Shown: in pieces, positions 1 through 64,000 of the stretch
How the letters are laid out: every line of letters starts with the position of its first letter
Numbering within the stretch: position 1 is the stretch's first letter
NCBI RefSeq assembly: GCF_041248615.1
Contig: NZ_CP158426.1
Length of the DNA: 64,000 bases
Direction: 5' to 3' (one strand)
DNA from: Escherichia coli
Lineage (GTDB): Bacteria > Pseudomonadota > Gammaproteobacteria > Enterobacterales > Enterobacteriaceae
Notes under the pieces: generated by a model
Told to the model about the DNA's origin: nothing
The model's database searches: none
The model's input: the letters and a program-made list of their open reading frames with translations, nothing else
Translations under genes and position numbers: made by a program

Positions 1-883
1 AAATGTCGCCCGTCAGGCACTGAAGGTGGCGACCGGAGAGCGTAATAGTGTTGAGCATCTGAATCGCAGCGATGAGCTGGGGCTGACATTACGCGCGGTA
101 GGGCAGCTTGGCCTGATGTGCCGTTGGCTAATTAACGATGTCTCAAGCCAGGTGTCCAGTGTCAGAAACGGCAGTGAGACGCTGGCGAAAGGCACCGATG
201 AACTGAACGAACATACCCAGCAGACAGTTGATAACGTTCAGCAAACGGTGGCGACCATGAACCAAATGGCGGCGTCGGTGAAACAGAACTCTGCCACGGC
301 GTCGGCTGCCGATAAACTTTCTATCACTGCCAGTAATGCGGCAGTGCAGGGCGGGGAGGCGATGACCACGGTGATCAAGACAATGGACGATATCGCCGAC
401 AGTACCCAGCGCATTGGCACCATTACTTCGCTGATTAACGATATTGCGTTTCAGACCAATATTCTGGCCCTGAATGCGGCGGTGGAAGCGGCGCGTGCCG
501 GCAAACAAGGCAAAGGTTTTGCAGTGGTGGCAGGGGAAGTGCGTCATTTAGCCAGCCGCAGCGCCAATGCTGCCAACGATATTCGCAAGCTGATTGATGC
601 CAGTGCTGATAAGGTGCAATCCGGTTCGCAGCAGGTACATGCAGCCGGACGGACGATGGAAGATATTGTGGCACAGGTGAAAAACGTCACCCAATTGATC
701 GCCCAGATTAGCCATTCAACGCTGGAACAGGCCGATGGGCTTTCCAGCCTGACCCGTGCAGTGGATGAGCTTAACCTCATCACCCAGAAAAATGCCGAGC
801 TGGTGGAAGAGAGTGCGCAGGTGTCGGCGATGGTGAAACACCGCGCCAGCCGACTGGAAGACGCGGTGACGGTGCTGCATTAA
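1..883 (+). CDS. aer: Aerotaxis receptor Aer, C-terminal signalling domain (5' end outside window)
   Basis: ORF 26..883 is open to window start; methyl-accepting chemotaxis signalling domain ([28 protein letters not shown]); K-12 synteny aer-yqjI-yqjH. Confidence 0.8.
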
Positions 884-890
884 TCGATAT

Positions 891-980
891 GCCGGATCCG
901 GTGTTTGATACACGATGCCTGATGCGATGCTGGCGCATCTTATCAGGCCTACGGGGGGGTAGGGTACGCCGCATCCGGCA
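891..980. repeat. REP/BIME-like palindromic units between aer and yqjI
   Basis: gccggatccg ... cgcatcttatcaggcctac ... gccgcatccggc, classic REP-type imperfect palindromes. Confidence 0.55.
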
Positions 981-988
981 ATCGGTGA

Positions 989-1612
989 TTAATCCAGTTG
1001 CGTAATATCAAAAGCGGCGCGGTCGATCACCGCAATGATCTTTTTTATTTGTGCATCAGTGATATCGCTCTGGTTGACGCGTAAATCCAGCACCGCTTTA
1101 AAATTATCCAGTGCCCGCTTCATTTGCGGGTTCTGGCGCAGCGCAGCGCCAACGCAACGCGCTTTGATGCGTTCTTCAATCATCTCTACCTGTTCGCGGT
1201 TTTCTTCCAGCCACTGCGCGCCTTGTTCGGTCAACGCAATCTGCTTCTTACCACCTTCCTCTTCGCGGATGGTAATCAGCGACTGCTCCTGCAGAAAATC
1301 CAGCGTTGGGTAGATGACGCCCGGGCTTGGGGTGTAATTCCCCTGGGTTAGATTCTCAATCGCTTTAATCAATTCGTAACCGTGGCTGTCATCGCGCGAG
1401 AGAATATCCAGAATCACCAGACGTAATTCACCGTGACCAAAGAAACGTTGCCGACGACCGCCGCCGCGACCGTGGCGACCACCGCAGCATTGACCGTGTT
1501 CATGCTGGTGACCGTGTCCGCAGTGCTCATGTTCTGACTTCTCACCTTTGCAGCAGCCTTCATGGCGTGGCTGGCCTTCATGTTTACAACACCCTTCGTG
1601 ATGATGGCTCAT
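989..1612 (-). CDS. yqjI: PadR-family nickel-responsive transcriptional repressor YqjI
   Basis: 207-aa ORF with His/Cys-rich N-terminus (MSHHHEGCCKHEG...) and PadR-like wHTH; divergent from yqjH as in K-12. Confidence 0.9.
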   Translation of the reverse strand: MSHHHEGCCKHEGQPRHEGCCKGEKSEHEHCGHGHQHEHGQCCGGRHGRGGGRRQRFFGHGELRLVILDILSRDDSHGYELIKAIENLTQGNYTPSPGVIYPTLDFLQEQSLITIREEEGGKKQIALTEQGAQWLEENREQVEMIEERIKARCVGAALRQNPQMKRALDNFKAVLDLRVNQSDITDAQIKKIIAVIDRAAFDITQLD

Positions 1613-1632
1613 ATCAGCCTCCTTTTGCTTAA

Positions 1633-1646
1633 TTAGATATATCTAA
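1633..1646. promoter_or_regulatory. Perfect 14-bp palindrome TTAGATATATCTAA next to yqjI start; related motif TAGATATATCTGA at 1853..1865 next to yqjH
   Basis: Palindrome read directly; position between divergent yqjI/yqjH suggests a repressor (YqjI) operator. Confidence 0.35.
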
Positions 1647-1817
1647 TTTATATCTGATATGAGCGCTCTTGCAAGTATAAAAATGATTTTTAAACGTGAA
1701 TGCACCTCACATCCAGGCCGGATAATACGTTCACGCCGCATCCGCCAGCCTTTCTACGACGTTGAATGTCTTCTCATACCTCAGATATATCAGTTCTACA
1801 AATCGCTTGCATTTATC

Positions 1818-1836
1818 ATGATTAACAATCATTATC
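1818..1836. promoter_or_regulatory. Fur-box-like sequence upstream of yqjH
   Basis: ATGATTAACAATCATTATC matches the 19-bp Fur consensus GATAATGATAATCATTATC at about 13/19 positions; yqjH is an iron-regulated ferric reductase gene. Confidence 0.4.
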
Positions 1837-1888
1837 ATTTACGAAATTTATTTAGATATATCTGATTACTATCACGAAGGCGATAACA

Positions 1889-2653
1889 ATGAATAACTCC
1901 CCCCGCTACCCGCAGCGCGTTCGCAATGATCTGCGCTTCCGTGAACTGACTGTGCTACGCGTTGAGCGTATTAGCGCCGGTTTTCAGCGCATTGTCCTTG
2001 GCGGCGAGGCGCTGGACGGTTTTACATCGCGCGGCTTTGACGATCACAGCAAACTCTTCTTTCCTCAATCTGATGCTCACTTTGTGCCGCCAACGGTAAC
2101 GGAAGAGGGTATCGTCTGGCCGGAAGGACCACGCCCACCGTCGCGTGACTATACGCCGCTGTATGACGAACTACGCCATGAACTGGCGATTGATTTCTTT
2201 ATTCACGAAGGTGGCGTCGCCAGCAGCTGGGCAATGCAGGCGCAACCGGGCGATAAACTTACGGTGGCAGGTCCGCGCGGTTCGCTGGTGGTGCCAGAGG
2301 ATTACGCGTATCAGCTGTATGTCTGCGATGAATCCGGAATGCCCGCACTGCGCCGCCGCCTGGAAACGTTGAGCAAACTTGCCGTTAAACCGCAAGTTAG
2401 CGCACTGGTTAGCGTGCGGGATCACGCCTGCCAGGATTATCTCGCGCACCTTGATGGTTTTAATATCGAATGGCTGGCGCATGATGAGCAGGCGGTAGAT
2501 GCGCGTCTGGCGCAGATGCAAATCCCTGCCGATGATTACTTCATCTGGATAACCGGCGAAGGCAAAGTCGTTAAGAATTTAAGCCGCCGCTTTGAAGCGG
2601 AACAGTATGATCCACAGCGGGTACGTGCAGCGGCTTACTGGCACGCAAAGTAA
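1889..2653 (+). CDS. yqjH: Siderophore-interacting ferric reductase YqjH (NfeF)
   Basis: 254-aa ORF; FAD-binding siderophore-interacting protein family; K-12 synteny. Confidence 0.9.
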   Translation: MNNSPRYPQRVRNDLRFRELTVLRVERISAGFQRIVLGGEALDGFTSRGFDDHSKLFFPQSDAHFVPPTVTEEGIVWPEGPRPPSRDYTPLYDELRHELAIDFFIHEGGVASSWAMQAQPGDKLTVAGPRGSLVVPEDYAYQLYVCDESGMPALRRRLETLSKLAVKPQVSALVSVRDHACQDYLAHLDGFNIEWLAHDEQAVDARLAQMQIPADDYFIWITGEGKVVKNLSRRFEAEQYDPQRVRAAAYWHAK

Positions 2654-2660
2654 CTGATAT

Positions 2661-2700
2661 ATAAAAAGAAAAAGGCTGATGATTTCTCGTCAGCCTTTGC
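2661..2700 (-). terminator. Hairpin plus T-run (minus strand) immediately 3' of the tRNA fragment; likely the original ileX terminator, also closing yqjH
   Basis: aaaggctgatga / tcgtcagccttt stem with T-run on the minus strand (A-run 2661..2670 on plus). Confidence 0.5.
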
Positions 2701-2706
2701 TATATC

Positions 2707-2753
2707 TGGTGGCCCCTGCTGGACTTGAACCAGCGACCAAGCGATTATGAGTC
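2707..2753 (-). repeat. attR: displaced 47-nt 3' fragment of tRNA-Ile2 (acceptor/T-arm/anticodon-stem 3' side)
   Basis: Matches 43/47 nt of the intact tRNA at 51123..51169; homology stops abruptly at 2753. Confidence 0.85.
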
Positions 2754-2879
2754 ATGAGGCAAGTTCGTTCTATATTGTTTTTGTTTGTTCGTGATTGCTT
2801 TATTAGTTGTTTGTAATCAATAAATTATGTGATTTTCCCTGTCTCCGCTTGGTTCCGTTTTTTCTTCATTGTACGATCG

Positions 2880-2903
2880 TTACCTGACCCATTACCTGAC
2901 CCA
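2880..2903. repeat. 24-bp direct repeat TTACCTGACCCATTACCTGACCCA (left copy), 47 bp upstream of int
   Basis: Identical 24-mer at 51043..51066; contains an internal tandem of ACCTGACCCA. Confidence 0.8.
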
Positions 2904-2949
2904 AAATCACGAGTTATTCTGATTGTTACTGGTTTAGAAAAGAGGTTCT

Positions 2950-4266
2950 ATGGCCGTCAATCTTACTGAAACAGCCATCCGAGCATTGAAAGCAAAAAAG
3001 ACATCGTTCTATGTCTGGAGCAACAGCTCTCAACGTGGCACTGGACGACTTGGTGTCAAAGTTCAGCCTTCTGGCAGCAAGATTTTCTATTTCCGCTATT
3101 ACGTGGAAAAAGGGAAAAAAGAAAGATTCATTCAATTGGGTATATGGCCTGAGATGAAACTGGCCACAGCGAATGAACTGGCAAAAAAGTATGGTGCCTG
3201 GCTCATTGAAGGAAAGGCTCCCCAGGCAGAACTGGAACGACAACAGTTTGCAGAACAGCAGCGGATACAACTCCATCAATCACAGGGCTCATTTGAAGCA
3301 TTGATTCATGGTTATGTTAACAAAATGAAAATTGATAATAAGAGGACATGGCAGGATGTTCTGAAACGCCTTGAAAATGAATGCTATACAGTGATCCCCC
3401 GTGAAACTAAAGCTAAAGATGTGACTTCCGGACAGATTAAACATATCCTGGCCGGGATCATTCAGCGCGGTGCTGTGGTTCACTCTAACCGGATCCGTTC
3501 TTACCTGATGGCTGCATTTAACTATGGACTGAAAGCAGATAACGATCCGATGAACACAAGTGTAGGGATTACTTTTGGGCTGGAGGCAAATCCGGTGTCA
3601 GTGATACCGAAACAGTCATCTGCTGAAAAAGTCGGTGATACCTGGCTGACACTTGAAGAGTTGCGTTTTCTAATGGAACATTTTGCTGAAGCAACCAACG
3701 TTGGATTATTGATGCAACATTTGATCCGATTCTGTATCTATACCGGAGGGCAACGTCCTTTCGAAATGATCGCCAGTCAGTGGTGTGATGTTGATTTTCA
3801 ACAAAAAACGCTGCTGGTGACTGCTGATGTCTCTAAAAATAAACGAGAGCATTTGATACCGTTGACTGAATCAGCATTACAGGAATTATCCTGTGTGCAG
3901 GAGTTAACAAAAGAAAAATCCAGCCCTTACATTTTTCCACTTTCGACTAATGGTAAGCGTCCGGTTCGTACGGACAGTCTGGCTCGCGCTATCATGTATT
4001 TCCGGGCTTTTAATCCTGACTTTAAAATTTTTACAGCACGTGACTTACGTCGGACCTGTAAAACGTTAATGGGAGAAGCTGGGATCAGTAAGGAAATCCG
4101 CGATCGTATTCAAAATCATGCGTTGAACGATGTCAGTTCAAAACATTATGATCGATACGATTATTTGCCAGAAAAACGCAGAGCACTTGAGATCTGGGAG
4201 GACCGGGTTAATAACTATCAACAGCAAACAGGCAATAATGTTGTCAATCTGTTTGGCAGAAGGTGA
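2950..4266 (+). CDS. P4-like tyrosine integrase (N-terminal arm-binding domain plus C-terminal catalytic domain)
   Basis: 438-aa ORF; N-terminus MAVNLTETAIRALKAKK...; C-terminal R...HxxR...Y catalytic residues (DLRRT, NHAL, SKHYDRYDY). Confidence 0.9.
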   Translation: MAVNLTETAIRALKAKKTSFYVWSNSSQRGTGRLGVKVQPSGSKIFYFRYYVEKGKKERFIQLGIWPEMKLATANELAKKYGAWLIEGKAPQAELERQQFAEQQRIQLHQSQGSFEALIHGYVNKMKIDNKRTWQDVLKRLENECYTVIPRETKAKDVTSGQIKHILAGIIQRGAVVHSNRIRSYLMAAFNYGLKADNDPMNTSVGITFGLEANPVSVIPKQSSAEKVGDTWLTLEELRFLMEHFAEATNVGLLMQHLIRFCIYTGGQRPFEMIASQWCDVDFQQKTLLVTADVSKNKREHLIPLTESALQELSCVQELTKEKSSPYIFPLSTNGKRPVRTDSLARAIMYFRAFNPDFKIFTARDLRRTCKTLMGEAGISKEIRDRIQNHALNDVSSKHYDRYDYLPEKRRALEIWEDRVNNYQQQTGNNVVNLFGRR

Positions 4267-4395
4267 GGGAGTTCCTGGTTGCTGTACGAATTGTGTACAA
4301 TTGATGGGTATTGTTGATGCACTTGGTTCTTGTATTGTTTACTATAATTATTGAGGTAAATTTTCGTGCCGGTATTACTCAGAGGGGATTCAAAA

Positions 4396-4992
4396 ATGGC
4401 TGTAATTCCAATGTCTTACTCCCCTGCTACTGTAGCTCGTCGTTTTTCGATACTGGATGGAGTAACTATTCAGGGCGTGCTTTACCAGATCATCTGGGAT
4501 CCAAAGACTCCGTTTGCTGCGGTAATCGAAGCTGCACCTTCTGTTATTGATGGTGATGTTCGCCATAAGGTTGTTGCCACTCTGGAGCTTCAGCGTCGTC
4601 CCCGGCTTGAAGGCGTGTTTGTCCAGAAATTCTGGGAAGAACAGGATGTTGCTCAGATTGAAGGGATTGTTGTCGATGGCGCTGTACGTGATGTTGGTCT
4701 TGCAACGTTTGTTTATGAAACGATAGTCACAAAAGCGGGCGTTGTACTATTAAGTGATAACGAGCAATATGAAGGAGGTAAAGCTCTCTGGCAGCATATT
4801 GCGCGTCGTTCAACGAATCTGAAGGTGTTTATTTTAGATACTGATTCCGCACGGTATTACCCGTTTGATGGCGAACGGATCAGTTATGACGGGAAAAGCA
4901 TCCCGGAATCAGAAATCTGGAGTGAACATCCTGAGCGAAACAGACACGCTGTCGTTCTTGTGGCTGAATCTGTTAATGGTAAAGCCGCATAA
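4396..4992 (+). CDS. Hypothetical protein (198 aa from ATG 4396; ORF open from 4366)
   Basis: Long ORF with plausible RBS (gagggg) upstream of ATG 4396; no recognisable motif. Confidence 0.45.
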   Translation: MAVIPMSYSPATVARRFSILDGVTIQGVLYQIIWDPKTPFAAVIEAAPSVIDGDVRHKVVATLELQRRPRLEGVFVQKFWEEQDVAQIEGIVVDGAVRDVGLATFVYETIVTKAGVVLLSDNEQYEGGKALWQHIARRSTNLKVFILDTDSARYYPFDGERISYDGKSIPESEIWSEHPERNRHAVVLVAESVNGKAA

Positions 4993-5074
4993 TTTGCTGA
5001 GTGTCTCATTTTTTGAGATCTTGCTGGAAAGTCTCCTTTGGGGATAGCGAACTGCTATCCCCTTTCTCAGTGAG

Positions 5075-6679
5075 TTACTGTTCGACCAGACATTTTCCCC
5101 ATAAAGGTCGTATCGAGTATCTATCTTCGCTATATGGATTTATTTTATTTTTTTCCCTCTGTGCTATCAGCAACGTGTCGATCTCATCCTTAATAATGTG
5201 TTGAACTGCTTGACGGTAACGGTTAAGCGAAGTGTCACTGATATCTTGTGGAAGTTGTAGACTGCCATCTGCCTTGACAAGTTCATTCACACCATCTTTA
5301 ATTCTGCGTCCCTGACCATCAGGTATACCTTCATTCAGATCATAGCCTTTTAGTCCTGCAAGACGAATATTCACGTCAATCTTTTCTGTACGTATCTTTT
5401 TGTTACTTACCAACAGAATTTTATTGGCGTTATACCATTTTTCAAATATTTCCAGTTGTTTCATGATGTTTGTGAAGTTATTCAGTTCGCTCCTGAATTC
5501 AATAGATTTTCTAATTTTACGCTCTTTTGCATCAATGTTTATTCCTGGATAATTTATTTCCATTTTTAACGGTTCTGTGTATGCCTGTTGCAGGCAATCA
5601 GCAAGATTCATTGCTGCATCCTGCAGGGTATTGGTATAAATCAGTTTCAGAAGTTCATCACGCTGTATAGTGATTTGACAATAGTCTTTTTCCCATGCGG
5701 TGGTGTTTTCAATCGTGTCACTTTCATCGGAAATAATTGTTGTGAACTTCCAGGTGTAACGAATAAAATCATTTCCTTTAAAATATTGCACTAATTTATT
5801 TAACCATTCATATATTTCCAGAGCATAAAGTTTAACGTATCCATCATATATTATCTTTGTTGCATTTTTGTTGGCTAGCGAAAACATTTTGTCCACGAAT
5901 TCTGTACGCCCGATTGTTAGCAATTGTTTTCTAAGTTTACTCACATCGTTAGTATCTGGTTTCTCACAATTCCAGGGACTTTTGTATTCATTTTCAAAAG
6001 GAGAAAGCCATTCAGGAATCTCTGTTTCTGAGTGATAGCAGTTGTTAATAGCCAAACCAAGGGTTCTGGCAAGTATCGCTGATTCATCAATTTGATGGTA
6101 TCGGTTCAGTTGTTCCAGTAATTCTTTAGTACATGAGTGCGCAACAGAAAGATCCTGATGGCAATATCCTTGTCGAACCAGAGCGGGAAGTGGTGAGCAA
6201 TGAGCTTTACAATCTGTCAGAATATTGAACAAATCGTTTCTGACGAATTCTTCCATCTCAGGTGTTTTCCAGCCACCACTATTTTGGCCGACAAATTTTG
6301 CTGTTGGTTCCCTGTTCATATCTCCCCAGGTTTTCAGGCTGACGAGTCTGTTATCAAAACCATTGTATAAATGGCACATAACCTGAAAAGCAGCATACAG
6401 ATCTTTAGATAGTGGATTATCGGTCTCACTTATGGAGTAGTTCTCTCTGTTTTTCTCTAAAATACTTTGGAGTTTTGTGTTAGCGCGTAATGCCGAGAGA
6501 ATCCGATGTTGTTCATCAAACCAAGGACGATATTCTGGATCCAGATACAATCTGCGTGCTTTGAAAATGAGTAGAAGCAACTGTTCGGAAACAGCTTCAT
6601 GTATGTGGGGAAACGGCATGGAGGTGCCGGATAAAACACGATAGTACGGGTGGTTTGTTTTTACCTTTTTAGTTACCAT
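5075..6679 (-). CDS. Hypothetical 534-aa protein, AT-rich orphan; candidate accessory or defence gene
   Basis: 1.6-kb uninterrupted ORF in strongly AT-rich DNA, where chance ORFs this long are improbable; no Walker A, HTH or nuclease motif identified by eye. Confidence 0.55.
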   Translation of the reverse strand: MVTKKVKTNHPYYRVLSGTSMPFPHIHEAVSEQLLLLIFKARRLYLDPEYRPWFDEQHRILSALRANTKLQSILEKNRENYSISETDNPLSKDLYAAFQVMCHLYNGFDNRLVSLKTWGDMNREPTAKFVGQNSGGWKTPEMEEFVRNDLFNILTDCKAHCSPLPALVRQGYCHQDLSVAHSCTKELLEQLNRYHQIDESAILARTLGLAINNCYHSETEIPEWLSPFENEYKSPWNCEKPDTNDVSKLRKQLLTIGRTEFVDKMFSLANKNATKIIYDGYVKLYALEIYEWLNKLVQYFKGNDFIRYTWKFTTIISDESDTIENTTAWEKDYCQITIQRDELLKLIYTNTLQDAAMNLADCLQQAYTEPLKMEINYPGINIDAKERKIRKSIEFRSELNNFTNIMKQLEIFEKWYNANKILLVSNKKIRTEKIDVNIRLAGLKGYDLNEGIPDGQGRRIKDGVNELVKADGSLQLPQDISDTSLNRYRQAVQHIIKDEIDTLLIAQREKNKINPYSEDRYSIRPLWGKCLVEQ

Positions 6680-7458
6680 AATGTTAAATTCTTCCGTCTA
6701 TTGCATAGCTGTTTCCAGTAGAGAAACTTGATACAGTCCTTTGTCAGGACATTGATACAGAGTTAACAGCCTCTACGAAATGGGAATCAGTTATGCAGTG
6801 GCATTATACGATGCTGAATCTAATACGATATCCTTAGCGTTTATTCCTGATTTTTTTACGAGCATTCCCTTTTGTTGCATATTGCTCAGGACGCAAATGA
6901 TTTTACGGTTATAGCCCTCTACAGTCACGTCACTTTCATCTGAAAATATGTATCGTTTTCATTCAATTATTATCTTTTGTCTGCACTTTAGCTTTAGAAA
7001 GTTGGCAAAAATCAACTCCCTCTTACAAGTTCTATTATCGCCAGAAGATAATTTTGTGAACTTCGTCACGTTTTCAAACTAATGTTGTGGGGGCTTTTCT
7101 GGGGAGAATTTTTGGTCACTACCCCTCCTCTTGATATCATAGATTATAACAAGATTTTTTTTGTTTTTGTCTGCATAAAATAACCTACGAATATTGTGAT
7201 TTTGATTTTTATTTTGTATACCAAAAAGCATTGTTTAAGTTATTTTTATATTGTGACTTTCTTTGTTGTTATTGTGTTATTAGAAGTCAGTTAATTAAAT
7301 CATTTCTCGCAATTTGATTTCTTGGTTGTGCAAATGTATTGTTTTGCTCGTGAGTTGCTGGTGCTGTTCAACAGCATACCACTACAGATAGATGTAGTGA
7401 TTTGAGCAGCTCACATGCATATACAATCTGAAAATCATGAATATATAAGGAGAGCAAT

Positions 7459-7686
7459 ATGTGGAAGCCGTTAAGAGATGAGAACCGTTTATCAATTTTG
7501 AAGATCTATGGATACACCTGTGACAGACTGGTACGAGAAAAGGAACGCCAGAAAATTACGTCTATTTCTCGTTCACAAGCCTGGAAACTGGAACGTGAAG
7601 GAAAATTCCCGCCACGTAAAACTATTGGAAAGAAATCCTGTGGGTGGTTATTAAGTGATCTATTGTGGTGGATTAGTCAGTATTAA
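7459..7686 (+). CDS. AlpA-family phage regulatory/excisionase-like DNA-binding protein
   Basis: 75 aa; AGGAG RBS; HTH plus EREGKFPPRK..G.....W...L..W motif typical of AlpA/Phage_AlpA. Confidence 0.7.
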   Translation: MWKPLRDENRLSILKIYGYTCDRLVREKERQKITSISRSQAWKLEREGKFPPRKTIGKKSCGWLLSDLLWWISQY

Positions 7687-7748
7687 CCTTATAGTATCAG
7701 AATAATATATATTTCTATATTTTAATTTTATAATTAAAAAGGAGTTTC

Positions 7749-8495
7749 ATGATGAAACGTGTCTCTTTCTCTCTTGCAGAAACATATGAAGCTGATGTAA
7801 TTAAAAAGTATCAGCATTTAAAAAAATGCTCATTTTCAGCAGCGATTAAAGAGTGTTTAAAGCTAGGGGCTCCTGTTTTAAACAGGATAAATGAAAATAT
7901 TGCTGCTATAACTGATATAGAGGATAAGCTACGTCAGTTTTTTAATGAGGAACCATTTGTGCAACGGACAAAGCCTGAAATAACAAAAGGAGAGTTTTTT
8001 CATAGCATTTATAAATCGCATATCAAATATGAATATGATGTTCTCGATAGAAAGATATTTCCTCATGAAAGCACCAGAAATGCTATGGGAGTTGCAGAGA
8101 AAAAGGGAATTAAAGAGAATGCGACCTTAATGCTGGAATATTATAAAGTTGAGAAGGCAATTTGTATTTACACGAACAGAAAAGTTTCCCATACCCTGAA
8201 TCGTGCAGGAGGGTTTTATAAAACCATTCTGATTAAAACCAGTGTTTTTGGGGATTATTTTTTTGACTTTTGCAATTCAGTTTGCCTGCCGATAGATGAG
8301 TTGATTGAGTATGGTACGAAAGAAACAGTGAGGCGACATCAGATTCGTAGTACAGGATTTTGTACTTTTCATATTCCGATTTTTTATATCAATAATAAGG
8401 CTGTAATAGTGCCTGTTCTGAGAACAGAGGAAGTTTCACAAAGTTCCAGAACAGGTGGAGATGTTATTATTATTAACCCATTTGAAGATGAATGA
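7749..8495 (+). CDS. Hypothetical 248-aa protein (possible N-terminal ribbon-helix-helix-like segment)
   Basis: ORF with AAGGAG RBS in AT-rich DNA; N-terminus KRVSFSLAETYEADVIKKY resembles RHH regulators; remainder unassigned. Confidence 0.5.
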   Translation: MMKRVSFSLAETYEADVIKKYQHLKKCSFSAAIKECLKLGAPVLNRINENIAAITDIEDKLRQFFNEEPFVQRTKPEITKGEFFHSIYKSHIKYEYDVLDRKIFPHESTRNAMGVAEKKGIKENATLMLEYYKVEKAICIYTNRKVSHTLNRAGGFYKTILIKTSVFGDYFFDFCNSVCLPIDELIEYGTKETVRRHQIRSTGFCTFHIPIFYINNKAVIVPVLRTEEVSQSSRTGGDVIIINPFEDE

Positions 8496-8716
8496 TTATG
8501 GCCCGCGTAGATTTATTCATAACCCAGAAATCGTGGTGTAAATGATGAACAGAAACCGCTTTCTGAGGTTAAAGAGAGCAATCATTACCCGGGAGTGGCC
8601 AACTCTTTTATCGAGTACTTTTCCGATGTATCTGGAGAGCCTCCCTTAGAAAAGAGTAATGCGACTCAGGAAAAAACAGGTTCAATAATTAATTCATGAC
8701 ACCAGTTTGAGGCATT

Positions 8717-9277
8717 ATGGCGAGTTTTGCATACATAGACTCTGAAAAATGGTCAAAACTTAATCGCTTAAAATCCATGATTCAGAGATATTTTAAAGAA
8801 CCACTATTGCAGTTAACAGGCGAATTGGGTCGCCCGGATTATACTCTGGCAGACAGAAAACGGTTAGTTCGACTCCTGACGCAGGATATGCAAAGGGGTG
8901 ATATTCTGATTACTAAATCGTTAACTTGTTTTGGTAATACGCCGGAAAAAATACAGGAGGTTTTATCTTTAAGTATCAGACAAGGTATTAATATTTGCTT
9001 TTTTACGTCATCAGAGTTGCCGGATGGTGATGATATTCCTGTGGTACTCACCGGGATGATTTTACCTACAGATATTAGAGGAAAAATTCCCGACATCAGT
9101 ATCCGGAAAATTAAAAGAAAACCAGGAAGGAAAGAAGGGAGTATTCATAGTAAAAATATCAGACAGTTGAAATTGCAGGGGTTCAGTCAGTCACAAACAG
9201 CCAGAAAATTAAGCATCAGTTTATCCACTGTAAAAAGACACTGGGATAAAGGTATTGTTGATCTAACTGCAGAGTAA
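8717..9277 (+). CDS. Small serine-recombinase-like protein (resolvase/invertase size and layout, divergent)
   Basis: 186 aa; N-terminal YIDSE segment, central GDILITKSLTCFGNTPEKIQEVLSLSIRQGINICF resembling resolvase core, C-terminal HTH (SQSQTARKLSISLSTVKRHW). Confidence 0.4.
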   Translation: MASFAYIDSEKWSKLNRLKSMIQRYFKEPLLQLTGELGRPDYTLADRKRLVRLLTQDMQRGDILITKSLTCFGNTPEKIQEVLSLSIRQGINICFFTSSELPDGDDIPVVLTGMILPTDIRGKIPDISIRKIKRKPGRKEGSIHSKNIRQLKLQGFSQSQTARKLSISLSTVKRHWDKGIVDLTAE

Positions 9278-9658
9278 CATTTTATAGTCCTTGTAGCTAT
9301 TGGCAATGGAGTTATAAATACATGTGCGTTGGATAGGTAATATATATTATATCTGTGATGTATAGTATATGTGTAATGATGGATATGATGTACTAATAGA
9401 GCTAATGGTATTCTGATACCAAATAATTAGTTGTGTGTAGATCATAACTCTGTTTAATGTTTTAGAACGTTCTAATGTAACTGTGTAACATCATCCTGTT
9501 CTCTAATGTAACAATAGGCAGTAGCGTTTTTCTTAATTGACGCCCAGAGGGTTATATATCCCTCTGGGAACTACTGATACGAATATTAATATCTGCTTCT
9601 GTTGTGTATTGGGTAGGTTAACTATTAGCTTATCTCTGAAAGCAAAAGGAATATTAAC

Positions 9659-10273
9659 ATGATTACGATTGAAACTCTTTACGGTGAATGTCATGAGGCT
9701 CACGGGTTAAAAATAAGAAACCAGGTGAATAACCTCTTCCAGAAACATCCCAGAATAACGGCAATACGGGTGGATCTCCATTATCCTCCCGTGATTGACA
9801 ACGGGGATACCATTACCTGTTTTCCTAACCTGAGTCCCGGAGAGATATCTCGTTTCCGTAACTCGCTGAATGCGAAAATTAATGCAGATCAACACCGTAA
9901 AAAACAACAAGGCAAACGCACCTACGCAACGTCGGTTTGTATTATCTGGGCGAAAGAATATACGCAGTCCTTTAAATGTCATTATCACGTCTGCCTTTTT
10001 TTTAACAAAGACGCCTATTACCACCTGGGAGACTATGAGCGCTCTGACACCCTGAGAGGGTTAATTACCGGAGCCTGGTACAGTGCCTTAGGGTTAGAAC
10101 TGGAAGATCACCAGGGACTAGTTCATTTCCCTGCTAATGGACGTTACATCCTGGATATTAACGATCCTGATTTCCCTGAGCAATATCAGCGCTTATTGGC
10201 ACGTCTGGATTATCTGACGAAGCTCGACACTAAAGCATCAGGCCAGCGTAACTTTGGCTACAGCGGTTTTTGA
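9659..10273 (+). CDS. HUH-motif protein (rolling-circle Rep-like / YagK-YfjJ inovirus-Gp2-like family)
   Basis: 204 aa; HUH-type motif CHYHVCLFF and downstream Y-x-x-K (DYLTK); family assignment from memory only. Confidence 0.45.
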   Translation: MITIETLYGECHEAHGLKIRNQVNNLFQKHPRITAIRVDLHYPPVIDNGDTITCFPNLSPGEISRFRNSLNAKINADQHRKKQQGKRTYATSVCIIWAKEYTQSFKCHYHVCLFFNKDAYYHLGDYERSDTLRGLITGAWYSALGLELEDHQGLVHFPANGRYILDINDPDFPEQYQRLLARLDYLTKLDTKASGQRNFGYSGF

Positions 10274-10300
10274 CCTATTGTAACTGTAAGGTGATTTATT

Positions 10301-10867
10301 ATGTATACAGAATCAAACGTTAAGCTTTCCTGTAACGCCCTCTGGCAAAAGTATGTCCTTGCAACTCTGTATCGGGCTGCAGCTACACATCCTAAAATTA
10401 AATTATTACAATTTAAATTAATACCTTGCCCAGGTATGAACAAGGCAATTCCCTCTCTGATGGCTGATTTTACTGGTGAACTGCATAGACTAATTTCTGA
10501 ATATTTGCAGTGCAAGCGACGTAAAGATAAATCTGTTGAGCCCGCCCCTTTATATTATCTCTGGAGTAGGGAAGCTGTGGCTAACGATACCACTCCTTAT
10601 CTTATGGTACTGCTACTTAATAACGATGTCTGGTGTAAGAGTCGTGAGGTGGTGGCTCTCAGAAATCTGATTGAGCAGGCGTGGGGAAAAGTATTGGGTG
10701 AAGATAACTCCATTACACATCTGGTTGTGTATCCTGAAGTGCTGTCGTTGGTATTTGATGCAGCTAACACATACAACGCTGAGCCTGGTGTACTGGAACA
10801 GACGGCCCAGGCTTACATTGAATCGCATGGTGCCATTGAACGTCATCTTGGGTGTAGTGACTTTTAA
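10301..10867 (+). CDS. Hypothetical 188-aa protein, probably co-transcribed with the HUH gene
   Basis: ORF 27 bp downstream of the previous gene with RBS taaggtga. Confidence 0.45.
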   Translation: MYTESNVKLSCNALWQKYVLATLYRAAATHPKIKLLQFKLIPCPGMNKAIPSLMADFTGELHRLISEYLQCKRRKDKSVEPAPLYYLWSREAVANDTTPYLMVLLLNNDVWCKSREVVALRNLIEQAWGKVLGEDNSITHLVVYPEVLSLVFDAANTYNAEPGVLEQTAQAYIESHGAIERHLGCSDF

Positions 10868-10977
10868 CGACGTCAGGTGATGCATAAGGGCCTTTCGCTG
10901 AGAGGCCCTGTTTACACAATTAAATAAGTCGAGCCCGACCAGCAATTTTGACGTTGACGGCAGGATTATTGAGGGGC

Positions 10978-11062
10978 AATCAATGTGTTCTTCGGCAGCG
11001 ATTACGGTAGTGAACGGACCTGCTGTCTGAATGGTATCGATCCGCAAGCGTATCTGCGCCAT
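10978..11062 (+). mobile_element. IS66-family transposase (TnpC) 3' remnant, truncated by IS2
   Basis: In-frame translation FFGSDYGSERTCCLNGIDPQAYLRH resembles the conserved IS66 TnpC C-terminal region; ends at the IS2 boundary. Confidence 0.35.
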
Positions 11063-12151
11063 TGGATTTGCCCCTATATTTCCAGACACCTGTTATCACT
11101 TAACCCATTACTGGCCCGCTGCCGTAGATATTCCCGTGGCGAGCGATAACCCAGTGCACTATGCGGATGCCATTCGTTATAATGCTCGAACGCCTCTGCA
11201 AGGTTCTTTGCTGCCGTTAACCCGTCTGGTTTGGGCATGATACTGATGTAATCACGCTTTATCGTTTTCACGAAGCTCTCTGCTATGCCGTTACTCTCCG
11301 GACTCCGCACCGCCGTGTTCTTCGGTTCAAGTCCCAGCATCCGGGCGAACTGGCGTGTTTCATTAGCCCGGTAGCATGAACCATTATCCGTCAGCCACTC
11401 CACTGGAGATGTCGGAAGCTCGCTGCCGAAGCGGCGTTCCACCGCTCCCAGCATGACGTCCTGTACTGTTTCACTGTCGAAGCCGCCCGTAGTGACCGCC
11501 CAGTGCAGTGCCTCACGGTCACAGCAGTCCAGCGCGAACGTGACCCCCAGTTTTTCTCCGTTATCACAGCGGAACTCGAACCCGTCAGAGCACCATCGTT
11601 GATTGCTTTCTTTCACGGCCACTTTGCCAGTATGTGCCCGTTTCGATGGCGGTACAGCGGTTTTTCGCTCAAGCAACAGCGCATTCTGGCGCATGATCCG
11701 GTAAACACGTTTGGCATTGATAGCAGGCATACCATCAAGTTCGGCCTGTCTGCGAAGCAGCGCCCATACCCGACGATAACCATACGTGGGCAGCTCTCCG
11801 ATAACATGGTGTATACGGAGAAGCACATCCGTATCATCTGAGTGACGGCTGCGGCGACCATCTTTCCAGTCATCGGTTCGTCTGAGAATGACGTGCAACT
11901 GCGCACGCGACACCCGGAGACAACGGCTGACTAAGCTTACTCCCCATCCCCGGGCAACAAGGGAGACCGTCATTCCCGGTTCAAAGCTCTGCTGAACAAT
12001 AGCGATCTTTTCCTGTGTAGTACGCCGTCTGCGTTTCTCCGGCCCTAAGACATCAATCATCTGTTCTCCAATGACTAGTCTAGAAACTAGTATTAAGACT
12101 ATCACTTATTTAAGTGATATTGATTGTCTGGAGATTCAGGGGGCCAGTCTA
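11063..12151 (-). mobile_element. IS2 deletion derivative (about 1.09 kb instead of 1.33 kb)
   Basis: IS2 terminal sequences at both ends (revcomp TAGACTGGCCCCCTGAATCTCCAGACA at 12122..12151; TGGATTTGCCCCTATATTTCCAGACA at 11063); internal deletion of about 240 bp. Confidence 0.85.
11074..12105 (-). CDS. IS2 transposase, in-frame InsC(N-terminal 36 aa)-InsD fusion created by the internal deletion
   Basis: 343-aa ORF: [36 protein letters not shown] joined directly to [18 protein letters not shown]... (InsD). Confidence 0.7.
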
Positions 12152-12485
12152 TATATCAATTAATCATTAGTTTAAAAGCTTGTTCAACTGCATACATCAT
12201 TAGCGTTTAAGCCAGTGAACAGGAAGTTTACTGGCTTAATTACAGTAATATAGTGTATCGCTATGCTCACTGAGTCTTAGATCTCCACCGTCGGTCTAAT
12301 ATTCGCACTCCTGCTAACAACCGGTAATCAAATCGTCCTCCGGTATTGAAAGTTAATACACAAATCAGGATGATGGAGGCTCATACTGGTACAGCGCGAC
12401 CACTTATGCAGGCGTCTCTGTCAGGTTTGTTGCCCGGATCACCCGCATCAGGGACAGGGCTGTTCAGTTATCCGCAGGAGAAAAT

Positions 12486-13496
12486 ATGTCACTCAAGGCT
12501 ATCGCCGCCGAACTCGGGATCTCTGTCACCACAGTCAGCCGGGCGCTTGGCGGATTTTCGGACGTTTCCGCTTCGACCCGTGCACGTGTAGAAGCGGAAG
12601 CTCGGCGTCGTGGTTATCGCCCGAATACCCTGGCAAGACGTCTCAAAACCGGTAAAACCGATGCGGTCGGCCTGGTCTTCCCTGAACATGCTGTACTGTT
12701 CAGCAGTAGTGTGTTTGTGGATATGGTCAGTTGTATCAGCCGGGAACTGGCCCGCCATGATATTGACTTACTGCTGATAGCCGATGATGAACGGGCTGAC
12801 AGCCACAGCTATATGCGTCTGGTCGAAAGCCGCCGGGTTGATGCCCTTATCGTGGCGCACACGATGGATAATGACCCGCGTCTTACACACCTGCAGGAGG
12901 CCGGTATTCCGTTTCTGGCACTCGGTCAGGTGCCGTCCGGTCTTCCCTGTGCCTGGTTTGACTTTGATAACCATGCAGGAACCTGGCAGGCCACACAGCA
13001 CCTGATTGCCCTGGGCCATCAGCGAATTGCCCTGCTGAGTGAGGACAACTCCCGTGCCTATGTCACTGCACGACGTCAGGGATGGCGCGATGCCCTGAGT
13101 GAACATGGTCTGCCTGAGACCTGGCTACGCCGGGTCTCTCCCACCCGACGCTCAGGTTTCCAGGCAGTGACTGAGTTAATGTCACTTCCGCTTCCCCCGA
13201 CGGCCATTATTACCGACAGTGACCTGATCGGTGATGGCGCGGCCATGTCGCTGCAGTTATCCGGTCATCTGTCCGGAGAGGATGCCGTCTCTCTTGTGGT
13301 TTATGATGGTCTGCCGCAGGACAGTATTATTGAACAGGATGTGGCTGCAGTTCTTCAGTCAACACGACATCGCGTCGGTCGTCAGATTGCCGACATGATA
13401 CGCCAGCTGGTCACGAATGTTTCACCTGAAATGCTACAAGTACTCTGGCAGCCGGAATTTCATCCTGGCAAGACAACGCTTGCTCCCTCCGCCTGA
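12486..13496 (+). CDS. rafR: LacI-family repressor of the raffinose operon
   Basis: 336 aa; N-terminal HTH MSLKAIAAELGISVTTVSRAL; immediately upstream of alpha-galactosidase/permease/invertase genes. Confidence 0.8.
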   Translation: MSLKAIAAELGISVTTVSRALGGFSDVSASTRARVEAEARRRGYRPNTLARRLKTGKTDAVGLVFPEHAVLFSSSVFVDMVSCISRELARHDIDLLLIADDERADSHSYMRLVESRRVDALIVAHTMDNDPRLTHLQEAGIPFLALGQVPSGLPCAWFDFDNHAGTWQATQHLIALGHQRIALLSEDNSRAYVTARRQGWRDALSEHGLPETWLRRVSPTRRSGFQAVTELMSLPLPPTAIITDSDLIGDGAAMSLQLSGHLSGEDAVSLVVYDGLPQDSIIEQDVAAVLQSTRHRVGRQIADMIRQLVTNVSPEMLQVLWQPEFHPGKTTLAPSA

Positions 13497-13518
13497 TTTT
13501 TAATCCCGCTCACAAATT

Positions 13519-13551
13519 CGAATCGTTTCGGTTGCTATCCGAAACGATTCG
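13519..13551. promoter_or_regulatory. Paired operator-like inverted repeat upstream of rafA (CGAATCGTTTCGG - 7 bp - CCGAAACGATTCG)
   Basis: Perfect 13-bp inverted repeat; each arm is itself a near-palindrome of LacI-family operator type. Confidence 0.45.
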
Positions 13552-13589
13552 GATCAACAGTAAGGCATACCCGAAAACGGAGATGTCTT

Positions 13590-15716
13590 ATGGAACCGAT
13601 GTACCGCAGGCTGACCAGTCCCCACTCAGACCTGATTATTAAAACCCACCCGTATGCAGAGATTGTCTGGTGGGGATCCACCCTGAAACACTTTTCACCG
13701 GATGACTGTATCAGCCTGGAAAGGCCGGTTGCGAATGGTCGTCTGGATACCGACACCCCACTGACGCTGATGGCCGAAAACGGCGCGGGACTTTTTGGCT
13801 CGCCGGGGCTGGAGGGACACCGCAACGGGCTGGATGCGTCCCCTGTGTTCCGTACCATCAGCGTGGTACAGGCCGGAGAATCACTCACCCTGACCAGTGA
13901 GGATGCAGTGGCGGGTCTGCGCATGGTCAGTGAACTGGTGCTGACATCGTCCGGTGTGCTGAAGATGCGTCATGCCCTGACGAACCTCCGTGAAGGGGAC
14001 TGGCAGGTGAACCGCTTCGCCATCACGCTCCCTGTGGCTGAAAGGGCAGAGGAAGTCATGGCCTTCCACGGACGCTGGACTCGTGAGTTTCAGCCGCACA
14101 GGGTCCGTCTCACACATGACGGTTTTGTGCTGGAGAACCGCCGGGGCCGCACGTCCCATGAGCATTTTCCGGCACTGATTGCCGGTGCCCCCGGTTTCTC
14201 AGAACAGCAGGGCGAGGTGTGGGCCGTACATCTGGGCTGGAGTGGCAACCATCGCATGAAATGTGAGGTCAAAACTGACGGACGGCGTTACCTCCAGGCG
14301 GAAGCACTGTGGATGCCCGGAGAAAAAGCCCTGAAGAAGGATGAGACCGTGTACACGCCGTGGCTGTACGCCAGCTATTCCCCGGAGGGGCTCAATGGTA
14401 TGAGTCAGCAGTACCACCGTTTTCTGCGCGATGAAATCATCCGTTTTCCTGAGCAGAAACCCCGTCCGGTGCACCTCAATACCTGGGAAGGTATTTATTT
14501 TGACCACGACCCGAACTACATCATGCAGATGGCCGGACGTGCGGCAGCGCTTGGCGTTGAACGTTTCATTATCGACGACGGCTGGTTTAAGGGACGCAAT
14601 GATGACCATGCGGCTCTGGGCGACTGGTATCTGGATGAACAGAAGTATCCGGACGGACTGATGCCGGTGATTAACCATGTGAAATCACTCGGCATGGAGT
14701 TCGGTATCTGGGTGGAACCGGAAATGATTAACCCGGACTCTGACCTCTTTCGCCGCCATCCTGACTGGGTACTGTCAATGCCGGGGTACACACAACCAAC
14801 CGGGAGACATCAGTATGTTCTCAACCTGAACATTCCTGAGGCCTTTGCTTACATTTATGAACGCTGTTTATGGCTGCTGGGCGAACACCCAGTTGACTAT
14901 GTGAAATGGGACATGAACCGCGAGCTGGTCCAGGCCGGGCATGAAGGTCGGGCGGCGGCGGACGCGCAGACCCGTCAGTTTTACCGGCTGCTGGATCTCC
15001 TGCGCGAACGTTTTCCCCGTGTTGAGTTTGAGTCCTGCGCTTCCGGCGGTGGACGTATCGACTTTGAGGTTCTGACCCGCACGCACCGCTTCTGGGCTTC
15101 TGACAACAATGACGCCCTGGAGCGCTGCACCATACAGCGTGGCATGAGTTACTTTTTCCCGCCGGAGGTTATGGGGGCACACATCGGTCATCATCGCTGC
15201 CATGCCACCTTCCGGCAGCACAGCATTGCCTTTCGCGGTCTGACGGCCCTGTTCGGTCATATGGGACTGGAGCTGGATCCGGTAACGGCCGGAGAAGAGG
15301 AATCCGCCGGTTACCGCCGCTATGCCTCGCTCTACAAAGAATGGCGGCAGCTTATCCACACGGGCACCCTATGGCGGGTGGATATGCCGGATGCGGCGAC
15401 ACAGGTGCAGGGGGTGGTCAGCCCGGATCAGTCGCAGGCGCTCTTCCTGGTGAGCCAGCTTGCCATGCCGGATCACACCCTGCCGGGTGCTCTACGTTTT
15501 CCGGGGCTGGCACCACAGGCCCGTTACCGGCTTCGTGTTGTTGACCATCCGGATATTCAGCTGGTCGGTGAAGGCGGGCATACCATGCGCAGGCTGCCCG
15601 GCTGGATGAACCAGACCTCCGACATCAGTGGGGAATGGCTGGCGCAGGCCGGTATTCAGCTTCCCGTACTGGATCCGGAAAGCGCCATGCTGATTGCCCT
15701 TGAACGTTTGGCATAA
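13590..15716 (+). CDS. rafA: Alpha-galactosidase (GH36)
   Basis: 708 aa; GH36 melibiase-type catalytic region (DDGWF...WVEPEM); raf operon context. Confidence 0.85.
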   Translation: MEPMYRRLTSPHSDLIIKTHPYAEIVWWGSTLKHFSPDDCISLERPVANGRLDTDTPLTLMAENGAGLFGSPGLEGHRNGLDASPVFRTISVVQAGESLTLTSEDAVAGLRMVSELVLTSSGVLKMRHALTNLREGDWQVNRFAITLPVAERAEEVMAFHGRWTREFQPHRVRLTHDGFVLENRRGRTSHEHFPALIAGAPGFSEQQGEVWAVHLGWSGNHRMKCEVKTDGRRYLQAEALWMPGEKALKKDETVYTPWLYASYSPEGLNGMSQQYHRFLRDEIIRFPEQKPRPVHLNTWEGIYFDHDPNYIMQMAGRAAALGVERFIIDDGWFKGRNDDHAALGDWYLDEQKYPDGLMPVINHVKSLGMEFGIWVEPEMINPDSDLFRRHPDWVLSMPGYTQPTGRHQYVLNLNIPEAFAYIYERCLWLLGEHPVDYVKWDMNRELVQAGHEGRAAADAQTRQFYRLLDLLRERFPRVEFESCASGGGRIDFEVLTRTHRFWASDNNDALERCTIQRGMSYFFPPEVMGAHIGHHRCHATFRQHSIAFRGLTALFGHMGLELDPVTAGEEESAGYRRYASLYKEWRQLIHTGTLWRVDMPDAATQVQGVVSPDQSQALFLVSQLAMPDHTLPGALRFPGLAPQARYRLRVVDHPDIQLVGEGGHTMRRLPGWMNQTSDISGEWLAQAGIQLPVLDPESAMLIALERLA

Positions 15717-15755
15717 AAGGACCGGAGCCGGTCACGGCTCCCTGCACTCAGTCCC

Positions 15756-17048
15756 GTGAGGATAACAATAATGAATACTGTCAGTACTCATAAAAACCCC
15801 GATTTCTGGATATTTGGTCTGTTCTTTTTTCTCTACTTTTTCATCATGGCAACCTGTTTCCCGTTTCTGCCCGTCTGGCTGTCAGACATTGTGGGGCTGA
15901 GTAAAACGGATACCGGGATTGTTTTTTCATGCCTCTCCCTGTTTGCCATCAGCTTCCAGCCGCTGCTGGGGGTCATCTCAGACCGTCTTGGCCTGAAAAA
16001 ACACCTGATGTGGATCATCAGCCTGCTGCTGGTCCTGTTTGCACCGTTCTTTCTGTACGTTTTTGCGCCGCTGCTGCGGTTCAACATCTGGGCCGGAGCA
16101 CTGAGCGGCGGGATTTTTATCGGCTTCGTTTTTTCTGCGGGAGCCGGTGCCATCGAAGCCTATATTGAACGTGTCAGCCGCAGCAGCGGATTTGAATACG
16201 GTAAGGCCCGGATGTTCGGCTGTCTGGGCTGGGCGCTGTGTGCCACCACGGCAGGGCTGCTTTTCAACGTGGATCCGTCCCTGGTATTCTGGATGGGGTC
16301 CGGCTGCGCATTGCTGCTGGTCCTTCTGGTGGCGCTGGCGCGTCCCGGAACCAGTCAGACAGCGATGGTCATGAATGCGCTGGGTGCCAACTCGCCCGTG
16401 ATTTCCGCCGGAATGGTGTTCAGTCTGTTTCGTATGCGTCAGATGTGGATGTTCGTGCTTTACATGATTGGGGTGGCCTGCGTCTATGACGTGTTTGACC
16501 AGCAGTTTGCCACGTTCTTCCGTGCATTTTTTGACACGCCGCAGGCGGGGATCCGGGCATTTGGTTTTGCCACCACGGCTGGCGAGATTTGCAATGCCAT
16601 CATCATGTTCTGCTCCCCCTGGATAATCAACCGCATTGGTGCCAAAAACACACTGCTTGTCGCGGGTCTGATTATGACCATCCGCATCACAGGGTCGGCC
16701 TTTGCCACCACGGCTACTGAAGTGGTGATCCTGAAAATGCTGCATGCCCTTGAAGTCCCATTCCTGCTGGTTGGTGCGTTCAAGTATATCACCGGCGTGT
16801 TTGATACCCGGCTGTCGGCCACCATTTATCTGATTGGCTTTCAGTTCTCCAAACAACTGGCGGCGATATTCCTCTCAACCTTTGCAGGTCACCTGTATGA
16901 CCGCATGGGGTTCCAGAACACCTATCTGGTTCTGGGCGGTATTGTCCTTGCGGTCACCGTGTTATCGGCTTTCACCCTGAGCAGTACCCGTAAAACGGCT
17001 GCCCCGTCAGCAGAAACCGCTACAGCACAGACGGAGGTTCGCTTATGA
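15756..17048 (+). CDS. rafB: Raffinose permease, LacY-family oligosaccharide:H+ symporter (true start possibly ATG 15771)
   Basis: 430 aa, LacY-like (FWIFGLFFFLYFFIMATCFPFLPVWL...). Confidence 0.85.
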   Translation: MRITIMNTVSTHKNPDFWIFGLFFFLYFFIMATCFPFLPVWLSDIVGLSKTDTGIVFSCLSLFAISFQPLLGVISDRLGLKKHLMWIISLLLVLFAPFFLYVFAPLLRFNIWAGALSGGIFIGFVFSAGAGAIEAYIERVSRSSGFEYGKARMFGCLGWALCATTAGLLFNVDPSLVFWMGSGCALLLVLLVALARPGTSQTAMVMNALGANSPVISAGMVFSLFRMRQMWMFVLYMIGVACVYDVFDQQFATFFRAFFDTPQAGIRAFGFATTAGEICNAIIMFCSPWIINRIGAKNTLLVAGLIMTIRITGSAFATTATEVVILKMLHALEVPFLLVGAFKYITGVFDTRLSATIYLIGFQFSKQLAAIFLSTFAGHLYDRMGFQNTYLVLGGIVLAVTVLSAFTLSSTRKTAAPSAETATAQTEVRL

Positions 17049-18475
17049 AACAGCGTCTTGCCTCTGCACAGGTTGCACTTGATACACTCCGCGCCCGTCG
17101 TGGTGATACCTGGTACCCGGTTTTTCATCTGGCTCCACCTGCCGGATGGATGAATGATCCGAACGGGCTTATTTATTTCAGCGGTCGCTATCACGCATTC
17201 TTTCAGCACCATCCGGCAAGTGAACATCAGGGGCCGATGCACTGGGGACATGCCACCAGTCCGGACATGCTGCACTGGCAGCATGAGCCGGTTGCGCTGG
17301 CACCCGGTGATGAATATGACCGGGATGGCTGTTTTTCCGGCAGCGCAGTGGACGACAACGGCGTGCTGTCGCTTATCTACACCGGTCATCTCTGTCTGGA
17401 GGATCGGGGGGATGACAGCATCATCCGCGAAGTCCAGTGTCTGGCAACCAGCCGTGACGGCATTCACTTTGAGAAACAGGGCTGCGTGCTGACGCCACCG
17501 GAAGGCATCATGCATTTCCGTGACCCGAAGGTCTGGCGGGAAGGGGGATACTGGTGGATGGTTATCGGCGCGCGGGATACCTCTGACACCGGTCAGGTGC
17601 TGCTGTATCGCGGCACATCCCTGCGGGACTGGCGCCAGGAACGGGTTCTAGCGCAGTCGGCAGCCGGAGAAAGCTATATGTGGGAATGTCCGGACTTTTT
17701 CCGCTGTGGCGACCATCACTGGCTGATGTTCTCCCCGCAGGGGATGACGCCCGGCGGATACCGGTTCCGCAACCGCTTTCAGAGCGGAGTTTTACCGGGT
17801 CACTGGCAGCCGGGGGCCGCCTTTGCCCTGAGCGGGGCATTTGAAGAACTGGATCACGGTCATGATTTTTATGCCCCGCAGTCCCTGGTCGCGGAGGACG
17901 GACGGCGCATCATCATGGCCTGGATGAATATGTGGGACTCCCCGATGCCTACAAAGCGTGAGGCCTGGGCCGGATGTCTGACCCTGCCGAGGGAACTTTT
18001 TGAACGCCATGGTCGTCTGTGTCAGCGTCCGGTTCGCGAAGCCGAATCCCTTCGCGGGACGTGCCAGCCGTTACACCCTGTAAGGCTCAGTGGCACGCAG
18101 TTGCTGGCTGAGGACGCACAGGCCGTGGAACTGGTGCTGACGTGGCATACCCTCGACAGTCAGGCAGAGCATTACGGCATCCACCTGGGAGACGGGCTCC
18201 GGCTGTATGTGGATAACCAGGCAGGACGGCTGGTGCTTTGGCGTCACTACCCGGATGAGGGGCTGGACGGTTACCGCAGTATCGCGCTGCCTGGCGCAGA
18301 ATATCTGACGCTACGGGTTTTCCTGGACCGTTCATCGGTGGAAGTGTTCGTTAACGATGGCGATGCCACCCTGTCCAGCCGTATTTACCCGCAGCCCGGA
18401 ACCCGCCGGTTGTCGCTATATGCAGCTCACGGCGAGGCTGTGCTGACGGACGGCTCACTGTGGACGCTGGCCTGA
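17045..18475 (+). CDS. rafD: Sucrose/raffinose hydrolase (GH32 invertase)
   Basis: 476 aa; GH32 N-terminal motif WMNDPNGL; overlaps rafB stop by 4 bp. Confidence 0.85.
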   Translation: MKQRLASAQVALDTLRARRGDTWYPVFHLAPPAGWMNDPNGLIYFSGRYHAFFQHHPASEHQGPMHWGHATSPDMLHWQHEPVALAPGDEYDRDGCFSGSAVDDNGVLSLIYTGHLCLEDRGDDSIIREVQCLATSRDGIHFEKQGCVLTPPEGIMHFRDPKVWREGGYWWMVIGARDTSDTGQVLLYRGTSLRDWRQERVLAQSAAGESYMWECPDFFRCGDHHWLMFSPQGMTPGGYRFRNRFQSGVLPGHWQPGAAFALSGAFEELDHGHDFYAPQSLVAEDGRRIIMAWMNMWDSPMPTKREAWAGCLTLPRELFERHGRLCQRPVREAESLRGTCQPLHPVRLSGTQLLAEDAQAVELVLTWHTLDSQAEHYGIHLGDGLRLYVDNQAGRLVLWRHYPDEGLDGYRSIALPGAEYLTLRVFLDRSSVEVFVNDGDATLSSRIYPQPGTRRLSLYAAHGEAVLTDGSLWTLA

Positions 18476-18486
18476 AATAATTCCAC

Positions 18487-18512
18487 TGCCGTCGGTGACG
18501 GCAGTACTTTCG
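18487..18512 (+). terminator. Hairpin downstream of rafD
   Basis: ctgccgtc ggtg acggcag followed by a T-containing tract. Confidence 0.4.
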
Positions 18513-18523
18513 GTTCACCCGTA

Positions 18524-19054
18524 ATGAAGGAAAGCACAATGGGATTACTGGGCAGGATTAAACAACTGATAAGTGAAAATGAGAAACCGGCGGAAGTCAC
18601 CCGCGTGATGGCACCGCTGTCCGGTGAAATTGTCCCTCTGGACACGGTTCCGGATGCTGTGTTTGCCGGGAAAATAGTGGGGGATGGTATTGCTATCCGT
18701 CCTTCCGGCGGCGATACCTTGATGGCTCCTGTCAGCGGCACTATCGGTAAAATACTGGAGACAAACCACGCGTTTTCCATCCGCACCGACAGTGGCACTG
18801 AACTGTTCGTGCACTTCGGTATTAACACAGTTGACCTCAGGGGAGAGGGTTTCCGGCGTATTGCCCAGGAAGGCCAGCTGATCAGCACCGGTGACCCCGT
18901 CATCGGGTTTGACCTTGCGTTACTTCAGCAGAAAGCACAGTCCACGCTGACACCGGTGATTGTGGCGGACTCTGACCGTGTCCAGGAGATAACCCTGTTC
19001 TCCGGCCCGGTCATCGCCGGAGAAACACCGGTTTTTGATATCAGCAGCCAGTAA
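18524..19054 (+). CDS. PTS EIIA-Glc (Crr-like) domain protein
   Basis: 176 aa with EIIA-Glc-type sequence (DAVFAGKIVGDGIAI...FVHFGINTVDL). Confidence 0.6.
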   Translation: MKESTMGLLGRIKQLISENEKPAEVTRVMAPLSGEIVPLDTVPDAVFAGKIVGDGIAIRPSGGDTLMAPVSGTIGKILETNHAFSIRTDSGTELFVHFGINTVDLRGEGFRRIAQEGQLISTGDPVIGFDLALLQQKAQSTLTPVIVADSDRVQEITLFSGPVIAGETPVFDISSQ

Positions 19055-19324
19055 GCGCCATGAGTGACAATATCGCCAGCGGGCAGCTGGTATCAGGGAA
19101 AGCCGCACATCTGGCCTGGTGCGGGCTGGTAGCCCTGCATCTGGCCCGCCGGGATGGCCGGATTGCGTCAAAAATCCAGGAAAACCTGTTTCTAAACCGC
19201 TGGCGGAGCACAGCACTGAAACAGCACCGTTTTCCCCGCACATATCAGAGCCCTGCAGAGTGAAAGCGGGGCGAAAGATATCCGCAGCAGGCTGGAGTAT
19301 CTGTGGCAGGCCTGCTCTGGTGAT

Positions 19325-19636
19325 GTGTCGGTACAGACTGACCTGTTCCGCCTGACATTCGCCCTGGAAACCATCAGGGAGCAGGGCTGGTGCTGGCGGA
19401 TACTGAGCGACCGGAAATGGGAGGGGCGTAATGTCGTGGTTCCGAACGGGGATGCCGGCAGCTTTTATCTTTCCCGCTCACGTCTTGAGGCGGCATTTGA
19501 TTATCAGGGGAGGTTGCTGCATCCCCTGACCGGCGATGTGTCTGCCCTCGCTGCCCTGCTCCGGAATGCGGGTTGGTATCCAATTCCAGCCGGAACCACG
19601 GATATGGCGATGTTTGAGCTGTCTGTCATCCGCTGA
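19325..19636 (+). CDS. Hypothetical 103-aa protein
   Basis: ORF only; no motif recognised. Confidence 0.3.
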   Translation: MSVQTDLFRLTFALETIREQGWCWRILSDRKWEGRNVVVPNGDAGSFYLSRSRLEAAFDYQGRLLHPLTGDVSALAALLRNAGWYPIPAGTTDMAMFELSVIR

Positions 19637-19665
19637 ATATGACTGATGAAAATCATGGAGTATGA

Positions 19666-20592
19666 ATGAGTACAGTAAAAGTATGGGGTCTCGGTGATGC
19701 CGTGGTGGATTTATTACCGGAGAAGCCGGGCACGCTGTTGCAGTGCCCTGGTGGTGCGCCTGCCAATGTTGCCGTGGGCGTGGCCCGACTGGGGGGCCTG
19801 AGCGGGTTTGTCGGGTGTGTGGGGGATGACCCTTTCGGGCGTTTTATGCGCAAAACCCTGGCTGATGAGGGTGTGGACACGGCGTATATGCATACCGACC
19901 CTCTGTACCGGACTTCCACAGTGGTGGTGTCGCTGGTGCCGGGTGGTGAACGAACCTTCACATTTATGGTGCGCCCTTCGGCAGACCTTTTCCTTACCCC
20001 TGATGATTTACCGCCCTTTCGTGCCGGTGAATGGCTGCATACCTGCTCCAATGCCCTGAGTGCAGAGCCCTGCCGCAGCGCCACGTTTCAGGCCATGGAG
20101 AACATCCGGCAGGCTGGCGGCAGGGTCAGCTTTGACCCCAACATCCGGACTGACCTGTGGCAGAGCACATCGCAACTGCGTGAGTGTCTGCACCGGGCGC
20201 TCATGCTGGCGGATGTGGCAAAGGTATCGGAAGAGGAACTGTTCTTTATCAGCGGTGAACAGGATGTCCGGAAGGGAACCGATGTTCTGGCATCACATTA
20301 TCCCCTGGCACTGCTGCTGGTAACCCAAGGAAAGGATGGCGTGATGGCTCGCTGGCAGGGAAAAAACCTGTACTTCCCGGCAACACCGGTGGTGAGTGTG
20401 GACACGACCGGTGCCGGTGACGCCTTCGTGGCAGGTCTGCTGGCAGCGCTGGCGGCAGAGGGGATGCCCTCCGGTGAGCAGGCACTCGCATCCGTCATCG
20501 AACAGGCCCAGCGCTGTGGTGCGCTTGCCACGACAGCAAAAGGTGCCATGACAGCGTTACCCCGTCGCCAGGATTTACTGAAACACCCCTGA
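19666..20592 (+). CDS. Fructokinase (PfkB/ribokinase family, ScrK/CscK-like)
   Basis: 308 aa; N-terminal VWGLGDAVVDLLPE and C-terminal DTTGAGDAF PfkB signature. Confidence 0.8.
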   Translation: MSTVKVWGLGDAVVDLLPEKPGTLLQCPGGAPANVAVGVARLGGLSGFVGCVGDDPFGRFMRKTLADEGVDTAYMHTDPLYRTSTVVVSLVPGGERTFTFMVRPSADLFLTPDDLPPFRAGEWLHTCSNALSAEPCRSATFQAMENIRQAGGRVSFDPNIRTDLWQSTSQLRECLHRALMLADVAKVSEEELFFISGEQDVRKGTDVLASHYPLALLLVTQGKDGVMARWQGKNLYFPATPVVSVDTTGAGDAFVAGLLAALAAEGMPSGEQALASVIEQAQRCGALATTAKGAMTALPRRQDLLKHP

Positions 20593-20640
20593 CCGTTTCC
20601 TGCCCGTAACCGTTGTGCACGTCATTTTTGTTGCGGGTGA

Positions 20641-22188
<1,548 letters not shown>

Positions 22189-22193
22189 ACACT

Positions 22194-22219
22194 AACGCTC
22201 CCGGTGTACCGGGAGCGTT
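22194..22219 (+). terminator. Perfect hairpin 6 bp after the glycoporin stop
   Basis: aacgctcccgg tgta ccgggagcgtt. Confidence 0.4.
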
Positions 22220-22424
22220 GCCGGTCATTGTCCCGTAAATGAAAGCGTTGTTCATCAATAGGAATTTAAACCCCAAAAAGATTAAAAAAACACCTGAAAA
22301 AGGGCGCTTTCTCAGCATCGTCACACATGCCATAACTTCGACGTCATCAATTAAATGGACTTCATTGATTGATACCGGGTATCGTGACGGGAGCCTGTTT
22401 AGGATTCTGTGTAAATGCCTTTTC

Positions 22425-23204
22425 TCAGAAGTGACCGTCCAGGCGGTCACCGAACTCGATAATAAAGCGGCTCATTGCCATTCGCCAGTCCTTCAACGGC
22501 ATCGTCCATTTCTGGGACGCAGACTGGATTGCCAGCCACACCACTTTTTTCACCGAGTCGTCTGTCGGGAACACTTTACGCTTTTTGATCGCATGGCGGA
22601 TCACGCTGTTTAGCGACTCGATGGCATTCGTCGTATAGATCACTTTGCGGATGTCCGTTGGATAAGCGAAGAACGTGGCAAGATTCGGCCAGTTAGCCTG
22701 CCAGCTTCGGCTTATCTGAGGATAGCGACTGTCCCAGGCCGCAGCGAACGCTTCCAGTGCCTGCTGACCTGCCTCTTCCGTGGGAGCTTGATAAATCGCT
22801 TTCAGGTCGCGAGTGACGGCCTTGTAGTCCTTCCATGACACGAAGCGCAGGCTGTTGCGCACCATATGCACGATGCATAACTGGATGCGGGCCTTCGGAT
22901 ATACTGTGTTGATGGCATCCGGGAAGCCTTTCAGGCCATCCACACAGGCGATGAGGATATCGTTCAGACCGCGGTTTTTCAGTTCAGTCAGCACATTGAG
23001 CCAGAACTTCGCCCCTTCATTTTCGGCCAGCCACATACCCAGCAGTTCCTTCTGACCTTCGATATTGATGCCCAGTGCCAGGAACACCGATTTGTTGATG
23101 ACGCGACTGTCCTGCCGAACTTTCAGGACGATACAGTCAAGATAAACAATGGGGTAAACAGCATCCAGTGGTCTGTTTTGCCATTCTACAACCTGCTCCA
23201 TCAC
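22425..23204 (-). pseudogene. IS256-family transposase, N-terminally truncated (about 140 aa missing) by insertion of the IS629-like element
   Basis: 259-aa ORF matching the C-terminal two thirds of IS256-family transposases; upstream end abuts the IS629-like inverted repeat at about 23218. Confidence 0.7.
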
Positions 23205-23271
23205 GGCATCGGTGACCTGAGCCGCCCCGGGAATCCTGGAGACTAAACTCCCTGAGAAAGAGGTAAACAGA

Positions 23272-23598
23272 ATGACTAAAAATACTCGTTTTTCCCCCGA
23301 AGTCCGTCAGAGGGCGATTCGTATGGTTCTGGAAAGTCAGGGCGAATATGACTCACAGTGGGCGGCAATTTGTTCCATTGCCCCAAAGATTGGCTGTACA
23401 CCGGAGACTCTGCGTGTCTGGGTGCGCCAGCATGAGCGGGATACCGGAGGCGGTGATGGCGGGCTCACCACCGCTGAACGTCAGCGTCTGAAAGAGCTGG
23501 AACGTGAAAATCGTGAACTGCGCCGCAGTAACGATATCCTTCGCCAGGCTTCCGCTTATTTTGCGAAGGTGGAGTTCGACCGCCTCTGGAAAAAGTGA
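23272..23598 (+). CDS. IS629-like OrfA (HTH transposase subunit)
   Basis: 108 aa [21 protein letters not shown]...; leucine-zipper region; overlaps orfB in the -1 frame. Confidence 0.8.
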
Positions 23599-24012
23599 TG
23601 CCACTGCTGGATAAGCTGCGTAAGCTGTACGGGGTCGGACCGGTATGCAGTGAACTACATATTGCCCCGTCAACGTATTACCACTGTCAGCAACAGCGAC
23701 ATCATCCTGATAAACGCAGTGCCCGTGCGCAGCGCGATGACTGGCTGAAGAAAGAGATACTGCGCGTATACGATGGGAATCATCAGGTATACGGTGTGCG
23801 TAAAGTCTGGCGTCAGTTGTTACGGGAAGGAATCAGGGTAGCCAGATGTACAGTGGCGCGCCTCATGGCGGTTATGGGACTTGCCGGTGTTCTCCGGGGT
23901 AAAAAGGTCCGCACTACCGTCAGCCGGAAAGCCGTTGCCGCAGGCGACCGCGTAAACCGTCAGTTTGTGGCAGAACGTCCTGACCAGTTGTGGGTGGCTG
24001 ATTTTACTTACG
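23595..24012 (+). pseudogene. IS629-like OrfB, interrupted after ...QLWVADFTY by a group II intron
   Basis: Transposase homology ends at 24012; intron consensus GTGTG follows at 24013. Confidence 0.7.
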
Positions 24013-26769
<2,757 letters not shown>

Positions 26770-26837
26770 GTGGGTGGTGGTGTTAAGAGCATGCGGTCTG
26801 CGTAAGAGAAAGGGGTGAGCATTTTACGCTGCTGTTG

Positions 26838-26940
26838 CTGCCGGATGCGGCTCGCGCCTTATCCGGCCTATAAATGAGCGTGAAACGCAGGCCTACAAAT
26901 GAGTGTGAAATGTAGGCCTGATAAGCGAAGCGCCATCAGG
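26838..26940. repeat. Cluster of REP-like palindromic units
   Basis: gccggatgcggctcgcgccttatccggcctat and gcaggcctacaaatgagtgtgaaatgtaggcctgataagcgaagcgccatcagg. Confidence 0.6.
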
Positions 26941-27142
26941 AATAAGTGCCAGGTATTACACGCGGAAGTAGCGTGGTGGAATCAACGCGGAAAAGGCGTC
27001 GAACTTCTTCACCATCTTTTTCCAGAACAACATAACAACAATCCTCGATTTGAAACATCGGCGCTATTTTAGTCAGCGCCGACAAATCGTAAAGCCTGTC
27101 GCCTTGTTCCGTTTCTGGGGTGGTATAAACCTTTTTGGTCAC
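26936..27142 (-). CDS. Possible small protein (68 aa) downstream of the lactate permease gene
   Basis: ORF only; hydrophilic composition; could be non-coding. Confidence 0.25.
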   Translation of the reverse strand: MTKKVYTTPETEQGDRLYDLSALTKIAPMFQIEDCCYVVLEKDGEEVRRLFRVDSTTLLPRVIPGTYS

Positions 27143-27190
27143 TGTGTCGTCAAATACGATTGCCGCGAATTTGACGGGGTTGACAATGGC

Positions 27191-28744
27191 TTACGCCATA
27201 AACCAGTAATAAAAGAGACCGACTTTCAGGCCAAGGATCACAATGTAGGCACAGCAGTATTTCATGGTGCCAGACATGATCTGATTGGCCTGACCGTCCA
27301 TTTTGGTGGCAGAAACCGCGATGGCGATGCTTTGCGGCGAAATCATTTTGCCCCCCGTAGCGCCAGAGGTATTGGCCGCCGCCAGCCAGTTGGGATCGAT
27401 ATGTAACTTGCTGGCAGCTATGGTTTGCAGCTTGCCAAACAGAATGTTCGAGTTGGTATCGCTGCCGGTAACGAACGTGCCCAGCGCGCCAATCACCGGG
27501 GCGAGGAAGACGTACGAGCTGCCGGTCAGATCGACAATCGACTGCGCCAGTGTGGAGATAATCCCGCTGAGATCCATCACCGTGGCCAGCGCGACGATCG
27601 CCATAATTGCCACGATAGAGTTTTTAAGCTGGAAAATCGTTTTGATAAATACTTCCAGCATCCCGCGTGCGGACGCTCCCTGAATAAAACCGCCGATAAT
27701 GGTCGCAAAGATAATCAGCATCCCTGGTGTGGTCACCCATTCAACTTTCAGTGCCATCGTTTTGCCGTCAGCCAACGTGAAATGCAGCACCGAAGCCAGT
27801 TGGGATGCCGCGCCTTTTATTGTCGGAAACAGCGGCGAACACAGCAGGATAAACACAAAAATAAACAGATAGATAGAGCCCACGCGGAACAACACTTTTG
27901 CCGAGCGCGGCGTGGTTTCGCGGGTATGGCTGACCTCAATGCGCCACTCTGGATCGGTTTTCCCTTTGCGCAGGCGACTGACCATCGCCACGGCAAACAG
28001 GCTGACCAGGCTACCGGCAAAAGCGGGTAATTCCGCGCCAAGATGGATGGCGACAAAATATTGCGGAATCAGCGTGGAAATGCCGCAAATCAACGTGATC
28101 AGAAATACGCCGCGAATGGCTTTCAGGCCACCGCCAATAATGCAGACAATCACAAACGGCAGCAGGATATTAAACAGCGCGAGCTGCAAAATAATGGTTC
28201 CGCCTAAGGTATAAACCGGCAGATTAACCTGCTCTGCCAGAATAGAAACCGGGATCCCAACCGCGCCAAATGCGGTCGGAACGGTATTTGCTACGAGGGA
28301 AGCAATCGCCGCCTTCAACGGGTTGAATCCCAGCGCAATGAGAATACCGATCGGAATAGCGACCGCCGTGCCATAGCCCGCAGCGGCTTCAAGAAATCCA
28401 CCAAAACACCATGAAATCAGCAGCACCTGAATACGCTTATCTTCGCTAATGCTGGCGAGAATATCGCGCAGAATATCCAGCGCTTTGGTCGCCTGCATGA
28501 CGTTATAACTGAAGATAGCGCCGAGGATAACAATTACGATCGGCCATAGTCCCTTCAGTGCACCATAGCCTATCGCGGCTTTCAAATTTTGTACGGGCAT
28601 TTCCCAGAATATTGCCGATAGTGCAGCGGTGAATACCAAAGAGATCAGTACGGAATAATGGATGGGCATTTTTAATTTCAGTATTAAAAATACCATCAGC
28701 AGCAAAGGAGAGAGTGCCAGAGCAAACATTAAATATTCGTGCAT
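27191..28744 (-). CDS. Lactate permease (LctP family)
   Basis: 517-aa polytopic membrane protein with LctP-family conserved segments; divergent from the dld-like gene. Confidence 0.8.
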   Translation of the reverse strand: MHEYLMFALALSPLLLMVFLILKLKMPIHYSVLISLVFTAALSAIFWEMPVQNLKAAIGYGALKGLWPIVIVILGAIFSYNVMQATKALDILRDILASISEDKRIQVLLISWCFGGFLEAAAGYGTAVAIPIGILIALGFNPLKAAIASLVANTVPTAFGAVGIPVSILAEQVNLPVYTLGGTIILQLALFNILLPFVIVCIIGGGLKAIRGVFLITLICGISTLIPQYFVAIHLGAELPAFAGSLVSLFAVAMVSRLRKGKTDPEWRIEVSHTRETTPRSAKVLFRVGSIYLFIFVFILLCSPLFPTIKGAASQLASVLHFTLADGKTMALKVEWVTTPGMLIIFATIIGGFIQGASARGMLEVFIKTIFQLKNSIVAIMAIVALATVMDLSGIISTLAQSIVDLTGSSYVFLAPVIGALGTFVTGSDTNSNILFGKLQTIAASKLHIDPNWLAAANTSGATGGKMISPQSIAIAVSATKMDGQANQIMSGTMKYCCAYIVILGLKVGLFYYWFMA

Positions 28745-29174
28745 TACAATTCCCGATTTACTTTTTTAGACTGAGCTATATTTATGGGGAAGGAAGCTAC
28801 CTGAATAATAAAATAAAAAATGCTAACTGAATCGCTTCAGTGAAATAAAGTTATAAAGGTTAATAATTGTATAAATAATGTTATTTTTTTATTAAATATG
28901 AATAACCACTAAATATTACAACACCCATTAGAGTTAATCATTAATAGGTATGGGATGATCTTTGCAATAAATAAGTGTTTTGGCATCCCCTCAAAGGGCG
29001 AGGTATGAATTATATGGCGGTGGTAATTTCATTAAAAAATGTGAGCGGTACCGAAAGAAATAAAATGGGGTATTGCATGTGGATATTGATTGAGGGAATA
29101 TTCTGCTTTGTCATACAAATGAACTTATAGCCATTTTCACTGGCCCTGATATAAGGAGCGGAGAGCCGCCCTCC

Positions 29175-30872
29175 ATGAAACATACTGATAATAAGACCTT
29201 TTTGACGACTCTTACCCAATTGGTTGGCCCTGCTCATATCCTCACCGAACCGTCAAAAACTGCGTGTTACCGTAAGGGATTCCGCTCGGGTCAGGGTGAT
29301 GCTCTGGCGGTGGTTATCCCCGGCTCTTTGCTTGAACTCTGGAAAGTCCTCAGCGCCTGCGTTGAGGCTGATAAAATAATCCTGATGCAGGCGTCGAACA
29401 CAGGCCTGACCGAGGGTTCGACGCCAAATGGTAATGACTACGACCGCGAGATCGTCATTATCAGCACGCTGCGGCTGGACAGTCTGCATGTGCTGGATGA
29501 GGGCAAGCAGGTGCTGGCTTATCCGGGCACCACGCTGTACTCGCTGGAAAGGGCGCTGAAGCCGTTTGGCCGTGAGCCGCATTCGGTGATCGGCTCTTCG
29601 TGCATCGGCGCGTCGGTTATCGGCGGTATCTGTAATAACTCGGGCGGTTCTCTGGTCCAGCGAGGCCCGGCTTACACCGAGATGTCGCTGTTTGCCCGCA
29701 TTGATGAACAGGGACGCTTGCAGCTGGTCAATCACCTTGGCATTGAGCTAGGTCAGACGCCAGAGCAAATCCTTGCCCGGCTGGATAACAATGTGATTGA
29801 AGCCGCGCTCGTCAACCATGACGGACGTCACGCGCACGATCACGACTATGTTAGCCGCGTGCGGGACATCAATGCCGACACGCCAGCACGTTACAACGCT
29901 GACCCGGATCGCCTGTTTGAATCCTCTGGCTGCGCGGGCAAGTTAGCGGTGTTTGCCGTACGTCTGGATACCTTTGAAGCCGAGAAGAACCAGCAGGTCT
30001 TTTATATCGGTACCAATCAGACTGATGTCCTGACTGAGATTCGCCGCCACATCCTGGCGAATTTTACAAACCTGCCGGTTGCTGGGGAGTATATGCACCG
30101 CGATATCTATGATATTGCAGAGAAATACAGCAAAGATACCTTCCTGATGATCGACAAACTTGGCACGGACAAAATGCCGTTCTTCTTCAACCTGAAGGGG
30201 CGTACCGAGGCCATACTTGAGAAGGTGAAGATCTTTCGCCCGCACTTTACTGACCGCGCGATGCAGGCTTTTAGCCATCTGTTCCCGAGCCATCTCCCGG
30301 CGCGGATGAAGACCTGGCGCGATAACTATGAACACCATCTGATGTTGAAAATGTCCGGCGAGGGTGTGGCCGAAGCCCAGGCATGGTTAACGGACTATTT
30401 TAAATCGGCCGAGGGCGCGTTCTTTACCTGTACCGCGGAAGAGGGCAGTAAGGCGTTTCTGCATCGTTTTGCCGCCGCGGGTGCTGCCATTCGTTATCAG
30501 GCCGTTCATTCTGACGAGGTTGAGGATATTCTCGCGCTGGATATTGCATTACGCCGCAATGATACCGAATGGTATGAGTATTTACCTGCGGAAATTGACA
30601 GTCAGTTGGTGCATAAACTCTATTACGGCCATTTTATGTGCCATGTATTCCATCAGGATTATATCGTTAAAAAAGGCGTAGATGCCCACGCGTTAAAAGA
30701 ACAGATGCTGGAATTACTGCGCCAACGCGGAGCGCAATATCCGGCGGAACACAATGTCGGCCATCTGTATAAAGCGCCGGAAAATTTGGCACGTTTTTAT
30801 CAGGAAAATGATCCGACCAACACTATGAATCCAGGTATTGGTAAAACCAGCAAACATAAAAACTGGGCATGA
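29175..30872 (+). CDS. dld: FAD-dependent, quinone-linked D-lactate dehydrogenase (Dld-like)
   Basis: 565 aa, collinear with E. coli Dld (DNK.FL..L..LVG..H.LT.P.KTA.YRKGFRSGQGDALAVV...). Confidence 0.85.
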   Translation: MKHTDNKTFLTTLTQLVGPAHILTEPSKTACYRKGFRSGQGDALAVVIPGSLLELWKVLSACVEADKIILMQASNTGLTEGSTPNGNDYDREIVIISTLRLDSLHVLDEGKQVLAYPGTTLYSLERALKPFGREPHSVIGSSCIGASVIGGICNNSGGSLVQRGPAYTEMSLFARIDEQGRLQLVNHLGIELGQTPEQILARLDNNVIEAALVNHDGRHAHDHDYVSRVRDINADTPARYNADPDRLFESSGCAGKLAVFAVRLDTFEAEKNQQVFYIGTNQTDVLTEIRRHILANFTNLPVAGEYMHRDIYDIAEKYSKDTFLMIDKLGTDKMPFFFNLKGRTEAILEKVKIFRPHFTDRAMQAFSHLFPSHLPARMKTWRDNYEHHLMLKMSGEGVAEAQAWLTDYFKSAEGAFFTCTAEEGSKAFLHRFAAAGAAIRYQAVHSDEVEDILALDIALRRNDTEWYEYLPAEIDSQLVHKLYYGHFMCHVFHQDYIVKKGVDAHALKEQMLELLRQRGAQYPAEHNVGHLYKAPENLARFYQENDPTNTMNPGIGKTSKHKNWA

Positions 30873-30946
30873 AATACGAATGAACATTTGTTTGATATCG
30901 CGATATCAAGCGCAATAAACAGAAATGAAGCAATGGAGTAGTTATT

Positions 30947-31666
30947 GTGAATGTAAATTTCTTTGTCACCTGTATTGGTGACGCACTGAAATCACGGATG
31001 GCACGAGACTCCGTATTGCTGCTGGAAAAACTGGGTTGTCGCGTTAATTTCCCCGAGAAGCAAGGGTGTTGCGGTCAGCCAGCCATCAACAGCGGTTACA
31101 TCAAAGAGGCGATCCCCGGGATGAAAAACCTGATCGCCGCGCTGGAAGACAACGACGATCCGATTATCTCCCCGGCGGGCTCCTGCACCTACGCGGTTAA
31201 AAGCTACCCGACGTATCTGGCCGATGAACCGGAATGGGCGCTGCGTGCTGAGAAAGTTTCCGCGCGTATGCAGGATCTCACCTCCTTTATCGTCAACAAA
31301 CTGGGTGTGGTGGACGTTGGTGCCAGCCTGCAGGGCCGCGCTGTGTATCATCCTTCCTGTAGCCTGACCCGCAAACTGGGAGTGAAGGAAGAGCCGCTTA
31401 CGCTGCTGAAAAACGTGCGCGGACTGGAGCTGTTGACGTTTGCCGATCAGGATACCTGTTGCGGCTTTGGCGGGACGTTCTCGGTCAAGATGGCCGAGAT
31501 ATCCGGTGAGATGGTGAAAGAGAAAGTATTACATCTGATGGACGCAAAGCCGGAATTTTTGATTGGCGCAGACGTTAGCTGCCTGCTGAACATTGGCGGT
31601 CGACTGCAACGGGAAGGCCAGCCGGTCAAAGTGATGCATATTGCTGAAGTGCTGATGAGCCGCTGA
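30947..31666 (+). CDS. lutA: Lactate utilisation protein A (YkgE-like; CCG-domain Fe-S oxidoreductase subunit)
   Basis: 239 aa with two cysteine-rich CCG motifs; collinear with K-12 YkgE. Confidence 0.85.
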   Translation: MNVNFFVTCIGDALKSRMARDSVLLLEKLGCRVNFPEKQGCCGQPAINSGYIKEAIPGMKNLIAALEDNDDPIISPAGSCTYAVKSYPTYLADEPEWALRAEKVSARMQDLTSFIVNKLGVVDVGASLQGRAVYHPSCSLTRKLGVKEEPLTLLKNVRGLELLTFADQDTCCGFGGTFSVKMAEISGEMVKEKVLHLMDAKPEFLIGADVSCLLNIGGRLQREGQPVKVMHIAEVLMSR

Positions 31667-31676
31667 GGGGAAAGAG

Positions 31677-33104
31677 ATGTCGATAAAAACCAGCGATGTA
31701 GAATTTAAACTGCGTATTCGTCAGCAGATAGAAGATCCGATTATGCGCAAAGCCGTGGCTAATGCGCAGGAGCGTATCGGCGCGAATCGGCAAAAAATGG
31801 TCGATGAGTTAGGCCACTGGGAAGAATGGCGCGATCGTGCCAGCCAGATCCGCGATCACGTTCTGAGCAACCTCGACGCTTACCTGTACCAACTCTCCGA
31901 GAAAGTGACGGAAAACGGCGGACACGTCTATTTCGCCAAAACCAAAGAAGATGCCACTCGCTACATTTTGCAGGTCGCGCAGAGTAAAAATGCGCAGAAG
32001 GTGGTGAAGTCCAAGTCGATGGTGACCGAAGAAATCGGCGTCAACCATGTGTTGCAGGATGCCGGAATCCAGGTGATCGAAACCGATCTCGGGGAATATA
32101 TCCTGCAGTTGGATCAGGATCCGCCTTCGCACGTCGTGGTTCCGGCGATTCATAAAGATCGCTACCAGATCCGCCGCGTGCTGAACGAACGTCTGGGGTA
32201 CGACGGCCCGGAAACCCCGGAAGCTATGACCTTGTTCATTCGTCAGAAGATCCGCGAGGATTTCCTCAGTGCCGAAATCGGTATTACTGGCTGTAACTTT
32301 GCCGTGGCGGAAACCGGCTCGGTGTGTCTGGTGACCAACGAAGGCAACGCGCGCATGTGCACCACGCTACCGAAAACGCACATTGCGGTGATGGGCATGG
32401 AGCGTATCGCGCCGACCTTTGCCGAGGTGGATGTGCTGATTACCATGCTGGCGCGCAGCGCCGTGGGCGCACGTCTGACGGGCTACAACACCTGGCTGAC
32501 CGGCCCGCGTGATGCGGACAACGTTGACGGACCGGAAGAGTTCCATCTGGTGATTGTCGATAACGGTCGCTCGCAGGTGCTGGGCTCAGAGTTTCGCGAT
32601 GTGCTGCGCTGCATCCGCTGCGGAGCCTGTATGAACACCTGTCCGGCGTACCGCCACATCGGCGGGCACGGCTATGGCTCTATCTATCCCGGCCCTATCG
32701 GCGCGGTGATTTCTCCGCTGCTCGGCGGCTATAAAGATTTTAAAGACCTGCCGTACGCCTGTTCTTTGTGCACGGCTTGTGACAGCGTCTGCCCGGTGCG
32801 TATTCCGTTGTCAAAACTGATCCTGCGTCATCGCCGGGTGATGGCCGAGGAGGGCATTACGCCGAAAGCCGAGCGACGGGCGATCAAGATGTTCGCCTAT
32901 GCCAATAGCCATCCGGGGCTGTGGAAAGTCGGGATGATGGCGGGCGCGCATGCGGCGAGCTGGTTTATCAATGGCGGCAAAACCCCGCTCAAGATTGGCG
33001 CGATTGGTGACTGGATGGAGGCGCGCGATCTGCCTGATGCTGACGGCGAGAGCTTCCGCAGCTGGTTTAAGAAACATCAGGCGCAGGAGAAAAAGAATGG
33101 ATAA
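31677..33104 (+). CDS. lutB: Lactate utilisation protein B (YkgF-like; 4Fe-4S ferredoxin-type with LUD domain)
   Basis: 475 aa; CxxCxxCxxxCP motifs (CIRCGACMNTCP, CSLCTACDSVCP). Confidence 0.85.
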   Translation: MSIKTSDVEFKLRIRQQIEDPIMRKAVANAQERIGANRQKMVDELGHWEEWRDRASQIRDHVLSNLDAYLYQLSEKVTENGGHVYFAKTKEDATRYILQVAQSKNAQKVVKSKSMVTEEIGVNHVLQDAGIQVIETDLGEYILQLDQDPPSHVVVPAIHKDRYQIRRVLNERLGYDGPETPEAMTLFIRQKIREDFLSAEIGITGCNFAVAETGSVCLVTNEGNARMCTTLPKTHIAVMGMERIAPTFAEVDVLITMLARSAVGARLTGYNTWLTGPRDADNVDGPEEFHLVIVDNGRSQVLGSEFRDVLRCIRCGACMNTCPAYRHIGGHGYGSIYPGPIGAVISPLLGGYKDFKDLPYACSLCTACDSVCPVRIPLSKLILRHRRVMAEEGITPKAERRAIKMFAYANSHPGLWKVGMMAGAHAASWFINGGKTPLKIGAIGDWMEARDLPDADGESFRSWFKKHQAQEKKNG

Positions 33105-33792
33105 CCGTACCGCGTTTTTAAACACCATCGCCCAGGCGCTGGGTCGCCCGCTGCGCTTCGAACCGCAAGCGGATGCCGCACCGGTTAACAACTATGCCAA
33201 CGAGCGCCTGACCGAGCTTAGCCCCGAGCAGCGCTGCTCTGCGTTTATCCAGTTTGCCAGCGAAGTGATGCTGGCCCGCTGCGAACTGACCAGCGAGGAC
33301 CAGGCCGCAGACGCGGCACTGCGCCTGTGCGAAGAATTGGGTCAGCAGCCGGTGGTGCTGAGCGGCGACAGCCGGCTGGTGGAGCTGGGCATCACCGAAC
33401 GCTTGCAGCAGGAATGCAACGCCGTGGTCTGGGATCCGGCGCGTGGTAGCGAAAATATTACCCAGGCCGAGCAGGCGAAAGTCGGCGTGGTGTATGCCGA
33501 ATATGGCCTGACCGAGTCCGGCGGCGTGGTGCTGTTTTCCGCACCGGAGCGCGGGCGCTCCCTGAGCCTGTTGCCGGAGTCCTCTATTTTCGTGCTGCGT
33601 AAAAGCACCATCCTGCCGCGCGTGGCGCAGCTGGCAGAAAAACTGCATCAGAAAGCACAGGCCGGTGAGCGTATGCCATCGTGCATTAATATCATCAGTG
33701 GACCCAGCTCGACGGCGGATATTGAGCTTATCAAGGTGGTTGGGGTGCATGGTCCGGTGAAGGCGGTATATCTGATTATTGAGGATTGTTGA
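33097..33792 (+). CDS. lutC: Lactate utilisation protein C (YkgG-like; LUD domain); ORF-track start 32950 is an upstream extension
   Basis: ATG at 33097 preceded by aggagaaaaag RBS and overlapping lutB stop; product MDNRTAFLNTIAQALG... Confidence 0.8.
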   Translation: MDNRTAFLNTIAQALGRPLRFEPQADAAPVNNYANERLTELSPEQRCSAFIQFASEVMLARCELTSEDQAADAALRLCEELGQQPVVLSGDSRLVELGITERLQQECNAVVWDPARGSENITQAEQAKVGVVYAEYGLTESGGVVLFSAPERGRSLSLLPESSIFVLRKSTILPRVAQLAEKLHQKAQAGERMPSCINIISGPSSTADIELIKVVGVHGPVKAVYLIIEDC

Positions 33793-33841
33793 GGCAGGAT
33801 GGAAAACCGCTCTGGCGCTGTGGGCCAGAGCGGTATCAACG

Positions 33842-34300
33842 TTATGCAATCATGCTGATGATCAACACGATTATCAGGCCAACCACGGAGTTTACCAGCT
33901 CCAGCAGACCCCAGGTTTTCAGCGTATCCTTCACCGACAGATCAAAGTAGCCTTTGAACAGCCAGAACGAAGCATCGTTGATATGGGTCAGCGTGTTGGA
34001 GCCAGCCGCTGTTGCCAGCACCAGCAACGCCGGGTCGACGCCCACCAGTTGACCGGTTGCCGGGTCGAGGATTGCTGCGCTAATAATCCTCGCCGCCGTC
34101 ATGGCTGAGACCACGCCCTGACCCGTTGCCAGACGGATCAGCACGGTTATCAACCACGCCATGATGTAGGGAGAAATATTGCCGTGTGACATCAGCATGC
34201 CGATGGTATCGCCGATGCCGGTATCGATAATGGTTTGCTTCAGTACGCCGCCTGCCACTGACTGCCGGAGCAGGGACTGCGCTGACTCTGTAAATCCGCC
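33842..34300 (-). pseudogene. GntP-family permease, C-terminal remnant only (about 150 aa)
   Basis: GntP-like C-terminal segments (IDTGIGD...[22 protein letters not shown]...); homology lost upstream of about 34300; the ORF continues spuriously into IS5. Confidence 0.5.
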
Positions 34301-34436
34301 GCTCTGTACGTTGGGATTGTTAATCCGAGTAACTAAGTAACACGCTATACCTTGACTCCTTATGCTTACATGCTTGCACATCGTTACGGCACAAAATTCA
34401 ACTGTGGCAAAGCAAGTGCGCTGTTGCGTTCTCTTG

Positions 34437-35632
<1,196 letters not shown>

Positions 35633-38600
35633 CTAAATCTTTCCACCCACCCCCTTAAATTTTTCAATAAATGCGCTAATTTTTTGAAAAACAGTCTGTT
35701 TTTTCGTTTTATATTGCGGATTTAAAGGACTGAGTCTGGGCAGTGTCTCGTTTAATTCCGTGCCATTTTCGGTGGCGTATTCGCGTTTTAAAGATGTGCG
35801 AATATAGCGTTTCGCCGCCTCTTCATTGAGATTTTCTTCTTTGATCAAGGCTTCTGCTTCACGTTGCTGTTCGCGTTGAGCAAACGTAAAGAATGCGTCA
35901 ATGATGCTGGCTTTGTCCGGTAAATCATCCAGGTTCGTTTGCTGAATAAAATCGACCACCAGGCCCTCTTTAGCACGGTTCCCCAGGCTTGAACGAATTA
36001 AGCGTTTGACCTCTTCGATCATTTCGCTCTTACCTTTGTTTTGTCTGTTGTGCTCGAAAATCAGACCAAGGATATAATCCAGGTTTATTTCCTGAGATTT
36101 CAGCAAATCGACCTCAAAAACTACGTCATCCCAGTCAGTGGTTGATTTCTCTTTTTTCTCAGCTTCTTTCTCACGGCGCTGCCAGTCGCGAATATCGTTA
36201 TAGGCAGAACGATAATCCTGAATCTTGCGATCAGCAGGGAGACGAATTGTTTGCAATTCAGCGAGCTTTTCATCATCCACATAATGTTCTGCTTTGAATT
36301 TTTCTACTGCAACAGGATCGCTAAGATCGATTTGTTGCAGGGCTTTCAGCGTGGCAAATTCATCATAGTTTTGCAGGATGTTCTCGGCACGCAGGTATTC
36401 ACCAAACAGTTTAACGAAGTCTTTCTTCTCTTTTTCACTTTCAATACTGGCAGGGTCAGGGAACCGTTGTTCCAGTTCTGCAACTACTGCCATAAAGCCG
36501 CGCTTAGCTTCACCAGTAGCAGCATCAGTAAAGCCTTCCATATACTCTGCATAACTCTTTTCTAACACTACATTTTTGGTGTTTTTGTCACCAAACAGCG
36601 TTATGGCATCGATGGTTGAGCGTTCCAGATCGCGGAAAGTGACGATATTACCGAAGGTTTTAGTTGCATCATAAATACGGTTGGTGCGGGAAAATGCCTG
36701 CATCAGGCCGTGAAAACGCAAGTTTTTATCGACGAATAGCGTGTTCAATGTTGGAGCATCGAAACCGGTTAAAAACATCCCCACGACAATTAACAGATCG
36801 ATATCCTGATTTTTAACCCGTTGGGCTAAATCACGATAGTAGTTCTGAAAACCCTTACTGTCGGTGCTGAAGTTAGTTTTAAAATAGCTGTTATACTCAC
36901 GAATTGCAGCGTCAAGAAACTCTTTAGCACTGCTGTCCATTGCGCTGGTATCAAAAGTTTCATCGGATATTTCACCAATCGCATTTTGTTCTTCATTAGC
37001 GGCAAAGGAGAAGATTGTCGCAACACGCAGTGGTTTACAGGTAGTAGATTTATTAGCGGCTTCCTCTTGTAACCGTTTAAACGTCGCGTAATAGGCTTTC
37101 GCGGCATCCACGCTGCTTACTGCCAGCATGGCATTAAAACCTTTGGAGCCAGGGAAAGTACGGTGGGTTTTCTGGCGGAAATTATTCAGAATATATTGCG
37201 TGATTTCCTGAATACGCATGGGATGAAGAAACGCCTGCTGATTTTCAGCCGCACTTAGTTTTTTCTCGTCAGTTTCTGTCTCTAAAGACTTAAACTGTGG
37301 TCGCACATCGTTGTAGTCCACCTTGAATTTGAGCACTTTTTCGTCACGAATCGCATCGGTAATTACATACGAATGCAATTCACGACCAAATACGCTGGCG
37401 GTTGTTTCTGAGCCTAAGGCGTTTTCCGGGAAAATAGGGGTGCCGGTAAAACCAAACTGATAATAGCGTTTGAATTTCTTCTTCAGGTTTTTCTGCGCTT
37501 CTCCAAACTGGCTGCGGTGGCATTCATCAAATATAAACACCACTTGCTGATTATATACAGGCAGGTCGCTTTCTGCTTTCATCAGGTTATTGAGTTTCTG
37601 AATAGTAGTGACGATAATTTTGTTATCGTCCTTATCCAGATTTCGTTTAAGGCCTGCGGTATTTTCCGAGCCGTTGACGCTGTCTGGCGAAAAACGCTGA
37701 TATTCCTTCATGGTCTGGTAATCGAGGTCTTTCCTGTCGACCACAAAGAAGACTTTATCAATAAAGTCCAGCTCTGTTGCCAGACGCGCGGCTTTAAAGC
37801 TGGTGAGGGTTTTACCAGAACCGGTAGTGTGCCAGATATACCCACCGCTTTCCGGTTTTGACCAGTTCTTCGCTGTAAAGGAACTCTTAATTTTCCACAG
37901 AATGCGCTCGGTGGCGGCAATCTGGTACGGTCGCATCACCAGTAGCGTCTGACTACTGTCAAAAACGCTGTAGTTCACCAGAACATTCAGCAGAGTATGT
38001 TTCTGGAAAAAGGTAGCGGTAAAGTCTTTGAGGTCTTTAATCAGCGTGTTGTCTGATTTCGCCCAGTTCATGGTGAAGTCAAAACTGTTTTTATCGCGCT
38101 TTGTTGTGTTGGCAAAATAACGGGTATCGGTGCCGTTAGAAATGACAAACAGTTGCAGATACTTAAACAGAGAATTTTCGCTGTTAAAACTCTCTTTGCT
38201 GTAACGGTGTATCTGGTTGAACGCTTCACGAATCGCCACGCCGCGCTTTTTCAGTTCGATTTGCACCAGCGGCAAGCCATTAACCAGGATCGTGACGTCA
38301 TAACGGTTAGCGTGAGAGCCTGCCTGTTCAAACTGCTGGATAATCTGCACTTTATTGCGCATGAGATTCTTTTTATCTATCAAATAGATGTTCTCAAGAC
38401 GCCCGTCGTCAAAAATAAAGTCGCAGATGTAGTCGATATGAATTTTACGGGTTTTATCCAGGATGCCATCGCTCGGATTATCCAGAAACTGCTCCGTGAA
38501 ACGCCGCCACTCGCTGTCATTAAACACCACACCATTGAGGTTCTGAAGCTGTTCCCGAACGTTGGCCAGCATCGCTGACTGTGATTTTACGGGTATAAAT

Positions 38601-38749
38601 TCATAGCCCTGATTCCGCAGGTCCTGAATCAGTTCACGTTCCAGGTCCGATTCGCTCTGGTAGCTGTCGCCTGTTTGCTCAGCTTTGATGTACTTATCAA
38701 GAACGATAAAGTTATTGGATTCAGCAATGGTGTGTGTTTGATGAGTCAT
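35633..38749 (-). CDS. hsdR: Type I restriction enzyme R subunit (EcoR124-like, Type IC)
   Basis: 1038 aa; Walker A TTGSGKT, DECH box ([10 protein letters not shown]), helicase motifs; same length as EcoR124I HsdR (from memory). Confidence 0.9.
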
Positions 38750-38870
38750 AGCGCATCCTTTGTGCCGTCTGGCAAGGGTCGGAAGGGAGTTAATGGTGAC
38801 TTCCGGCGTGTAAAAAATAGTCTATATACAGACCGGATGTTAAGGTGATCCGGTCTGTAATAATGGTCAA

Positions 38871-40064
38871 TTAATTACTGACAGTTTCAGGTTTCGGGAA
38901 ACTGAACAGTAAATCACGGTAGTACTCGTATTGTTTCTGGCGTAACTCGATTTCACGCGGGAGACCTTCGGTGATGGAGTTGGTCAGGGTGTCGAATTTA
39001 TCGAGAATAGATACAATTCGTTTTTGTTCAGCTATGCATGGAATTGGGATTCGGAACTGTCTAAGATTTGTCAGATTGAGCATTCCATAGTTACGCATTT
39101 CAGATTTAAGTGTATTGTATAAATTTGTCAAGAAATAGAATATGAATTTATCAGTAATAATATTTTCTTTAGTGGACTTTATGCTGGCTATATTTTGATT
39201 GGTTGTTGCTTCAAACTCAAGAAATGCAGTTTTAAATATAGTTGCACCAACAAGTGCGATTAAAGTGGTATTCTTAGGAAGAAGTTTTGCAGTGGATTTT
39301 TTTAATCCTAGCTCGCTTATAAAATCTTTCGCAAAATAAACAGATTCATTATTACATGATTCCGATTTTAACCATGGAATTGACCCATTATCCCAGTATT
39401 CTGCTTTAGATTTTGAGGGGGTTCCTCCAGCGCAAATATGAAATAACTCTTCATTTCCCAAAGTTGTCCAATTAACCTCACCCTCTTTAAAACTCAACAA
39501 CTGGTCGCGATAGTAGTTGTACTGTTTTTTACGCATGTTAAGCTCAGCGGTAAGCTCAGCGGTAAGTGCAGTAAATTTATCCAGAATCCGAACGATTTCA
39601 GACTGGATGGCAAGGGACTTTTCCGGGTTGTCCGGACTAGGAATGGGAACTTTAAATCCTTCCAGCATGGGTTTTCTTATCGAAATGGCGGTAGCACCCA
39701 CACTTTTTGTCAAGATGTACTGCTTAAAGCTAGATGACATGAAGTAATACAAAAACTTCGTGTCTACGGCATTAGTTGTGATACGAATTCTATACGCCCT
39801 TTGATGTAGAGCATATTTCCCCTCAACATAGTGAAATATGTCGCCAATTCCACCTTCACCAGGAATGACTATTGCTACCTCATCAAATTCAAAGGTATCT
39901 GACTTCAAGATATTCTTTGAGCGAACATAGAATGGATAAATTCCATTTTCGCTTTCATCCTGACGATTTGAACTTCCAGTACCGATATCTGCCATAGAAC
40001 CCAATGTTACCCACTCAACCTCAACCCCATCCAACAGTTTTTCCAGATAGCTCAGCTCGCTCAT
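38871..40064 (-). CDS. hsdS: Type I restriction-modification specificity subunit (Type IC; two target-recognition domains with a TAEL-repeat central region)
   Basis: 397 aa; conserved N-terminus [18 protein letters not shown] and central ...[33 protein letters not shown]; second conserved repeat ...[16 protein letters not shown]... Confidence 0.85.
39541..39564. repeat. 12-bp tandem repeat x2 (agctcagcggta) inside hsdS, encoding TAEL-TAEL
   Basis: Two perfect adjacent 12-bp units followed by a diverged third unit (agtgcagtaaat). Confidence 0.85.
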
Positions 40065-41617
40065 TTCTGCACCTCGCAGCCTTCAATTTCAGCCACAATC
40101 GCATCAATATCTTTGCGCAACTGGTCGATTTTGCTGACCGTGGTTTTCAGTTCAGCATTCAGCTCATCGATATCGATAATTTCGCGGTTATCTTTCGCTT
40201 CCACATAGCTGCTCACCGACAGGTTATAGTCATTCGCGACAACGGCTTCGAACGCGACAGATTTTGCCAGATGAGCAACATCTTCCTTGCTGGCAAATAC
40301 CTGCATAATCTGTTCGATATGGGCATCGGTCAGGATATTGTTGTTAGTCTCTTTTTTGAACAGTTCGCTGGCGTCAATAAACTGAACTTTGGTATCCGTT
40401 TTATGTTTAGACAGCACCAGAATATTTACGGCAATGGTGGTGCCAAAGAACAGGTTCGGTGCGAGTGAAATCACGGTTTCGACATAGTTATTGTCGACCA
40501 GATACTGACGGATTTTCTGCTCTGCGCCGCCACGGTAAAAAATACCCGGGAAGCAGACAATCGCAGCACGACCTTTGGCCGAAAGATAGTTCAGCGCATG
40601 TAGTACAAACGCAAAGTCAGCTTTGGATTTGGGGGCCAGAACGCCAGCCGGGGCAAAACGTTCATCGTTAATCAGCGTCGGGTCATCGCTGCCAATCCAT
40701 TTCACCGAATACGGTGGGTTAGATACGATGGCGTCAAACGGTTTTTCATCTCTGAAGTGCGGCTCAGTCAGTGTATTACCCAGCTTGATATCAAACTTGT
40801 CGTAGTTGATATTGTGCAAAAACATGTTCATACGCGCCAGGTTATAGGTCGTATGGTTGATTTCCTGACCGAAAAAGCCTTCTTCGATGATATGGTTATC
40901 AAACTGTTTTTTCGCCTGCAACAACAGTGAGCCGGAACCCGCTGCCGGGTCGTAGATTTTGTTAACGCTGGTCTGCCCGTGCATAGCCAGTTGTGCAATC
41001 AGCCTGGAGACGTGCTGCGGTGTAAAGAACTCACCGCCTGACTTACCGGCATTTGCGGCATAGTTAGAAATCAGGAACTCATAGGCATCGCCGAACAGGT
41101 CAATCTGATGTTCGTTAAAGTCGCCAAGCTTTAACCCTTCAACCCCTTTCAGAACCGCAGCCAGGCGGGCATTTTTATCCTTAACGGTGTTACCCAGGCG
41201 GTTACTGGTGGTATCGAAATCAGCAAACAAACCTTTGATGTCTGCTTCTGAAGGGTAGCCGTAAGCAGAACTTTCGATAGCAACGAAGATGCTGTTTAAA
41301 TCTGCATTCAGTCTGTCATTGGTATTTGCTTTCGCAGCTACGTTGCAGAAAAGCTGACTGGGGTAGATGAAGTAGCCTTTGGTTCTGATGGCATCGTCTT
41401 TAATGTCATCAGTAATTACGCTGTCATCCAGTTTCGCATAACAGATACTGTCATCACCGGCTTCAATATAACTGGAAAAATTTTCGCTGATAAAACGGTA
41501 GAAAAGTGCGCCCAGAACGTATTGCTTAAAATCCCATCCGTCAACAGAACCTCTGACATCATTGGCAATTTGCCATATCTGGCGGTGCAGTTCTGCTCGT
41601 TGTTGAATACTTGTCAT
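40061..41617 (-). CDS. hsdM: Type I restriction-modification N6-adenine DNA methyltransferase subunit
   Basis: 518 aa; motif [11 protein letters not shown], motif IV NPPY (SNPPYSVKW); stop overlaps hsdS start. Confidence 0.9.
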
Positions 41618-41880
41618 TTTTAATCCATTTTCCTGGTTTGGACCTGAATCATTGAGGGCAATTCTACAGCAATCTTGTGGTTCAGGCAGCCCCGGAGTAA
41701 GTCGGTGTACATTGTGAGATACCTGGGGTATTCACGACAAGGAGGAGGAACGGAATATTGCCTTTCCTTTGCAGTGCACCAGGTGCATTCTAAATAATTT
41801 CAGACAGATATTATCTCCGTGAATCCCCCGCCACCTTTCCGGTGCGCGGGGTTTTGTCTTTTTTCACCGGGAATACATGT

Positions 41881-42753
41881 ATGAATCCGTCTGATGCCAT
41901 TGAGGCAATTGAAAAACCACTTTCTTCCCTGCCTTACTCACTTTCCCGTCACATCCTGGAACATCTGCGCAAACTCACCAGCCACGAACCCGTGATTGGC
42001 ATTATGGGGAAAAGCGGGGCCGGTAAATCCTCACTCTGTAATGCACTGTTTCAGGGGGAGGTCACCCCGGTCAGTGATGTTCACGCCGGCACCCGGGAAG
42101 CGCAGCGCTTCCGTCTGAGTGGCCATGGTCACAGCATGGTTATCACTGACCTGCCCGGGGTGGGCGAGAGCCGGGACAGGGATGCAGAGTATGAAGCCCT
42201 GTACCGTGACATTCTGCCTGAACTTGACCTGGTACTGTGGCTGATTAAAGCCGATGACCGTGCCCTGTCTGTGGATGAGTATTTCTGGCGACACATCCTG
42301 CACCGGGGACATCAGCGGGTACTGTTTGTGGTGACGCAGGCCGATAAAACGGAGCCCTGCCATGAATGGGATATGGCCGGTATTCAGCCTTCTCCCGCAC
42401 AGGCACAGAACATTCGCGAAAAAACGGAGGCGGTATTCCGTCTGTTCCGGCCCGTACATCCGGTTGTGGCCGTATCGGCCCGCACCGGCTGGGAACTGGA
42501 TACGCTGGTCAGTGCGCTCATGACAGCACTTCCCGACCATGCCGCCAGTCCCCTGATGACCCGCCTGCAGGACGAGCTGTGCACGGAATCTGTCCGGGGG
42601 CAGGCCCGTGAACAGTTTACCGGTGCGGTGGACCGGATATTTGACACGGCGGAGAGCGTCTGTGTTGCCTCTGTGGCTCGTACGGTTCTGCGTGCCGTCC
42701 GTGACACGGTGGTCTCTGTTGCCCGCGCTGTATGGAACTGGATTTTCTTCTGA
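41881..42753 (+). CDS. YeeP/YkfA/YfjP-like GTPase (ORF open from 41842)
   Basis: G1 motif GIMGKSGAGKSS, G3 DLPG; conserved position immediately upstream of antigen 43 as in CP4-type prophages. Confidence 0.7.
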   Translation: MNPSDAIEAIEKPLSSLPYSLSRHILEHLRKLTSHEPVIGIMGKSGAGKSSLCNALFQGEVTPVSDVHAGTREAQRFRLSGHGHSMVITDLPGVGESRDRDAEYEALYRDILPELDLVLWLIKADDRALSVDEYFWRHILHRGHQRVLFVVTQADKTEPCHEWDMAGIQPSPAQAQNIREKTEAVFRLFRPVHPVVAVSARTGWELDTLVSALMTALPDHAASPLMTRLQDELCTESVRGQAREQFTGAVDRIFDTAESVCVASVARTVLRAVRDTVVSVARAVWNWIFF

Positions 42754-42871
42754 ACACTCTGCCAGGGGAAATGCCTGATTACATTGCGTTAACCAACTGA
42801 AAACATGACACAAACACCTCATACCCACCTCTTTCTCTTGCGTGACTGCCTTGCTGTTAATAGAATAAAAC

Positions 42872-42907
42872 GATCGATAAAACAGGTATCGATCGTTGTA
42901 ATCGATC
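42872..42907. promoter_or_regulatory. Three GATC sites in the agn43 regulatory region (Dam/OxyR phase-variation switch)
   Basis: GATC at 42872, 42891 and 42904 within aacGATCgataaaacaggtatcGATCgttgtaatcGATCgtt, about 220 bp upstream of the antigen 43 start. Confidence 0.6.
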
Positions 42908-43124
42908 GTTTATGGTGGTTAATGGTCTGCGAAAAGGCAGCTGAATCTCTTCATCATGCAGAACGGAATTGCACACAACGGACTGATACTTCTCTGGCGG
43001 ATGAGAGAGGGGAAGCATTTATGTCCGGGAAAAACCACTTTATCTGACCATGCTGTTTTGTACCTGCCGGTATCCACATTTGTGGGTACCGGCTTTTTTA
43101 TTCACCCTCTGTAAGGAAAAGCTG

Positions 43125-45971
43125 ATGAAACGACATCTGAACACCAGCTACAGGCTGGTATGGAATCACATTACGGGCACCCTGGTGGTGGCTTCCGAAC
43201 TGGCCCGCTCACGGGGAAAACGCGCCGGTGTGGCGGTTGCGCTGTCTCTTGCTGCTGTCACGCCAGTCCCGGCACTGGCTGCTGACACGGTTGTAGAGGC
43301 GGGAGAAACCGTGAACGGCGGAACACTGACAAATCATGACAACCAGATTGTCTTCGGTACGACCAACGGAATGACCATCAGTACCGGGCTGGAGTATGGG
43401 ACGGATAACGAGGCCAATACCGGCGGACAATGGATACAAAATGGCGGTATCGCCAACAACACTACTGTCACCGGTGGTGGTCTTCAGAGAGTGAATGCCG
43501 GAGGAAGCGTTTCAGACACGGTTATCAGTGCCGGAGGCGGACAGAGCCTTCAGGGGCAGGCAGTGAACACCACTCTGAACGGCGGTGAGCAGTGGGTACA
43601 TGAAGGCGGGATTGCAACGGGTACCGTCATTAATGAGAAGGGCTGGCAGGCCGTCAAATCCGGCGCAATGGCAACCGACACGGTTGTGAATACCGGCGCG
43701 GAAGGGGGACCGGATGCAGAAAATGGTGATACCGGGCAGTTTGTTCGCGGAAATGCCGTACGTACCACTATCAATGAAAATGGTCGTCAGATTGTGGCTG
43801 CTGAAGGAACAGCAAATACCACTGTGGTTTATGCCGGCGGCGACCAGACTGTACATGGTCACGCACTGGATACTACGCTGAATGGGGGGTACCAGTATGT
43901 GCACAACGGCGGTACGGCGTCTGACACTGTTGTAAACAGTGACGGCTGGCAGATTATCAAGGAAGGTGGTCTGGCGGATTTCACCACCGTTAACCAGAAA
44001 GGCAAACTGCAGGTGAACGCCGGTGGTACCGCCACACATGTCACCCTGAAACAGGGTGGAGCACTGGTCACCAGTACTGCGGCAACGGTTCTTGGCAGCA
44101 ACCGTCTGGGCAATTTCACGGTGGAAAACGGTAAGGCTGACGGCGTTGTTCTGGAGTCCGGCGGTCGCCTGGATGTACTGGAAGGCCATTCAGCGCAGAA
44201 AACACGGGTGGATGACGGCGGAACCCTGGCAGTGTCTGCCGGTGGTAAGGCAACAGGTGTCACCATGACATCCGGTGGTGCCCTGATTGCAGACAGTGGT
44301 GCCACTGTTGAGGGGACCAATGCCAGCGGTAAGTTCAGTATTGATGGCATATCCGGTCAGGCCAGCGGCCTGCTGCTGGAAAATGGCGGCAGCTTTACGG
44401 TTAATGCCGGGGGACAGGCCAGCAACACCACTGTCGGACATCGTGGAACACTGATGCTGGCTGCCGGGGGAAGTCTGAGTGGCAGAACACAGCTCAGTAA
44501 AGGCGCCAGCATGGTACTGAATGGTGATGTGGTCAGTACCGGCGATATTGTTAACGCAGGGGAGATTTACTTTGACAATCAGACAACACCGGATGCCGCG
44601 CTGAGCCGTGCTGTTGCAAAAGGCGACTCCCCGGTAACGTTCCATAAACTGACCACCAGTAACCTCACCGGTCAGGGGGGCACCATCAATATGCGTGTTC
44701 GCCTTGATGGCAGCAATGCCTCTGACCAGCTGGTGATTAATGGTGGCCAGGCAACCGGCAAAACCTGGCTTGCGTTCACAAATGTCGGAAACAGTAACCT
44801 CGGGGTGGCAACCTCCGGACAGGGTATCCGGGTTGTGGATGCACAGAATGGTGCCACCACAGAAGAAGGTGCGTTTGCCCTGAGTCGCCCGCTTCAGGCC
44901 GGTGCCTTTAACTACACCCTGAACCGTGACAGCGATGAAGACTGGTACCTGCGCAGTGAAAATGCTTATCGTGCTGAAGTCCCCCTGTATGCCTCCATGC
45001 TGACACAGGCAATGGACTATGACCGGATTCTGGCAGGCTCCCGCAGCCATCAGACCGGTGTAAACGGTGAAAATAACAGCGTCCGTCTCAGCATTCAGGG
45101 CGGTCATCTCGGTCACGATAACAACGGCGGTATTGCCCGTGGGGCCACGCCGGAAAGCAGCGGCAGCTATGGCTTCGTCCGTCTGGAGAGTGACCTGCTG
45201 AGAACAGAGGTTGCCGGTATGTCTGTGACCGCAGGGGTATATGGTGCTGCTGGCCATTCTTCCGTTGATGTTAAGGATGATGACGGCTCCCGCGCCGGCA
45301 CGGTCCGGGATGATGCCGGCAGCCTGGGCGGATATCTGAATCTGGTACACACGTCCTCCGGCCTGTGGGCTGACATTGTGGCACAGGGAACCCGCCACAG
45401 CATGAAAGCGTCATCGGACAATAACGACTTCCGCGCCCGGGGCTGGGGCTGGCTGGGCTCACTGGAAACCGGTCTGCCCTTCAGTATCACTGACAACCTG
45501 ATGCTGGAACCACAACTGCAGTATACCTGGCAGGGACTCTCCCTGGATGACGGCCAGGATAACGCCGGTTATGTGAAGTTCGGGCATGGCAGTGCACAAC
45601 ATGTGCGTGCCGGTTTCCGTCTGGGCAGCCACAACGATATGAGCTTTGGTGAAGGCACCTCATCCCGTGACACCCTGCGCGACAGTGCAAAACACAGTGT
45701 GAGTGAACTGCCGGTAAACTGGTGGGTACAGCCTTCTGTTATCCGCACCTTCAGCTCCCGGGGTGACATGAGCATGGGTACAGCTGAAGCCGGCAGTAAC
45801 ATGACGTTCTCACCGTCACAGAATGGCACGTCACTGGACCTGCAGGCCGGACTGGAAGCCCGTGTCCGGGAAAATATCACTCTGGGCGTTCAGGCCGGTT
45901 ATGCCCACAGTGTCAGCGGCAACAGCTCTGAAGGCTATAACGGTCAGGCCACGCTGAATGTGACTTTCTGA
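43125..45971 (+). CDS. flu: Antigen 43 self-associating autotransporter adhesin
   Basis: 948-aa product from ATG 43125; extended signal peptide MKRHLNTSYRLVWNHITGTLVVASELARS..., repetitive beta-helix passenger, C-terminal beta-barrel ending ...TLNVTF. Confidence 0.85.
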   Translation: MKRHLNTSYRLVWNHITGTLVVASELARSRGKRAGVAVALSLAAVTPVPALAADTVVEAGETVNGGTLTNHDNQIVFGTTNGMTISTGLEYGTDNEANTGGQWIQNGGIANNTTVTGGGLQRVNAGGSVSDTVISAGGGQSLQGQAVNTTLNGGEQWVHEGGIATGTVINEKGWQAVKSGAMATDTVVNTGAEGGPDAENGDTGQFVRGNAVRTTINENGRQIVAAEGTANTTVVYAGGDQTVHGHALDTTLNGGYQYVHNGGTASDTVVNSDGWQIIKEGGLADFTTVNQKGKLQVNAGGTATHVTLKQGGALVTSTAATVLGSNRLGNFTVENGKADGVVLESGGRLDVLEGHSAQKTRVDDGGTLAVSAGGKATGVTMTSGGALIADSGATVEGTNASGKFSIDGISGQASGLLLENGGSFTVNAGGQASNTTVGHRGTLMLAAGGSLSGRTQLSKGASMVLNGDVVSTGDIVNAGEIYFDNQTTPDAALSRAVAKGDSPVTFHKLTTSNLTGQGGTINMRVRLDGSNASDQLVINGGQATGKTWLAFTNVGNSNLGVATSGQGIRVVDAQNGATTEEGAFALSRPLQAGAFNYTLNRDSDEDWYLRSENAYRAEVPLYASMLTQAMDYDRILAGSRSHQTGVNGENNSVRLSIQGGHLGHDNNGGIARGATPESSGSYGFVRLESDLLRTEVAGMSVTAGVYGAAGHSSVDVKDDDGSRAGTVRDDAGSLGGYLNLVHTSSGLWADIVAQGTRHSMKASSDNNDFRARGWGWLGSLETGLPFSITDNLMLEPQLQYTWQGLSLDDGQDNAGYVKFGHGSAQHVRAGFRLGSHNDMSFGEGTSSRDTLRDSAKHSVSELPVNWWVQPSVIRTFSSRGDMSMGTAEAGSNMTFSPSQNGTSLDLQAGLEARVRENITLGVQAGYAHSVSGNSSEGYNGQATLNVTF

Positions 45972-45994
45972 TAATCAGGTCACTCCCCTTCAGG

Positions 45995-46021
45995 CCCCGG
46001 TCATAATGACCGGGGCTTTTT
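45995..46021 (+). terminator. Rho-independent terminator after flu
   Basis: ccccggtcat a atgaccgggg followed by cttttt. Confidence 0.55.
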
Positions 46022-46297
46022 ACTTTCAGGGAGCAACAGATATGCCGGGTTGTACATCACGTTTATTGCCGAAGGCTCTTTTGCTGCCAAATGGCATCTG
46101 AATCGTTCACAATTTGGCCGGTTATTGCCCGATCCCGATGGGGTTATTGGGTGATCTCCTTCCATAAAAATACGCAGCTCGCCAGTGAAGGGCTTCTCAG
46201 ACAATAAACGTCATTCATTTCGTCCATCAGGCCGCGTCTTCTCCGGGAGACGCGGCTTTTTCATTTACACCGCTAACTCATTCATAAGGAATAAATC

Positions 46298-47116
46298 ATG
46301 CGATTAGCCAGTCGTTTTGGTTATGCGAACCAGATACGCCGTGACCGCCCCTTAACCCGTGAAGAACTGATGCAGGTCGTCCCCAGCGTATTCGGGGAAG
46401 AGAAACACACATCCAGAAGCGAGAACTATACCTGGATCCCCACCATCACCGTGCTGGAAAGCCTGCAGCGGGAAGGCTTCCAGCCATTCTTCGCCTGCCA
46501 GACCCGCGTGCGCGACCCGGGCCGCCGGGGATACACCAAACACATGCTGCGTCTGCGCCGTGACGGGGAGATAAACGGACAACATGTCCCTGAAATCATC
46601 CTGCTGAACTCCCATGACGGTACCTCCAGCTACCAGATGCTGCCGGGTTACTTCAGGTTCGTCTGCCAGAACGGATGCGTCTGTGGTCAGTCTCTGGGGG
46701 AAGTGCGTGTTCCACACCGGGGAGACGTAGTGGAGAAAGTTATCGAAGGGGCTTACGAGGTGGTGGGGGTTTTTGACCGGATTGAGGAGAAGCGTGATGC
46801 CATGCAGTCGCTGGTCCTGCCGCCACCGGCACGCCAGGCGCTGGCACAGGCGGCACTGACTTACCGTTATGGTGACGAACATCAGCCCGTCACCACTGCT
46901 GACATTCTGACACCGCGACGCCGGGAGGATTACGGTAAGGACCTGTGGAGTGCTTATCAGACCATCCAGGAGAATATGCTGAAAGGCGGGATTTCCGGTC
47001 GCAGTGCCAGAGGAAAACGTATCCATACCCGTGCCATTCACAGCATCGACACGGACATTAAGCTCAATCGCGCATTGTGGGTGATGGCAGAAACACTGCT
47101 GAAGAGTATGCGCTGA
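46298..47116 (+). CDS. DUF932-type protein (YfjQ/YafZ-like)
   Basis: 272 aa; family and position typical of CP4-type prophage ends (assignment from memory). Confidence 0.55.
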   Translation: MRLASRFGYANQIRRDRPLTREELMQVVPSVFGEEKHTSRSENYTWIPTITVLESLQREGFQPFFACQTRVRDPGRRGYTKHMLRLRRDGEINGQHVPEIILLNSHDGTSSYQMLPGYFRFVCQNGCVCGQSLGEVRVPHRGDVVEKVIEGAYEVVGVFDRIEEKRDAMQSLVLPPPARQALAQAALTYRYGDEHQPVTTADILTPRRREDYGKDLWSAYQTIQENMLKGGISGRSARGKRIHTRAIHSIDTDIKLNRALWVMAETLLKSMR

Positions 47117-47206
47117 TGCCTTTTCCCTGAAAGCGCAGTTCTGACTCATGTCCGTCCCTGCCCCGCGACTTCTTCCCTTCATTTACTTTTTATAAGGAAT
47201 AATCTC

Positions 47207-47692
47207 ATGACAACCGTTTTGCATAATTCCACCACATCTTCTGTTTCCGTAACCGCTGTATCAGAGAATAACCCGACTCAACTGGTTGCCACCCTCGTCC
47301 CTGATGAACAGCGCATCAGCTTCTGGCCGCAGCATTTTGGCCTCATTCCACAGTGGGTGACCCTGGAGCCCCGTGTCTTCGGCTGGATGGACCGTCTGTG
47401 CGAAGACTACTGCGGTGGTATCTGGAATCTGTACACCCTGAACAACGGCGGGGCATTTATGGCCCCCGAACCGGATGACGATGATGACGAAACATGGGTA
47501 CTGTTCAGTGCCATGAACGGTAACCGCGCTGAAATGAGCCCGGAAGCTGCCGGTATTGCCGCCTGTCTGATGACGTACAGCCATCATGCCTGTCGTACGG
47601 AGTGTTATGCCATGACGGTCCATTATTACCGTCTGCGGGATTACGCCCTGCAGCATCCGGAATGCAGCGCCATTATGCGTATCATCGACTGA
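47207..47692 (+). CDS. Putative antirestriction protein (YfjX/YafX-like)
   Basis: 161 aa; acidic stretch EPDDDDDE; conserved position upstream of radC-like gene. Confidence 0.5.
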   Translation: MTTVLHNSTTSSVSVTAVSENNPTQLVATLVPDEQRISFWPQHFGLIPQWVTLEPRVFGWMDRLCEDYCGGIWNLYTLNNGGAFMAPEPDDDDDETWVLFSAMNGNRAEMSPEAAGIAACLMTYSHHACRTECYAMTVHYYRLRDYALQHPECSAIMRIID

Positions 47693-48184
47693 ATGGAGAG
47701 AAGCATAATGCAACAGCTTTCCTTTCTGCCCGGAGAGATGACGCCTGGCGAGCGCAGCCTCATTCAGCGGGCCCTGAAAACCCTGGACCGCCATCTTCAT
47801 GAACCCGGCGTGGCCTTCACCTCCACGCATGCGGCACGGGAGTGGCTGATTCTGAACATGGCGGGACTGGAGCGGGAAGAGTTCCGGGTGCTGTATCTGA
47901 ACAACCAGAATCAGCTGATTGCCGATGAAACCCTCTTCACCGGCACCATCAACCGCACGGAAGTCCATCCCCGTGAAGTGATTAAACGCGCCCTGTATCA
48001 CAATGCCGCTGCTGTGGTGCTGGCACACAATCACCCGTCCGGTGAAGTCACACCCAGCAAGGCAGACCGCCTTATCACGGAACGTCTGGTACAGGCACTG
48101 GCCCTGGTGGATATCCGGGTACCGGACCATCTGATAGTTGGTGGCAACCAGGTTTTCTCCTTTGCGGAACACGGTCTGCTTTAA
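47693..48184 (+). CDS. RadC-like JAB/MPN-domain protein (YeeS/YkfG/YfjY-like)
   Basis: JAB motif HNHPSGEVTPSKAD. Confidence 0.75.
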   Translation: MERSIMQQLSFLPGEMTPGERSLIQRALKTLDRHLHEPGVAFTSTHAAREWLILNMAGLEREEFRVLYLNNQNQLIADETLFTGTINRTEVHPREVIKRALYHNAAAVVLAHNHPSGEVTPSKADRLITERLVQALALVDIRVPDHLIVGGNQVFSFAEHGLL

Positions 48185-48252
48185 CCCGTCACCGTTACAA
48201 CCACATCACACCTGTTTTCACTTTTATCTTCTGTCTTCAGAGGTATCCCACT

Positions 48253-48474
48253 ATGAAAATCATCACCCGTGGCGAAGCCATGCGTATTCATCAACAACAT
48301 CCTGCATCCCGTCTTTTCCCGTTCTGTACCGGCAAATACCGCTGGCACGGCAGCACTGAAGCGTATACCGGTCGTGAAGTGCAGGATATTCCCGGTGTGC
48401 TGGCCGTGTTTGCTGAACGCCGTAAGGACAGTTTTGGCCCATATGTCCGGTTGATGAGCGTCACCCTGAACTGA
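48253..48474 (+). CDS. DUF987-type small protein (YeeT/YkfH-like)
   Basis: 73 aa; conserved position between radC-like and antitoxin genes. Confidence 0.5.
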   Translation: MKIITRGEAMRIHQQHPASRLFPFCTGKYRWHGSTEAYTGREVQDIPGVLAVFAERRKDSFGPYVRLMSVTLN

Positions 48475-48553
48475 GTCTGGAAGGGCATTCAGATGAGCAG
48501 AATTATCGCCACCACCGGACCATTCTTAACCGATTTTCTGTGAGGACTTTATC

Positions 48554-48922
48554 GTGTCAGACACACTGCCCGGGACAACGCATCCCGACAACAACAACGA
48601 CCGCCCCTGGTGGGGGCTGCCCTGCACCGTGACGCCCTGTTTCGGGGCACGTCTGGTGCAGGAGGGTAACCGGTTGCATTACCTTACAGACCGCGCCGGT
48701 ATCAGAGGGCGGTTCAGCGATGCGGATGCGAACCATCTGGACCAGGCCTTTCCGCTGCTGATGAAACAACTGGAACTCATGCTCACCAGCAGTGAACTGA
48801 ATCCCCACCGTCAGAATACCGTCACGCTGTATGTTAAAGGGCTGACCTGCCATGCGGACACCCTCGGCAGCTGTGGTTACGTTTATCTGGCTGTTTATCC
48901 GACGCCCGAAATGAAAAATTAA
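48554..48922 (+). CDS. cbeA: CbeA/YeeU-family type IV antitoxin
   Basis: 122 aa; gene pair arrangement with downstream CbtA-like toxin. Confidence 0.7.
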
Positions 48923-49011
48923 CTCTCCAGAATAGCCTTCTGCTACGGCCTGGTGCTTTCACCACGCCACTTTTCCATTTTTCATCTCTGCATATCAGGA
49001 AAATCTTCAGT

Positions 49012-49395
49012 ATGAAAACATTACCTGTATTACCCGGGCAGGCGGCCAGTTCACGCCCGTCTCCGGTTGAAATCTGGCAGACACTGCTCACCCGACTGCT
49101 GGACCAGCACTACGGCCTTACGCTGAATGACACACCGTTCGCCGATGAACGTGTGATTGAGCAGCATATTGAAGCTGGCATTTCACTGTGTGATGCGGTG
49201 AACTTTCTCGTTGAAAAATACGCACTGGTACGTACCGACCAGCCGGGATTCAGCGCCTGTACCCGCTCTCAGTTAATAAACAGTATTGATATTCTCCGGG
49301 CTCGCCGGGCAACCGGCCTGATGACCCGCGACAATTACAGAACGGTAAATAACATTACCCTGGGTAAGCATCAGGAGTCGAAACGATGCAACTGA
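49012..49395 (+). CDS. cbtA: CbtA/YeeV-family toxin (cytoskeleton-binding toxin)
   Basis: 127 aa [43 protein letters not shown]... Confidence 0.7.
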
Positions 49396-49874
49396 CCCTG
49401 ACACTGGAAGCCGACAGCGTTAACGTACAGGCACTGAATATGGGGCGAATTGTCGTTGACATTGATGGTGTTAATCTCGCTGAACTGATTAACATGATCT
49501 GCGATAACGGCTACTCCCTTCGTGTTGTTGATGAATCTGACCGGACCTCAGCAGACTGCACGCCACCATTTGCTGCCCTTACCGGCATACGCTGCAGTAC
49601 CGCACATATCACGGAAACGGACAACACCTGGCTGTACTCGCTGTCGCATCAGACGAATGACACCGGCGAATCAGAATGGATTCATTTTACAGGCAGAGGG
49701 TATCTGTTACGTACCGATGCTTTGTCGTATCCGGTGCTACACCTTAAACGTCTGGGCCTGTCAAAAACCTTCCGCCGTCTGGTTGTCACTCTCATCCGGC
49801 GTTATGGCGTCAGTCTTATTCATCTGGATGCCAGCGCCGGGTGTCTGCCGGATTTACCCACTTTCGACTGGTAA
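49386..49874 (+). CDS. YeeW-like hypothetical protein, overlapping the toxin gene 3' end
   Basis: 162-aa ORF starting 10 bp before the cbtA stop. Confidence 0.4.
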
Positions 49875-49885
49875 CCAGAAACAAC

Positions 49886-50083
49886 ATGAAATCATTAACC
49901 ACGGAAACAGCGCTGGATATTCTGATTGCGTGGCTGCAGGACAATATCGACTGTGAATCCGGAATTATCTTTGACAACGATGAGGATAAAACGGATTCGA
50001 CAGCCCTGTTGTCCTGTATTGAACAGGCCAGGGAGGATATCCGTACCCTGCGCCAACTGCAGCTTCAGCCCCCGAACCGGTGA
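49886..50083 (+). CDS. Small hypothetical protein (DUF957-like); ORF open from 49841
   Basis: ATG at 49886 gives MKSLTTETALDILIAWLQDNID... Confidence 0.4.
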   Translation: MKSLTTETALDILIAWLQDNIDCESGIIFDNDEDKTDSTALLSCIEQAREDIRTLRQLQLQPPNR

Positions 50084-50179
50084 GTTTCACTCATCATCTC
50101 ACTCACCAGACTTCATTCCACTGACGCCAGCCTGAACAGGGCTGGCGTTTTCATTTATCTGCAAAAAGGAATATCGATT

Positions 50180-51025
50180 ATGTCTGATATCACAGCCTCC
50201 CGTCCGGAAGTAGTCAACGGGCATACGGACGTTATCTGCTCAACCAGTATCCGCCACATTCTGGCTGTACGAAAAAGTACACTGCTGCAAATCAACACAC
50301 TTATCCGGCAACTGGCTGAAATCTCAGCAATGACAGAAAGTATTGGCGGTAAAACCGCACTGGACTGGGCGATGAAACAGGATTTTCGCTGTGGCTGCTG
50401 GCTCATGGAGAAACCTGAAACGGCAATGAAAGCCATCACACACAATCTCGATCGTGAAATCTGGCGTGACTTGATGCAACGTTCCGGGATGCTTTCCTTA
50501 ATGGATGCACAGGCCCGTGAGACATGGTACCGGTCACTGGAGTACGATAATTTTCCGGAAATCAGCGAAGCGAACATCCTGAGCACATTTGAACAACTGC
50601 ACCAGAATAAGGATGAGGTGTTTGAGCGAGGGGTGATCAACGTCTTCAGAGGGCTGAACTGGAATTACAAAACCAATTGCCCCTGTAAATTTGGCAGTAA
50701 AATTATCGTCAACAATCTGGTGAGATGGGACCGGTGGGGATTTCATCTTATCACCGGACAACAGGCTGACCGACTCGCCGATCTGGAAAGAATGTTGCAC
50801 CTGTTCAGCGGTAAACCAATCCCCGACAATCGGGAAAACATCACTATTCGTCTGGATGAGCACATTCAGTCTGTTCAGGGTAAAGAGAGCTATGAAGATG
50901 AGATGTTCAGCATCAGATACTTTAAGAAGGGCTCCGCGCATATCACATTCAGAAAACCAGAACTGGTTGATCGGCTAAATGACATCATTGCAAAGCGTTA
51001 TCCGGGACAATTATCAGCCATCTGA
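50180..51025 (+). CDS. Hypothetical 281-aa protein at the tRNA-proximal end of the island
   Basis: ORF only; last gene before the reconstituted tRNA. Confidence 0.5.
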   Translation: MSDITASRPEVVNGHTDVICSTSIRHILAVRKSTLLQINTLIRQLAEISAMTESIGGKTALDWAMKQDFRCGCWLMEKPETAMKAITHNLDREIWRDLMQRSGMLSLMDAQARETWYRSLEYDNFPEISEANILSTFEQLHQNKDEVFERGVINVFRGLNWNYKTNCPCKFGSKIIVNNLVRWDRWGFHLITGQQADRLADLERMLHLFSGKPIPDNRENITIRLDEHIQSVQGKESYEDEMFSIRYFKKGSAHITFRKPELVDRLNDIIAKRYPGQLSAI

Positions 51026-51042
51026 GTCAGATGGAAAAAAGC

Positions 51043-51066
51043 TTACCTGACCCATTACCTGACCCA
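51043..51066. repeat. 24-bp direct repeat TTACCTGACCCATTACCTGACCCA (right copy), 57 bp from the tRNA 3' end
   Basis: Identical to 2880..2903. Confidence 0.8.
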
Positions 51067-51070
51067 ATTC

Positions 51071-51113
51071 AAAGGAAAAAGAAAAAGGGTTAGCTGGTTT
51101 ATTAGCTAACCCT
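51071..51113 (-). terminator. Island-borne rho-independent terminator directly downstream of the reconstituted tRNA
   Basis: Minus strand: stem agctaaccct / agggttagct followed by tttttcttttt. Confidence 0.55.
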
Positions 51114-51122
51114 TTGTTGTGT

Positions 51123-51198
51123 ATGGTGGCCCCTGTTGGGTTTGAACCAACGACCAAGCGATTATGAGTCGCCTGCTCTAACCACTGAGCTAAGGGGC
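51123..51198 (-). tRNA. ileX: tRNA-Ile2 (anticodon CAU, lysidine-modified), attL side of the island
   Basis: 76-nt cloverleaf GGCCCCTTAGCTCAGTGGTTAGAGCAGGCGACTCATAATCGCTTGGTCGTTGGTTCAAACCCAACAGGGGCCACCA with encoded CCA; K-12 position between mug and yqjH. Confidence 0.9.
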
Positions 51199-51323
51199 CA
51201 TGGTAGCGGATTATAAAGTAACTCCGTGTCGCAATCCAGCCATTACCGCGCGCCTGCTGTTTTTATAAACAATGTATTTTCAATCCGTTATACTTTTCCT
51301 GGTGATGTTAGAAAGGAGTAAAT

Positions 51324-51830
51324 ATGGTTGAGGATATTTTGGCCCCAGGGCTACGGGTCGTGTTTTGCGGTATCAACCCTGGGCTTTCATCCGCCGGAAC
51401 GGGTTTTCCCTTTGCTCATCCGGCAAATCGCTTCTGGAAGGTGATATATCAGGCCGGGTTTACCGACCGTCAGTTGAAGCCGCAGGAGGCACAGCATCTG
51501 CTGGATTATCGTTGTGGCGTCACCAAACTGGTAGACCGTCCAACGGTGCAAGCCAATGAAGTTTCAAAGCAAGAACTACACGCAGGCGGGCGTAAGCTGA
51601 TTGAAAAAATTGAAGATTATCAGCCGCAGGCGTTGGCGATTCTGGGCAAACAAGCATATGAACAGGGATTCAGCCAGCGCGGTGCACAGTGGGGGAAACA
51701 AACTCTCACCATTGGTTCGACGCAGATTTGGGTGCTGCCAAATCCCAGCGGTTTAAGTCGCGTTTCACTGGATAAACTGGTTGAAGCGTATCGCGAGCTG
51801 GACCAGGCGCTGGTAGTGCGTGGGCGATAA
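51324..51830 (+). CDS. mug: G/U mismatch-specific DNA glycosylase
   Basis: 168 aa [38 protein letters not shown]... Confidence 0.9.
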
Positions 51831-51832
51831 AA

Positions 51833-51857
51833 AACGCCACCGAAAAGGTGGCGTTTG
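51833..51857. terminator. Bidirectional terminator between convergent mug and rpoD
   Basis: aacgccacc gaaaa ggtggcgtt; T-run on the rpoD strand. Confidence 0.55.
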
Positions 51858-51900
51858 TGCAGAGGGACTAGTGCCGGGTGCGGCGTAACGCCTCTACCGA

Positions 51901-53742
51901 TTAATCGTCCAGGAAGCTACGCAGCACTTCAGAACGGCTCGGGTGACGCAGTTTGCGCAGCGCCTTCGCTTCGATCTGACGGATACGTTCGCGGGTAACG
52001 TCGAACTGTTTACCCACTTCTTCCAGCGTGTGGTCGGTGTTCATATCGATACCGAAGCGCATACGCAGAACTTTCGCTTCACGCGCGGTCAGGCCAGCCA
52101 GCACGTCGTGCGTTGCCGCACGCAGGCTTTCGGTGGTCGCAGAATCCAGCGGCAGCTCGAGGGTGGTATCCTCGATGAAATCCCCCAGATGCGAATCTTC
52201 ATCATCACCGATCGGCGTTTCCATGGAGATTGGCTCTTTGGCGATCTTCAGCACTTTGCGGATCTTGTCTTCCGGCATCAGCATACGTTCAGCCAGTTCT
52301 TCCGGCGTCGGTTCACGGCCCATCTCTTGCAGCATCTGGCGAGAAATACGGTTGAGTTTGTTGATAGTCTCAATCATATGCACCGGAATACGGATGGTGC
52401 GCGCCTGATCCGCGATAGAACGGGTGATCGCCTGACGGATCCACCAGGTTGCGTAGGTGGAGAACTTGTAACCACGGCGGTATTCGAATTTATCAACCGC
52501 TTTCATCAGGCCGATGTTACCTTCCTGAATCAGGTCAAGGAACTGCAAGCCACGGTTGGTGTATTTCTTGGCGATAGAAATAACCAGACGTAAGTTCGCT
52601 TCAACCATCTCTTTCTTCGCACGGCGGGCTTTTGCTTCACCGATGGACATACGACGGTTGATATCTTTAACCTGCTCGATGGTCAGGCCGGTTTCTTCTT
52701 CAATCTGCTGCAGTTTCTGCAGGGCGCGATGCACTTCTTCAGAGACATCGTGCAGTTTTTCCGACCACGGCTTGTTCATTGCAATTGCCGCGTTGAACCA
52801 GGTATCGCTGGTTTCGTTGCCGGTAAACAGGGTAATGAAGTTTTTCTTCGGCATTTTGCACTGCTCAACGCAGAGCTTCATGATCAGACGTTCTTGCGTA
52901 CGAACGCGGTCCATCATGACGCGCATGCTGTTGACCAGGTAGTCAAACTGCTTCGGCACCAGGCGGAACTGTTTGAATACTTCAGACAGTTTCAGGATCT
53001 CTTCCTGAGCGGCAGCGTGACTGCGACCTTTCGCTTTGATGGTGTCACGCGTTACAACGTACTGAGCGCGCAGTTCCGCAAATTTTTCACGAGCCAGTTC
53101 CGGGTCGATGCTGTTGTCATCATCGGCGCTGTCGTCATCGCCATCTTCTTCGTCTTCATCTTCGTCATCGTCCAGATCTTCCTGGGAAAGCTCAGAACCG
53201 ACGTGAGTGGCGGTAGGTGCCAGATCTTCTTCTGCGTTCGGGTCAACAAAGCCGGTGATCAGATCGGACAGACGCGCTTCTTCTGCTTCAACACGATCGT
53301 ACTGTTCCAGCAGATAGGTGATCGCTTCCGGATATTCAGCAACGGAGCATTGAACCTGGTTGATCCCGTCTTCAATACGCTTAGCGATGTCAATTTCGCC
53401 TTCGCGGGTCAACAGTTCAACGGTGCCCATTTCACGCATGTACATGCGTACCGGGTCAGTCGTGCGCCCGATTTCAGATTCCACGCTGGAAAGCACCTGC
53501 GCGGCGGCTTCGGCAGCATCTTCGTCCGCGGTGTTTTCAGCCAGCATCAGATCATCGGCATCCGGTGCTTCTTCCATCACCTGAATGCCCATGTCGTTGA
53601 TCATTTGGATGATGTCTTCGATCTGATCTGAATCGACGATATCTTCCGGCAGATGGTCATTGACCTCGGCATAGGTCAGATAGCCTTGCTCCTTACCACG
53701 GGTGACAAGAAGTTTCAGCTGTGACTGCGGGTTTTGCTCCAT
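51901..53742 (-). CDS. rpoD: RNA polymerase sigma-70 factor
   Basis: 613 aa with acidic region and regions 1-4. Confidence 0.95.
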
Positions 53743-53936
53743 AAGACGGTATCCACACTTATTTCATGAGGTTGGTGTTGGGCGATTGACCCGATGTCCT
53801 TCAGCCGTTAACGCTGAAATCCAACGGTTGTTTACCGCCAACGATAATTACGAGGGCGTACTTATATATTTGCCGCTGCCTCTCAGTGCGGCTGTCGGGG
53901 GCTTCCCGATCGCTCTTCGGCACTTAAGCCGTTAAA

Positions 53937-55682
53937 TCACTTTTTCGCCAGCTCCTGGTTTAATGTCCAGAGCTCCAGGCGTTCTTCGTTGCTTAAACCA
54001 TGCGTGCGCTCACGAGCGATTAACTCTTCCTGGCGCAGTTCAAGCAGCGAATCAAACATATGGTTGAGTGAGTCGGTGAAGGTTTGCTCAGCAATATTCT
54101 TATCTGCTATATCGTCCCACATCGACAGTTTTTCAAGGGTGGCAGCATTATTTGTACCACGATAGTGCTCTAAAAGTTGCCCGGTGGTCAGACCTGGCTG
54201 AGAGAGACAAGTGTTGACCAGTTCTCTGAATAAGCCAAGTCCAGGGAGCTTATTTTCATCCAGATTCTCAAGCGGCGGGACCAACGTCGCTAATTCTGGA
54301 TTTTGCACCAGCAACCCTATAAGTATACGCATGGTCGTGCGTTTTAGCTGCGGAACAGGGCGAGAAACGCCGCTCTCTGCCGCTTTTGGCATTAATCGTT
54401 CAAGCTGGCTGTCATCAAGTATGCCTAATTTGTTGCCTAATTCCTGACGAAGATATATTCGCAGCGTTTCGCCCGGCACTTGCGATATTAATGGCAGTGC
54501 CAGCGTACTCAAACGTGCGCGCCCGTCAGGGGTACTCAGATCAACTTGCGGCATCAGACTGTTAAACAGAAATGCGGAGAGTGGCATCGCCTGCTCCATC
54601 CGCGCTTCAAACGCTTCTTTACCTTCTTTTCGTACCAGCGTGTCAGGGTCTTCGCCATCAGGCAAAAACATAAAGCGTAGCTGACGACCGTCTGTCATGT
54701 AAGGCAGCGCCGTTTCCAGCGCTCGCCAGGCGGCATCGCGGCCTGCACGGTCGCCGTCATAACAGCAAATGACATTGTTGGTCGCGCGGAACAACAGTTG
54801 TATGTGATCGGCGGTGGTTGACGTACCTAACGACGCAACGGCGTAATTAATGCCGTATTGCGCCAGCGCCACCACGTCCATATAGCCTTCGACCACAAGC
54901 AGACGATTGGGTTCAGCGTTATCCTGCTGCGCTTCATAAAGACCGTAAAGCTGGCGGCCTTTATGGAAAATGTCCGTTTCCGGCGAGTTCAGGTATTTGG
55001 GTGTATCGTTGCCCAGCACACGCCCGCCAAAACCAATCACCCGACCGCGTTTATCGCGAATGGGGAACATCACCCGCTCGCGGAAACGATCGTAACTGCG
55101 TCCCTGATCGTTAGTGACCAACATCCCCGCATCAATCAATGACTGGCGATTTTCTGGATTGCCGCCAAACCGCTTCAGGACGTTGTCCCAGCCAGGGGGG
55201 GCAAAACCAATCGCAAAGCGGGCGATAACCTCGTGGCTTAATCCGCGTTTTTCCAGATACTGGCGCGCAGACGTGGCAACAGGTTGCTGTAAAGATTGTT
55301 GGTAAAACGTATTCAGACCGTCCATCAACTGATAAAGCGTTTGCCGCTGATGGCGCTCGATCTGGCTGGGGCCGCTGCCTGCTTCAAATGGCACTTCAAG
55401 ATTGTGCATTGCTGCCAGCTCTTCGACCGTTTCGACGAACTCGAGCTTGTCGTAGTTCATCAGGAAGTCGATCGCGTTGCCGTGCGCGCCACATCCAAAG
55501 CAGTGGTAAAACTGTTTCTCACCGTTAACGGTGAATGATGGGGTTTTCTCGTTGTGGAATGGACAACACGCGTGGAAATTCTTGCCCTGCTTTTTCAGCT
55601 TCACACGGGCATCGATCAGATCGACGATGTCAGTGCGTGCCAGCAGATCATTAATGAATACGCGTGGGATTCGTCCAGCCAT
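53937..55682 (-). CDS. dnaG: DNA primase
   Basis: 581 aa; zinc-binding CPFHNEKTPSF and TOPRIM domain. Confidence 0.95.
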   Translation of the reverse strand: MAGRIPRVFINDLLARTDIVDLIDARVKLKKQGKNFHACCPFHNEKTPSFTVNGEKQFYHCFGCGAHGNAIDFLMNYDKLEFVETVEELAAMHNLEVPFEAGSGPSQIERHQRQTLYQLMDGLNTFYQQSLQQPVATSARQYLEKRGLSHEVIARFAIGFAPPGWDNVLKRFGGNPENRQSLIDAGMLVTNDQGRSYDRFRERVMFPIRDKRGRVIGFGGRVLGNDTPKYLNSPETDIFHKGRQLYGLYEAQQDNAEPNRLLVVEGYMDVVALAQYGINYAVASLGTSTTADHIQLLFRATNNVICCYDGDRAGRDAAWRALETALPYMTDGRQLRFMFLPDGEDPDTLVRKEGKEAFEARMEQAMPLSAFLFNSLMPQVDLSTPDGRARLSTLALPLISQVPGETLRIYLRQELGNKLGILDDSQLERLMPKAAESGVSRPVPQLKRTTMRILIGLLVQNPELATLVPPLENLDENKLPGLGLFRELVNTCLSQPGLTTGQLLEHYRGTNNAATLEKLSMWDDIADKNIAEQTFTDSLNHMFDSLLELRQEELIARERTHGLSNEERLELWTLNQELAKK

Positions 55683-55792
55683 AGGCCCCGATTTTTAGCA
55701 ATTCATAAACGAAAATAAGCCGCGCATTCCTTTCGGAAGCACGGCCTTACAACTACAACTCGGTCTGATCGGAGAGCAACGCTCTCGGGGAA

Positions 55793-56047
<255 letters not shown>

Positions 56048-56245
56048 TCAACGCCAGCTTATTTCAAAATGGTGCGGAATTTTACTGCAATTGCTGCTGC
56101 TTTGTAAAGCACCGCGGCCTTTTTTGAAAGGGACTTTTATAAGGGTGAGGAGTATACACGAGGCTTTCTCCAGGGGCGAACAAAGTTTTACATCAACCCG
56201 CATTGGTCCTACACTGCGCGGTAATAAAGCGAGGTAAAACAAGTC

Positions 56246-57259
56246 ATGCGTGTACTGGGTATTGAAACTTCCTGCGATGAAACCGGCATCGCCATTTACG
56301 ACGATGAAAAAGGTTTGTTAGCCAACCAATTGTATAGTCAGGTGAAATTGCACGCTGACTACGGCGGCGTAGTGCCTGAGCTGGCCTCCCGCGATCATGT
56401 GCGTAAAACCGTACCGTTGATCCAGGCGGCGCTAAAGGAGTCTGGTTTAACGGCAAAAGACATTGATGCTGTGGCCTATACCGCAGGCCCTGGATTAGTC
56501 GGCGCGCTGCTGGTTGGCGCGACCGTGGGGCGTTCTCTGGCGTTTGCCTGGGGCGTTCCGGCGATCCCGGTACACCATATGGAAGGGCATCTGTTAGCGC
56601 CGATGCTGGAAGATAACCCACCGGAATTTCCGTTTGTCGCGCTACTGGTTTCCGGCGGTCATACGCAGTTAATCAGCGTCACTGGCATTGGTCAGTATGA
56701 GCTGCTCGGCGAGTCTATTGATGATGCCGCCGGGGAAGCGTTTGACAAAACCGCGAAGCTGCTGGGGCTGGATTATCCGGGCGGGCCGTTACTGTCGAAA
56801 ATGGCGGCTCAGGGTACAGCCGGACGCTTTGTCTTCCCGCGCCCGATGACCGACCGTCCGGGGCTGGATTTCAGCTTCTCTGGTCTGAAAACCTTCGCGG
56901 CAAATACCATTCGTGACAACGGCACCGACGACCAGACGCGTGCTGATATCGCCCGCGCCTTTGAAGATGCGGTGGTCGATACGTTGATGATTAAGTGTAA
57001 GCGAGCGCTGGATCAGACGGGCTTTAAGCGACTGGTAATGGCAGGCGGCGTGAGTGCTAACCGCACGTTACGGGCGAAGCTGGCTGAAATGATGAAAAAA
57101 CGCCGTGGCGAAGTGTTCTACGCGCGTCCGGAATTTTGTACTGATAACGGCGCGATGATCGCCTATGCCGGAATGGTGCGGTTTAAAGCAGGCGCGACGG
57201 CGGATCTCGGCGTTAGCGTGCGTCCGCGCTGGCCGCTGGCGGAGTTACCGGCTGCGTAA
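56246..57259 (+). CDS. tsaD: tRNA N6-adenosine threonylcarbamoyltransferase
   Basis: 337 aa [21 protein letters not shown]... Confidence 0.9.
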
Positions 57260-57301
57260 AACTATTGGGTGCCGGAGAGTCACTTCCGGCACCGTCCTCA
57301 C

Positions 57302-58765
57302 TTAAAGCAACACCACGGGCATCCACAGTAAGCCGGTAATCACCAGCAATACGAGGAATATCAGCCCAAAAATCGCCCCCAGTCGCCAGTAATCCGCCGT
57401 TGGCAGATAACCACTGCCGTAGTAAATCGGACTGGGGCCGGTGGCGTATGGTGTAAGAATGCTCCCCAGACCAATTGCCGCACCAACCATCAGGCAGAAC
57501 ACCGGCAGCGGGATTTCCGGCATCGCCAGCGCAGCGGCAATCATCATCGGTGCGAGGGCGGAGGTATACGCCGTGGCGCTGGCAAAGAAGTAGCGCAGCA
57601 GATAAAAGACCACAATCAACGCCACCATCACCATCGTTGGCGAATAACCGTTTAAGCTGCCTGCTAACAGTTTGCCAAACCAGCTAATAAAACCGGTGTT
57701 GTTGAGTCCGGTAGCGAGGGTGATAAGCGAGGCCAGCCAGAAGAAAACGTTCCACGCCGCTTTATTACTGACAATGTCGTCCCAACTGATAATGCGCAGA
57801 AGCAGCATCAGTGCCACCACGCTGTAACCGACCATCGCGGCATCGATATAATCACCGCCGAAAATCCACAGCACCAGTGCGCCTACCATCAGCCCCAGCA
57901 TCCGTTTTTCACGAGAACAGAGCGGGCCCATTGCCTGCAGTTCCGTCTCTGCCCAGCGCGGCACCTGATCACCAGACTTCAGTACCGGCGGGTACAGCAC
58001 GTAAGCCAGCCAGGGAACCAGCAGAACCAGTAAAATACTGAGCGGCAACATCCCGAGGAACCAGTCGCCCCAGCTCAGCGTGGCGTGAGATGCGCTTTTC
58101 ATCAGTCCAATTAACAGCAAATTTGGAGCCATCGCCGTCAGGAAAATGGCGCTGGTCACGCAGTCGGCAATAATCCCCATCCACATGATGTACGAGCCAA
58201 TGCTGCGCGAACTGCTGTCGTTTGGTTGTGATTGATAGAGCGGTGGCAGGTTACGGATGATGGGATAGATAATCCCCGCACCGCGCGCCGAGTTGGACGG
58301 TGTTACAGGTGCGAGGATCAGCTCGGAGAACATCACCGCATAGCCGAGAAACAGCGTACGATGCCCCATCTTTTTCACCAGAATCAGCGCGATACGTCGC
58401 CCCAGCCCGGTTTTTTCATAGCCTGTGCCAAACATAAAGGCGGCGAAAATCAGCCAGATAACCGAATTAGAAAAACCAGAAACCGCCCAGGAGAGGGATT
58501 TGGCGGTGAACTTAAAACCTGGCTGGGCGAGCTGCTCCGGGCTAAACAGCAGCCACGGCGAGAGAATGGCGATAATGGAGATACCCACCATCGCCACCAC
58601 GGCACCCGGCACGGGTTCGAGGATCAGTCCAACGATCACGCCAGTAAAAACGGTAAAGTAGAGCCAGGTATGACTCTCCAGCCCTGCGGGAACCGGAATT
58701 AGAGCAATAATGGCGATGACCGCCAGCGGCGCAAGGTATCGCCACCATTCAGTGGAAGGTTTCAT
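57302..58765 (-). CDS. ttdT: L-tartrate/succinate antiporter
   Basis: 487-aa membrane transporter; ttd operon context. Confidence 0.85.
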   Translation of the reverse strand: MKPSTEWWRYLAPLAVIAIIALIPVPAGLESHTWLYFTVFTGVIVGLILEPVPGAVVAMVGISIIAILSPWLLFSPEQLAQPGFKFTAKSLSWAVSGFSNSVIWLIFAAFMFGTGYEKTGLGRRIALILVKKMGHRTLFLGYAVMFSELILAPVTPSNSARGAGIIYPIIRNLPPLYQSQPNDSSSRSIGSYIMWMGIIADCVTSAIFLTAMAPNLLLIGLMKSASHATLSWGDWFLGMLPLSILLVLLVPWLAYVLYPPVLKSGDQVPRWAETELQAMGPLCSREKRMLGLMVGALVLWIFGGDYIDAAMVGYSVVALMLLLRIISWDDIVSNKAAWNVFFWLASLITLATGLNNTGFISWFGKLLAGSLNGYSPTMVMVALIVVFYLLRYFFASATAYTSALAPMMIAAALAMPEIPLPVFCLMVGAAIGLGSILTPYATGPSPIYYGSGYLPTADYWRLGAIFGLIFLVLLVITGLLWMPVVLL

Positions 58766-58813
58766 CGTGTTATGCCTGCGAAAAAGGAGAGGGGGTGAGC
58801 CTCTCCGGGAGGG

Positions 58814-59419
58814 TTATTTGATGTAGTGGACGTGCTCGCAAATCTCTTCCACGATGGGATCGCGGCGTTCGGCGAACAGCTTTTTGTTTTCGGCTATCAG
58901 GTTGTTGCCGTGGGTATCAATAGAGACAATCAGCGGACCGAACTCTTTGACCCGGCAGACCCACAGCGACTCCGGCATCCCGAGTTCTGTCCAGTGCACC
59001 TCTTCAATCTCTTCCACCTGGGTTGCCGCCAGTACTGCGCAGCCTGCCGGGAAAATCACATGCAGCGCCTTGAATTTCTGGCAGCCTTCTTCGGTCAGCG
59101 GCCCCATTCCGCCTTTGCCGACCACCAGTTTCACGCCGGTCTGTTCGATAAATTCACGTTCAAAACTTTCCATACGCATACTGGTTGTCGGGCCGACGGA
59201 TACCATCTCCCATTTGTCGCCGTTTTTGCGCACGATGGGGCCAGCGTGGAAAATCGCTTTGCCGTTGAGATCGTAAGGGATCGGACGTTTGAGTTCGATC
59301 AAGCGACGGTGGCAAACGTCACGGCAGGTCACCAGCGTACCGGTCAGGTAGATCACATCGCCGACGCGAATATCTTGCAGATCTTCAGCTTTGATCGGGG
59401 TTGTCAGGATCTTTTTCAT
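58814..59419 (-). CDS. ttdB: L(+)-tartrate dehydratase beta subunit
   Basis: 201 aa; fumarase-type hydrolyase beta domain. Confidence 0.85.
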
Positions 59420-60327
59420 AACGCGCTCCGGGTGTGAGACAGATTTTCAAAGGAGAGATCGGCATGAACCAGCAGTGTGCCGCGACGATGCGCCCAGCAG
59501 CCTGTAGAAACAGCAACGCCGATGGTTGACGGATGGCGGGCGGCAGATTCGATATGCACGCCCATCACTGAACTGTTGCCAGTCAGCCCTTGTGGACCAA
59601 TCCCCAGACGGTTGAGTCCTTCTTCCAGGCGTACTTCCAGCTCTGCCGCTTTTGGATTTGGATGGCGGCTGCCAATCGGGCGCAAAATGGCTTTTCGCGA
59701 GAGCACGGCGGCGGTTTCCACCGAGGTGGCGATGCCCACGCCCACCAGTACCGGTGGACAGGCGTTTACGGCGAGGGTGGAGATATTTTCGAAGACGAAT
59801 TTCACTACGCCTTCGTAGCCTTCCGACGGCATTAACACTTTCGAGCGGCCTGGTAGCGTGCAGCCGCCGCCTGCCATGTAAACTTCGATTTCCGCATCGT
59901 CATTGTCGGGGATGATGTCCCAGGTGACCCACGGTACGCCGCTACCGGTATTTTTGCCGGTATTTACTTCGTCAAAAATTTCTACCGCATTGTGACGCAG
60001 TGGCGCTTTGACGGTTGCCTCTTCCACGGCTTGTTTGAGTATGCTTTGCAGCTCGCCAAGCAGTGGGAAGCGGGAACCGACTTTAACGAAGAACATAATC
60101 TCCCCGGTGTCCTGACAGGCAGGACGATTCAGGTCAATCGCTTTTTGCATGTTGTCGAACATCGTATGGTAGATAATTTTCCCCATCGACGACGTTTCGG
60201 CATCCTTTAGCTGTTTTAGTTTATCCACCACGTCATCAGGCATTCGGGTAGAAATCATGGCGGTAAAGTTAGCGACAATCTCCGTCAACTTATTCACTGC
60301 CTGTTGCTTATTACTTTCGCTCATCAT
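59416..60327 (-). CDS. ttdA: L(+)-tartrate dehydratase alpha subunit (start at MMSESNKQQ; ORF track extends 18 codons upstream)
   Basis: 303 aa; overlaps ttdB start. Confidence 0.85.
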
Positions 60328-60533
60328 GGCAACTCCAGTTTCTTTATTTGTCTGGAAAAATTCACCGCAACAAACTACCACTAAAAATGTGGTTTTATAT
60401 TTTTTGCCACCGTGAATATGTAATTAACAGTTCGTGAATCAACGCGAAAATAAGAATGAATATTGCGCCAGAGCAGGGAATGGCAATGTTTTGCGAAATA
60501 CACTGCGCTTATCACAACTGCGGATAATTAACG

Positions 60534-61466
60534 ATGCTGAATAGCTGGCCTTTAGCCAAAGACTTGCAGGTACTGGTAGAAATCGTCCACAGCGGGAGTT
60601 TTAGTGCTGCAGCGGCGACGCTTGGGCAAACGCCTGCATTTGTCACCAAGCGGATCCAAATCCTTGAAAATACGCTGGCAACAACGCTGTTGAACCGCTC
60701 CGCCCGCGGCGTGGCGCTGACTGAAAGTGGCCAACGTTGTTACGAGCATGCGCTGGAAATCCTCACCCAATATCAGCGACTGGTCGATGACGTCACGCAA
60801 ATCAAAACGCGCCCGGAGGGGATGATTCGTATTGGCTGTAGTTTTGGTTTTGGGCGCAGCCATATTGCGCCAGCTATTACCGAACTGATGCGCAATTATC
60901 CTGAGTTACAGGTGCATTTTGAATTGTTCGATCGGCAAATTGATTTAGTGCAGGATAATATTGATCTGGATATTCGGATTAATGACGAAATTCCTGATTA
61001 TTATATTGCGCATCTGTTAACGAAAAATAAACGAATATTATGCGCAGCACCTGAGTATCTGCAAAAATATCCGCAGCCACAATCCTTACAGGAATTAAGT
61101 CGTCATGATTGTCTGGTGACCAAAGAGCGCGATATGACCCACGGAATATGGGAGTTGGGGAACGGTCAGGAGAAAAAATCGGTGAAGGTAAGCGGGCACC
61201 TTTCCTCCAATAGCGGTGAGATTGTGCTGCAATGGGCGCTGGAAGGAAAAGGAATTATGCTGCGTTCTGAGTGGGATGTTTTACCGTTTCTGGAGAGTGG
61301 CAAACTGGTGCGAGTATTGCCGGAGTATGCACAAAGCGCCAATATCTGGGCTGTTTACCGGGAGCCGCTCTATCGCAGCATGAAATTACGTGTCTGCGTG
61401 GAATTTCTGGCGGCATGGTGCCAGCAACGGCTGGGCAAGCCCGACGAAGGCTATCAGGTTATGTAG
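60534..61466 (+). CDS. ttdR: LysR-family activator of the ttd operon
   Basis: 310 aa; LysR HTH plus substrate-binding domain; divergent from ttdA. Confidence 0.85.
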
Positions 61467-61478
61467 ATCCACCAGAAA

Positions 61479-62096
61479 TCACTCGGGATCCTTTTCGCGC
61501 TTTCTTTTGAATTTCGTCCAGATTTTTGTCTCCTGACGACGCCACAGACGCTGGATGTTGTCATGATGACGCAGCAGGATCAGGCAAGAGAGCATCGAAA
61601 CCGGGAAGGTGAATTGTGGCTTAAACCACCAGACATAAAACGGAGCAATCAGTGCGCTTACAATCGCTCCCAGCGACGAGTATCCGCTCAATAGCACGGT
61701 CAGTAACCAGGTTCCCGCCATTACTCCGGTGAGATCCCAGCCAATTGGTGCGATGGCACCAAAAGCGGTAGCAACGCCTTTTCCTCCTTTAAAACCGAAG
61801 AAAACGGGCCAGATGTGTCCAAGGCAGGCGGCGATGGCAATTAAGCCTAGCCAGAAGGGGCTGACACCTAATTCATACGCACCCCAGACGGGCAACATTC
61901 CTTTCAGAACGTCGAAAATCAGTACTGCTACGGCTGCTCCCTTGCCACCGATACGTAACACATTGGTTGCGCCTGGATTGCCGGAGCCGCTGGTTCGCGG
62001 ATCGGGCAGCCCACACAAGCGGCAAACCAGAATGGCACTGGAAATGGAGCCGCAGAGGTACGCGATGAGGATCATTCCAGGCGCGATTGCACTCAT
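61479..62096 (-). CDS. plsY: Glycerol-3-phosphate acyltransferase PlsY
   Basis: 205-aa membrane protein [26 protein letters not shown]... Confidence 0.9.
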
Positions 62097-62200
62097 AAGC
62101 TGTTCCGTTTTGAAAATTCGTGTTCAACGATGAATCTGTGGATAATACGCACATTTCGCCGGAAGTGGTATCCGGTTAGCCAAAAAGCAGGCAGGACGTG

Positions 62201-62569
62201 ATGGATATTGTATTTATAGAGCAACTTTCGGTAATCACCACCATTGGTGTTTACGACTGGGAACAGACCATCGAACAGAAGTTAGTGTTCGATATCGAAA
62301 TGGCGTGGGATAACCGTAAAGCGGCGAAAAGTGATAATGTGGCGGATTGCCTCAGTTACGCTGACATTGCAGAAACGGTAGTCAGCCACGTCGAGGGGGC
62401 GCGTTTTGCGCTGGTGGAACGTGTGGCGGAAGAGGTGGCGGAGCTGCTGTTAGCACGCTTCAACTCGCCGTGGGTGCGTATCAAACTCAGCAAGCCAGGC
62501 GCAGTGGCGCGGGCGGCGAATGTTGGCGTCATCATTGAGCGTGGCAATAATCTGAAAGAAAATAATTAA
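62201..62569 (+). CDS. folB: Dihydroneopterin aldolase
   Basis: 122 aa MDIVFIEQLSVITTIGVYDWEQT... Confidence 0.9.
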   Translation: MDIVFIEQLSVITTIGVYDWEQTIEQKLVFDIEMAWDNRKAAKSDNVADCLSYADIAETVVSHVEGARFALVERVAEEVAELLLARFNSPWVRIKLSKPGAVARAANVGVIIERGNNLKENN

Positions 62570-62659
62570 TTTTACAGCTGTTAAACCAAACGGTTATAAC
62601 CTGGTCATACTGCAGTAGTTCGGACAAGCGTTACATTTTTATAATTTAGGGGTTTATTG

Positions 62660-63481
62660 ATGAGCGATATGCACTCGCTGCTGATAGCGGCAATATTGGG
62701 TGTGGTCGAAGGATTGACAGAATTTCTGCCGGTATCCAGCACGGGCCATATGATTATTGTCGGTCACTTGTTGGGGTTTGAGGGCGACACGGCGAAAACC
62801 TTTGAAGTCGTGATCCAGTTAGGATCAATTCTGGCAGTGGTTGTCATGTTCTGGCGACGTCTGTTTGGCCTTATTGGTATTCACTTTGGTCGCCCGTTGC
62901 AGCACGAAGGAGAAAGCAAAGGCCGTTTAACGCTGATCCACATTCTGCTTGGCATGATCCCAGCGGTAGTACTGGGGCTATTGTTCCACGACACGATTAA
63001 ATCATTGTTTAACCCGATAAATGTGATGTATGCACTGGTCGTTGGCGGTCTGTTGCTGATTGCCGCTGAATGCCTGAAGCCGAAAGAGCCGCGTGCGCCG
63101 GGTCTTGATGATATGACCTATCGTCAGGCGTTTATGATTGGCTGTTTCCAGTGTCTGGCGCTGTGGCCGGGTTTCTCCCGTTCCGGGGCGACCATTTCAG
63201 GTGGGATGCTGATGGGGGTGAGCCGTTACGCTGCTTCCGAGTTTTCGTTCCTGCTGGCGGTGCCGATGATGATGGGCGCAACGGCGCTCGATCTCTACAA
63301 AAGCTGGGGCTTCCTGACAACCGGCGATATCCCGATGTTTGCCGTTGGGTTTATCACCGCTTTTGTGGTGGCGCTGATAGCGATTAAAACCTTCCTGCAA
63401 TTGATTAAGCGCATTTCGTTTATCCCGTTTGCCATTTATCGCTTTATTGTGGCGGCTGCGGTGTATGTCGTGTTCTTTTGA
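62660..63481 (+). CDS. bacA: Undecaprenyl-diphosphate phosphatase
   Basis: 273 aa [30 protein letters not shown]... Confidence 0.9.
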
Positions 63482-63561
63482 TTGAGGAATAGTGTCGGAT
63501 ATGACGCTTGTGCGTCTTATCCGACCTGGCCGGTGTTTGCAATAAATTGAAATTCAAGTGC

Positions 63562-64000
63562 TTAATCAGGCTTTGGACAACGTTGTTCCTTCCAGCTGGC
63601 TACCGCCGCAATCCGCCGTCGGGTCAGCTCCTCGCGAATCTCCGCACCTTTAAATCCCGCTTCAACGACGGCTTTTGTCGGCACTGACTGTGCCACTTCC
63701 CAGGCTTCGCGCAACCAGCGGCCTTGCGGGTAGTCCGCTGATTCAAAACCGGTTCTGCCGCGCACATCAGCCTCGCTGGTCAGCGCCAGTTGCTCGACAC
63801 GCTGCGGTTTACGCCAGGCGTCGATGGAATCAAACAATTTGACGATGGTTTTTGGGTTCAGCATTGGGAAGGTGTGGATGAGATCGTGAAACTCAGCCAC
63901 CAGTCTGGCTAAATCGCGAATTTCATTTGGCACGCGCAGACGCTGACAGAGTTGTTCCACTAACTTAACACCCGCCGGGCCATGACCATGATGACGCGGC
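63562..64000 (-). CDS. cca: CCA tRNA nucleotidyltransferase, C-terminal part (5' end beyond window)
   Basis: Frame open to window end; C-terminal HD-domain region of Cca; K-12 synteny. Confidence 0.8.

Follow-up and report, generated by a model that had tools for sequence, protein, structure and literature searches.

The question raised by this locus is how a block of raffinose-utilisation (raf) genes came to be joined to a stretch of AT-rich DNA through a shortened IS2 copy whose two flanks do not match. The window analysed here is a stretch of 64,000 nucleotides of an Escherichia coli genome, and the shortened copy is referred to as IS2-delta242. In our reading, IS2-delta242 is very probably a defective, non-autonomous IS2 that forms the left terminus of a raf module of ~15.7 kb and serves as the splice point of that module onto a P4/CP4-like island backbone. 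A search of the literature on this raf island or on this IS2 derivative returned nothing specific.

The island and the raf module

The chromosome of E. coli strain 165 matches the window at 99.8% identity, and the PGAP annotation used here was taken from the island of that strain, to which the same figure applies. The locus lies within a composite island of ~48 kb between nfeF (1889-2653) and the ileX tRNA (51124-51199, called by ARAGORN as tRNA-Met CAT). Behind the integrase, the island continues with an AT-rich backbone that includes two Gp2/YfjJ-type genes, then an IS66 fossil, IS2-delta242 and the raf cargo. To the right of raf follow an IS1414 fragment, an IS3-family IS that is split by an intron, lactate-utilisation genes, a type I restriction-modification system and a CP4-44-like block at the tRNA. 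The features that bear on the junction are as follows.

2950-4266, integrase at the start of the island
10985-11062, plus strand, 3' fossil of an IS66-family (ISEc23-like) tnpC, 78 bp (blastn against ISEc23, weak Pfam IS66_C match, five-way alignment)
11063-12151, minus strand, IS2 deletion derivative IS2-delta242, 1089 bp (alignments to K-12 IS2A and pSTEC174 IS2, multi-copy SNP table)
11074-12060, minus strand, fusion ORF of 328 aa, InsC 1-37 plus InsD 11-301 (ORF list, Pfam scan, PGAP CDS WP_001354443.1)
11950-11957, minus strand, deletion junction with the sole retained copy of TTGCCCGG, reading CCGGGCAA on the plus strand (IS2 alignments, SNP table)
12152-12485, plus strand, raf upstream region, starting TATATCAATT; adjoins the IS2 IRL in all raf-linked copies that were examined
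12486-22188, plus strand, raf cargo (PGAP annotation of strain 165, ORF lists)
12486-13496, plus strand, rafR
20692-22188, plus strand, RafY-type porin gene
22425-26769, no strand assigned, right-hand IS cluster, consisting of the IS1414 fragment and the IS3-family IS split by a group II intron; closes the module shared with PN43
23553-23669, ALIL pseudoknot of the right-hand IS3-family IS
26196-26282, group II intron domain match

Besides rafR and the RafY-type porin gene, the raf cargo encodes an alpha-galactosidase, an MFS permease, a GH32 invertase, a crr-like IIA protein, two DUF2913 proteins and a sugar kinase. Base composition changes across the junction, from 34-40% GC at 5-10 kb and 45% at 10-11 kb to 50% at 12-13 kb, where the raf upstream region gives way to rafR, and 55-60% at 13-22 kb (the raf genes). 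The first-pass annotation had described the junction as the boundary between an AT-rich block and the raf cargo, and this step from 34-45% to 50-60% GC agrees with it.

Identity of the IS2 copy and its 242-bp deletion

Its termini, its degree of sequence identity and its catalytic core all mark the segment at 11063-12151 as IS2. The IRR terminus reads TGGATTTGCCCC... at 11063 and the IRL terminus reads ...GGGGGCCAGTCTA at 12151, and the copy carries the characteristic IS2 termini TAGACTGGCCCCC... and ...GGGGCAAATCCA. Both terminal inverted repeats are intact and align base for base with those of K-12 IS2A, with one mismatch inside IRL. Copies of an IS that share about 95% or more nucleotide identity with a reference are by convention the same isoform, and the 40 substitutions that separate the window copy from K-12 IS2 over 1089 aligned bases (96.3% identity) thus place it within IS2. 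The closest full-length variant, on plasmid pSTEC174, differs by 6 substitutions. A full-length IS2 in the genome CFSAN061769 differs at 7 bases; that copy is a SNP mosaic with a K-12-like patch at columns 666-935 of the multi-copy alignment.

Relative to the 1331-bp K-12 IS2A and pSTEC174 IS2, exactly 242 bp are missing, which leaves 1089 bp and matches the earlier estimate of a copy of about 1.09 kb with a deletion of about 240 bp. That estimate had also placed the deletion between short repeats, and an 8-bp TTGCCCGG repeat is indeed found at both end-points, with an extended repeat form CCCTT[G/A]TTGCCCGG. In the full-length pSTEC174 IS2 the end-points read CCCTTGTTGCCCGG and CCCTTATTGCCCGG. 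Since the window copy keeps the G of the first repeat copy, the crossover lies inside the 8-bp TTGCCCGG. Slippage during replication, or else illegitimate recombination, would be the simplest origin of the deletion. The short copy is not an artefact of assembly or sequencing, since the identical deletion junction recurs in a Salmonella contig and in 250 genomes that were finished independently and come from many different hosts and countries.

With the deletion, orfA lost everything from codon 38 onward and insD its first 10 codons, and the A6G frameshift window with its slippery site disappeared. Since its length, 242 bp, falls one short of 3 x 81, the deletion replaces the normal -1 frameshift. 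The window copy thus shares with K-12 IS2A (insC1/insD1; IS3 family, IS2 group) the terminal repeats, the start of InsC and the DDE core of InsD, but in place of two overlapping ORFs, orfA/insC and orfB/insD, it has a single fused one and lacks a separate InsC. It also differs in this respect from the 1331-bp copies of CFSAN061769 and pSTEC174, which carry an annotated programmed frameshift. IS2-delta242 therefore departs from the organisation of IS2 in its two ORFs and frameshift, in its HTH and coiled coil and in the target duplication, and these features are missing because it is a decayed copy that sits at a recombinant joint.

The InsC-InsD fusion

The fusion ORF joins InsC M1-R37 in frame to InsD G11-I301, and PGAP labels its 328-aa product (WP_001354443.1) an 'IS3 family transposase'. 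An in-frame fusion had been predicted from the sequence with 36 codons of InsC; this count falls inside the ambiguity of the repeat (V35-A36-R37), and we read the joint as M1-R37. A Pfam scan gave complete matches to the HTH_21 (42.1 bits) and rve/rve_3 (68.8 and 66.3 bits) core, whereas only profile positions 2-36 of 75, about half, remain of HTH_Tnp_1. In the published map of the IS2 transposase, a three-helix H+HTH domain that binds the ends of the element spans residues 13-55, with the HTH at 30-51, a coiled-coil oligomerisation motif spans residues 73-100, and the first catalytic aspartate is D240 (PMC3219604). The OrfAB residues lost through the deletion, 38-118, span most of the HTH and the entire coiled coil on this map. 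The recognition helix and the coiled coil are thus both absent from the fusion, as is the frameshift site, and a separate InsC cannot be made. Point mutations in either the H+HTH domain or the coiled coil abolish binding or transposition (PMC3219604). From this domain mapping, the fusion is predicted to retain its DDE core but to be unable to bind IS2 ends or to multimerise. IS2-delta242 is accordingly predicted to be non-autonomous, and any movement would need transposase from other IS2 copies. Its remaining role would be passive, as a piece of portable homology and as a scar.

A different view of the fusion is that it is a retained functional protein, either a trans-dominant modulator of IS2 transposition or an active short transposase. 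The ORF is uninterrupted, keeps its native start codon and the IRL promoter region and encodes a complete rve/DDE core; expression might be de-repressed, given that the InsC repressor is no longer encoded; and the exact 328-aa sequence occurs on at least 1000 contigs, with the ORF intact in the copies examined. These copies are, however, ~99.7-100% identical, so the intact ORF points to a recent origin rather than to selection, and hitch-hiking with raf explains the abundance, every inspected copy being raf-linked. The same island also exists in versions with a full-length IS2 and with no IS2, and the deleted recognition helix and coiled coil are both needed according to the mutation data (PMC3219604). 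We consider a retained function very unlikely. A more specific form of the idea is if anything a little less likely again. In it, an IRL promoter freed from InsC repression drives the fusion, which would affect the IS2 copies resident in the cell in trans and, perhaps as a decoy consisting of a catalytic core, dampen or alter their activity. Were it true, an allele found in ~5% of complete E. coli genomes would turn out to be a natural modulator of transposition instead of debris.

A regulatory role of IS2-delta242 for raf was also considered and set aside. The transposase gene reads away from rafR and lies at a distance from it, and the 334-bp region in front of rafR does not differ in relatives that lack IS2. 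An effect on raf regulation is thus unlikely.

Distribution of the deletion allele

The deletion allele was tracked with a 60-mer across its junction in 5,426 complete E. coli genomes. It was present in 250 of them, at 259 places (median 1 per genome), all of them chromosomal, and the isolates came from humans, pigs, poultry, an amphibian source and water. Only two PLSDB records carried the 60-mer, a 354-kb non-mobilisable 'plasmid' of PN43 and a 17-kb linear Salmonella contig, and both adjoined raf. Every copy of the allele that was inspected is raf-linked. On this distribution the allele is common but behaves as a single locus and is not proliferating.

This pattern bears on whether IS2-delta242 is a miniature element that was mobilised in trans and transposed to its present site. 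Both terminal repeats are intact, most E. coli genomes hold other IS2 copies, and a few genomes carry 2-3 copies of the deletion junction, as such an element would allow. None of the deleted copies examined has a 5-bp duplication, though, IRL adjoins one and the same raf sequence throughout, and none of the 259 places in the 250 genomes is on an E. coli plasmid (RefSeq set). Transposition in trans is therefore an exceedingly improbable origin for the copy in the window.

The IS66 fossil at the junction

The two flanks of the window copy are gcgccat at IRR and tatatcaatt at IRL, so the adjoining 5-bp sequences, GCCAT and TATAT, differ and there is no target duplication. The first-pass annotation had reported the same mismatch, and it held on re-inspection. 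To the left of IRR the sequence reads ...CTGCGCCAT, and to the right of IRL it continues as TATATCAATT...

The left flank is a piece of IS66. Positions 10985-11062 translate as VFFGSDYGSERTCCLNGIDPQAYLRH, and 10986-11062 align to the C-terminal coding part of ISEc23 (IS66 family), ...FFGSD.G.ER...LNGIDP.AYLRH, and blastn gives 91% identity with the 3' part of tnpC across 53 bp. The Pfam match to DDE_Tnp_IS66_C is weak (21.8 bits, under the 30-bit cut-off), and PGAP marks the 78-bp fragment as a partial pseudogene. The identification of an IS66-type TnpC remnant at the right end of IS2 is upheld by these matches. In comparison with ISEc23, only these 78 bp are left in the window, where tnpA and tnpB are missing altogether, as are both inverted repeats and the remainder of tnpC; the tnpA-tnpB-tnpC order, the ...GCTTAC terminal repeats and the 8-bp duplication of the IS66 family were all looked for within the window and none was found.

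The fragment was already degenerate in the island backbone. The relatives M505, AR_0085 and NCTC9064 carry a longer remnant than the window does, which is likewise only a degenerate IS66 right end (...GCTAAC). In a five-way alignment, the fossil in the window lacks 25 bp that are present in these three genomes and retains 16 bp that they have lost, and it is therefore a distinct allele of the old fossil. It also lacks 27 nt (9 codons) internally relative to ISEc23. The earlier suggestion to look in related islands for an intact IS66 or for other junctions was followed up, and other IRR junctions were found, but no intact IS66; every relative inspected has a partial, frameshifted remnant. The IS66 piece is thus an old fossil of the island backbone whose right side was cut by the IRR of IS2, and not a recently intact IS66 that IS2 interrupted. 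A similar fragment of an IS66 tnpC end lies beside yeeW/cbtA in K-12.

Junctions in related genomes

A comparison of E. coli genomes showed that the joint between IRL and the TATATCAATT start of the raf region is invariant, whereas at least five different sequences abut IRR. The flanks at IRR are as follows.

Window and CFSAN061769: GCGCCAT
GN03551: ...CATTCTTTA, also given as ...CAACATTCTTTA
AR_0085 and three others: ...GATAATAGTACT / ...GCTAACGATAATAGTACT (complete IS66 fossil)
EM03-18-08: truncated phosphoethanolamine-transferase gene
PN43: ...TTGATGAA

A constant partner on one side, several on the other and the series of states at a neighbouring junction described below bear out the first-pass reading of the copy as the mark of a rearrangement and not of a simple insertion.

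The neighbouring junction, J1, has the target sequence CTTTA and the same orientation, and on the backbone allele that the window also carries it is placed 100 bp further right than the junction in the window. The raf-less genome UC4224 has an empty J1 site, ...caacattttttataattcttc..., and its backbone is continuous through both points. Br_167_kylling carries a full-length IS2 at J1 with a perfect CTTTA duplication and raf-less cargo downstream, and this IS2 is marked near IRR by six inserted bases, AATGTC. GN03551 shares with it the CTTTA flank at IRR and the 6-bp marker, but from the middle of the IS onward it has the 242-bp deletion and then TATATCAATT and raf; its IS2 differs from that of the window by 2 substitutions and one 6-bp indel. 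Because the flank and marker of Br_167_kylling are followed by the deleted, raf-linked half, the IS2 of GN03551 is a hybrid, formed by homologous recombination between a resident IS2 and a raf-linked IS2, with everything to the right exchanged.

At the window's own junction, CFSAN061769 has a full-length IS2 with both flanks as in the window. This copy was considered as proof that the 242 bp were lost in situ, but such a use of it is weakened by its SNP mosaic and by the fact that the CTTTA and GCCAT junctions each occur with full-length as well as with deleted IS2, which gives four combinations in all. SNP mosaics are visible among the IS2 copies, and the four combinations together with the CFSAN061769 mosaic indicate repeated exchange or conversion among them, so that the order of events is not readable from these data.

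An arrangement of the type found in M505, which has no IS2 and occurs in 20 genomes, was examined as an ancestral empty site with a TATAT target. This role is less likely for it, as AR_0085 has GATAATAGTACT, IS2 and TATAT in that order with no duplication of TATAT. The M505 arrangement may instead reflect a secondary loss of IS2 across TA microhomology. The joint between an IS2 IRL and GTACTCCTCTGGG in a raf-less, M505-like backbone had 0 matches in the 5,426 genomes. A search of E. coli for an IS2 IRL joined to GCCATATACTGAG gave only an unrelated two-piece match; that right flank belongs to the other allele than the window's and is uninformative for the window.

Origin of the window's junction

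How, then, did the IRR of the window copy come to lie in the IS66 fossil with no duplication? The arrangement that we favour begins with an IS2 whose IRL is fixed against TATATCAATT upstream of rafR, which is the state seen in the raf-linked copies. This IS2 would then have undergone homologous recombination with an IS2 resident in the backbone, an exchange documented at J1 and probable for the junction in the window, which by analogy is likely to have arisen as that of GN03551 did. Such an exchange would have swapped the previous cargo for raf and left a hybrid IS2 with flanks from different insertion sites, its IRR now inside the old IS66 tnpC fossil. A 5-bp duplication would be missing because the two flanks come from different insertion sites. 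The remaining element of the model, the deletion between the TTGCCCGG repeats, is seen directly in the sequence and cost OrfAB its residues 38-118. The raf-less continuation of the backbone, CTCCTCTGGGCATTTTTAATTTATG, is absent from the window, which indicates that raf replaced the earlier cargo and was not inserted into it.

Alternatively, the duplication may be missing because of an IS2 end-precise adjacent deletion, in which a GN03551-like CTTTA state lost the 100 bp between GCGCCAT and ...CATTCTTTA. Such a deletion would be transposase-mediated, with OrfAB supplied by another IS2 if the element already had its 242-bp deletion. GN03551 fits as a starting point, since it has the same backbone allele, the same 242-bp deletion and the same orientation, and its IRR is displaced from the window's junction by exactly 100 bp, to the right; the continuity of the UC4224 backbone through both points fits as well. 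Moreover, neither a precursor nor a reciprocal of the GCGCCAT-IRR joint, as expected for an independent insertion at GCCAT with the IS2 IRL followed by GCCATATTCTG..., was found among JGI metagenome contigs (0 matches to the exact pattern GGCCAGTCTAGCCATATTCTGWGCG). IRR is also the active donor end of IS2 (PMC3219604, PMC3299598). Against this stand the lack of the 6-bp marker of the GN03551 and Br_167_kylling IS2 in the window copy, although some J1 copies lack it too, and the full-length IS2 at the window's junction in CFSAN061769; the four combinations, moreover, already require recombination or conversion somewhere. To our knowledge, IS3-family elements, which move by copy-out/paste-in, are not noted for frequent adjacent deletions. 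An adjacent deletion is thus possible as the cause, and we hold it only tentatively.

Under recombination between IS2 copies, IS2 would have supplied the mobile stretch of homology by which the raf module with its bounding ISs (11063-26769) became attached to the backbone. Exactly this segment is common to the window and PN43, its limits being the outer ends of IS2 and of the right-hand IS3-family IS, and plasmid pLH50-c-A shares window positions 12152-24012. The raf block is thus found on the pLH50-c-A plasmid, in PN43, in the Salmonella contig and in chromosomal islands. In being bracketed by IS elements, the raf genes resemble catabolic modules that are bounded by ISs in the manner of a composite transposon. 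Unlike a classical composite transposon, however, the module is bounded by different ISs, IS2-delta242 on the left and another IS3-family IS on the right, and its movement is by recombination and not by transposition; no target duplication around the whole raf unit was found. The raf block is thus an IS-bounded module and not a composite transposon. For the raf genes themselves, the system for comparison is the raf operon of plasmid pRSD2 (rafRABD plus rafY); the raf operon and RafY are described in literature cited by PMC12987596.

The processes involved, slippage between short repeats, homologous recombination between IS copies and ordinary decay of an IS, are already known. Nothing here challenges what is known of IS2 or of IS-mediated recombination, and the value of the locus is local, for annotation and for the interpretation of the island. 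The 328-aa 'IS3 family transposase' is better flagged as a defective IS2 fusion and is not to be counted as an active IS2. The relatives also form a natural series, from an empty site through an insertion with its duplication to a recombinant between IS copies, that captures a swap of cargo in a family of integrase-bearing islands. For the interpretation of the island, the unmatched flanks of IS2 mark the seam of the ~15.7 kb raf module, and a statistical link between rafY and chicken-associated E. coli has been reported (PMC12987596).

Variable cargo beyond the IS66 fossil

The backbone formed by the integrase, YfjI, Gp2/YfjJ and the IS66 fossil (a 78-bp ISEc23-like tnpC remnant; window ~2950-11062) represents an island family in which the cargo directly past the fossil varies (loci L009, L010, L011 and L020).

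Cargo directly after the IS66 fossil
Window: raf (raffinose-utilisation cargo)
O157:H7 NE1127 and ETEC4068: type I Zorya (zorC/zorD)
NCTC9064: PTS/GH1 sugar cluster
UC4224: ShlB/POTRA genes

In the M505-like allele, divergence begins directly past GATAATAGTA, 10 bp outside the right end of the fossil. The position after the IS66 fossil looks like a cargo-exchange slot.

IS2 and the left junction of raf

In 20 genomes of the M505 type, raf is joined to the complete IS66 fossil without any IS2, with GATAATAGTA running directly into TATCAATT (L006 4143-4262 compared with L018), and the arrangement in AR_0085 is GATAATAGTACT, then IS2, then TATATCAATT. The IS2-free form may have arisen by excision across a 2-bp TA microhomology, or it may itself be ancestral.

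In raf-carrying plasmids, the insertion sequence adjoining raf is a member of the IS2 group distinct from IS2 itself (pLH50-c-A, L013 about 5041-6402). It shares only some 64% identity with IS2, has a terminus ending in CAGGGGGCCAGCTCA, and meets raf at the same nucleotide (the start of TATATCAATT) as the chromosomal IS2 does, such that one junction base at raf is common to two distinct insertion sequences. One possible explanation for the shared base is targeting of related IS ends. A real IS2 lies 5 bp from the other end of the IS2-group element in pLH50-c-A.

The junctions of the backbone with IS2-IRR and of IS2-IRL with raf are ~28 kb apart and on opposite strands in GPEC60-12-649 (NZ_CM160084.1), an arrangement that would fit inversion between two oppositely oriented IS2 copies. 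Strain 135 (L023) carries a full-length IS2 at the CTTTA backbone junction, 100 bp right of the window's IRR junction, and the IRL end of this IS2 lies inside rafR, forming a second, different IRL-side raf junction. The repressor gene is thereby truncated, and raf expression in this strain might be constitutive. The full-length IS2 of CFSAN061769 (L012), located at the window's junctions, contains a patch of K-12-type SNPs (alignment columns 666-935) that directly adjoins and enters the 242-bp region; the patch is probably a tract of gene conversion between IS2 copies.

Right end of the raf module and island layout

At its right end (window 22425-26769), the raf module is made up of an IS1414 fragment and an IS3-family element split by a group II intron, the reverse transcriptase of which has an internal stop. 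The uninterrupted form of the IS3-family element is found in pLH50-c-A, where homology with the window ends at 24012.

22425-23204: IS1414 fragment
23553-23669: ALIL frameshift pseudoknot of the IS3-family element
26196-26282: group II intron match (Rfam)

The entire island lies between nfeF and tRNA-Ile ileX (window 1889-51199), with ileX at 51124-51199 on the minus strand. Its integrase sits at the tRNA-distal end and a CP4-44-like block (Ag43, antirestriction, YeeS/T/U and CbtA) adjoins the ileX tRNA, a layout suggestive of tandem or rearranged islands. Further contents of the island include a type I restriction-modification system and a cluster of genes for lactate utilisation.

Follow-up and report, generated by a model that had tools for sequence, protein, structure and literature searches.

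The raf operon of the pRSD2 type in E. coli consists of rafR, rafA, rafB, rafD and rafY, with the porin gene rafY (Porin_8) directly after rafD, and it contains no crr paralogue, no DUF2913 gene and no scrK. Two sucrose systems bear on the locus described here. The scrKYABR regulon (pUR400/Klebsiella type; compared here through pCC32 and E. coli IncF plasmids) is a sucrose-PTS regulon with scrA (EIIBC), scrB, scrR and a second operator palindrome; the csc regulon (cscB-cscK-cscA-cscR) handles sucrose outside the PTS, its permease of the LacY family working with an invertase of GH32 and a fructokinase. Housekeeping EIIA-Glc (Crr) is encoded together with ptsHI and has roles in inducer exclusion and cAMP control. 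Textbooks cover inducer exclusion by this protein, to our knowledge always in the form of a single housekeeping Crr with many targets.

We observed a crr-like gene among the raf genes of an E. coli genomic island. In the window (the whole 64-kb stretch of DNA that was analysed) the cluster forms a mobile mosaic sugar block of 10.1 kb (12152-22258), which has, from 5' to 3', three parts: a raf module (rafR, a RafR-operated promoter, rafA, rafB, rafD and a crr paralogue), a frameshifted DUF2913 gene, and a scrK-scrY pair. The features of the block and its borders are:

11074-12151, minus strand: IS3-family element (ORF 11074-12105; RefSeq names an IS3 family transposase in the identical region)
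12486-13496, plus strand: rafR, LacI-family repressor (Pfam LacI HTH and Peripla_BP_1; 79% protein identity to pRSD2-type RafR)
13518-13552, plus strand: raf promoter with two RafR-type operator palindromes (conserved in an alignment of four raf clusters; pattern matches)
13590-15716, plus strand: rafA, alpha-galactosidase of GH36 (Pfam Melibiase, E 4.6e-115; 87% identity to pRSD2-type RafA)
15771-17048, plus strand: rafB, raffinose permease of the LacY family (Pfam LacY_symp, E 2.5e-205)
17045-18475, plus strand: rafD, GH32 invertase (Pfam GH32 N and C domains; scrB_fam subfamily, 445 bits)
18484-18505, plus strand: GC-rich hairpin between rafD and the crr-like gene (terminator-like scan)
18539-19054, plus strand: raf-linked crr paralogue, full-length EIIA-Glc of 171 aa (Pfam, NCBIfam and PDB matches)
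19060-19636, plus strand: DUF2913 pseudogene (PF11140; PHROG 15786; three-frame translation; RefSeq 'DUF2913 family protein (x2)')
19666-20592, plus strand: scrK-type fructokinase, PfkB (NCBIfam equivalog for fructokinase, 477 bits, cut-off 450)
20640-20654, plus strand: putative ScrR operator palindrome of scr type, ACTAAATCGATTTAG, in the scrK-scrY spacer (alignment with two scr regulons)
20692-22188, plus strand: scrY-type sucrose porin (Pfam LamB, E 2.1e-93, and Sugarporin_N, an N-terminal coiled-coil extension)
22195-22218, plus strand: hairpin after scrY (the entry, 22195-22258, runs to the right end of the block)
22425-23204, minus strand: truncated IS256-family (IS1414) transposase (ORF and RefSeq annotation of the identical region)

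Of the complete E. coli genomes, about 4.5% carry the whole block, and a copy on a Salmonella plasmid is 99.2% identical. Homology to the plasmid runs from 12152, where the conserved block abuts the IS3-family element, and stops at 22258, the right end of the block; the truncated IS256-family transposase forms the right-hand border of the cluster. The initial annotation had drawn attention to three ORFs in the middle, 18524-19054 (176 aa), 19325-19636 (103 aa) and 19666-20592 (308 aa), and all three are present, with rafR, rafA, rafB and rafD upstream of the EIIA and kinase ORFs and a LamB-family porin gene downstream.

The left part of the block is a raf operon that shares with the pRSD2 type the order rafR-rafA-rafB-rafD, the double RafR operator in front of rafA and the overlap of the rafD start with the rafB stop; identities are 79-88% for the proteins and 79.6% for the DNA. 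The two palindromes (13518-13531 and 13539-13552) are 21 bp apart, and a pattern scan of the window found no RafR operators beyond the rafA promoter, neither ahead of crr nor ahead of scrK or scrY. RefSeq starts rafB at 15771, while its longest ORF begins at GTG 15756; the protein is 57% identical to LacY and retains the GAN motif of the central loop. RafD is 83% identical to pRSD2-type RafD and just 37-40% identical to ScrB. Its nearest relatives in species-representative genomes belong to csc-type clusters, which like the block pair a permease of the LacY family with a GH32 invertase and a fructokinase, but whose permeases are only 34-47% identical to RafB and which (80 loci) lack an alpha-galactosidase, a porin of the block's type and a crr-like gene. 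A general linkage of GH32 and crr genes was considered and rejected: a crr-like neighbour was found in none of the 80 RafD/CscA-family loci of these genomes. These loci are csc-type or Gram-positive and have no rafA, and the scan recovered no further raf clusters.

The right part of the block has another origin: the kinase and the porin are the products of scrK and scrY, the first two genes of a scrKYABR sucrose-PTS regulon, without the scrA, scrB and scrR that would follow. The two genes are collinear with scrKYABR regulons and their products are 65-69% (ScrK) and 76-78% (ScrY) identical to the proteins encoded there; the hairpin after scrY is shared too, and the spacer retains one of two conserved scr palindromes, the other being deleted. 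DNA similarity to the pCC32 scr regulon ends about 30 bp past the scrY stop, before scrA, and the native upstream region of scrK is missing, with 29 bp between the DUF2913 stop and the start of scrK. No ScrA match was found in the window, and matches to ScrB and ScrR were limited to rafD and rafR (26-28% for the latter), respectively. The proposal that the kinase is a fructokinase fitting raffinose or sucrose catabolism is upheld by the equivalog match and by Pfam PfkB (E 2.6e-58). A glycoporin had also been placed downstream, and a porin is indeed there, but it is of the ScrY type (LamB and Sugarporin_N) and not the RafY (Porin_8) that follows rafD in classical raf operons. Going by their families, both proteins suit the pathway: ScrY would give outer-membrane entry in place of RafY, and ScrK would phosphorylate the fructose freed when RafA and RafD split raffinose.

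The 103-aa ORF, previously regarded as an orphan, does not stand alone: it belongs to the C-terminal part of a DUF2913 pseudogene, split by a frameshift, between the crr-like gene and scrK. An N-terminal fragment (19060-19263, frame 1; a 67-aa ORF overlooked earlier) is followed by a C-terminal fragment in frame 2 (19268-19636) that contains the 103-aa ORF, so the family's single intact ORF of about 200 aa is here split over two frames. The frameshift lies at about 19240-19265 and is also present in the Salmonella plasmid copy. Taken singly, the fragments reach 21.1 and 11.1 bits, under the Pfam cut-off of 23; rejoined, they are 46-51% identical to intact family proteins of about 200 aa (E 1e-48), align with P0125 over residues 10-181 of 192 (E 6e-60) and match PHROG 15786 (E 2.9e-46). 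Intact homologues are found in unrelated mobile-element contexts (near T6SS, IS66, H-NS and plasmid transfer genes), and the pseudogene is probably a mobile-element seam. A functional pair of crr and DUF2913 was considered and ruled out, as intact DUF2913 homologues have no sugar or PTS neighbours; it is also contradicted by raf loci of Citrobacter and Klebsiella that contain no DUF2913 gene.

The likely start of the crr-like gene is ATG 18539 (171 aa) and not 18524, from which the longest ORF (176 aa) runs: ATG 18539 matches the Crr N-terminus (MGL...), has a Shine-Dalgarno sequence (GAAGGA) 8 nt upstream and is the RefSeq start. The protein matches Pfam PTS_EIIA_1 (PF00358; E 1.9e-42, 144.4 bits vs a cut-off of 27.2) over profile positions 2-126 of 127, essentially the full length, passes the NCBIfam equivalog NF006962 'PTS glucose transporter subunit IIA' (235.7 bits vs a cut-off of 212), and aligns over residues 1-168 with EIIA-Glc chains in the PDB (E 1e-63). 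Full length, co-extensive with stand-alone Crr structures and with scores far under the cut-offs for NagE and BglF, it is not a fragment of an EIIABC. Equivalents of His75 and His90 (motifs TNHAFS and FVHFG) are present and are invariant in all 21 aligned sequences, and the concern that the ORF might have lost its active-site histidine or be a truncated EIIABC gene can be dismissed.

The protein belongs to the same fold family as housekeeping Crr, has about the same length and shares the amphipathic N-terminus; the raf-linked gene, however, is a paralogue of crr rather than the housekeeping orthologue. It follows rafD in a non-PTS catabolic operon under RafR instead of occupying the orthologous position in a ptsH-ptsI-crr operon. 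The identity of its product with E. coli Crr is about 59%; the same matrix gives 58% for a Vibrio Crr. Overall, identities to housekeeping Crr are 57-65%, whereas Vibrio and E. coli Crr are about 85% identical to each other.

Close relatives of this paralogue are few. Among 5.8 billion proteins there are only two, 170-aa paralogues in Citrobacter braakii and Klebsiella michiganensis, whose raf clusters are the only other known homes of the clade, and no protein falls between 98% and about 66% identity to the window protein. A profile search separated five paralogue clusters from three lineages (302-338 bits) from housekeeping Crr (at most 267 bits), and the three paralogues form one clade (NJ bootstrap 200/200). 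No further paralogues were found outside this block in a tblastn search of 72,556 plasmids. The same search returned 169-aa housekeeping-type crr genes, on chromosome-sized or doubtful 'plasmid' records.

All three members of the clade are encoded directly downstream of rafD. In Citrobacter and Klebsiella the gene order is rafR-rafA-rafB-Porin_8-rafD-crr, or a rearranged form of it, with crr 63-65 bp after rafD and preceded by its own Shine-Dalgarno sequence. Unlike in the window block, rafD-crr has its own RafR-operated promoter there, with two RafR-type operator copies in Klebsiella (21 bp apart) and one in Citrobacter. These clusters have RafY instead of ScrY, no scrK, no DUF2913 gene and no scr gene at all; their proteins are only 60-78% identical to those of the window block, and their modules are low in GC (41% for crr, vs 55% for its counterpart in the block). 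Across the lineages dN/dS is 0.13 for crr (at dS 1.2) and 0.09 for rafD, and the crr paralogues are under purifying selection with synonymous sites near saturation; the 99.2%-identical Salmonella copy has too few substitutions to inform such an analysis. Within E. coli the gene is present at at least 99% identity and at least 80% coverage in 243 of 245 carrier genomes, while strain QL57EC has a natural IS3 knock-out of it. The gene had been described as an orphan inserted into the cluster, a view that its diverged counterparts behind rafD in Citrobacter and Klebsiella, its own clade and the purifying selection contradict: the crr paralogue belongs to the raf module.

These comparisons bear on the suggestion that the stand-alone EIIA gene is a remnant of a sucrose PTS, left from a scr-type operon of EIIBC, hydrolase and EIIA and now without function. 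Part of that suggestion stands, as scrK-scrY next door is a true scr remnant with an scr palindrome kept; the EIIA gene is no part of it. EII-Scr of enteric scr regulons does use Crr as its IIA, and RafD falls in the scrB_fam subfamily, but the paralogues of Citrobacter and Klebsiella follow rafD in clusters without scr genes, the DUF2913 pseudogene separates the crr-like gene from scrK, and RafD is far from ScrB (see above). Selection on crr (dN/dS 0.13 over dS 1.2) and its intactness in 243 of 245 genomes, while the adjacent DUF2913 gene decayed, speak against a relic as well, and we regard this explanation as largely refuted and very improbable. That the paralogue is a neutral passenger of the mobile block, neither useful nor harmful, would agree with the pRSD2-type operon, which does without it, and with the one IS-disrupted copy; it seems improbable given the purifying selection near synonymous saturation, the conserved position and Shine-Dalgarno sequence, and the invariant catalytic and contact residues.

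Invariant positions of the EIIA-Glc protein include D38, F41, I45, V46, G47, H75, A76, S78, F88 and H90. The hydrophobic contact patch is thus mostly kept (F41, I45, V46 and F88), the exceptions being F71, which is Leu in the window copy, and V96, which is not invariant among the 21 aligned sequences; G47, A76 and S78 are residues that the inhibition of targets requires. The amphipathic helix at the N-terminus (residues 1-18), which serves membrane association and which EIIA-Glc needs for transfer to membrane EIIB, retains its hydrophobic pattern at the sequence level (MGLLGRIKQLIS vs MGLFDKLKSLVS). There are also 16 clade-diagnostic positions. They include the altered rim residues E43G, E80K/R, D94N/S, E97D and a 1-residue insertion, and these suggest a narrowed or shifted range of partners. 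In the HPr-IIAGlc NMR complex the acidic rim residues at 80 and 94 presumably contact basic HPr residues; as D94N/S and E80K/R remove these acidic residues, the efficiency with which the paralogue is phosphorylated is uncertain.

A second EIIA-Glc might simply add phosphocarrier dosage and raise PTS flux through host EIIBCs that have no IIA domain of their own (PtsG, MalX, TreB, ScrA); variants of this explanation are the recapture of glucose that leaks after RafD splits sucrose, and use by a sucrose PTS elsewhere in the genome. The protein passes the Crr equivalog cut-off and keeps both histidines and the N-terminal helix, and its gene is tightly linked to that of the invertase, a source of intracellular glucose. 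But every host already has crr, and no EIIBC has been co-inherited: there is none in the raf loci of Citrobacter or Klebsiella, and tblastn of the 64-kb window with two ScrA proteins found no EIIBC of the Glc/Scr family (E<=0.01), which bears out the earlier remark that the cluster has no EIIBC partner. The conserved rim changes and a divergence of 40%, in a protein that is otherwise about 85% conserved, also argue for a changed set of partners, and we consider added dosage rather unlikely. Alternatively, the phosphorylated paralogue might activate adenylate cyclase or buffer phosphoryl groups, so that cAMP-CRP stays high, host Crr stays phosphorylated, and raf expression and RafB activity persist beside other sugars. 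Such an escape from catabolite control would suit a gene within a RafR-controlled unit and with altered rim residues, and evading host hierarchies might well benefit mobile catabolic operons; all the residues needed for target binding are retained, however, which suits an inhibitor no less than a decoy, and we consider this explanation improbable.

Our preferred reading, to which we assign a probability of roughly 45%, is that the operon-encoded, RafR-controlled EIIA-Glc couples the raffinose system to the state of the PTS, probably by gating RafB. The earlier suggestion of a regulatory role of the inducer-exclusion type thus still seems the best one. EIIA-Glc is known to inhibit classical RafB (Titgemeyer et al. 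1994, J Bacteriol 176:543, cited in PMC4996493). The paralogue would most likely be phosphorylated by the HPr of the host and act at the membrane, as both histidines, most of the contact patch, G47/A76/S78 and the N-terminal helix are kept. Its job would most likely be regulatory rather than one in transport, since crr is already present in every host and an adjoining EIIBC is lacking in all three lineages. The raffinose-induced operon would then supply its own EIIA-Glc, which would gate RafB by PTS state (inducer exclusion or autoregulation). An operon-borne EIIA would hold the ratio of EIIA to permease steady on induction of a raf operon that is mobile and may be multicopy, sparing the host's own Crr from titration. 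A stronger form, in which the link between RafB and PTS state is private and stoichiometrically matched and the changed rim insulates the paralogue from the other targets of host Crr, is possible but doubtful.

As for regulation, this reading is in line with the RafR operator copies ahead of rafD-crr in Klebsiella and Citrobacter and, in the window, with the overlap of rafD and rafB and a Shine-Dalgarno sequence that belongs to the crr-like gene itself. The 63-nt region between rafD and crr, which contains the hairpin at 18484-18505, has a fold energy of -20 kcal/mol; the hairpin is a candidate weak terminator or mRNA stabiliser and could reduce read-through into crr. Several observations stand against a regulatory role for the paralogue. 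The pRSD2-type operon functions under the control of host Crr with no such paralogue, which is therefore dispensable for raffinose use; the IS3 knock-out strain QL57EC exists; two acidic rim residues are lost; and the clade is tiny (three lineages, with no crr-like neighbour in the 80 RafD/CscA-family loci). The paralogue is also linked to rafD and not to rafB: Citrobacter and Klebsiella share 94% identity over rafRAB but only 79% over rafD-crr. A comparison of the RafB central loop for co-evolution with the paralogue had no power, with one crr-less RafB to compare.

Genome-wide association studies have linked raf-cluster genes with chicken isolates (PMC12987596, PMC12815263), and raffinose from soybean in the feed of poultry was named as the cause. 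The porin gene associated in PMC12987596 goes by 'sucrose porin precursor' there, and hsdR is associated too; both would fit this island, though the cluster scored in these studies may be the pRSD2-type raf operon instead. The gene sets named in PMC6392093 and PMC12987596 are only rafRABDY or rafABD with rafY, and neither mentions a crr paralogue or the scr origin of the porin and kinase. In the stronger form of the preferred reading, a non-PTS-sugar operon that encodes its own repressor-controlled EIIA-Glc would be a regulatory device not described before. A transferable raffinose operon with a diverged, co-regulated EIIA-Glc would show that mobile catabolic modules can carry along part of the global carbon-hierarchy machinery of their host. 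Host Crr and the paralogue, in which the core is conserved but the rim has changed, make a natural pair in which to dissect the surface residues that set partner specificity.

The EIIA-Glc gene that follows rafD is a member of a small, raf-specific clade of Crr paralogues, and it lies in a mosaic raf–scr block that includes a dead DUF2913 gene. The initial annotation listed three ORFs between rafD and the porin gene, and all were found (18524-19054, 176 aa; 19325-19636, 103 aa; and 19666-20592, 308 aa), in the neighbourhood of rafR, rafA (GH36), rafB (LacY family) and rafD (GH32); the observation is thus confirmed, and its interpretation proved partly right. The features discussed here are (window coordinates):

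2950-4266, tyrosine integrase at the island start, adjoining nfeF (nfeR-nfeF)
12152-22258, discrete sugar-gene block, 10,107 bp
17045-18475, rafD, GH32
18484-18505, GC-rich hairpin before the crr-like gene
19060-19263, N-terminal DUF2913 ORF, frame 1, 67 aa (three-frame translation)
19268-19636, C-terminal DUF2913 reading, frame 2, holding the 103-aa ORF (three-frame translation)
20640-20654, scr-type palindrome in the scrK-scrY spacer, one of two conserved in scr regulons (the other is lost)
20692-22188, porin gene, scrY type
51124-51199, tRNA with CAU anticodon at the island end, before mug and rpoD

The ORF at 18524-19054 encodes a complete PTS_EIIA_1 domain (Pfam E-value 1.9e-42; 126 of 127 profile positions), clears, at 235.7 bits, the 212-bit threshold of the NCBI equivalog for glucose PTS subunit IIA, and matches solved EIIA-Glc structures (E-value 1e-63). 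Its start is probably the ATG at 18539 (a Crr-like N-terminus MGLL..., an upstream GAAGGA ribosome-binding site and the RefSeq start). The product aligns with E. coli Crr at 59% identity. Because it is full length and the equivalents of His75 and His90 are intact, it is neither a truncated piece of an EIIABC gene nor a protein without the active-site His region. Ten positions (D38, F41, I45, V46, G47, H75, A76, S78, F88 and H90) are invariant in a 21-sequence alignment, in which V96 varies; the window copy has Leu at F71, and an amphipathic N-terminus appears to be retained. The C-terminus (...FDISSQ, 19040-19054) deviates from that of its relatives, which end in RIKK, RIRK or RIKR, and the DUF2913 start codon lies 5 bp past the stop, suggesting a recombination joint at the 3' end that cut into the last codons.

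In a search of 5.8 billion proteins, no protein fell between 98% and about 66% identity to this paralogue. Its outstanding relatives, both 170 aa, are P0079 from Citrobacter braakii (62-63%, varying with the alignment used) and P0090 from Klebsiella michiganensis (60%), whose genes lie 63-65 bp after rafD. A profile built from these three paralogues retrieved only five clusters, from three lineages, at 302-338 bits, followed by housekeeping Crr at no more than 267 bits. The three formed a clade in 200 out of 200 bootstraps of a neighbour-joining tree that included 18 housekeeping Crr sequences, and they share 16 clade-diagnostic positions (including E43G, E80K/R, D94N/S, E97D and a one-residue insertion). 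The cluster order is rafR-rafA-rafB-Porin_8-rafD-crr in Citrobacter; in Klebsiella, rafD-crr is followed by rafR-rafA-rafB-Porin_8. Neither raf locus contains scr or EIIBC genes. A remnant of a sucrose PTS, as initially proposed, is a fitting description of scrK-scrY but not of the EIIA gene, for which an origin as an scr relic is essentially excluded.

The window raf proteins are closest to those of the classical plasmid operon (pRSD2 type; 79-88% identity), in which rafY directly follows rafD and there is no crr; the Citrobacter and Klebsiella type is more distant (69-78%), yet carries crr. The rafD-crr arrangement would most simply be explained as the ancestral state of these raf clusters, later lost from the pRSD2 type. 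None of 80 RafD/CscA-family loci from species-representative genomes, none of them a raf cluster, has a crr-like neighbour, so the crr linkage is specific to raf and rare. DNA identity between the Citrobacter and Klebsiella clusters is 94% for rafR-rafA-rafB, but only 79% for rafD-crr and 71% for rafY, indicating mosaic histories; the Klebsiella rafD-crr module precedes rafR and has a duplicated RafR operator/promoter of its own. Hence rafD-crr behaves as a separately exchangeable module.

A neutral hitchhiker would be an alternative account of the gene. Comparison of the Citrobacter and Klebsiella crr paralogues gives a dN/dS of 0.13 at a dS of 1.2, similar to the 0.09 of rafD, and among E. 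coli carriers it is present in 243 of 245 genomes (at least 80% coverage and at least 99% identity). We consider it a selected gene. A natural knock-out was also seen: an IS3 insertion inside the paralogue in the swine isolate E. coli QL57EC (NZ_CP172108.1, 1640-3416).

The kinase gene (19666-20592) encodes a PfkB protein that passes the fructokinase equivalog cut-off (477 bits; cut-off 450), in agreement with its initial assignment; its RefSeq name, 'aminoimidazole riboside kinase', is a naming artefact that may mislead annotation-based surveys. Many plasmids carry a kinase–porin pair collinear with that of the window (68-72% DNA identity), which in two plasmids inspected opens scrK-scrY-scrA-scrB-scrR. 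From these comparisons, the two window genes are identified as scrK and scrY (65-69% and 76-78% protein identity to the scr regulon). The porin is therefore not RafY; the raf porin of the pRSD2 type and of the Citrobacter and Klebsiella clusters belongs to Porin_8. Similarity to scr regulon DNA ends ∼30 bp past the scrY stop, ahead of the scrA position; ScrB matches only rafD (37-40%), and the window contains no ScrA-like sequence, bearing out the lack of a PTS EIIBC partner in the cluster. The scrK-scrY spacer of scr regulons is ∼70 bp longer than that of the window (20593-20691), and only 29 bp separate the DUF2913 stop from the scrK start, the native scrK upstream region being absent. As the block has no scrR, scrY may be constitutive or under a host LacI-family protein.

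The 103-aa 'orphan' is not a gene of its own, but the C-terminal half of a frameshifted DUF2913 gene, for which RefSeq gives two adjacent 'DUF2913 family' ORFs. Joined across one frameshift at ∼19240-19265, the halves form a 192-aa protein that matches PHROG 15786 and intact Enterobacterales DUF2913 proteins of ∼200 aa (46-51% identity, E-values down to 1e-48); residues 10-181 align with one intact protein, P0125, at 6e-60. No intact close orthologue was found, and the Salmonella plasmid copy has the same frameshift. Intact relatives have plasmid or island surroundings unrelated to sugars. We read the pseudogene as a dead mobile-element gene that marks where two sugar modules meet.

The raf genes are carried on a genomic island of ∼48 kb; the first 12.5 kb of the window and its tRNA/mug/rpoD end match an E. 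coli chromosome. The island-end tRNA is tRNA-Met according to ARAGORN, and its RefSeq homologue is tRNA-Ile, i.e. ileX. The sugar block is bordered by an IS3 element at the left and an IS256 remnant at the right. A 99.2%-identical copy is found on a Salmonella Saintpaul IncFII plasmid (NZ_CP022492.1) with an ATP-grasp gene on one side and GGDEF/EAL genes on the other, without the flanking IS3, so the block is transferred whole from one replicon, and one genus, to another. Of 5426 complete E. coli genomes, 246 contain the segment from the rafD end to the porin start (18400-20700) at 99% identity or more, usually in the chromosome, and nine plasmids carry the full block (query 12400-22300). One 354-kb E. 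coli plasmid (NZ_MG591698.1) has a stand-alone 105-aa 'glucose PTS EIIB' gene (883-1197) ∼5 kb from the block, beside beta-galactosidase, maltoporin and LacI-family regulator genes, none of which is in the window. The same island in the related strain ECCNB12-2 also carries a type I R-M system, Ag43 and a cbtA/yeeU toxin–antitoxin pair. At 23272-26761, a group II intron reverse transcriptase/maturase ORF (24669-26192, 507 aa, TTG start) interrupts an IS3-family element; in a related genome, ltrA contains an internal stop and is annotated as a pseudogene.

E. coli papers on this island or fitting gene sets name the cluster rafRABDY or rafABD plus rafY (PMC6392093, PMC12987596), and the crr paralogue is mentioned neither there nor in PMC12815263. 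In two GWAS, raf genes came out as chicken-associated, one reporting rafY as a 'sucrose porin precursor' along with hsdR (PMC12987596) and the other a 'plasmid-borne raf operon' (PMC12815263); both explain the link by soybean raffinose in poultry feed. Many complete genomes with the block (raf and scr genes, 12486-22188) are of poultry origin. We found no study of a raf-linked crr paralogue in a search thin on subscription journals, so an earlier description is possible.

The raf promoter has two palindromes, CCGAAACGTTTYGG, 21 bp apart, and this double palindrome is kept in all four rafR-rafA spacers. Klebsiella has a second double operator ∼260 bp upstream of rafD, and Citrobacter a one-mismatch copy 226 bp upstream; in the window, rafD overlaps rafB and there are no RafR-type operators beyond the raf promoter. 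Since the paralogue lies downstream of such an operator in the same orientation in all three lineages, it is probably co-regulated by RafR.

E. coli, Citrobacter and Klebsiella carry their own housekeeping crr, and the search matches included Crr proteins labelled as E. coli and as Klebsiella pneumoniae. The paralogue is intact, keeps its catalytic and core contact residues, and has no cognate EIIBC; it might add phosphocarrier capacity, or act as a cAMP or phosphoryl buffer. The role we propose instead is control of RafB. Unphosphorylated EIIA-Glc inhibits classical RafB (Titgemeyer et al. 1994, as related in PMC4996493). Host HPr would phosphorylate the paralogue, whose dephosphorylated form would gate RafB, and the altered acidic rim of the paralogue may restrict its partner range. 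An operon-borne copy would hold the regulator/permease ratio and spare the host Crr pool. Based on the known pathway, ScrY would replace RafY for outer-membrane entry and ScrK would phosphorylate the fructose freed by RafA and RafD, so that the raf–scr mosaic would be functionally coherent.

Follow-up and report, generated by a model that had tools for sequence, protein, structure and literature searches.

The Escherichia coli stretch analysed here (the window, 64,000 nucleotides) carries, within an island at the tRNA gene ileX, a lactate permease gene beside genes for the oxidation of both lactate isomers. The locus raises the question of whether these genes belong to the resident chromosome or were captured, from which donor they came and what they may provide to the recipient. 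The block is very probably a 7.49-kb excerpt of the core chromosome of the Citrobacter freundii complex, now travelling on islands and plasmids as passenger DNA linked to an ISEc52-like element, with predicted functions in lactate use.

Limits, content and Citrobacter collinearity of the block

Homology to several Citrobacter species begins at 26767-26772 and stops at 34255, and the biologically meaningful limits of the block are 26767-34255, compared with the 26770-34300 assigned earlier. Within them lie a REP pair, lctP, a divergent dld-lutA-lutB-lutC group and the 3′ remnant of gntP (Table 1), and five of the five genes lctP, dld, lutA, lutB and lutC are intact. The permease, the divergent Dld-like gene, lutABC, the REP cluster and the GntP-family remnant are all present at the positions given in the first-pass annotation. 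The PGAP annotation of E. coli NRZ14408 (NZ_LT599825.1) has the identical gene set for the block. The lutB and lutC reading frames overlap by 8 nt. The REP units are inverted around a duplicated 25-bp tandem linker, with four matches to the REP core pattern in the window against 0.44 expected.

Table 1. Coordinates of the lactate block, its flanks and the surrounding island in the window
Feature	Position	Strand	Basis or remark
Partial tRNA copy, 47 nt	2707-2753		adjoins the integrase gene
Integrase	2950-4266
Group II intron, 3′ domain	26196-26282
ISEc52-like IS3-family element, 3′ part (left boundary)	26283-26769	+	IS3 transposase C-terminal fragment, NF033516
Citrobacter-derived block (cassette proper)	26767-34255		single 7495-bp alignment to CP056293.1 (L096), 97.5% identity
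REP pair (BIME-like), downstream of lctP	26838-26941		inverted REP cores 26858-26871 and 26912-26925
lctP, LctP-family lactate permease, 517 aa	27191-28744	-	TIGR00795
Divergent lctP/dld control region, AT-rich	28745-29174		Citrobacter comparison
YieP-operator-like palindrome ATTTGTATGACAAAG, 55 bp upstream of the dld ATG	29106-29120	-	1 mismatch in 15 to the K-12 ykgE site
dld, predicted respiratory FAD-dependent D-lactate dehydrogenase, 565 aa	29175-30872	+	NF008387
lutA (ykgE-type), Fe-S/CCG subunit	30947-31666	+	two CCG domains
lutB (ykgF-type), 4Fe-4S subunit	31677-33104	+	TIGR00273
lutC (ykgG-type)	33097-33792	+	LUD domain, E = 7e-30
gntP 3′ remnant, 137 codons	33842-34255	-	GntP model positions 310-446 of 447
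181-bp stretch from gntP breakpoint to ISKpn26	34256-34436		not homologous to the Citrobacter locus; common to strain CX21
ISKpn26 (IS5 family), nearest right-hand mobile element	34437-35636	+	IS5 transposase; annotated ISKpn26
ileX	51124-51199

The whole block aligns to chromosome CP056293.1 (L096) as one segment of 7495 bp with 97.5% identity and two gap openings, and identity stays at 96-99% throughout when features are compared one by one. This chromosome is assigned to Citrobacter because its flanks are 96-97% identical to C. portucalensis and because of its tyrosine phenol-lyase neighbourhood. The block is bordered there on one side by full-length gntP-uxuA-uxuB and on the other by a pdxY-like gene, an aromatic amino-acid permease gene and tyrosine phenol-lyase. 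LctP is 99% identical in protein to its counterparts in C. portucalensis, C. braakii and C. youngae. The gntP remnant shares 99% protein identity with full-length Citrobacter gntP, its breakpoint being visible against Citrobacter L005, and the REP pair occupies the equivalent position in L005 and L096; both features are collinear with the Citrobacter core chromosome. The genes lctP, dld and lutABC were evidently already adjacent in the donor and, judging from this collinearity, moved as a single piece, with no assembly in the island.

The control region is 98.4% identical to that of the dld-bearing L096 and about 68% identical to that of Citrobacter species without dld. Insertion of dld into a Citrobacter lctP/lutABC locus was the first idea, most Citrobacter species being without dld, and was rejected. 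Those species still have the final ~70 bp of the dld open reading frame, which argues that dld was lost there and that the cassette, L096 and C. gillenii have kept the intact form.

At the left boundary, the ISEc52-like element is split upstream by the group II intron. E. coli S1-INA-02-B and the H15 plasmid have the same junction between this element and the lactate block, and on K. pneumoniae p69-1 the element is intact and annotated as ISEc52. At the right, ISKpn26 gives a 1200-bp match to another ISKpn26 copy, with its inverted repeat beginning at 34437, and a plasmid variant has no IS at this junction. A composite transposon, with the same IS at both ends and target-site duplications, was considered and rejected, since the left element belongs to the IS3 family and the right one to the IS5 family, and since the right breakpoints vary between variants. 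The block probably became joined to the ISEc52-like element and now travels as passenger DNA.

Predicted functions and control

Gene identities were judged against the cut-offs of curated HMMs, all of which were passed. LctP scores 406 bits against TIGR00795 (cut-off 341) over residues 4-509, a full-length family match, and contains Pfam Lactate_perm (PF02652); its matches to the models of E. coli LldP and GlcA are partial and low-scoring. Its linkage to lutABC is conserved in more than 30 enterobacterial loci. Family membership and this linkage suggest lactate transport, with some uncertainty in the substrate because family members can take up other 2-oxo/2-hydroxy acids, such as pyruvate in S. 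aureus (PMC12632267).

Dld is an equivalog-level match to NF008387 (1041 bits, cut-off 391; profile positions 4-567 of 570), with the Pfam domains FAD_binding_4 and Lact-deh-memb for FAD binding and membrane association, and is 86% identical to E. coli Dld without gaps. LutA has two CCG domains and 94.6% protein identity to K-12 YkgE, LutB scores 760 bits against TIGR00273 (cut-off 445) with two CxxCxxCxxxC motifs and 94.7% identity to YkgF, and LutC has a LUD domain and 85.7% identity to YkgG. The set thus has the make-up of a LutABC/YkgEFG/LldEFG complex, namely the A-B-C order, CCG in A, LUD with two 4Fe-4S motifs in B and LUD in C.

These assignments suggest a short pathway. Lactate would enter through LctP by proton symport, D-lactate would be converted to pyruvate by Dld, a peripheral-membrane flavoenzyme, and L-lactate to pyruvate by the LutABC iron-sulfur complex, with electrons from both passing to the respiratory chain. 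E. coli YkgEFG behaves, with nitrate, as a respiratory L-lactate dehydrogenase, whose D-lactate-specific counterpart is Dld (PMC9701030); the LutABC of the cassette is likewise predicted to oxidise L-lactate and feed the respiratory chain. The self-contained D/L-lactate pathway proposed in the first-pass annotation is therefore a sound prediction from family membership. The outcome would be a further, permease-linked route for respiration of both lactate isomers, alongside the lldPRD, dld and ykgEFG genes of the host.

In K-12, ykgE is repressed by YieP (PMC7567609, PMC7642389), for which the motif atTTGTaTGAcaAAT has been published (PMC7642389). The palindrome ATTTGTATGACAAAG agrees, at the level of sequence, with a YieP-regulon operator of the atTTGTaTGAcaAAT type near a promoter. 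It is the sole match in the 64 kb at up to two mismatches, and its 13-mer core is kept upstream of ykgE in K-12 and, at the equivalent place, in all of the Citrobacter loci. The cassette contains no regulator gene. YieP would act here as it does on the native ykgEFG, as a conserved chromosomal GntR-family repressor with its operator in the dld-lutABC promoter region. Because the cassette combines this operator with the absence of a regulator of its own, the recipient's YieP probably represses and releases dld and lutABC, which may be co-transcribed.

Other control signals were also sought. A consensus sigma-70 scan revealed no strong promoter beside the YieP site, and the consensus sigma-70 and terminator scan gave fewer sites than in shuffled controls, which makes it uninformative. 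The search for FadR/GntR operators (TGGTNNNACCA, up to one mismatch) returned 30 matches against 24 expected, none of them in the control region; the 3′ end of the dld gene contains a perfect TGGTNNNACCA match (30839-30849), which lacks conservation in Citrobacter and was rejected as chance. In the two non-coding stretches, scans yielded three mismatches at best for FNR and CRP, and for ArcA and NarL one ArcA match with four mismatches and two NarL heptamers with one mismatch each, on which no claim is made. An operator-like 18-bp perfect palindrome between dld and lutA, TTGATATCGCGATATCAA (30892-30909), was also set aside; its conservation stops at the C. freundii complex, with no copy in C. 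gillenii or K-12.

Distribution, spread and rival origins

The cassette occurs in 105 of 5426 complete E. coli genomes (~2%) and on 142 plasmids, mostly conjugative plasmids of Klebsiella, the genus that accounts for 124 of the 206 matching plasmid records. Its E. coli contexts comprise the ileX island, a tRNA-Phe island (strain CX21), an IS-rich region beside pga/dgcT and a P1-like plasmid. Cassette plasmids often carry metal-resistance genes too. The present host element is the 48-kb ileX island, in which the order is lut-ISKpn26-hsdRSM; the tRNA gene, the partial direct repeat, the integrase and the patchy presence (105/5426) are those of cargo in a tRNA-linked island.

Lactate respiration aids the expansion of Enterobacteriaceae in the inflamed gut (PMC9701030). 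For this reason, a transferable unit with a permease and the two stereospecific dehydrogenases could influence how E. coli and Klebsiella colonise their hosts. The cassette might be a regulator-free "plug-in" for any enterobacterial host by way of the family-wide YieP, spread by selection for D-/L-lactate respiration and so a transferable colonisation factor; this is a tentative proposal, to which we give a modest chance of being correct. If it holds, the spread on conjugative Klebsiella plasmids and on E. coli islands from poultry, pigs and humans would reflect selection in inflamed or lactate-rich niches, with D- and L-lactate derived from the host or the microbiota.

It seems unlikely that the cassette is an inert hitch-hiker between IS elements, unexpressed or without benefit, carried beside selected cargo such as plasmid metal resistance or the island restriction-modification genes. 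Several points lend this view some plausibility: the host has its own lldPRD, dld and ykgEFG, mutants in ykgEFG and dld showed no gut fitness or colonisation defect in one mouse colitis model (PMC9701030), and the authors describing pFec10 could not say what would drive the acquisition of another ykgEFG (PMC7984374). Low basal expression would also be expected if YieP represses the module as it does ykgE. However, none of the five reading frames is disrupted in any copy inspected, across three host genera and variants with 1-2% DNA divergence, the control region including the operator is conserved, and the cassette has been retained on 142 plasmids. As far as the evidence extends, the cassette is a redundant accessory metabolic module of well-known enzyme families.

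The presence of REP elements, typical of enterobacterial core chromosomes, and a G+C content of 0.48-0.59, which is not clearly atypical, would be compatible with a segment of the E. coli core at ileX, lost since from most strains. This reading is extremely improbable, given that the cassette is found in only ~2% of complete genomes, lies inside an island with ileX at one end and, beside the integrase gene, a 47-nt partial tRNA repeat at the other, has IS ends on its flanks, and recurs at tRNA-Phe, beside pga and on plasmids. The first-pass annotation had treated the block as island cargo and would have yielded to a finding that it is the only copy and lies in the same ileX context in island-free strains. 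Low prevalence, several unrelated contexts and plasmid copies are the opposite of that pattern; the cargo assignment is upheld and the core reading refuted.

The source genome has two places for dld and two for lutABC, in agreement with the second dld copy suspected earlier and adding a second ykgEFG. That the island copy arose within the genome, from native E. coli dld and ykgEFG duplicated or brought together in the island, has next to no probability: the proteins are close paralogues (86-95% identical) and K-12 has both sets, at separate loci, but the reading is refuted by DNA identities of just 77% to native dld and 83% to native ykgEFG against 97.5% to a Citrobacter chromosome with the same genes already adjacent, while the permease lacks a close E. 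coli counterpart and the REP pair and gntP remnant are also collinear with Citrobacter. Of the earlier idea of a captured chromosomal block, the capture thus stands, the whole segment being collinear with the Citrobacter core, whereas the E. coli ykg and dld loci drop out as donors.

Relation to known systems

The Citrobacter-derived cassette is already on record in two genome papers, one listing it on plasmid pFec10 and the other in ST127 islands. The P1-derived IncY plasmid pFec10 of E. coli Fec10 carries a lactate utilisation gene cluster (PMC7984374) with the same gene set and order (LctP, Dld and YkgEFG homologues). Its homologues show the same relations to K-12 as those here (Dld >85%, YkgE 94%), and neither a donor genus nor a regulator was identified for that cluster (PMC7984374). 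At 98% identity, the cassette is also present on a P1-like plasmid of E. coli that has ttr and ars genes. In the plasmid variant the gntP remnant is shorter, breaking off at window-equivalent 34223, and higBA follows it, whereas the window has ISKpn26.

In ESBL E. coli ST127, a lutABC(P)/hsdMSR region lies beside intA and tRNA-Phe (PMC9769692). As in the window, lutABC and the permease are linked to a type I restriction-modification operon in a tRNA-linked island, located at tRNA-Phe in ST127 and at ileX here. That report ascribes transfer loosely to prophages and mentions neither dld nor a Citrobacter origin (PMC9769692). Beyond these papers, our analysis names the donor genus and a likely host regulator, fixes the exact limits of the captured piece and gives evidence for recombination between the island copy and the native copy.

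The enzyme families of the cassette are those of K-12 ykgEFG, dld and lldPRD (Dld 86%, YkgE/F/G 95/95/86% protein identity), and K-12 ykgE has a matching YieP operator upstream. K-12 has these genes at three separate loci, whereas the cassette is a single 7.5-kb unit. The K-12 permease LldP is distant from the LctP of the cassette, and lldPRD has its own regulator, LldR, whereas the cassette has none.

More distant systems follow the same logic. The lldP-dld-II-lldEFG cluster of Shewanella oneidensis, like the cassette, groups a permease with D- and L-lactate oxidising systems, although its D-enzyme is Dld-II, an FAD/Fe-S fusion, in contrast to the classical Dld of the cassette. Bacillus subtilis has lutABC with lutP, a permease and LutABC alone without dld, under a dedicated regulator, LutR. 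All three share the principle of a single locus for lactate uptake and respiration.

Gene content and copy number

The lactate cassette spans positions 26767-34255 of the window, which equal positions in the E. coli NRZ14408 chromosome record (NZ_LT599825.1) minus 768000. Every element listed for this region by the first-pass annotation is present, as collected in the table. The REP core pattern is enriched (4 matches against 0.44 expected from shuffled controls), and lctP, dld, lutA, lutB and lutC are unbroken in the window and in every other inspected copy. The gap from the dld stop to the lutA start contains a perfect 18-bp palindrome, TTGATATCGCGATATCAA (30892-30909), which is kept in the C. 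freundii complex and is absent from C. gillenii and from the region upstream of K-12 ykgE.

Features of the cassette, its host island and the related Citrobacter loci (window coordinates unless stated)
Feature	Position	Strand	Remarks
Partial tRNA copy	2707-2753		47 nt, diverged, 3' half; one island boundary
Integrase	2950-4266		adjoins partial tRNA copy
IS frameshift pseudoknot (ALIL)	23553-23669
Group II intron reverse transcriptase/maturase gene	24669-26192		intact
Group II intron catalytic 3' domain	26196-26282
REP pair	26838-26941		two inverted REP cores, 25-bp duplicated linker
lctP	27191-28744	-	LctP-family permease; TIGR00795, 406 bits (cut-off 341)
dld	29175-30872	+	NF008387, 1041 bits (cut-off 391)
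lutA	30947-31666		two CCG domains
lutB	31677-33104		TIGR00273, 760 bits (cut-off 445); two 4Fe-4S cysteine motifs
lutC	33097-33792		LUD domain
gntP remnant	33842-34255	-	C-terminal 137 codons, GntP gluconate permease
ileX	51124-51199		intact, anticodon CAT; other island boundary
dld deletion junction	9564-9571 of Citrobacter locus L005		same place in loci L006, L008, L025, L029

A second dld copy had been suspected, and the source genome indeed holds two dld places with a dld-only query and, with a lutABC-only query, two lutABC places. The other lutABC place is native ykgEFG, at ~83% DNA identity; the other dld place is a native copy, ~77% identical in DNA to the cassette gene and of a type that occurs in 5423 of 5426 genomes. 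Protein identities between cassette and K-12 are 86% for Dld, 94.6% for LutA, 94.7% for LutB and 85.7% for LutC. The cassette permease matches the E. coli models for LldP and GlcA only weakly and in part.

Citrobacter donor locus and the fate of dld

A search with a single genome for each species located the permease at 93-99% protein identity in C. freundii-complex chromosomes; the species bearing it include C. portucalensis, C. braakii, C. youngae, C. werkmanii and C. gillenii. In these genomes the locus reads uxuR-uxuB-uxuA-gntP, lutCBA and lctP, followed by REP elements and then by genes for a pdxY-like kinase, an aromatic amino-acid permease and tyrosine phenol-lyase. An exact permease sequence look-up led to a 4.9-Mb chromosome (CP056293.1) with the same neighbourhood, in which dld is intact between lctP and lutA. 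Its flanks are 96-97% identical to C. portucalensis, from which we infer that it is a Citrobacter chromosome.

The cassette aligns to this chromosome in a single piece of 7495 bp (97.5% identity, two gap openings). Taken feature by feature, identity is 96-99%, and the REP pair, the intergenic control region and dld all fall in this range. The block is therefore one contiguous excerpt of a Citrobacter core chromosome and did not come together in E. coli. The first-pass observation is confirmed, and its reading of a chromosomal block captured into the island is supported, with the donor corrected to Citrobacter.

Most Citrobacter species are without dld at this locus. In these, all that is left of the dld reading frame is its last ~70 bp, joined to the promoter region at end points that are identical in several species; dld has therefore been lost, by a clean deletion. 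The gene is kept in C. gillenii, on CP056293.1 and in the mobile cassette. The control regions of dld-bearing and dld-less alleles share only ~68% identity, against 95-99% for the flanking genes. Many other Enterobacterales carry a co-directional lctP-lutABC operon without dld.

Genomic settings, edges and allelic variation

Of 5426 complete E. coli genomes, only 105 (1.9%) have at least 80% of the block; it occupies several settings and also lies on plasmids, which bears out its proposed status as cargo, not core. It occurs on 142 plasmids at a coverage of at least 80%; the matching plasmid records (n = 206) include 124 from Klebsiella and 122 predicted to be conjugative. On the IncFIB/IncFII plasmid p69-1 the block has the pco cluster on one side and the ars cluster on the other, and a P1-like E. 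coli plasmid with the block also bears ttr and ars genes. In strain CX21 it directly follows the integrase gene in a tRNA-Phe island, and in strain S1-INA-02-B it sits in an IS-rich region adjoining pgaA/dgcT.

The ileX island, of ~48 kb, has an identical layout in unrelated poultry, pig and human strains: sugar-utilisation cluster, IS1414, intron-split IS3-family element, lactate block, ISKpn26, hsdRSM, GTPase gene and Ag43. Its integrase lies at the nfeF end beside the partial tRNA copy, away from intact ileX. The sugar cluster (13486-23188), upstream of the cassette, resembles a raffinose/sucrose system and encodes a LacI-type regulator, alpha-galactosidase, MFS transporter, GH32 hydrolase, crr-like EIIA, PfkB kinase and LamB-type porin. 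Directly past ISKpn26 come hsdR, hsdS and hsdM, which form a type I restriction-modification operon (35633-41617); hsdS lengths and protein accessions vary among strains sharing the layout, which suggests different specificities. An IS102 RNA family match (Rfam; 42870-43106, plus strand; 72 bits, gathering score 46) falls between the GTPase and Ag43 genes.

At the left edge, homology to Citrobacter starts at 26767-26772, right where an IS3-family element ends, and this junction is common to chromosomal and plasmid copies. The element is unbroken on p69-1, where it is annotated as ISEc52; in the window (23272-26769) and in other ileX-island strains, a group II intron divides the ISEc52-like element. 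At the right edge, gntP breaks at 34255 in the window and CX21, followed by 181 bp and ISKpn26 (34437-35636); in the plasmids and S1-INA-02-B it breaks 32 bp earlier (34223), followed by higBA. The 181-bp stretch (34256-34436), common to the window and CX21, matches neither the Citrobacter locus nor ISKpn26. Both versions must descend from a precursor with more gntP. A composite transposon does not fit the flanks of the block.

Cassette copies differ by up to ~2%, and the differences cluster in blocks, a sign of mosaic alleles. In E. coli PEC148, ~1 kb of the island lutB (~13980-14980 of its locus, equivalent to ~31790-32790 of the window) is identical to native K-12-type ykgF, and the remaining sequence matches the cassette. 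This tract is a product of gene conversion between native and acquired paralogues and shows that they recombine.

Predicted function, regulation and relation to known clusters

By family membership, LctP would import lactate, Dld would convert D-lactate and LutABC L-lactate to pyruvate, and both would pass electrons to the respiratory chain. E. coli Dld is specific for D-lactate, and YkgEFG acts as a respiratory L-lactate dehydrogenase with nitrate as acceptor (PMC9701030).

No regulator gene is present in the cassette or adjoins the locus in Citrobacter. An operator-like sequence, ATTTGTATGACAAAG, lies at 29106-29120 (minus-strand reading), 55 bases upstream of the dld start; it has one mismatch to the palindrome that precedes K-12 ykgE, and no other site in the 64-kb window comes within two mismatches of that palindrome. 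Its 13-base core is invariant and identically positioned in all Citrobacter loci, and versions altered at one or two positions precede lctP or lutA in Kosakonia, Proteus, Pragia and Leminorella. The sequence equals the YieP motif atTTGTaTGAcaAAT (PMC7642389). YieP was identified as the repressor that occupies the ykgE promoter (PMC7567609), its deletion raises ykgEFG about tenfold (PMC7642389), and it is conserved across Enterobacteriaceae (PMC11340327). From this motif match, the recipient's own YieP is likely to control the incoming module.

The pFec10 description reports a 'lactate utilization gene cluster' made up of LctP, Dld and a further copy of ykgEFG, whose reason for acquisition its authors call unknown (PMC7984374). 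For ST127, lutABC with a permease, together with hsdMSR, is listed next to intA and tRNA-Phe among lineage-specific genes that many other sequence types also have (PMC9769692). The excerpts of both descriptions name neither a donor nor a regulator. The window shows a lut-hsd linkage matching the 'lutABC/hsdMSR region' of the ST127 study (PMC9769692). The cassette as a whole exemplifies an accessory module that is already known and whose enzymes belong to well-characterised families.

Follow-up and report, generated by a model that had tools for sequence, protein, structure and literature searches.

A Type IC restriction-modification system of the EcoR124 family, complete and probably active, with two TAEL repeat units on a chromosomal island of Escherichia coli

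The window, a 64,000-nucleotide stretch of Escherichia coli DNA that the comparisons and annotation used here equate with strain NRZ14408 (NZ_LT599825.1), carries the three genes of a Type I restriction-modification (R-M) system on its minus strand. The open reading frame (ORF) map gives the order M-S-R, with hsdM (40061-41617) encoding an m6A methyltransferase subunit of 518 aa, hsdS (38871-40064) a specificity subunit of 397 aa, and hsdR (35633-38749) a translocase and endonuclease subunit of 1038 aa. The hsdM stop codon overlaps the hsdS start in an ATGA, and hsdR is set apart from hsdMS by a spacer of 121 bp (38750..38870, minus strand) that holds no extra gene. The gap is too short for a prrC-like insertion, which is therefore rejected. 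A reading of the spacer sequence finds a hairpin with an 11-bp stem (38828-38858), and a promoter scan marks a promoter-like TTAACA-18-TATTTT on the minus strand (38843..38814). The promoter and terminator scan returned no signal above chance and no enrichment over shuffles. In EcoR124I, hsdR has its own separate promoter, and the promoter-like site in the spacer is consistent with such an arrangement here. Directly downstream of hsdR, annotation places an IS5-like transposase of the ISKpn26 family (34505..35485, plus strand). The same IS5-hsdR junction occurs in strains ET210, TUM18530 and TUM18780, whose outer flanks differ, and the transposase is conserved cassette context, outside the R-M system proper. 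The locus itself sits in a chromosomal island of ~48 kb beside tRNA-Ile, and the cassette is intact in ~446 complete genomes.

HsdM scores 650 bits against NCBIfam TIGR00497 (hsdM; cut-off 243) and is identical to EcoR124 HsdM (PDB 7bst_D) at 512 of 518 positions (98.8%), while HsdM of the Type IA enzyme EcoKI gives just 64 bits. Its motifs are present, namely FFTP at 197, the SAM-binding DPAAGSG at 223 and NPPY at 300. HsdR scores 762 bits against TIGR00348, far above the cut-off, and 2,263 bits against EcoR124I HsdR (2w00_A) across residues 1-1038; the two proteins are ~98% identical, with ~19 differences within the first 1,010 residues. The nuclease residues D151, E165 and K167 are intact, as are helicase motifs I (GSGKT at 310) and II (DECH at 408). 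The original prediction of a complete hsdM-hsdS-hsdR system with an HsdR of 1038 aa is thus borne out by three intact ORFs, full-length matches and the presence of the catalytic motifs. Type I families were defined by cross-hybridization, antibody cross-reaction and complementation, and the degree of relatedness seen for HsdM and HsdR places both subunits within the Type IC (EcoR124) family. At 98-99% identity, the subunits would be expected to be interchangeable with those of EcoR124I in vivo.

HsdS combines a conserved framework with divergent recognition domains. The whole protein matches EcoR124 HsdS (7bst_A) over its full length with 327 bits and the PADLOC Specificity_I model with 439 bits. 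Its N-terminal conserved region (aa 1-18; 40011..40064, this and the following regions on the minus strand) shares 17 of 18 residues with EcoR124 (94%), in agreement with the Type IC N-terminus originally proposed. The central conserved, coiled-coil region (aa 141-197; 39474..39644) shares 56 of 57 residues (98%) and the C-terminal conserved region (aa 345-397; 38874..39032) 50 of 53 (94%). Between them lie the two target-recognition domains (TRDs): TRD1 (aa 19-140; 39645..40010), the predicted reader of the 5' half-site, and TRD2 (aa 198-344; 39033..39473), the predicted reader of the 3' half-site. TRD1 is only 14% identical to TRD1 of EcoR124 and 21% to TRD1 of the system on plasmid pIP1206; TRD2 is 31% identical both to TRD2 of EcoR124 and to TRD1 of pIP1206, and it also resembles both domains of the Methanocaldococcus jannaschii S subunit 1YF2. 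The domains had been expected to differ from those of EcoR124I, and they do so to a degree that implies half-sites other than GAA/RTCG; relative to the characterized family members compared, the predicted half-sites also differ from CCAG/RTTG.

Both domains recur in other company. In other HsdS proteins of enterobacteria, TRD1 recurs with 100% identity next to no fewer than 10 different TRD2s, and copies of TRD2 that are 97-100% identical are joined to at least eight different TRD1s. New specificities thus also arise by exchange of whole recognition-domain modules. The recognized sequence, proposed at the outset to be probably new, would differ from those of the characterized enzymes compared, but both TRDs are common modules of enterobacterial hsdS genes and may already have REBASE assignments. 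A recognition motif was sought by several routes. Database names of HsdS were generic only, and a literature search found no methylome paper for NRZ14408. The Type I systems of ST131 belong to other families. RM.EcoST101IX of pIP1206 truly belongs to the family and its motif has been published, but neither of its domains exceeds 31% identity to those of the window. Among solved structures, matches are limited to EcoR124 HsdS and M. jannaschii 1YF2, both too distant for specificity to be transferred.

The central region of hsdS also contains a tandem repeat. Two and only two copies of the 12-bp unit AGCTCAGCGGTA are present, at plus-strand positions 39541-39564, as had been read from the sequence at the outset. 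In codon register the two tandem units, which encode TAEL-TAEL (aa 168-175) and constitute the spacer-length determinant, occupy 39540..39563 on the minus strand; the coordinates first given, 39541..39564, are one base off this register, without consequence. Tandem Repeats Finder reports the repeat at 39539-39566 (period 12, 2.3 copies, 100% matches, score 56), and an exact tandem duplication of 12+12 bp did not arise in any of 2,000 shuffled versions of the 6-kb region. The repeat DNA also matches the primers used for deleting one TAEL unit of EcoR124II (PMC10644984).

The relation between TAEL copy number and spacer length has been set out previously (PMC3874165; table in PMC12707154), and a 1-bp shift of the spacer per change in copy number has been established for EcoR124 and EcoDXXI hybrids (PMC3874165). 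Deletion of one unit changes which phages are restricted by EcoR124 (PMC10644984). The original formulation, in which two copies give N6 and three give N7, holds as this published rule but not as a rule for the written N count, as the pIP1206 system has three copies yet recognizes CCAGN6RTTG. What the copy number fixes is how far apart the methylated adenines lie, with 7 or 8 bp between them.

Natural copy-number variants of otherwise near-identical loci, which had been suggested as something to look for, do exist. Over 9.1 kb (window positions 34291-43448), ET210 shows zero substitutions and one extra 12-bp unit, for a total of three TAEL units. Over 20 kb, the sole differences between TUM18530 and TUM18780 are a SNP and a single TAEL unit. 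In a further pair of HsdS proteins, one with two copies and one with a single copy, P0049 (374 aa) is P0021 (378 aa) minus exactly one unit. The ET210 assembly calls for some caution. Annotation calls its hsdR and hsdM frameshifted, owing to two deletions within C5 and T6 homopolymer runs, at the equivalents of window positions 35650 and 40907; these are most likely assembly errors, given their homopolymer location and the other scattered 1-bp indels, several in 13 kb. The same indels, and the lack of the 401-aa ET210 HsdS from a large protein collection, could be taken to mean that the third TAEL unit is itself an artefact and that the window allele has no natural variant. We consider this very improbable: what is inserted is exactly one 12-bp unit, unlike a homopolymer error, the 401-aa protein carries its own non-redundant RefSeq accession (WP_165472422.1), and the TUM and P0049/P0021 pairs show the same kind of change independently.

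To place these variants in context, TAEL copies were counted across 5,426 complete genomes with queries of one, two and three copies, under E-value cut-offs that only an uninterrupted full-length match could pass. In a census lacking such strict cut-offs, overlapping pieces were joined, so that two-copy loci seemed to cover the three-copy query fully, and it was discarded. The strict census finds two copies in 607 records, three in 411 and one in 5, with ~68 of the 1,091 matching records falling in no class, having at least four copies or else divergent flanks. About one complete E. coli genome in four carries a Type IC hsdS sequence, on chromosomes and plasmids alike, and the family is therefore widespread.

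The exact HsdS protein of the window (P0001) is found on 42 contigs and a V197I variant (P0002) on 170; ~215 contigs carry the two-copy form of this allele. Exact look-up in the protein collection returned no one-, three-, four- or five-copy form of the allele, and ET210 has the only three-copy form seen. Moreover, the proteins that share TRD1 or TRD2, among the best 120, all have two copies or fewer, and copy number thus tracks allele and lineage. These distributions bear on whether the repeat could be a fast, reversible, phasevarion-like switch that maintains two- and three-copy subpopulations in each culture. The known near-isogenic pairs (two of two and three copies, one of two and one) and the abundance of both main states across E. 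coli would suit such a switch, but two 12-bp units are a poor substrate for slippage, and neither the constancy of the window allele nor the dependence of copy number on lineage would be expected, so that we think it quite improbable. From the ~215 contigs with the two-copy form and the absence of other forms from the protein collection, copy-number switching appears instead to be sporadic, on an evolutionary timescale. The claim that slippage switches specificity is accordingly upheld as far as natural two- and three-copy versions of otherwise identical loci are concerned; slippage itself, or unequal crossing-over, is the mechanism we infer, and it would act only rarely in the window allele.

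A broader interpretation can be offered tentatively, at somewhat less than even odds. The chromosomal Type IC cassette (IS5-hsdR-hsdS-hsdM-GTPase) may diversify specificity within clones through gain or loss of one TAEL unit, such that near-identical strains (TUM18530 and TUM18780, or those with the NRZ14408 and ET210 loci) would come to differ in methylome, each restricting the DNA of the other. Selection on a two-state switch, alongside domain shuffling, would then explain why ~60% of loci have two copies, 40% three and <1% one.

By analogy with EcoR124I, the target should be bipartite, with one adenine per half methylated by the M2S1 complex, and R2M2S1 should translocate and cut DNA bearing unmodified targets. 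The two half-sites would be set by TRD1 and TRD2, and the separation of these domains by the pair of TAEL units within the central coiled coil. By extrapolation from other domain pairs, 7 bp are predicted to separate the methylated adenines, the EcoR124I geometry for which N6 is the usual notation. Adding or removing one 12-bp unit would shift this spacing by 1 bp and specificity would therefore change.

Whether restriction is exerted at full strength may depend on a neighbor. The same island encodes a close ArdB homolog (331 bits to 2WJ9) ~5.6 kb from hsdM, and ArdB-family proteins act in vivo to block Type I restriction while leaving modification unaffected (PMC12707154); restriction could for this reason be damped. 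Carried further, the system might be cryptic, that is, present but not restricting, whether through inhibition by the ArdB homolog, through restriction alleviation or through want of expression, the last in keeping with a promoter scan devoid of significant signal. This seems unlikely to us in view of three full-length ORFs with intact motifs, 98-99% identity to an enzyme known to be active, the preservation of the cassette in so many complete genomes and the methylation by the close relative on pIP1206 of its own site in vivo. The reading we favor, to which we assign a probability of roughly 0.8, is that the island carries a complete and probably active Type IC R-M system of the EcoR124 family, with an adenine spacing set by TAEL units that are sporadically gained or lost.

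The mechanism of such a system is a textbook one and only its allelic form is new, which leaves the understanding of Type I enzymes unchanged. For a multidrug-resistant clinical isolate, an m6A motif and a restriction barrier specific to the strain can be predicted from it, which is of modest practical value; we take NRZ14408 to be a carrier of mcr-1 and KPC-2. The natural isogenic two- and three-copy pairs are ready material, beyond the R124 plasmids, for asking if, with other domain pairs, a single TAEL unit moves specificity by exactly 1 bp, and they could also reveal how frequently units change in the wild.

Several characterized systems invite comparison. RM.EcoST101IX (Eco067II) on pIP1206, which recognizes CCAG N6 RTTG, has HsdM and HsdR proteins 99.0% and 97.8% identical to those of the window, along with the same gene lengths and hsdS-hsdR spacer length. 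It differs in its three TAEL units, in its recognition domains and in being plasmid-borne, within an IS1-flanked transposon. EcoDXXI (TCA N7 RTTC) and EcoprrI (CCA N7 RTGC) are Type IC systems with central TAEL repeats like that of the window (PMC3874165), but with three units each; the EcoprrI locus, moreover, embeds prrC, in contrast to the short, gene-free gap described here. EcoR124I (plasmid R124; GAA N6 RTCG) shares the order M-S-R, an HsdR of the same length, a nearly identical HsdM, an HsdS framework of 94-98% identity and two TAEL units with identical repeat DNA. With 14% and 31% identity, its TRDs are unrelated to those of the window as far as specificity is concerned, and it resides on an IncF plasmid, whereas the window system is chromosomal. 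EcoR124II (EcoR124/3; GAA N7 RTCG) is the three-unit sister of EcoR124I, from which the window differs in its two-unit state and its predicted half-sites. The relation between the NRZ14408 and ET210 loci, one extra 12-bp unit, mirrors that between EcoR124I and EcoR124II.

The genes hsdM (40061-41617, 518 aa), hsdS (38871-40064, 397 aa) and hsdR (35633-38749, 1038 aa) are three neighbouring open reading frames on the minus strand. The stop codon of hsdM overlaps the start codon of hsdS within ATGA, and hsdS is separated from hsdR by a gap of 121 bp, including a hairpin with an 11-bp stem and one promoter-like site from a promoter scan that overall performed at chance level. The NCBIfam models for hsdM and hsdR score well over their cut-offs, and PADLOC assigns HsdM, HsdS and HsdR as Type I components. 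HsdR aligns with EcoR124I HsdR (2w00) over residues 1-1038 (2,263 bits), residues 1-1,010 containing about 19 differences, and HsdM differs from EcoR124 HsdM (7bst_D) at 6 of 518 positions. The nuclease residues D151/E165/K167 and helicase motifs GSGKT and DECH of HsdR are intact, as are the methyltransferase motifs DPAAGSG and NPPY of HsdM. The complete system with a 1038-aa HsdR described in the original prediction is thereby borne out, and the motifs checked reveal no inactivating change in hsdM or hsdR, the finding named there as counting against it. The framework of HsdS is 94% (N-terminal), 98% (central) and 94% (C-terminal) identical to EcoR124 HsdS (7bst_A), in keeping with the predicted Type IC N-terminus, and the two target-recognition domains differ from those of EcoR124, as had been proposed (14% identity for TRD1, 31% for TRD2). 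Judged by sequence comparison, the window system is a member of the Type IC family with a different recognition-domain pair.

The 12-bp unit AGCTCAGCGGTA has exactly two occurrences, at 39541-39564; read in codon register (39540-39563), the repeat encodes TAEL-TAEL at HsdS residues 168-175. The copy number given by Tandem Repeats Finder is 2.3, with 100% identity, and an exact 12+12-bp duplication arose in 0 of 2,000 shuffles, which together confirm the two-copy repeat. A second 12-bp tandem repeat, imperfect (1.9 copies, 90%), lies inside hsdR at 36151-36173 in a lysine- and glutamate-rich stretch; it is probably trivial and has no known role.

The hsd cassette belongs to an island of roughly 48 kb that runs between a tyrosine integrase (approximately 2950-4266) and tRNA-Ile (51127-51199), the latter beside mug and rpoD. 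Besides genes for the utilisation of raffinose/sucrose and lactate, the island carries Ag43, remnants of IS elements and a CP4-like module consisting of DUF932, ArdB, a JAB/RadC-like protein and YeeU/CbtA. In 23272-26761, an IS3-family transposase gene, in which the ALIL frameshift pseudoknot (23553-23669) can still be made out, is split by a group II intron that has ltrA at 24684-26192 and an Rfam intron domain at 26196-26282. On the hsdR side of the cassette, in the region 33842-35658, a GntP-family permease gene is cut short by an IS5-like (ISKpn26) element, the end of which lies about 150 bp away from the hsdR stop. The annotated 63-aa "hypothetical protein" (35467-35658) extends across this end and the 3' end of hsdR, and seems to be an artefact of annotation. 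Because the IS5-hsdR junction recurs in strain ET210 and the TUM strains while the outer flanks differ, the element travels together with the cassette. On the other side are a YeeP-like GTPase gene (41842-42753, plus strand), which PADLOC matches weakly to LeoBC (E = 3e-7), and Ag43, with an Rfam "IS102 RNA" match between them (72 bits, 42870-43106, plus strand). After the corresponding GTPase gene, the TUM strains have dynamin-family, RdcB-family and patatin-like genes (4164-7650 of that locus), so that the surroundings of the cassette may be a neighbourhood of defence genes. Approximately 5.6 kb from the Type I system, the same island carries a close homologue of the antirestriction protein ArdB (47207-47692, plus strand), which matches PDB 2WJ9 of E. 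coli CFT073 at 331 bits and KlcA at 76 bits. Since members of the ArdB family are inhibitors of Type I restriction in vivo (PMC12707154), there is room for restriction by the window system to be damped.

The original prediction also held that slippage of the repeat switches specificity. Variants differing by one unit do exist, and these natural isogenic copy-number pairs are the most useful by-product of the analysis. ET210 (NZ_CP100987.1) carries this cassette in the same context, with no substitutions against window positions 34291-43448 (9.1 kb), and differs by one added 12-bp unit (TAEL x3, a 401-aa HsdS) and by single-base indels. The latter, five in 13 kb with at least two in homopolymers (window equivalents 35554, 35650, 40907, 41859 and 43009), account for the RefSeq frameshift flags on ET210 hsdR and hsdM; as the causal indels, in C5 and T6 runs, occur amid other scattered 1-bp indels, they are probably long-read assembly or sequencing errors. 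Next to the identical hsd cassette, Ag43 shows about 70 substitutions in 1.8 kb (43449-45230) between ET210 and the window strain NRZ14408, which indicates recombination or hypervariability of the adhesin passenger domain. TUM18530 and TUM18780, near-identical genomes with a 30-bp length difference, carry another allele of the cassette; over 20 kb, one TAEL unit and a single SNP inside IS5 set them apart. Likewise, a 374-aa HsdS of another allele (P0049) equals a 378-aa protein found on 155 contigs (P0021) less exactly one unit.

A survey of 5,426 complete E. coli genomes relied on diagnostic queries, at E-value cut-offs passable only by an uninterrupted match; the 1,091 records matching the region were classed for one, two and three copies only, giving two copies in 607 records (325 chromosomal and 291 plasmid places), three in 411 (126 and 288) and one in 5 (4 and 1). 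The 6.5-kb cassette with flanks occurs in about 446 genomes, and the window domain pair in only two complete genomes. The exact two-copy HsdS was counted on 42 contigs, against 170 for the V197I variant; a collection of 15 billion proteins contains no one-, three-, four- or five-copy form of either. Among the best 120 relatives, every protein with TRD1 or TRD2 has at most two units. As far as these sequences indicate, therefore, TAEL switching is infrequent and copy number mostly follows the allele, with sporadic changes; the variation is evolutionary diversification, not fast phase variation.

Copies of TRD1 at 100% identity are joined to at least 10 different TRD2s, and copies of TRD2 at 97-100% identity to at least 8 different TRD1s, in proteins from chromosomes and plasmids of E. 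coli, Klebsiella, Salmonella and other species; by this distribution both domains are common modules. Database names, searched for a recognition motif, were generic only, and a literature search found no methylome for NRZ14408; further leads from published work gave no motif either. The family members EcoR124 and RM.EcoST101IX (plasmid pIP1206) were rejected as sources of the half-sites, as their domains are unrelated.

The relation between copy number and spacer, as originally proposed, stands on EcoR124I (two units, GAA N6 RTCG) and EcoR124II (three units, GAA N7 RTCG); EcoDXXI and EcoprrI have three units each (PMC3874165; table in PMC12707154). Removing one unit from EcoR124II alters the set of restricted phages (PMC10644984), and the window repeat DNA exactly matches mutagenesis primers from that study. 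What copy number fixes, however, is not the N count itself but the distance between the two methylated adenines, which is 7 bp with two units and 8 bp with three (PMC12707154). RM.EcoST101IX of plasmid pIP1206, with HsdM 99.0% and HsdR 97.8% identical to those of the window, has three units, unlike the two of the window, yet its published motif, CCAGN6RTTG, is written N6 because the first half-site is 4 bp long. On this rule the adenine spacing of the window system is predicted to be 7 bp, usually but not necessarily written N6. The sugar cluster of the island (12486-22189: regulator, alpha-galactosidase, MFS transporter, GH32 hydrolase and porin) has the gene order of pIP1206 23912-31503, a plasmid that also has a Type IC system, which suggests mobile cargo shared between F plasmids and the island. 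The window system is a new allele of a thoroughly known kind of system.

Follow-up and report, generated by a model that had tools for sequence, protein, structure and literature searches.

An intact Ag43/Cah adhesin allele in Escherichia coli that very probably carries the canonical Dam/OxyR phase-variation switch

The agn43 locus and its surroundings

The window, by which we mean the whole 64-kb stretch of E. coli DNA analyzed here, is identical (100%) to E. coli NRZ14408. Its agn43 locus is part of an island of ~48 kb at tRNA-Ile (the tRNA-Ile/ileX site in NRZ14408). At the level of genes, the locus is composed as follows:

41881..42753, plus strand: gene for a YeeP-like GTPase directly upstream of agn43 (RefSeq annotation of the identical genome; Pfam MMR_HSR1)
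43125..45971, plus strand: gene for an Ag43/Cah family autotransporter adhesin of 948 aa, intact, with an ESPR signal peptide, AIDA repeats, an autochaperone and a beta-barrel
45992..46026, plus strand: terminator-like hairpin with a T-rich tail just past the agn43 stop codon

The sequence-only reading had the adhesin gene end at 45971, and the ORF indeed has its stop there. The biological start is the ATG at 43125; an in-frame upstream ATG at 43050 was rejected as the gene start because it is neither conserved nor annotated. The product matches the Ag43/Cah equivalog NCBIfam NF033177 over residues 1-948 of 948 (1981 bits; cutoff 1200), and its Pfam architecture (ESPR 6-50, AIDA in six stretches, AC_1 499-599 and Autotransporter 690-924) is that of a type Va autotransporter. 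The passenger has 18 mismatches over 562 residues relative to the EDL933 structure (PDB 7KO9; ~97% identity), and it is solely from this near identity to the characterized EDL933 Ag43 that we infer self-association and autoaggregation.

The hairpin follows the stop codon and a DUF932 gene comes next; agn43 here looks monocistronic, and no yeeR-irmA was found downstream of agn43 in the window. On the other side of the adhesin gene, the 3' end of the YeeP-like gene is, by alignment, common to the yeeP pseudogene of K-12. The dam and oxyR genes are both outside the 64-kb window; E. coli normally carries both.

Promoter, GATC triad and putative OxyR operator

The region between the YeeP-like gene and the leader contains a predicted sigma-70 promoter, three GATC sites and two putative OxyR half-sites:

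42838..42843, plus strand: putative -35 hexamer TTGCGT; all 120 alleles have its TTG, and K-12 has TTGTCC here
42860..42874, no strand assigned: putative OxyR half-site 1, ATAGAATAAAACGAT, 8/10 relative to the consensus ATAGnTnnnAnCTAT, overlapping the -10 box and GATC-I
42861..42866, plus strand: -10 hexamer TAGAAT, present unchanged in 118 of 120 alleles as well as in K-12 and CFT073
42872..42875, no strand assigned: GATC-I, with the G as the inferred transcription start (+1); the homologous G is the start of the K-12 isrC annotation
42891..42894, no strand assigned: GATC-II
42892..42906, no strand assigned: putative OxyR half-site 2, ATCGTTGTAATCGAT, 8/10, holding GATC-II and GATC-III, which are 13 nt apart
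42904..42907, no strand assigned: GATC-III

The putative -35 hexamer is separated from the -10 box by a spacer of 17 nt and scores under the generic promoter-scan threshold. We positioned the transcription start from the homologous 5' end of K-12 isrC, which is annotated as opening with the G of GATC-I and closing with the T-run of the terminator; transcription presumably begins at this G, and the isrC annotation agrees. The -10 box and the inferred start are both overlapped by the putative operator.

GATC sites at 42872, 42891 and 42904, in the leader upstream of the antigen 43 gene, were the core of the sequence-only reading. All three are present, and they lie 253 to 221 nt 5' of the ATG in the transcribed leader. 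Their spacing of 19/13 nt is exactly that of the flu triad of K-12 MG1655. A MAFFT alignment of the window with K-12 that opened a 13-nt gap within the triad was discarded because an ungapped comparison puts both triads in register.

GATC triads within ~36 bp are not rare per se, with seven in the window versus ~1.1 expected under a Poisson model, and one of them, in rpoD (52407/52426/52438; 52407-52441), has a spacing of 19/12. The agn43 cluster could, therefore, be a chance outcome of CGATCG-type palindromes with no regulatory role. However, the exact arrangement GATC-N15-GATC-N9-GATC occurs once in the 64-kb window versus 0.02 times expected (100 dinucleotide-preserving shuffles), the three GATCs and their spacing are retained in 111 of 120 independent alleles and in both of two operator types that otherwise diverge, and the triad sits at the transcription start beneath the putative OxyR half-sites. 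Because of the conservation data, we regard a chance origin as effectively refuted and give it almost no credence. The rpoD triad was rejected as a second switch and is attributed to chance because it lacks sequence similarity to the agn43 switch.

The two putative half-sites are 32 bp apart (17-nt gap), and they form the only pair in 64 kb in which both half-sites score at least 8/10 with this gap, versus 0.07 expected. In this extended register, 20 of 20 OxyR consensus positions have the same bases as in K-12. By contrast, in the classical 37-bp OxyR register, where the gap is 7 nt, 10/20 positions agree with the consensus in the window and 14/20 in K-12, and this register fails to explain the conservation. 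Because the classical register gives only 10/20 in the window, the putative operator assignment rests on the extended register, which we adopted instead. The OxyR footprint at agn43 is one that we take to extend from -16 to +42. Among 120 independent alleles, the blocks -13 to +8 (covering half-site 1), +16 to +26 and +30 to +37 are near-invariant, and the window has the consensus base at every position of these blocks.

The operator and leader of the window are of type A, which is the commoner type in E. coli, while the K-12 regulatory region is of the minority type. The CTAT element at the center of the K-12 operator is missing from type A. Moreover, the A at +29 is rare: the 60-mer of the window is matched at ≥99% by 6 of 5426 genomes. 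Substitutions at +28/+29 that appeared private to the window (unique relative to 118 metagenomic alleles) were rejected as such since the genome collection has a common TTGTCAT allele one base off, carried by SMS-3-5 and APEC O2-211, and this leaves only the A at +29 as rare. These features raise the alternative that the switch elements are present while the allele is biased or locked, because the lack of CTAT or the A at +29 alters OxyR affinity or DNA bending. The lower score in the classical register than in K-12 and the occurrence of the exact 60-mer in just 4-6 of the 5426 genomes fit such an allele, as does the precedent of the Salmonella opvAB switch, which is locked by single-base changes in OxyR half-sites (PMC4856963). 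However, the half-site consensus has an unspecified base (n) at +27 to +29, where natural alleles vary, with T, C or A at +29, and every specified half-site position is the same as in K-12. In addition, type A keeps the triad, and because it is the majority type with a conserved triad, we argue that its operator works. We, therefore, consider a biased or locked allele very unlikely. In a literature search, no direct switching experiment on a type-A (common, non-K-12) operator was found, because CFT073 agn43b and JJ1887, a relative of EC958, resemble K-12; a search on Cah-type regulatory regions or agn43 methylomes returned nothing specific.

The surroundings of the triad are poor in GATC. Between 38847 and 46131 the triad contains the only GATCs, and no other GATC-free gap in the window is as long as the two that flank it (4025 and 3227 bp). 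In 11.9 kb of flanking DNA, 9 GATCs are observed versus 49 expected, making GATC the most depleted tetranucleotide, and 90 of 95 complete agn43 coding sequences have no GATC at all. GATC is scarce in acquired, silenced DNA. We speculate, as a doubtful extension of the model, that OxyR might see the type-A operator only via the pair spaced by 32 bp, perhaps with other switching kinetics for lack of the CTAT element, and that the conserved GATC desert, in which the triad is an isolated island, might be a selected insulation. If so, the desert would shield the competition between Dam, OxyR and SeqA from neighboring sites, as opposed to merely reflecting the GATC scarcity of acquired DNA.

The leader RNA and its terminator

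Between the promoter and the adhesin gene are three further elements:

42872..43099, plus strand: leader RNA as far as the terminator, corresponding to the small RNA IsrC of K-12 (Rfam IS102), from the Rfam match and the extent of K-12 isrC
43066..43099, plus strand: intrinsic terminator with a 12-bp stem, a 4-nt loop and a T6 run, ending 26 nt before the ATG
43113..43117, plus strand: Shine-Dalgarno sequence AAGGA, read directly and kept in K-12

Counted from the G of GATC-I, the leader has 253 nt ahead of the start codon. Rfam RF00124 (IS102/IsrC) matches 42870-43106 with 71.8 bits (gathering score 46; model 1-206/206), with the GATC hairpin at the 5' end and the terminator at the 3' end both included, while the weakly matching middle is longer than that of the model. 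The terminator is near-identical in K-12, and in CFT073 agn43b a few of its bases differ and its T-run is shorter.

Two ORFs that overlap the leader were rejected. The first, at 42956-43114 (52 codons), crosses the leader terminator and has its stop inside the Shine-Dalgarno sequence, and was a candidate translation-coupled antiterminator. We rejected it as a coding feature because it is without a Shine-Dalgarno sequence of its own and absent from the 255-nt leader subtype, because its few peptide changes across alleles are nearly all amino-acid replacements, and because the same frame in K-12 merely fuses to the agn43 ORF. The second, an ORF of 80 aa at 42805-43047, begins 5' of the transcription start.

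The leader terminator could also be what mainly sets expression, by IsrC-like premature termination, leaving the methylation switch barely visible in Ag43 level or aggregation. This terminator is strong, conserved and close to the ATG, the terminated leader is annotated as a stable small RNA in K-12, and the K-12 leader terminator is reportedly functional, as Wallecha and coworkers are said to have found in 2014. However, the terminator and methylation layers are compatible rather than exclusive, and in EC958 the loss of oxyR alone gives 121-fold more agn43 transcript (PMC4807369). Dominance of the terminator thus appears unlikely to us.

Proposed regulation and comparison with known systems

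All checkable sequence elements of the published agn43 switch, the OxyR half-sites as putative ones, are present and in register with those of K-12, in line with the Dam/OxyR phase-variation arrangement originally proposed for this region. Judged from the sequence, the region is very probably an intact Ag43/Cah adhesin allele with a canonical Dam/OxyR switch, and we predict ON/OFF behavior, OxyR binding, differential methylation and leader termination in this strain.

Competition between Dam and OxyR is described for agn43-type switches (PMC3764049, PMC4872104, PMC13337833, PMC2909390). In the model that we suggest for this allele, the sigma-70 promoter (-35 at 42838, -10 at 42861) would fire from the G of GATC-I (42872) or close to it, and a reduced OxyR tetramer would be expected to occupy two dimer sites, 42860-42874 and 42892-42906, that are 32 bp apart. 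In the OFF state, OxyR on the DNA would block the promoter and shield the three GATCs from Dam. In the ON state, Dam would methylate the GATCs first after replication, with the result that OxyR would be excluded and the gene transcribed. Either state would then be heritable. As a second layer, the leader terminator would stop part of the transcription, giving rise to an IsrC-like RNA of ~228 nt; we expect this because the leader ends in an intrinsic terminator, 26 nt short of the ATG. The protein of 948 aa belongs to the EDL933/Cah class and is predicted to be a self-associating adhesin.

An agn43 locus with a methylation switch is already known, and nothing in the arrangement is new. The strain carries an intact, probably phase-variable Cah-class Ag43 on a tRNA-Ile island, which bears on predictions of how heterogeneous aggregation and biofilm formation will be and adds little beyond annotation. 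Almost all mechanistic work has been done on the K-12 regulatory region, although the allele survey puts its type in the minority. Conservation from type to type extends to the -10 box with GATC-I, the half-site with GATC-II and GATC-III, and the leader terminator, and these define the minimal switch.

The locus shares with K-12 flu/agn43 the -10 box TAGAAT, the TTG of the -35, the GATC triad spaced 19/13 from +1 and the bases at all 20 consensus positions of the putative OxyR half-sites (extended register), as well as a yeeP-type gene upstream and a near-identical terminator, Shine-Dalgarno sequence and first codons. By contrast, the interval between GATC-I and GATC-II is AAAACAGG in the window and ATCTATTT in K-12, and the interval between GATC-II and GATC-III and the leader from about +38 to +185 are unrelated in the two. 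The K-12 leader has 222 nt versus 253 nt in the window, and the K-12 protein has 1039 aa versus 948 aa, with 74% identity and a shorter passenger in the window. Cah/Ag43 of EDL933 (EHEC O157:H7; 7KO9) is of the same 948-aa class with few amino-acid substitutions, and O157 cah loci match a 501-nt regulatory query from the window at 92-97%; however, the genomic island of EDL933 cah differs from the tRNA-Ile/ileX site of the window.

Among UPEC alleles, CFT073 agn43b agrees with the window in its promoter, its GATC triad and the layout of the putative half-sites, and both CFT073 agn43b and the EC958 allele are de-repressed by oxyR mutation, in EC958 to the 121-fold level given above (PMC4807369). 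Unlike the window, CFT073 agn43b, the one UPEC allele compared, has a K-12-like operator/leader subtype with a 224-nt leader, and JJ1887, the ST131 relative of EC958, matches the K-12 leader at ~87%. Also, agn43 of UPEC belongs to an operon with yeeR and irmA (agn43-yeeR-irmA), whereas in the window agn43 is followed by a terminator and then the DUF932 gene. In Salmonella gtr and opvAB, each OxyR dimer half-site holds a GATC pair 13 nt apart and the half-sites are spaced by 32 bp, the geometry of reduced OxyR (PMC2909390 for gtr); putative half-site 2 of the window has such a GATC pair, and the two putative half-sites have this spacing. In both, as in the proposed switch, methylated sites exclude OxyR, and bound OxyR keeps Dam away. 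However, the Salmonella switches use alternative OxyR sites that exclude one another, and OxyR has an activating role there as well, whereas the window has a single putative OxyR site for repression, which covers the promoter and the start of transcription.

The GATC triad and the promoter-operator region

The three GATC sites that the sequence-only reading had placed at 42872 (GATC-I), 42891 (GATC-II) and 42904 (GATC-III) are exactly there. Their spacing equals that of the triad of flu, the agn43 gene of K-12 MG1655. Close GATC triads as such are not rare (seven in the window); the exact arrangement GATC-N15-GATC-N9-GATC occurs once, with 0.02 occurrences expected from shuffles. Another triad, at 52407-52441 in the rpoD coding region with 19/12 spacing, does not resemble the agn43 operator in sequence and was dismissed as chance. 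A MAFFT alignment misaligned the window and K-12 triads, while an ungapped comparison puts them in register.

Elements of the proposed switch and leader
42838-42843: -35 element containing TTG, conserved with K-12
42861-42866: -10 element TAGAAT, conserved with K-12
42860-42874: putative OxyR half-site 1, ATAGAATAAAACGAT, 8/10; overlaps the -10 element and GATC-I
42892-42906: putative OxyR half-site 2, ATCGTTGTAATCGAT, 8/10; contains GATC-II and GATC-III
42956-43114: upstream ORF, about 52 codons (1884-2042 in the K-12 locus L002)
43066-43093: strong leader terminator plus T6 run, in the IS102 match; ends 26 nt before the ATG

The agn43 -10/-35 pair was not picked up in a generic promoter scan because the -35 element is weak. 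In MG1655, the annotated small RNA isrC begins with the G of the first GATC and ends with the last T of the leader terminator; by homology, +1 of the window's agn43 would be 42872. In 2002, Wallecha et al. reportedly placed the transcription start on the G of the upstream GATC and found an OxyR(C199S) footprint from -16 to +42.

Half-sites were scored by matches to the 10 specified positions of each half of the published OxyR dimer consensus ATAGnTnnnAnCTAT (as quoted in PMC2909390). With the 7-nt gap of the classical register, the window scores 10/20 versus 14/20 in K-12. A pair of 8/10 half-sites with a 17-nt gap is found only once in the window, with 0.07 expected, and this putative pair is the same as in K-12 at 20/20 specified positions. 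Inside half-site 2, GATC-II and GATC-III are 13 nt apart.

Leader RNA and agn43 product

The Rfam family IS102 (IsrC) matches 42870-43106 (71.8 bits), with a 5' hairpin built from the GATC-II and GATC-III palindromes. The hairpin at 43066-43093 with its T6 run is the known agn43 leader terminator, which Wallecha et al. reportedly found in 2014 to be functional in K-12. In both leader types found among natural alleles, this hairpin is crossed by a frame of about 52 codons that opens with an ATG (..LYLPVSTFVGTGFFIHP..). The K-12 version shares the reading frame of the agn43 start; the window's version stops within the Shine-Dalgarno sequence. We rejected this ORF as a translated antiterminator because it has no ribosome-binding site, is missing in one (255-nt) leader subtype and has changes that are almost all replacements.

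The agn43 ORF ends at 45971, as had been claimed, and its real start is the ATG at 43125, giving a product of 948 aa. This product matches NCBIfam NF033177 (Ag43/Cah equivalog) over its full length with 1981 bits (cutoff 1200), and has an ESPR signal peptide, AIDA repeats, an AC_1 autochaperone and an autotransporter barrel. Its passenger differs from that of EHEC EDL933 Ag43 (solved, PDB 7KO9) at 18/562 positions; compared with K-12 Flu (1039 aa), the protein is 74% identical and has a shorter passenger. Given the terminator-like hairpin at 45992-46018, 3' of the stop codon, agn43 here looks monocistronic, and yeeR-irmA is absent downstream of it in the window. By contrast, UPEC has an agn43-yeeR-irmA operon (PMC4807369).

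Genome setting and GATC depletion

The 501 nt spanning the switch (42700-43200), used as a query, match E. coli NRZ14408 (NZ_LT599825.1) at 100% identity. This match places the whole window at 768001-832000 of that record, whose annotation supplied the gene order. The order is hsdR, hsdS, hsdM (type I restriction-modification), a YeeP-like GTPase, the Ag43/Cah adhesin, DUF932, an antirestriction protein, a RadC/JAB protein, DUF987, the CbeA/CbtA toxin-antitoxin pair, DUF5983, DUF957, DUF4942, tRNA-Ile, mug and rpoD. Apart from the toxin-antitoxin pair, the genes from DUF932 to DUF4942 are the usual CP4-44-like accessory set.

Features of the island
about 2707-2753: partial tRNA copy, 47 nt of the 3' half; far island end
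2950-4266: integrase, same side as the partial tRNA copy
23272-26762: IS3-family transposase gene split by a group II intron
23553-23669: ALIL frameshift pseudoknot of the IS3-family transposase
about 24685-26193: ltrA reverse transcriptase/maturase, within the group II intron region
26196-26282: Rfam Intron_gpII match
35633-41617, minus strand: complete hsdR-hsdS-hsdM system, nearly GATC-free, directly upstream of the GTPase-agn43 module
48555-49396: YeeU/CbeA-CbtA type IV toxin-antitoxin pair, downstream of agn43
51127-51199, minus strand: complete tRNA-Ile, adjoining mug and rpoD; one island boundary

The tRNA-Ile and its 47-nt partial copy mark an island of about 48 kb. The integrase is unusual in adjoining the partial copy and not the intact tRNA.

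The triad comprises the sole GATCs inside 38847-46131 (window scan), and the GATC-free gaps flanking it measure 4025 and 3227 bp, more than any other gap in the window. This desert covers 38848-42871 and 42908-46130, and more broadly 38800-51100.

GATC counts, observed versus expected
agn43 coding sequence, window: 0 versus 6.6
K-12 flu coding sequence: 0 versus 8.2
CFT073 agn43b coding sequence: 2 versus 10.6
hsdS-hsdM-GTPase segment: 1 versus 15.8
downstream module, DUF932 to DUF4942: 8 versus 26.3
all window flanks together (11.9 kb): 9 versus 49 (z = -5.7)

In every region around the switch, no tetranucleotide is more depleted than GATC, but the adjacent core genome is not depleted in it; 90/95 complete agn43 coding sequences have none. 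That the desert insulates the switch is possible but speculative. The depletion spans the whole module, and Dam sites are reported to be scarce in E. coli domains that are silenced and occupied by protein (PMC11741368); the most likely cause is therefore the overall composition of acquired or silenced DNA.

Natural alleles and comparison with known switches

Scanning metagenomes for the conserved terminator motif yielded 120 loci; once K-12, the window and its source record were added to these, 120 regulatory regions were usable. These fall into two operator/leader types.

Types of agn43 regulatory region
Type A (the window's): about 103/120; CGATCGATAAAACAGGTATCGATCG after GATC-I; leader 252-253 nt
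Type B (K-12-like): about 17/120; ...GATATCTATTTTATCGATCG after GATC-I; leader 220-223 nt

Type A was detected in 3425/5426 genomes and type B in 1813/5426, counts that rest on different queries (the 501-nt window-type query and the 221-nt K-12 leader, each at >=80% coverage). Despite the divergence between types, the blocks -13..+8, +16..+26 and +30..+37 are near-invariant across the 120 alleles and serve as a phylogenetic footprint of promoter and operator; the window has the consensus base at every position of all three. Its sole unusual base is the A at +29, an unspecified position of the OxyR consensus where T is usual and C common. The exact 60-mer operator (>=99% match) is present in only 6/5426 genomes, while a common allele differs by one base.

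The full triad is kept in 111/120 alleles. In the other nine (L008, L016, L018, L049, L059, L087, L100, L118, L121), one GATC is lost by point mutation, most frequently GATC-II and with G to A as the usual change. Such alleles could be natural variants whose switch is biased or locked.

CFT073 agn43b, the single UPEC allele compared, is K-12-like, and the ST131 strain JJ1887, an EC958 relative, shows a match of about 87% to the K-12 leader; thus, the direct OxyR evidence on UPEC agn43 (PMC4807369) concerns type B. We found no direct OxyR evidence for type A in the accessible literature.

In the mechanism described in the literature, OxyR on unmethylated GATCs represses transcription and blocks Dam, Dam methylation blocks OxyR, and their competition after replication gives rise to ON and OFF states that are inherited. 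The window carries the full set of cis elements for such a switch, its OxyR half-sites being putative, and we infer that its agn43 is switched ON and OFF. The sequence-only reading holds in both observation and interpretation. In Salmonella gtr, a 13-nt-spaced GATC pair lies within one OxyR half-site and the half-sites are 32 bp apart, a distance termed consistent with reduced OxyR (PMC2909390); the putative operator in the window likewise has a 13-nt-spaced GATC pair inside half-site 2 and half-sites 32 bp apart. The agn43 system in the window is a textbook one that is already known, here in an allelic form that is common.
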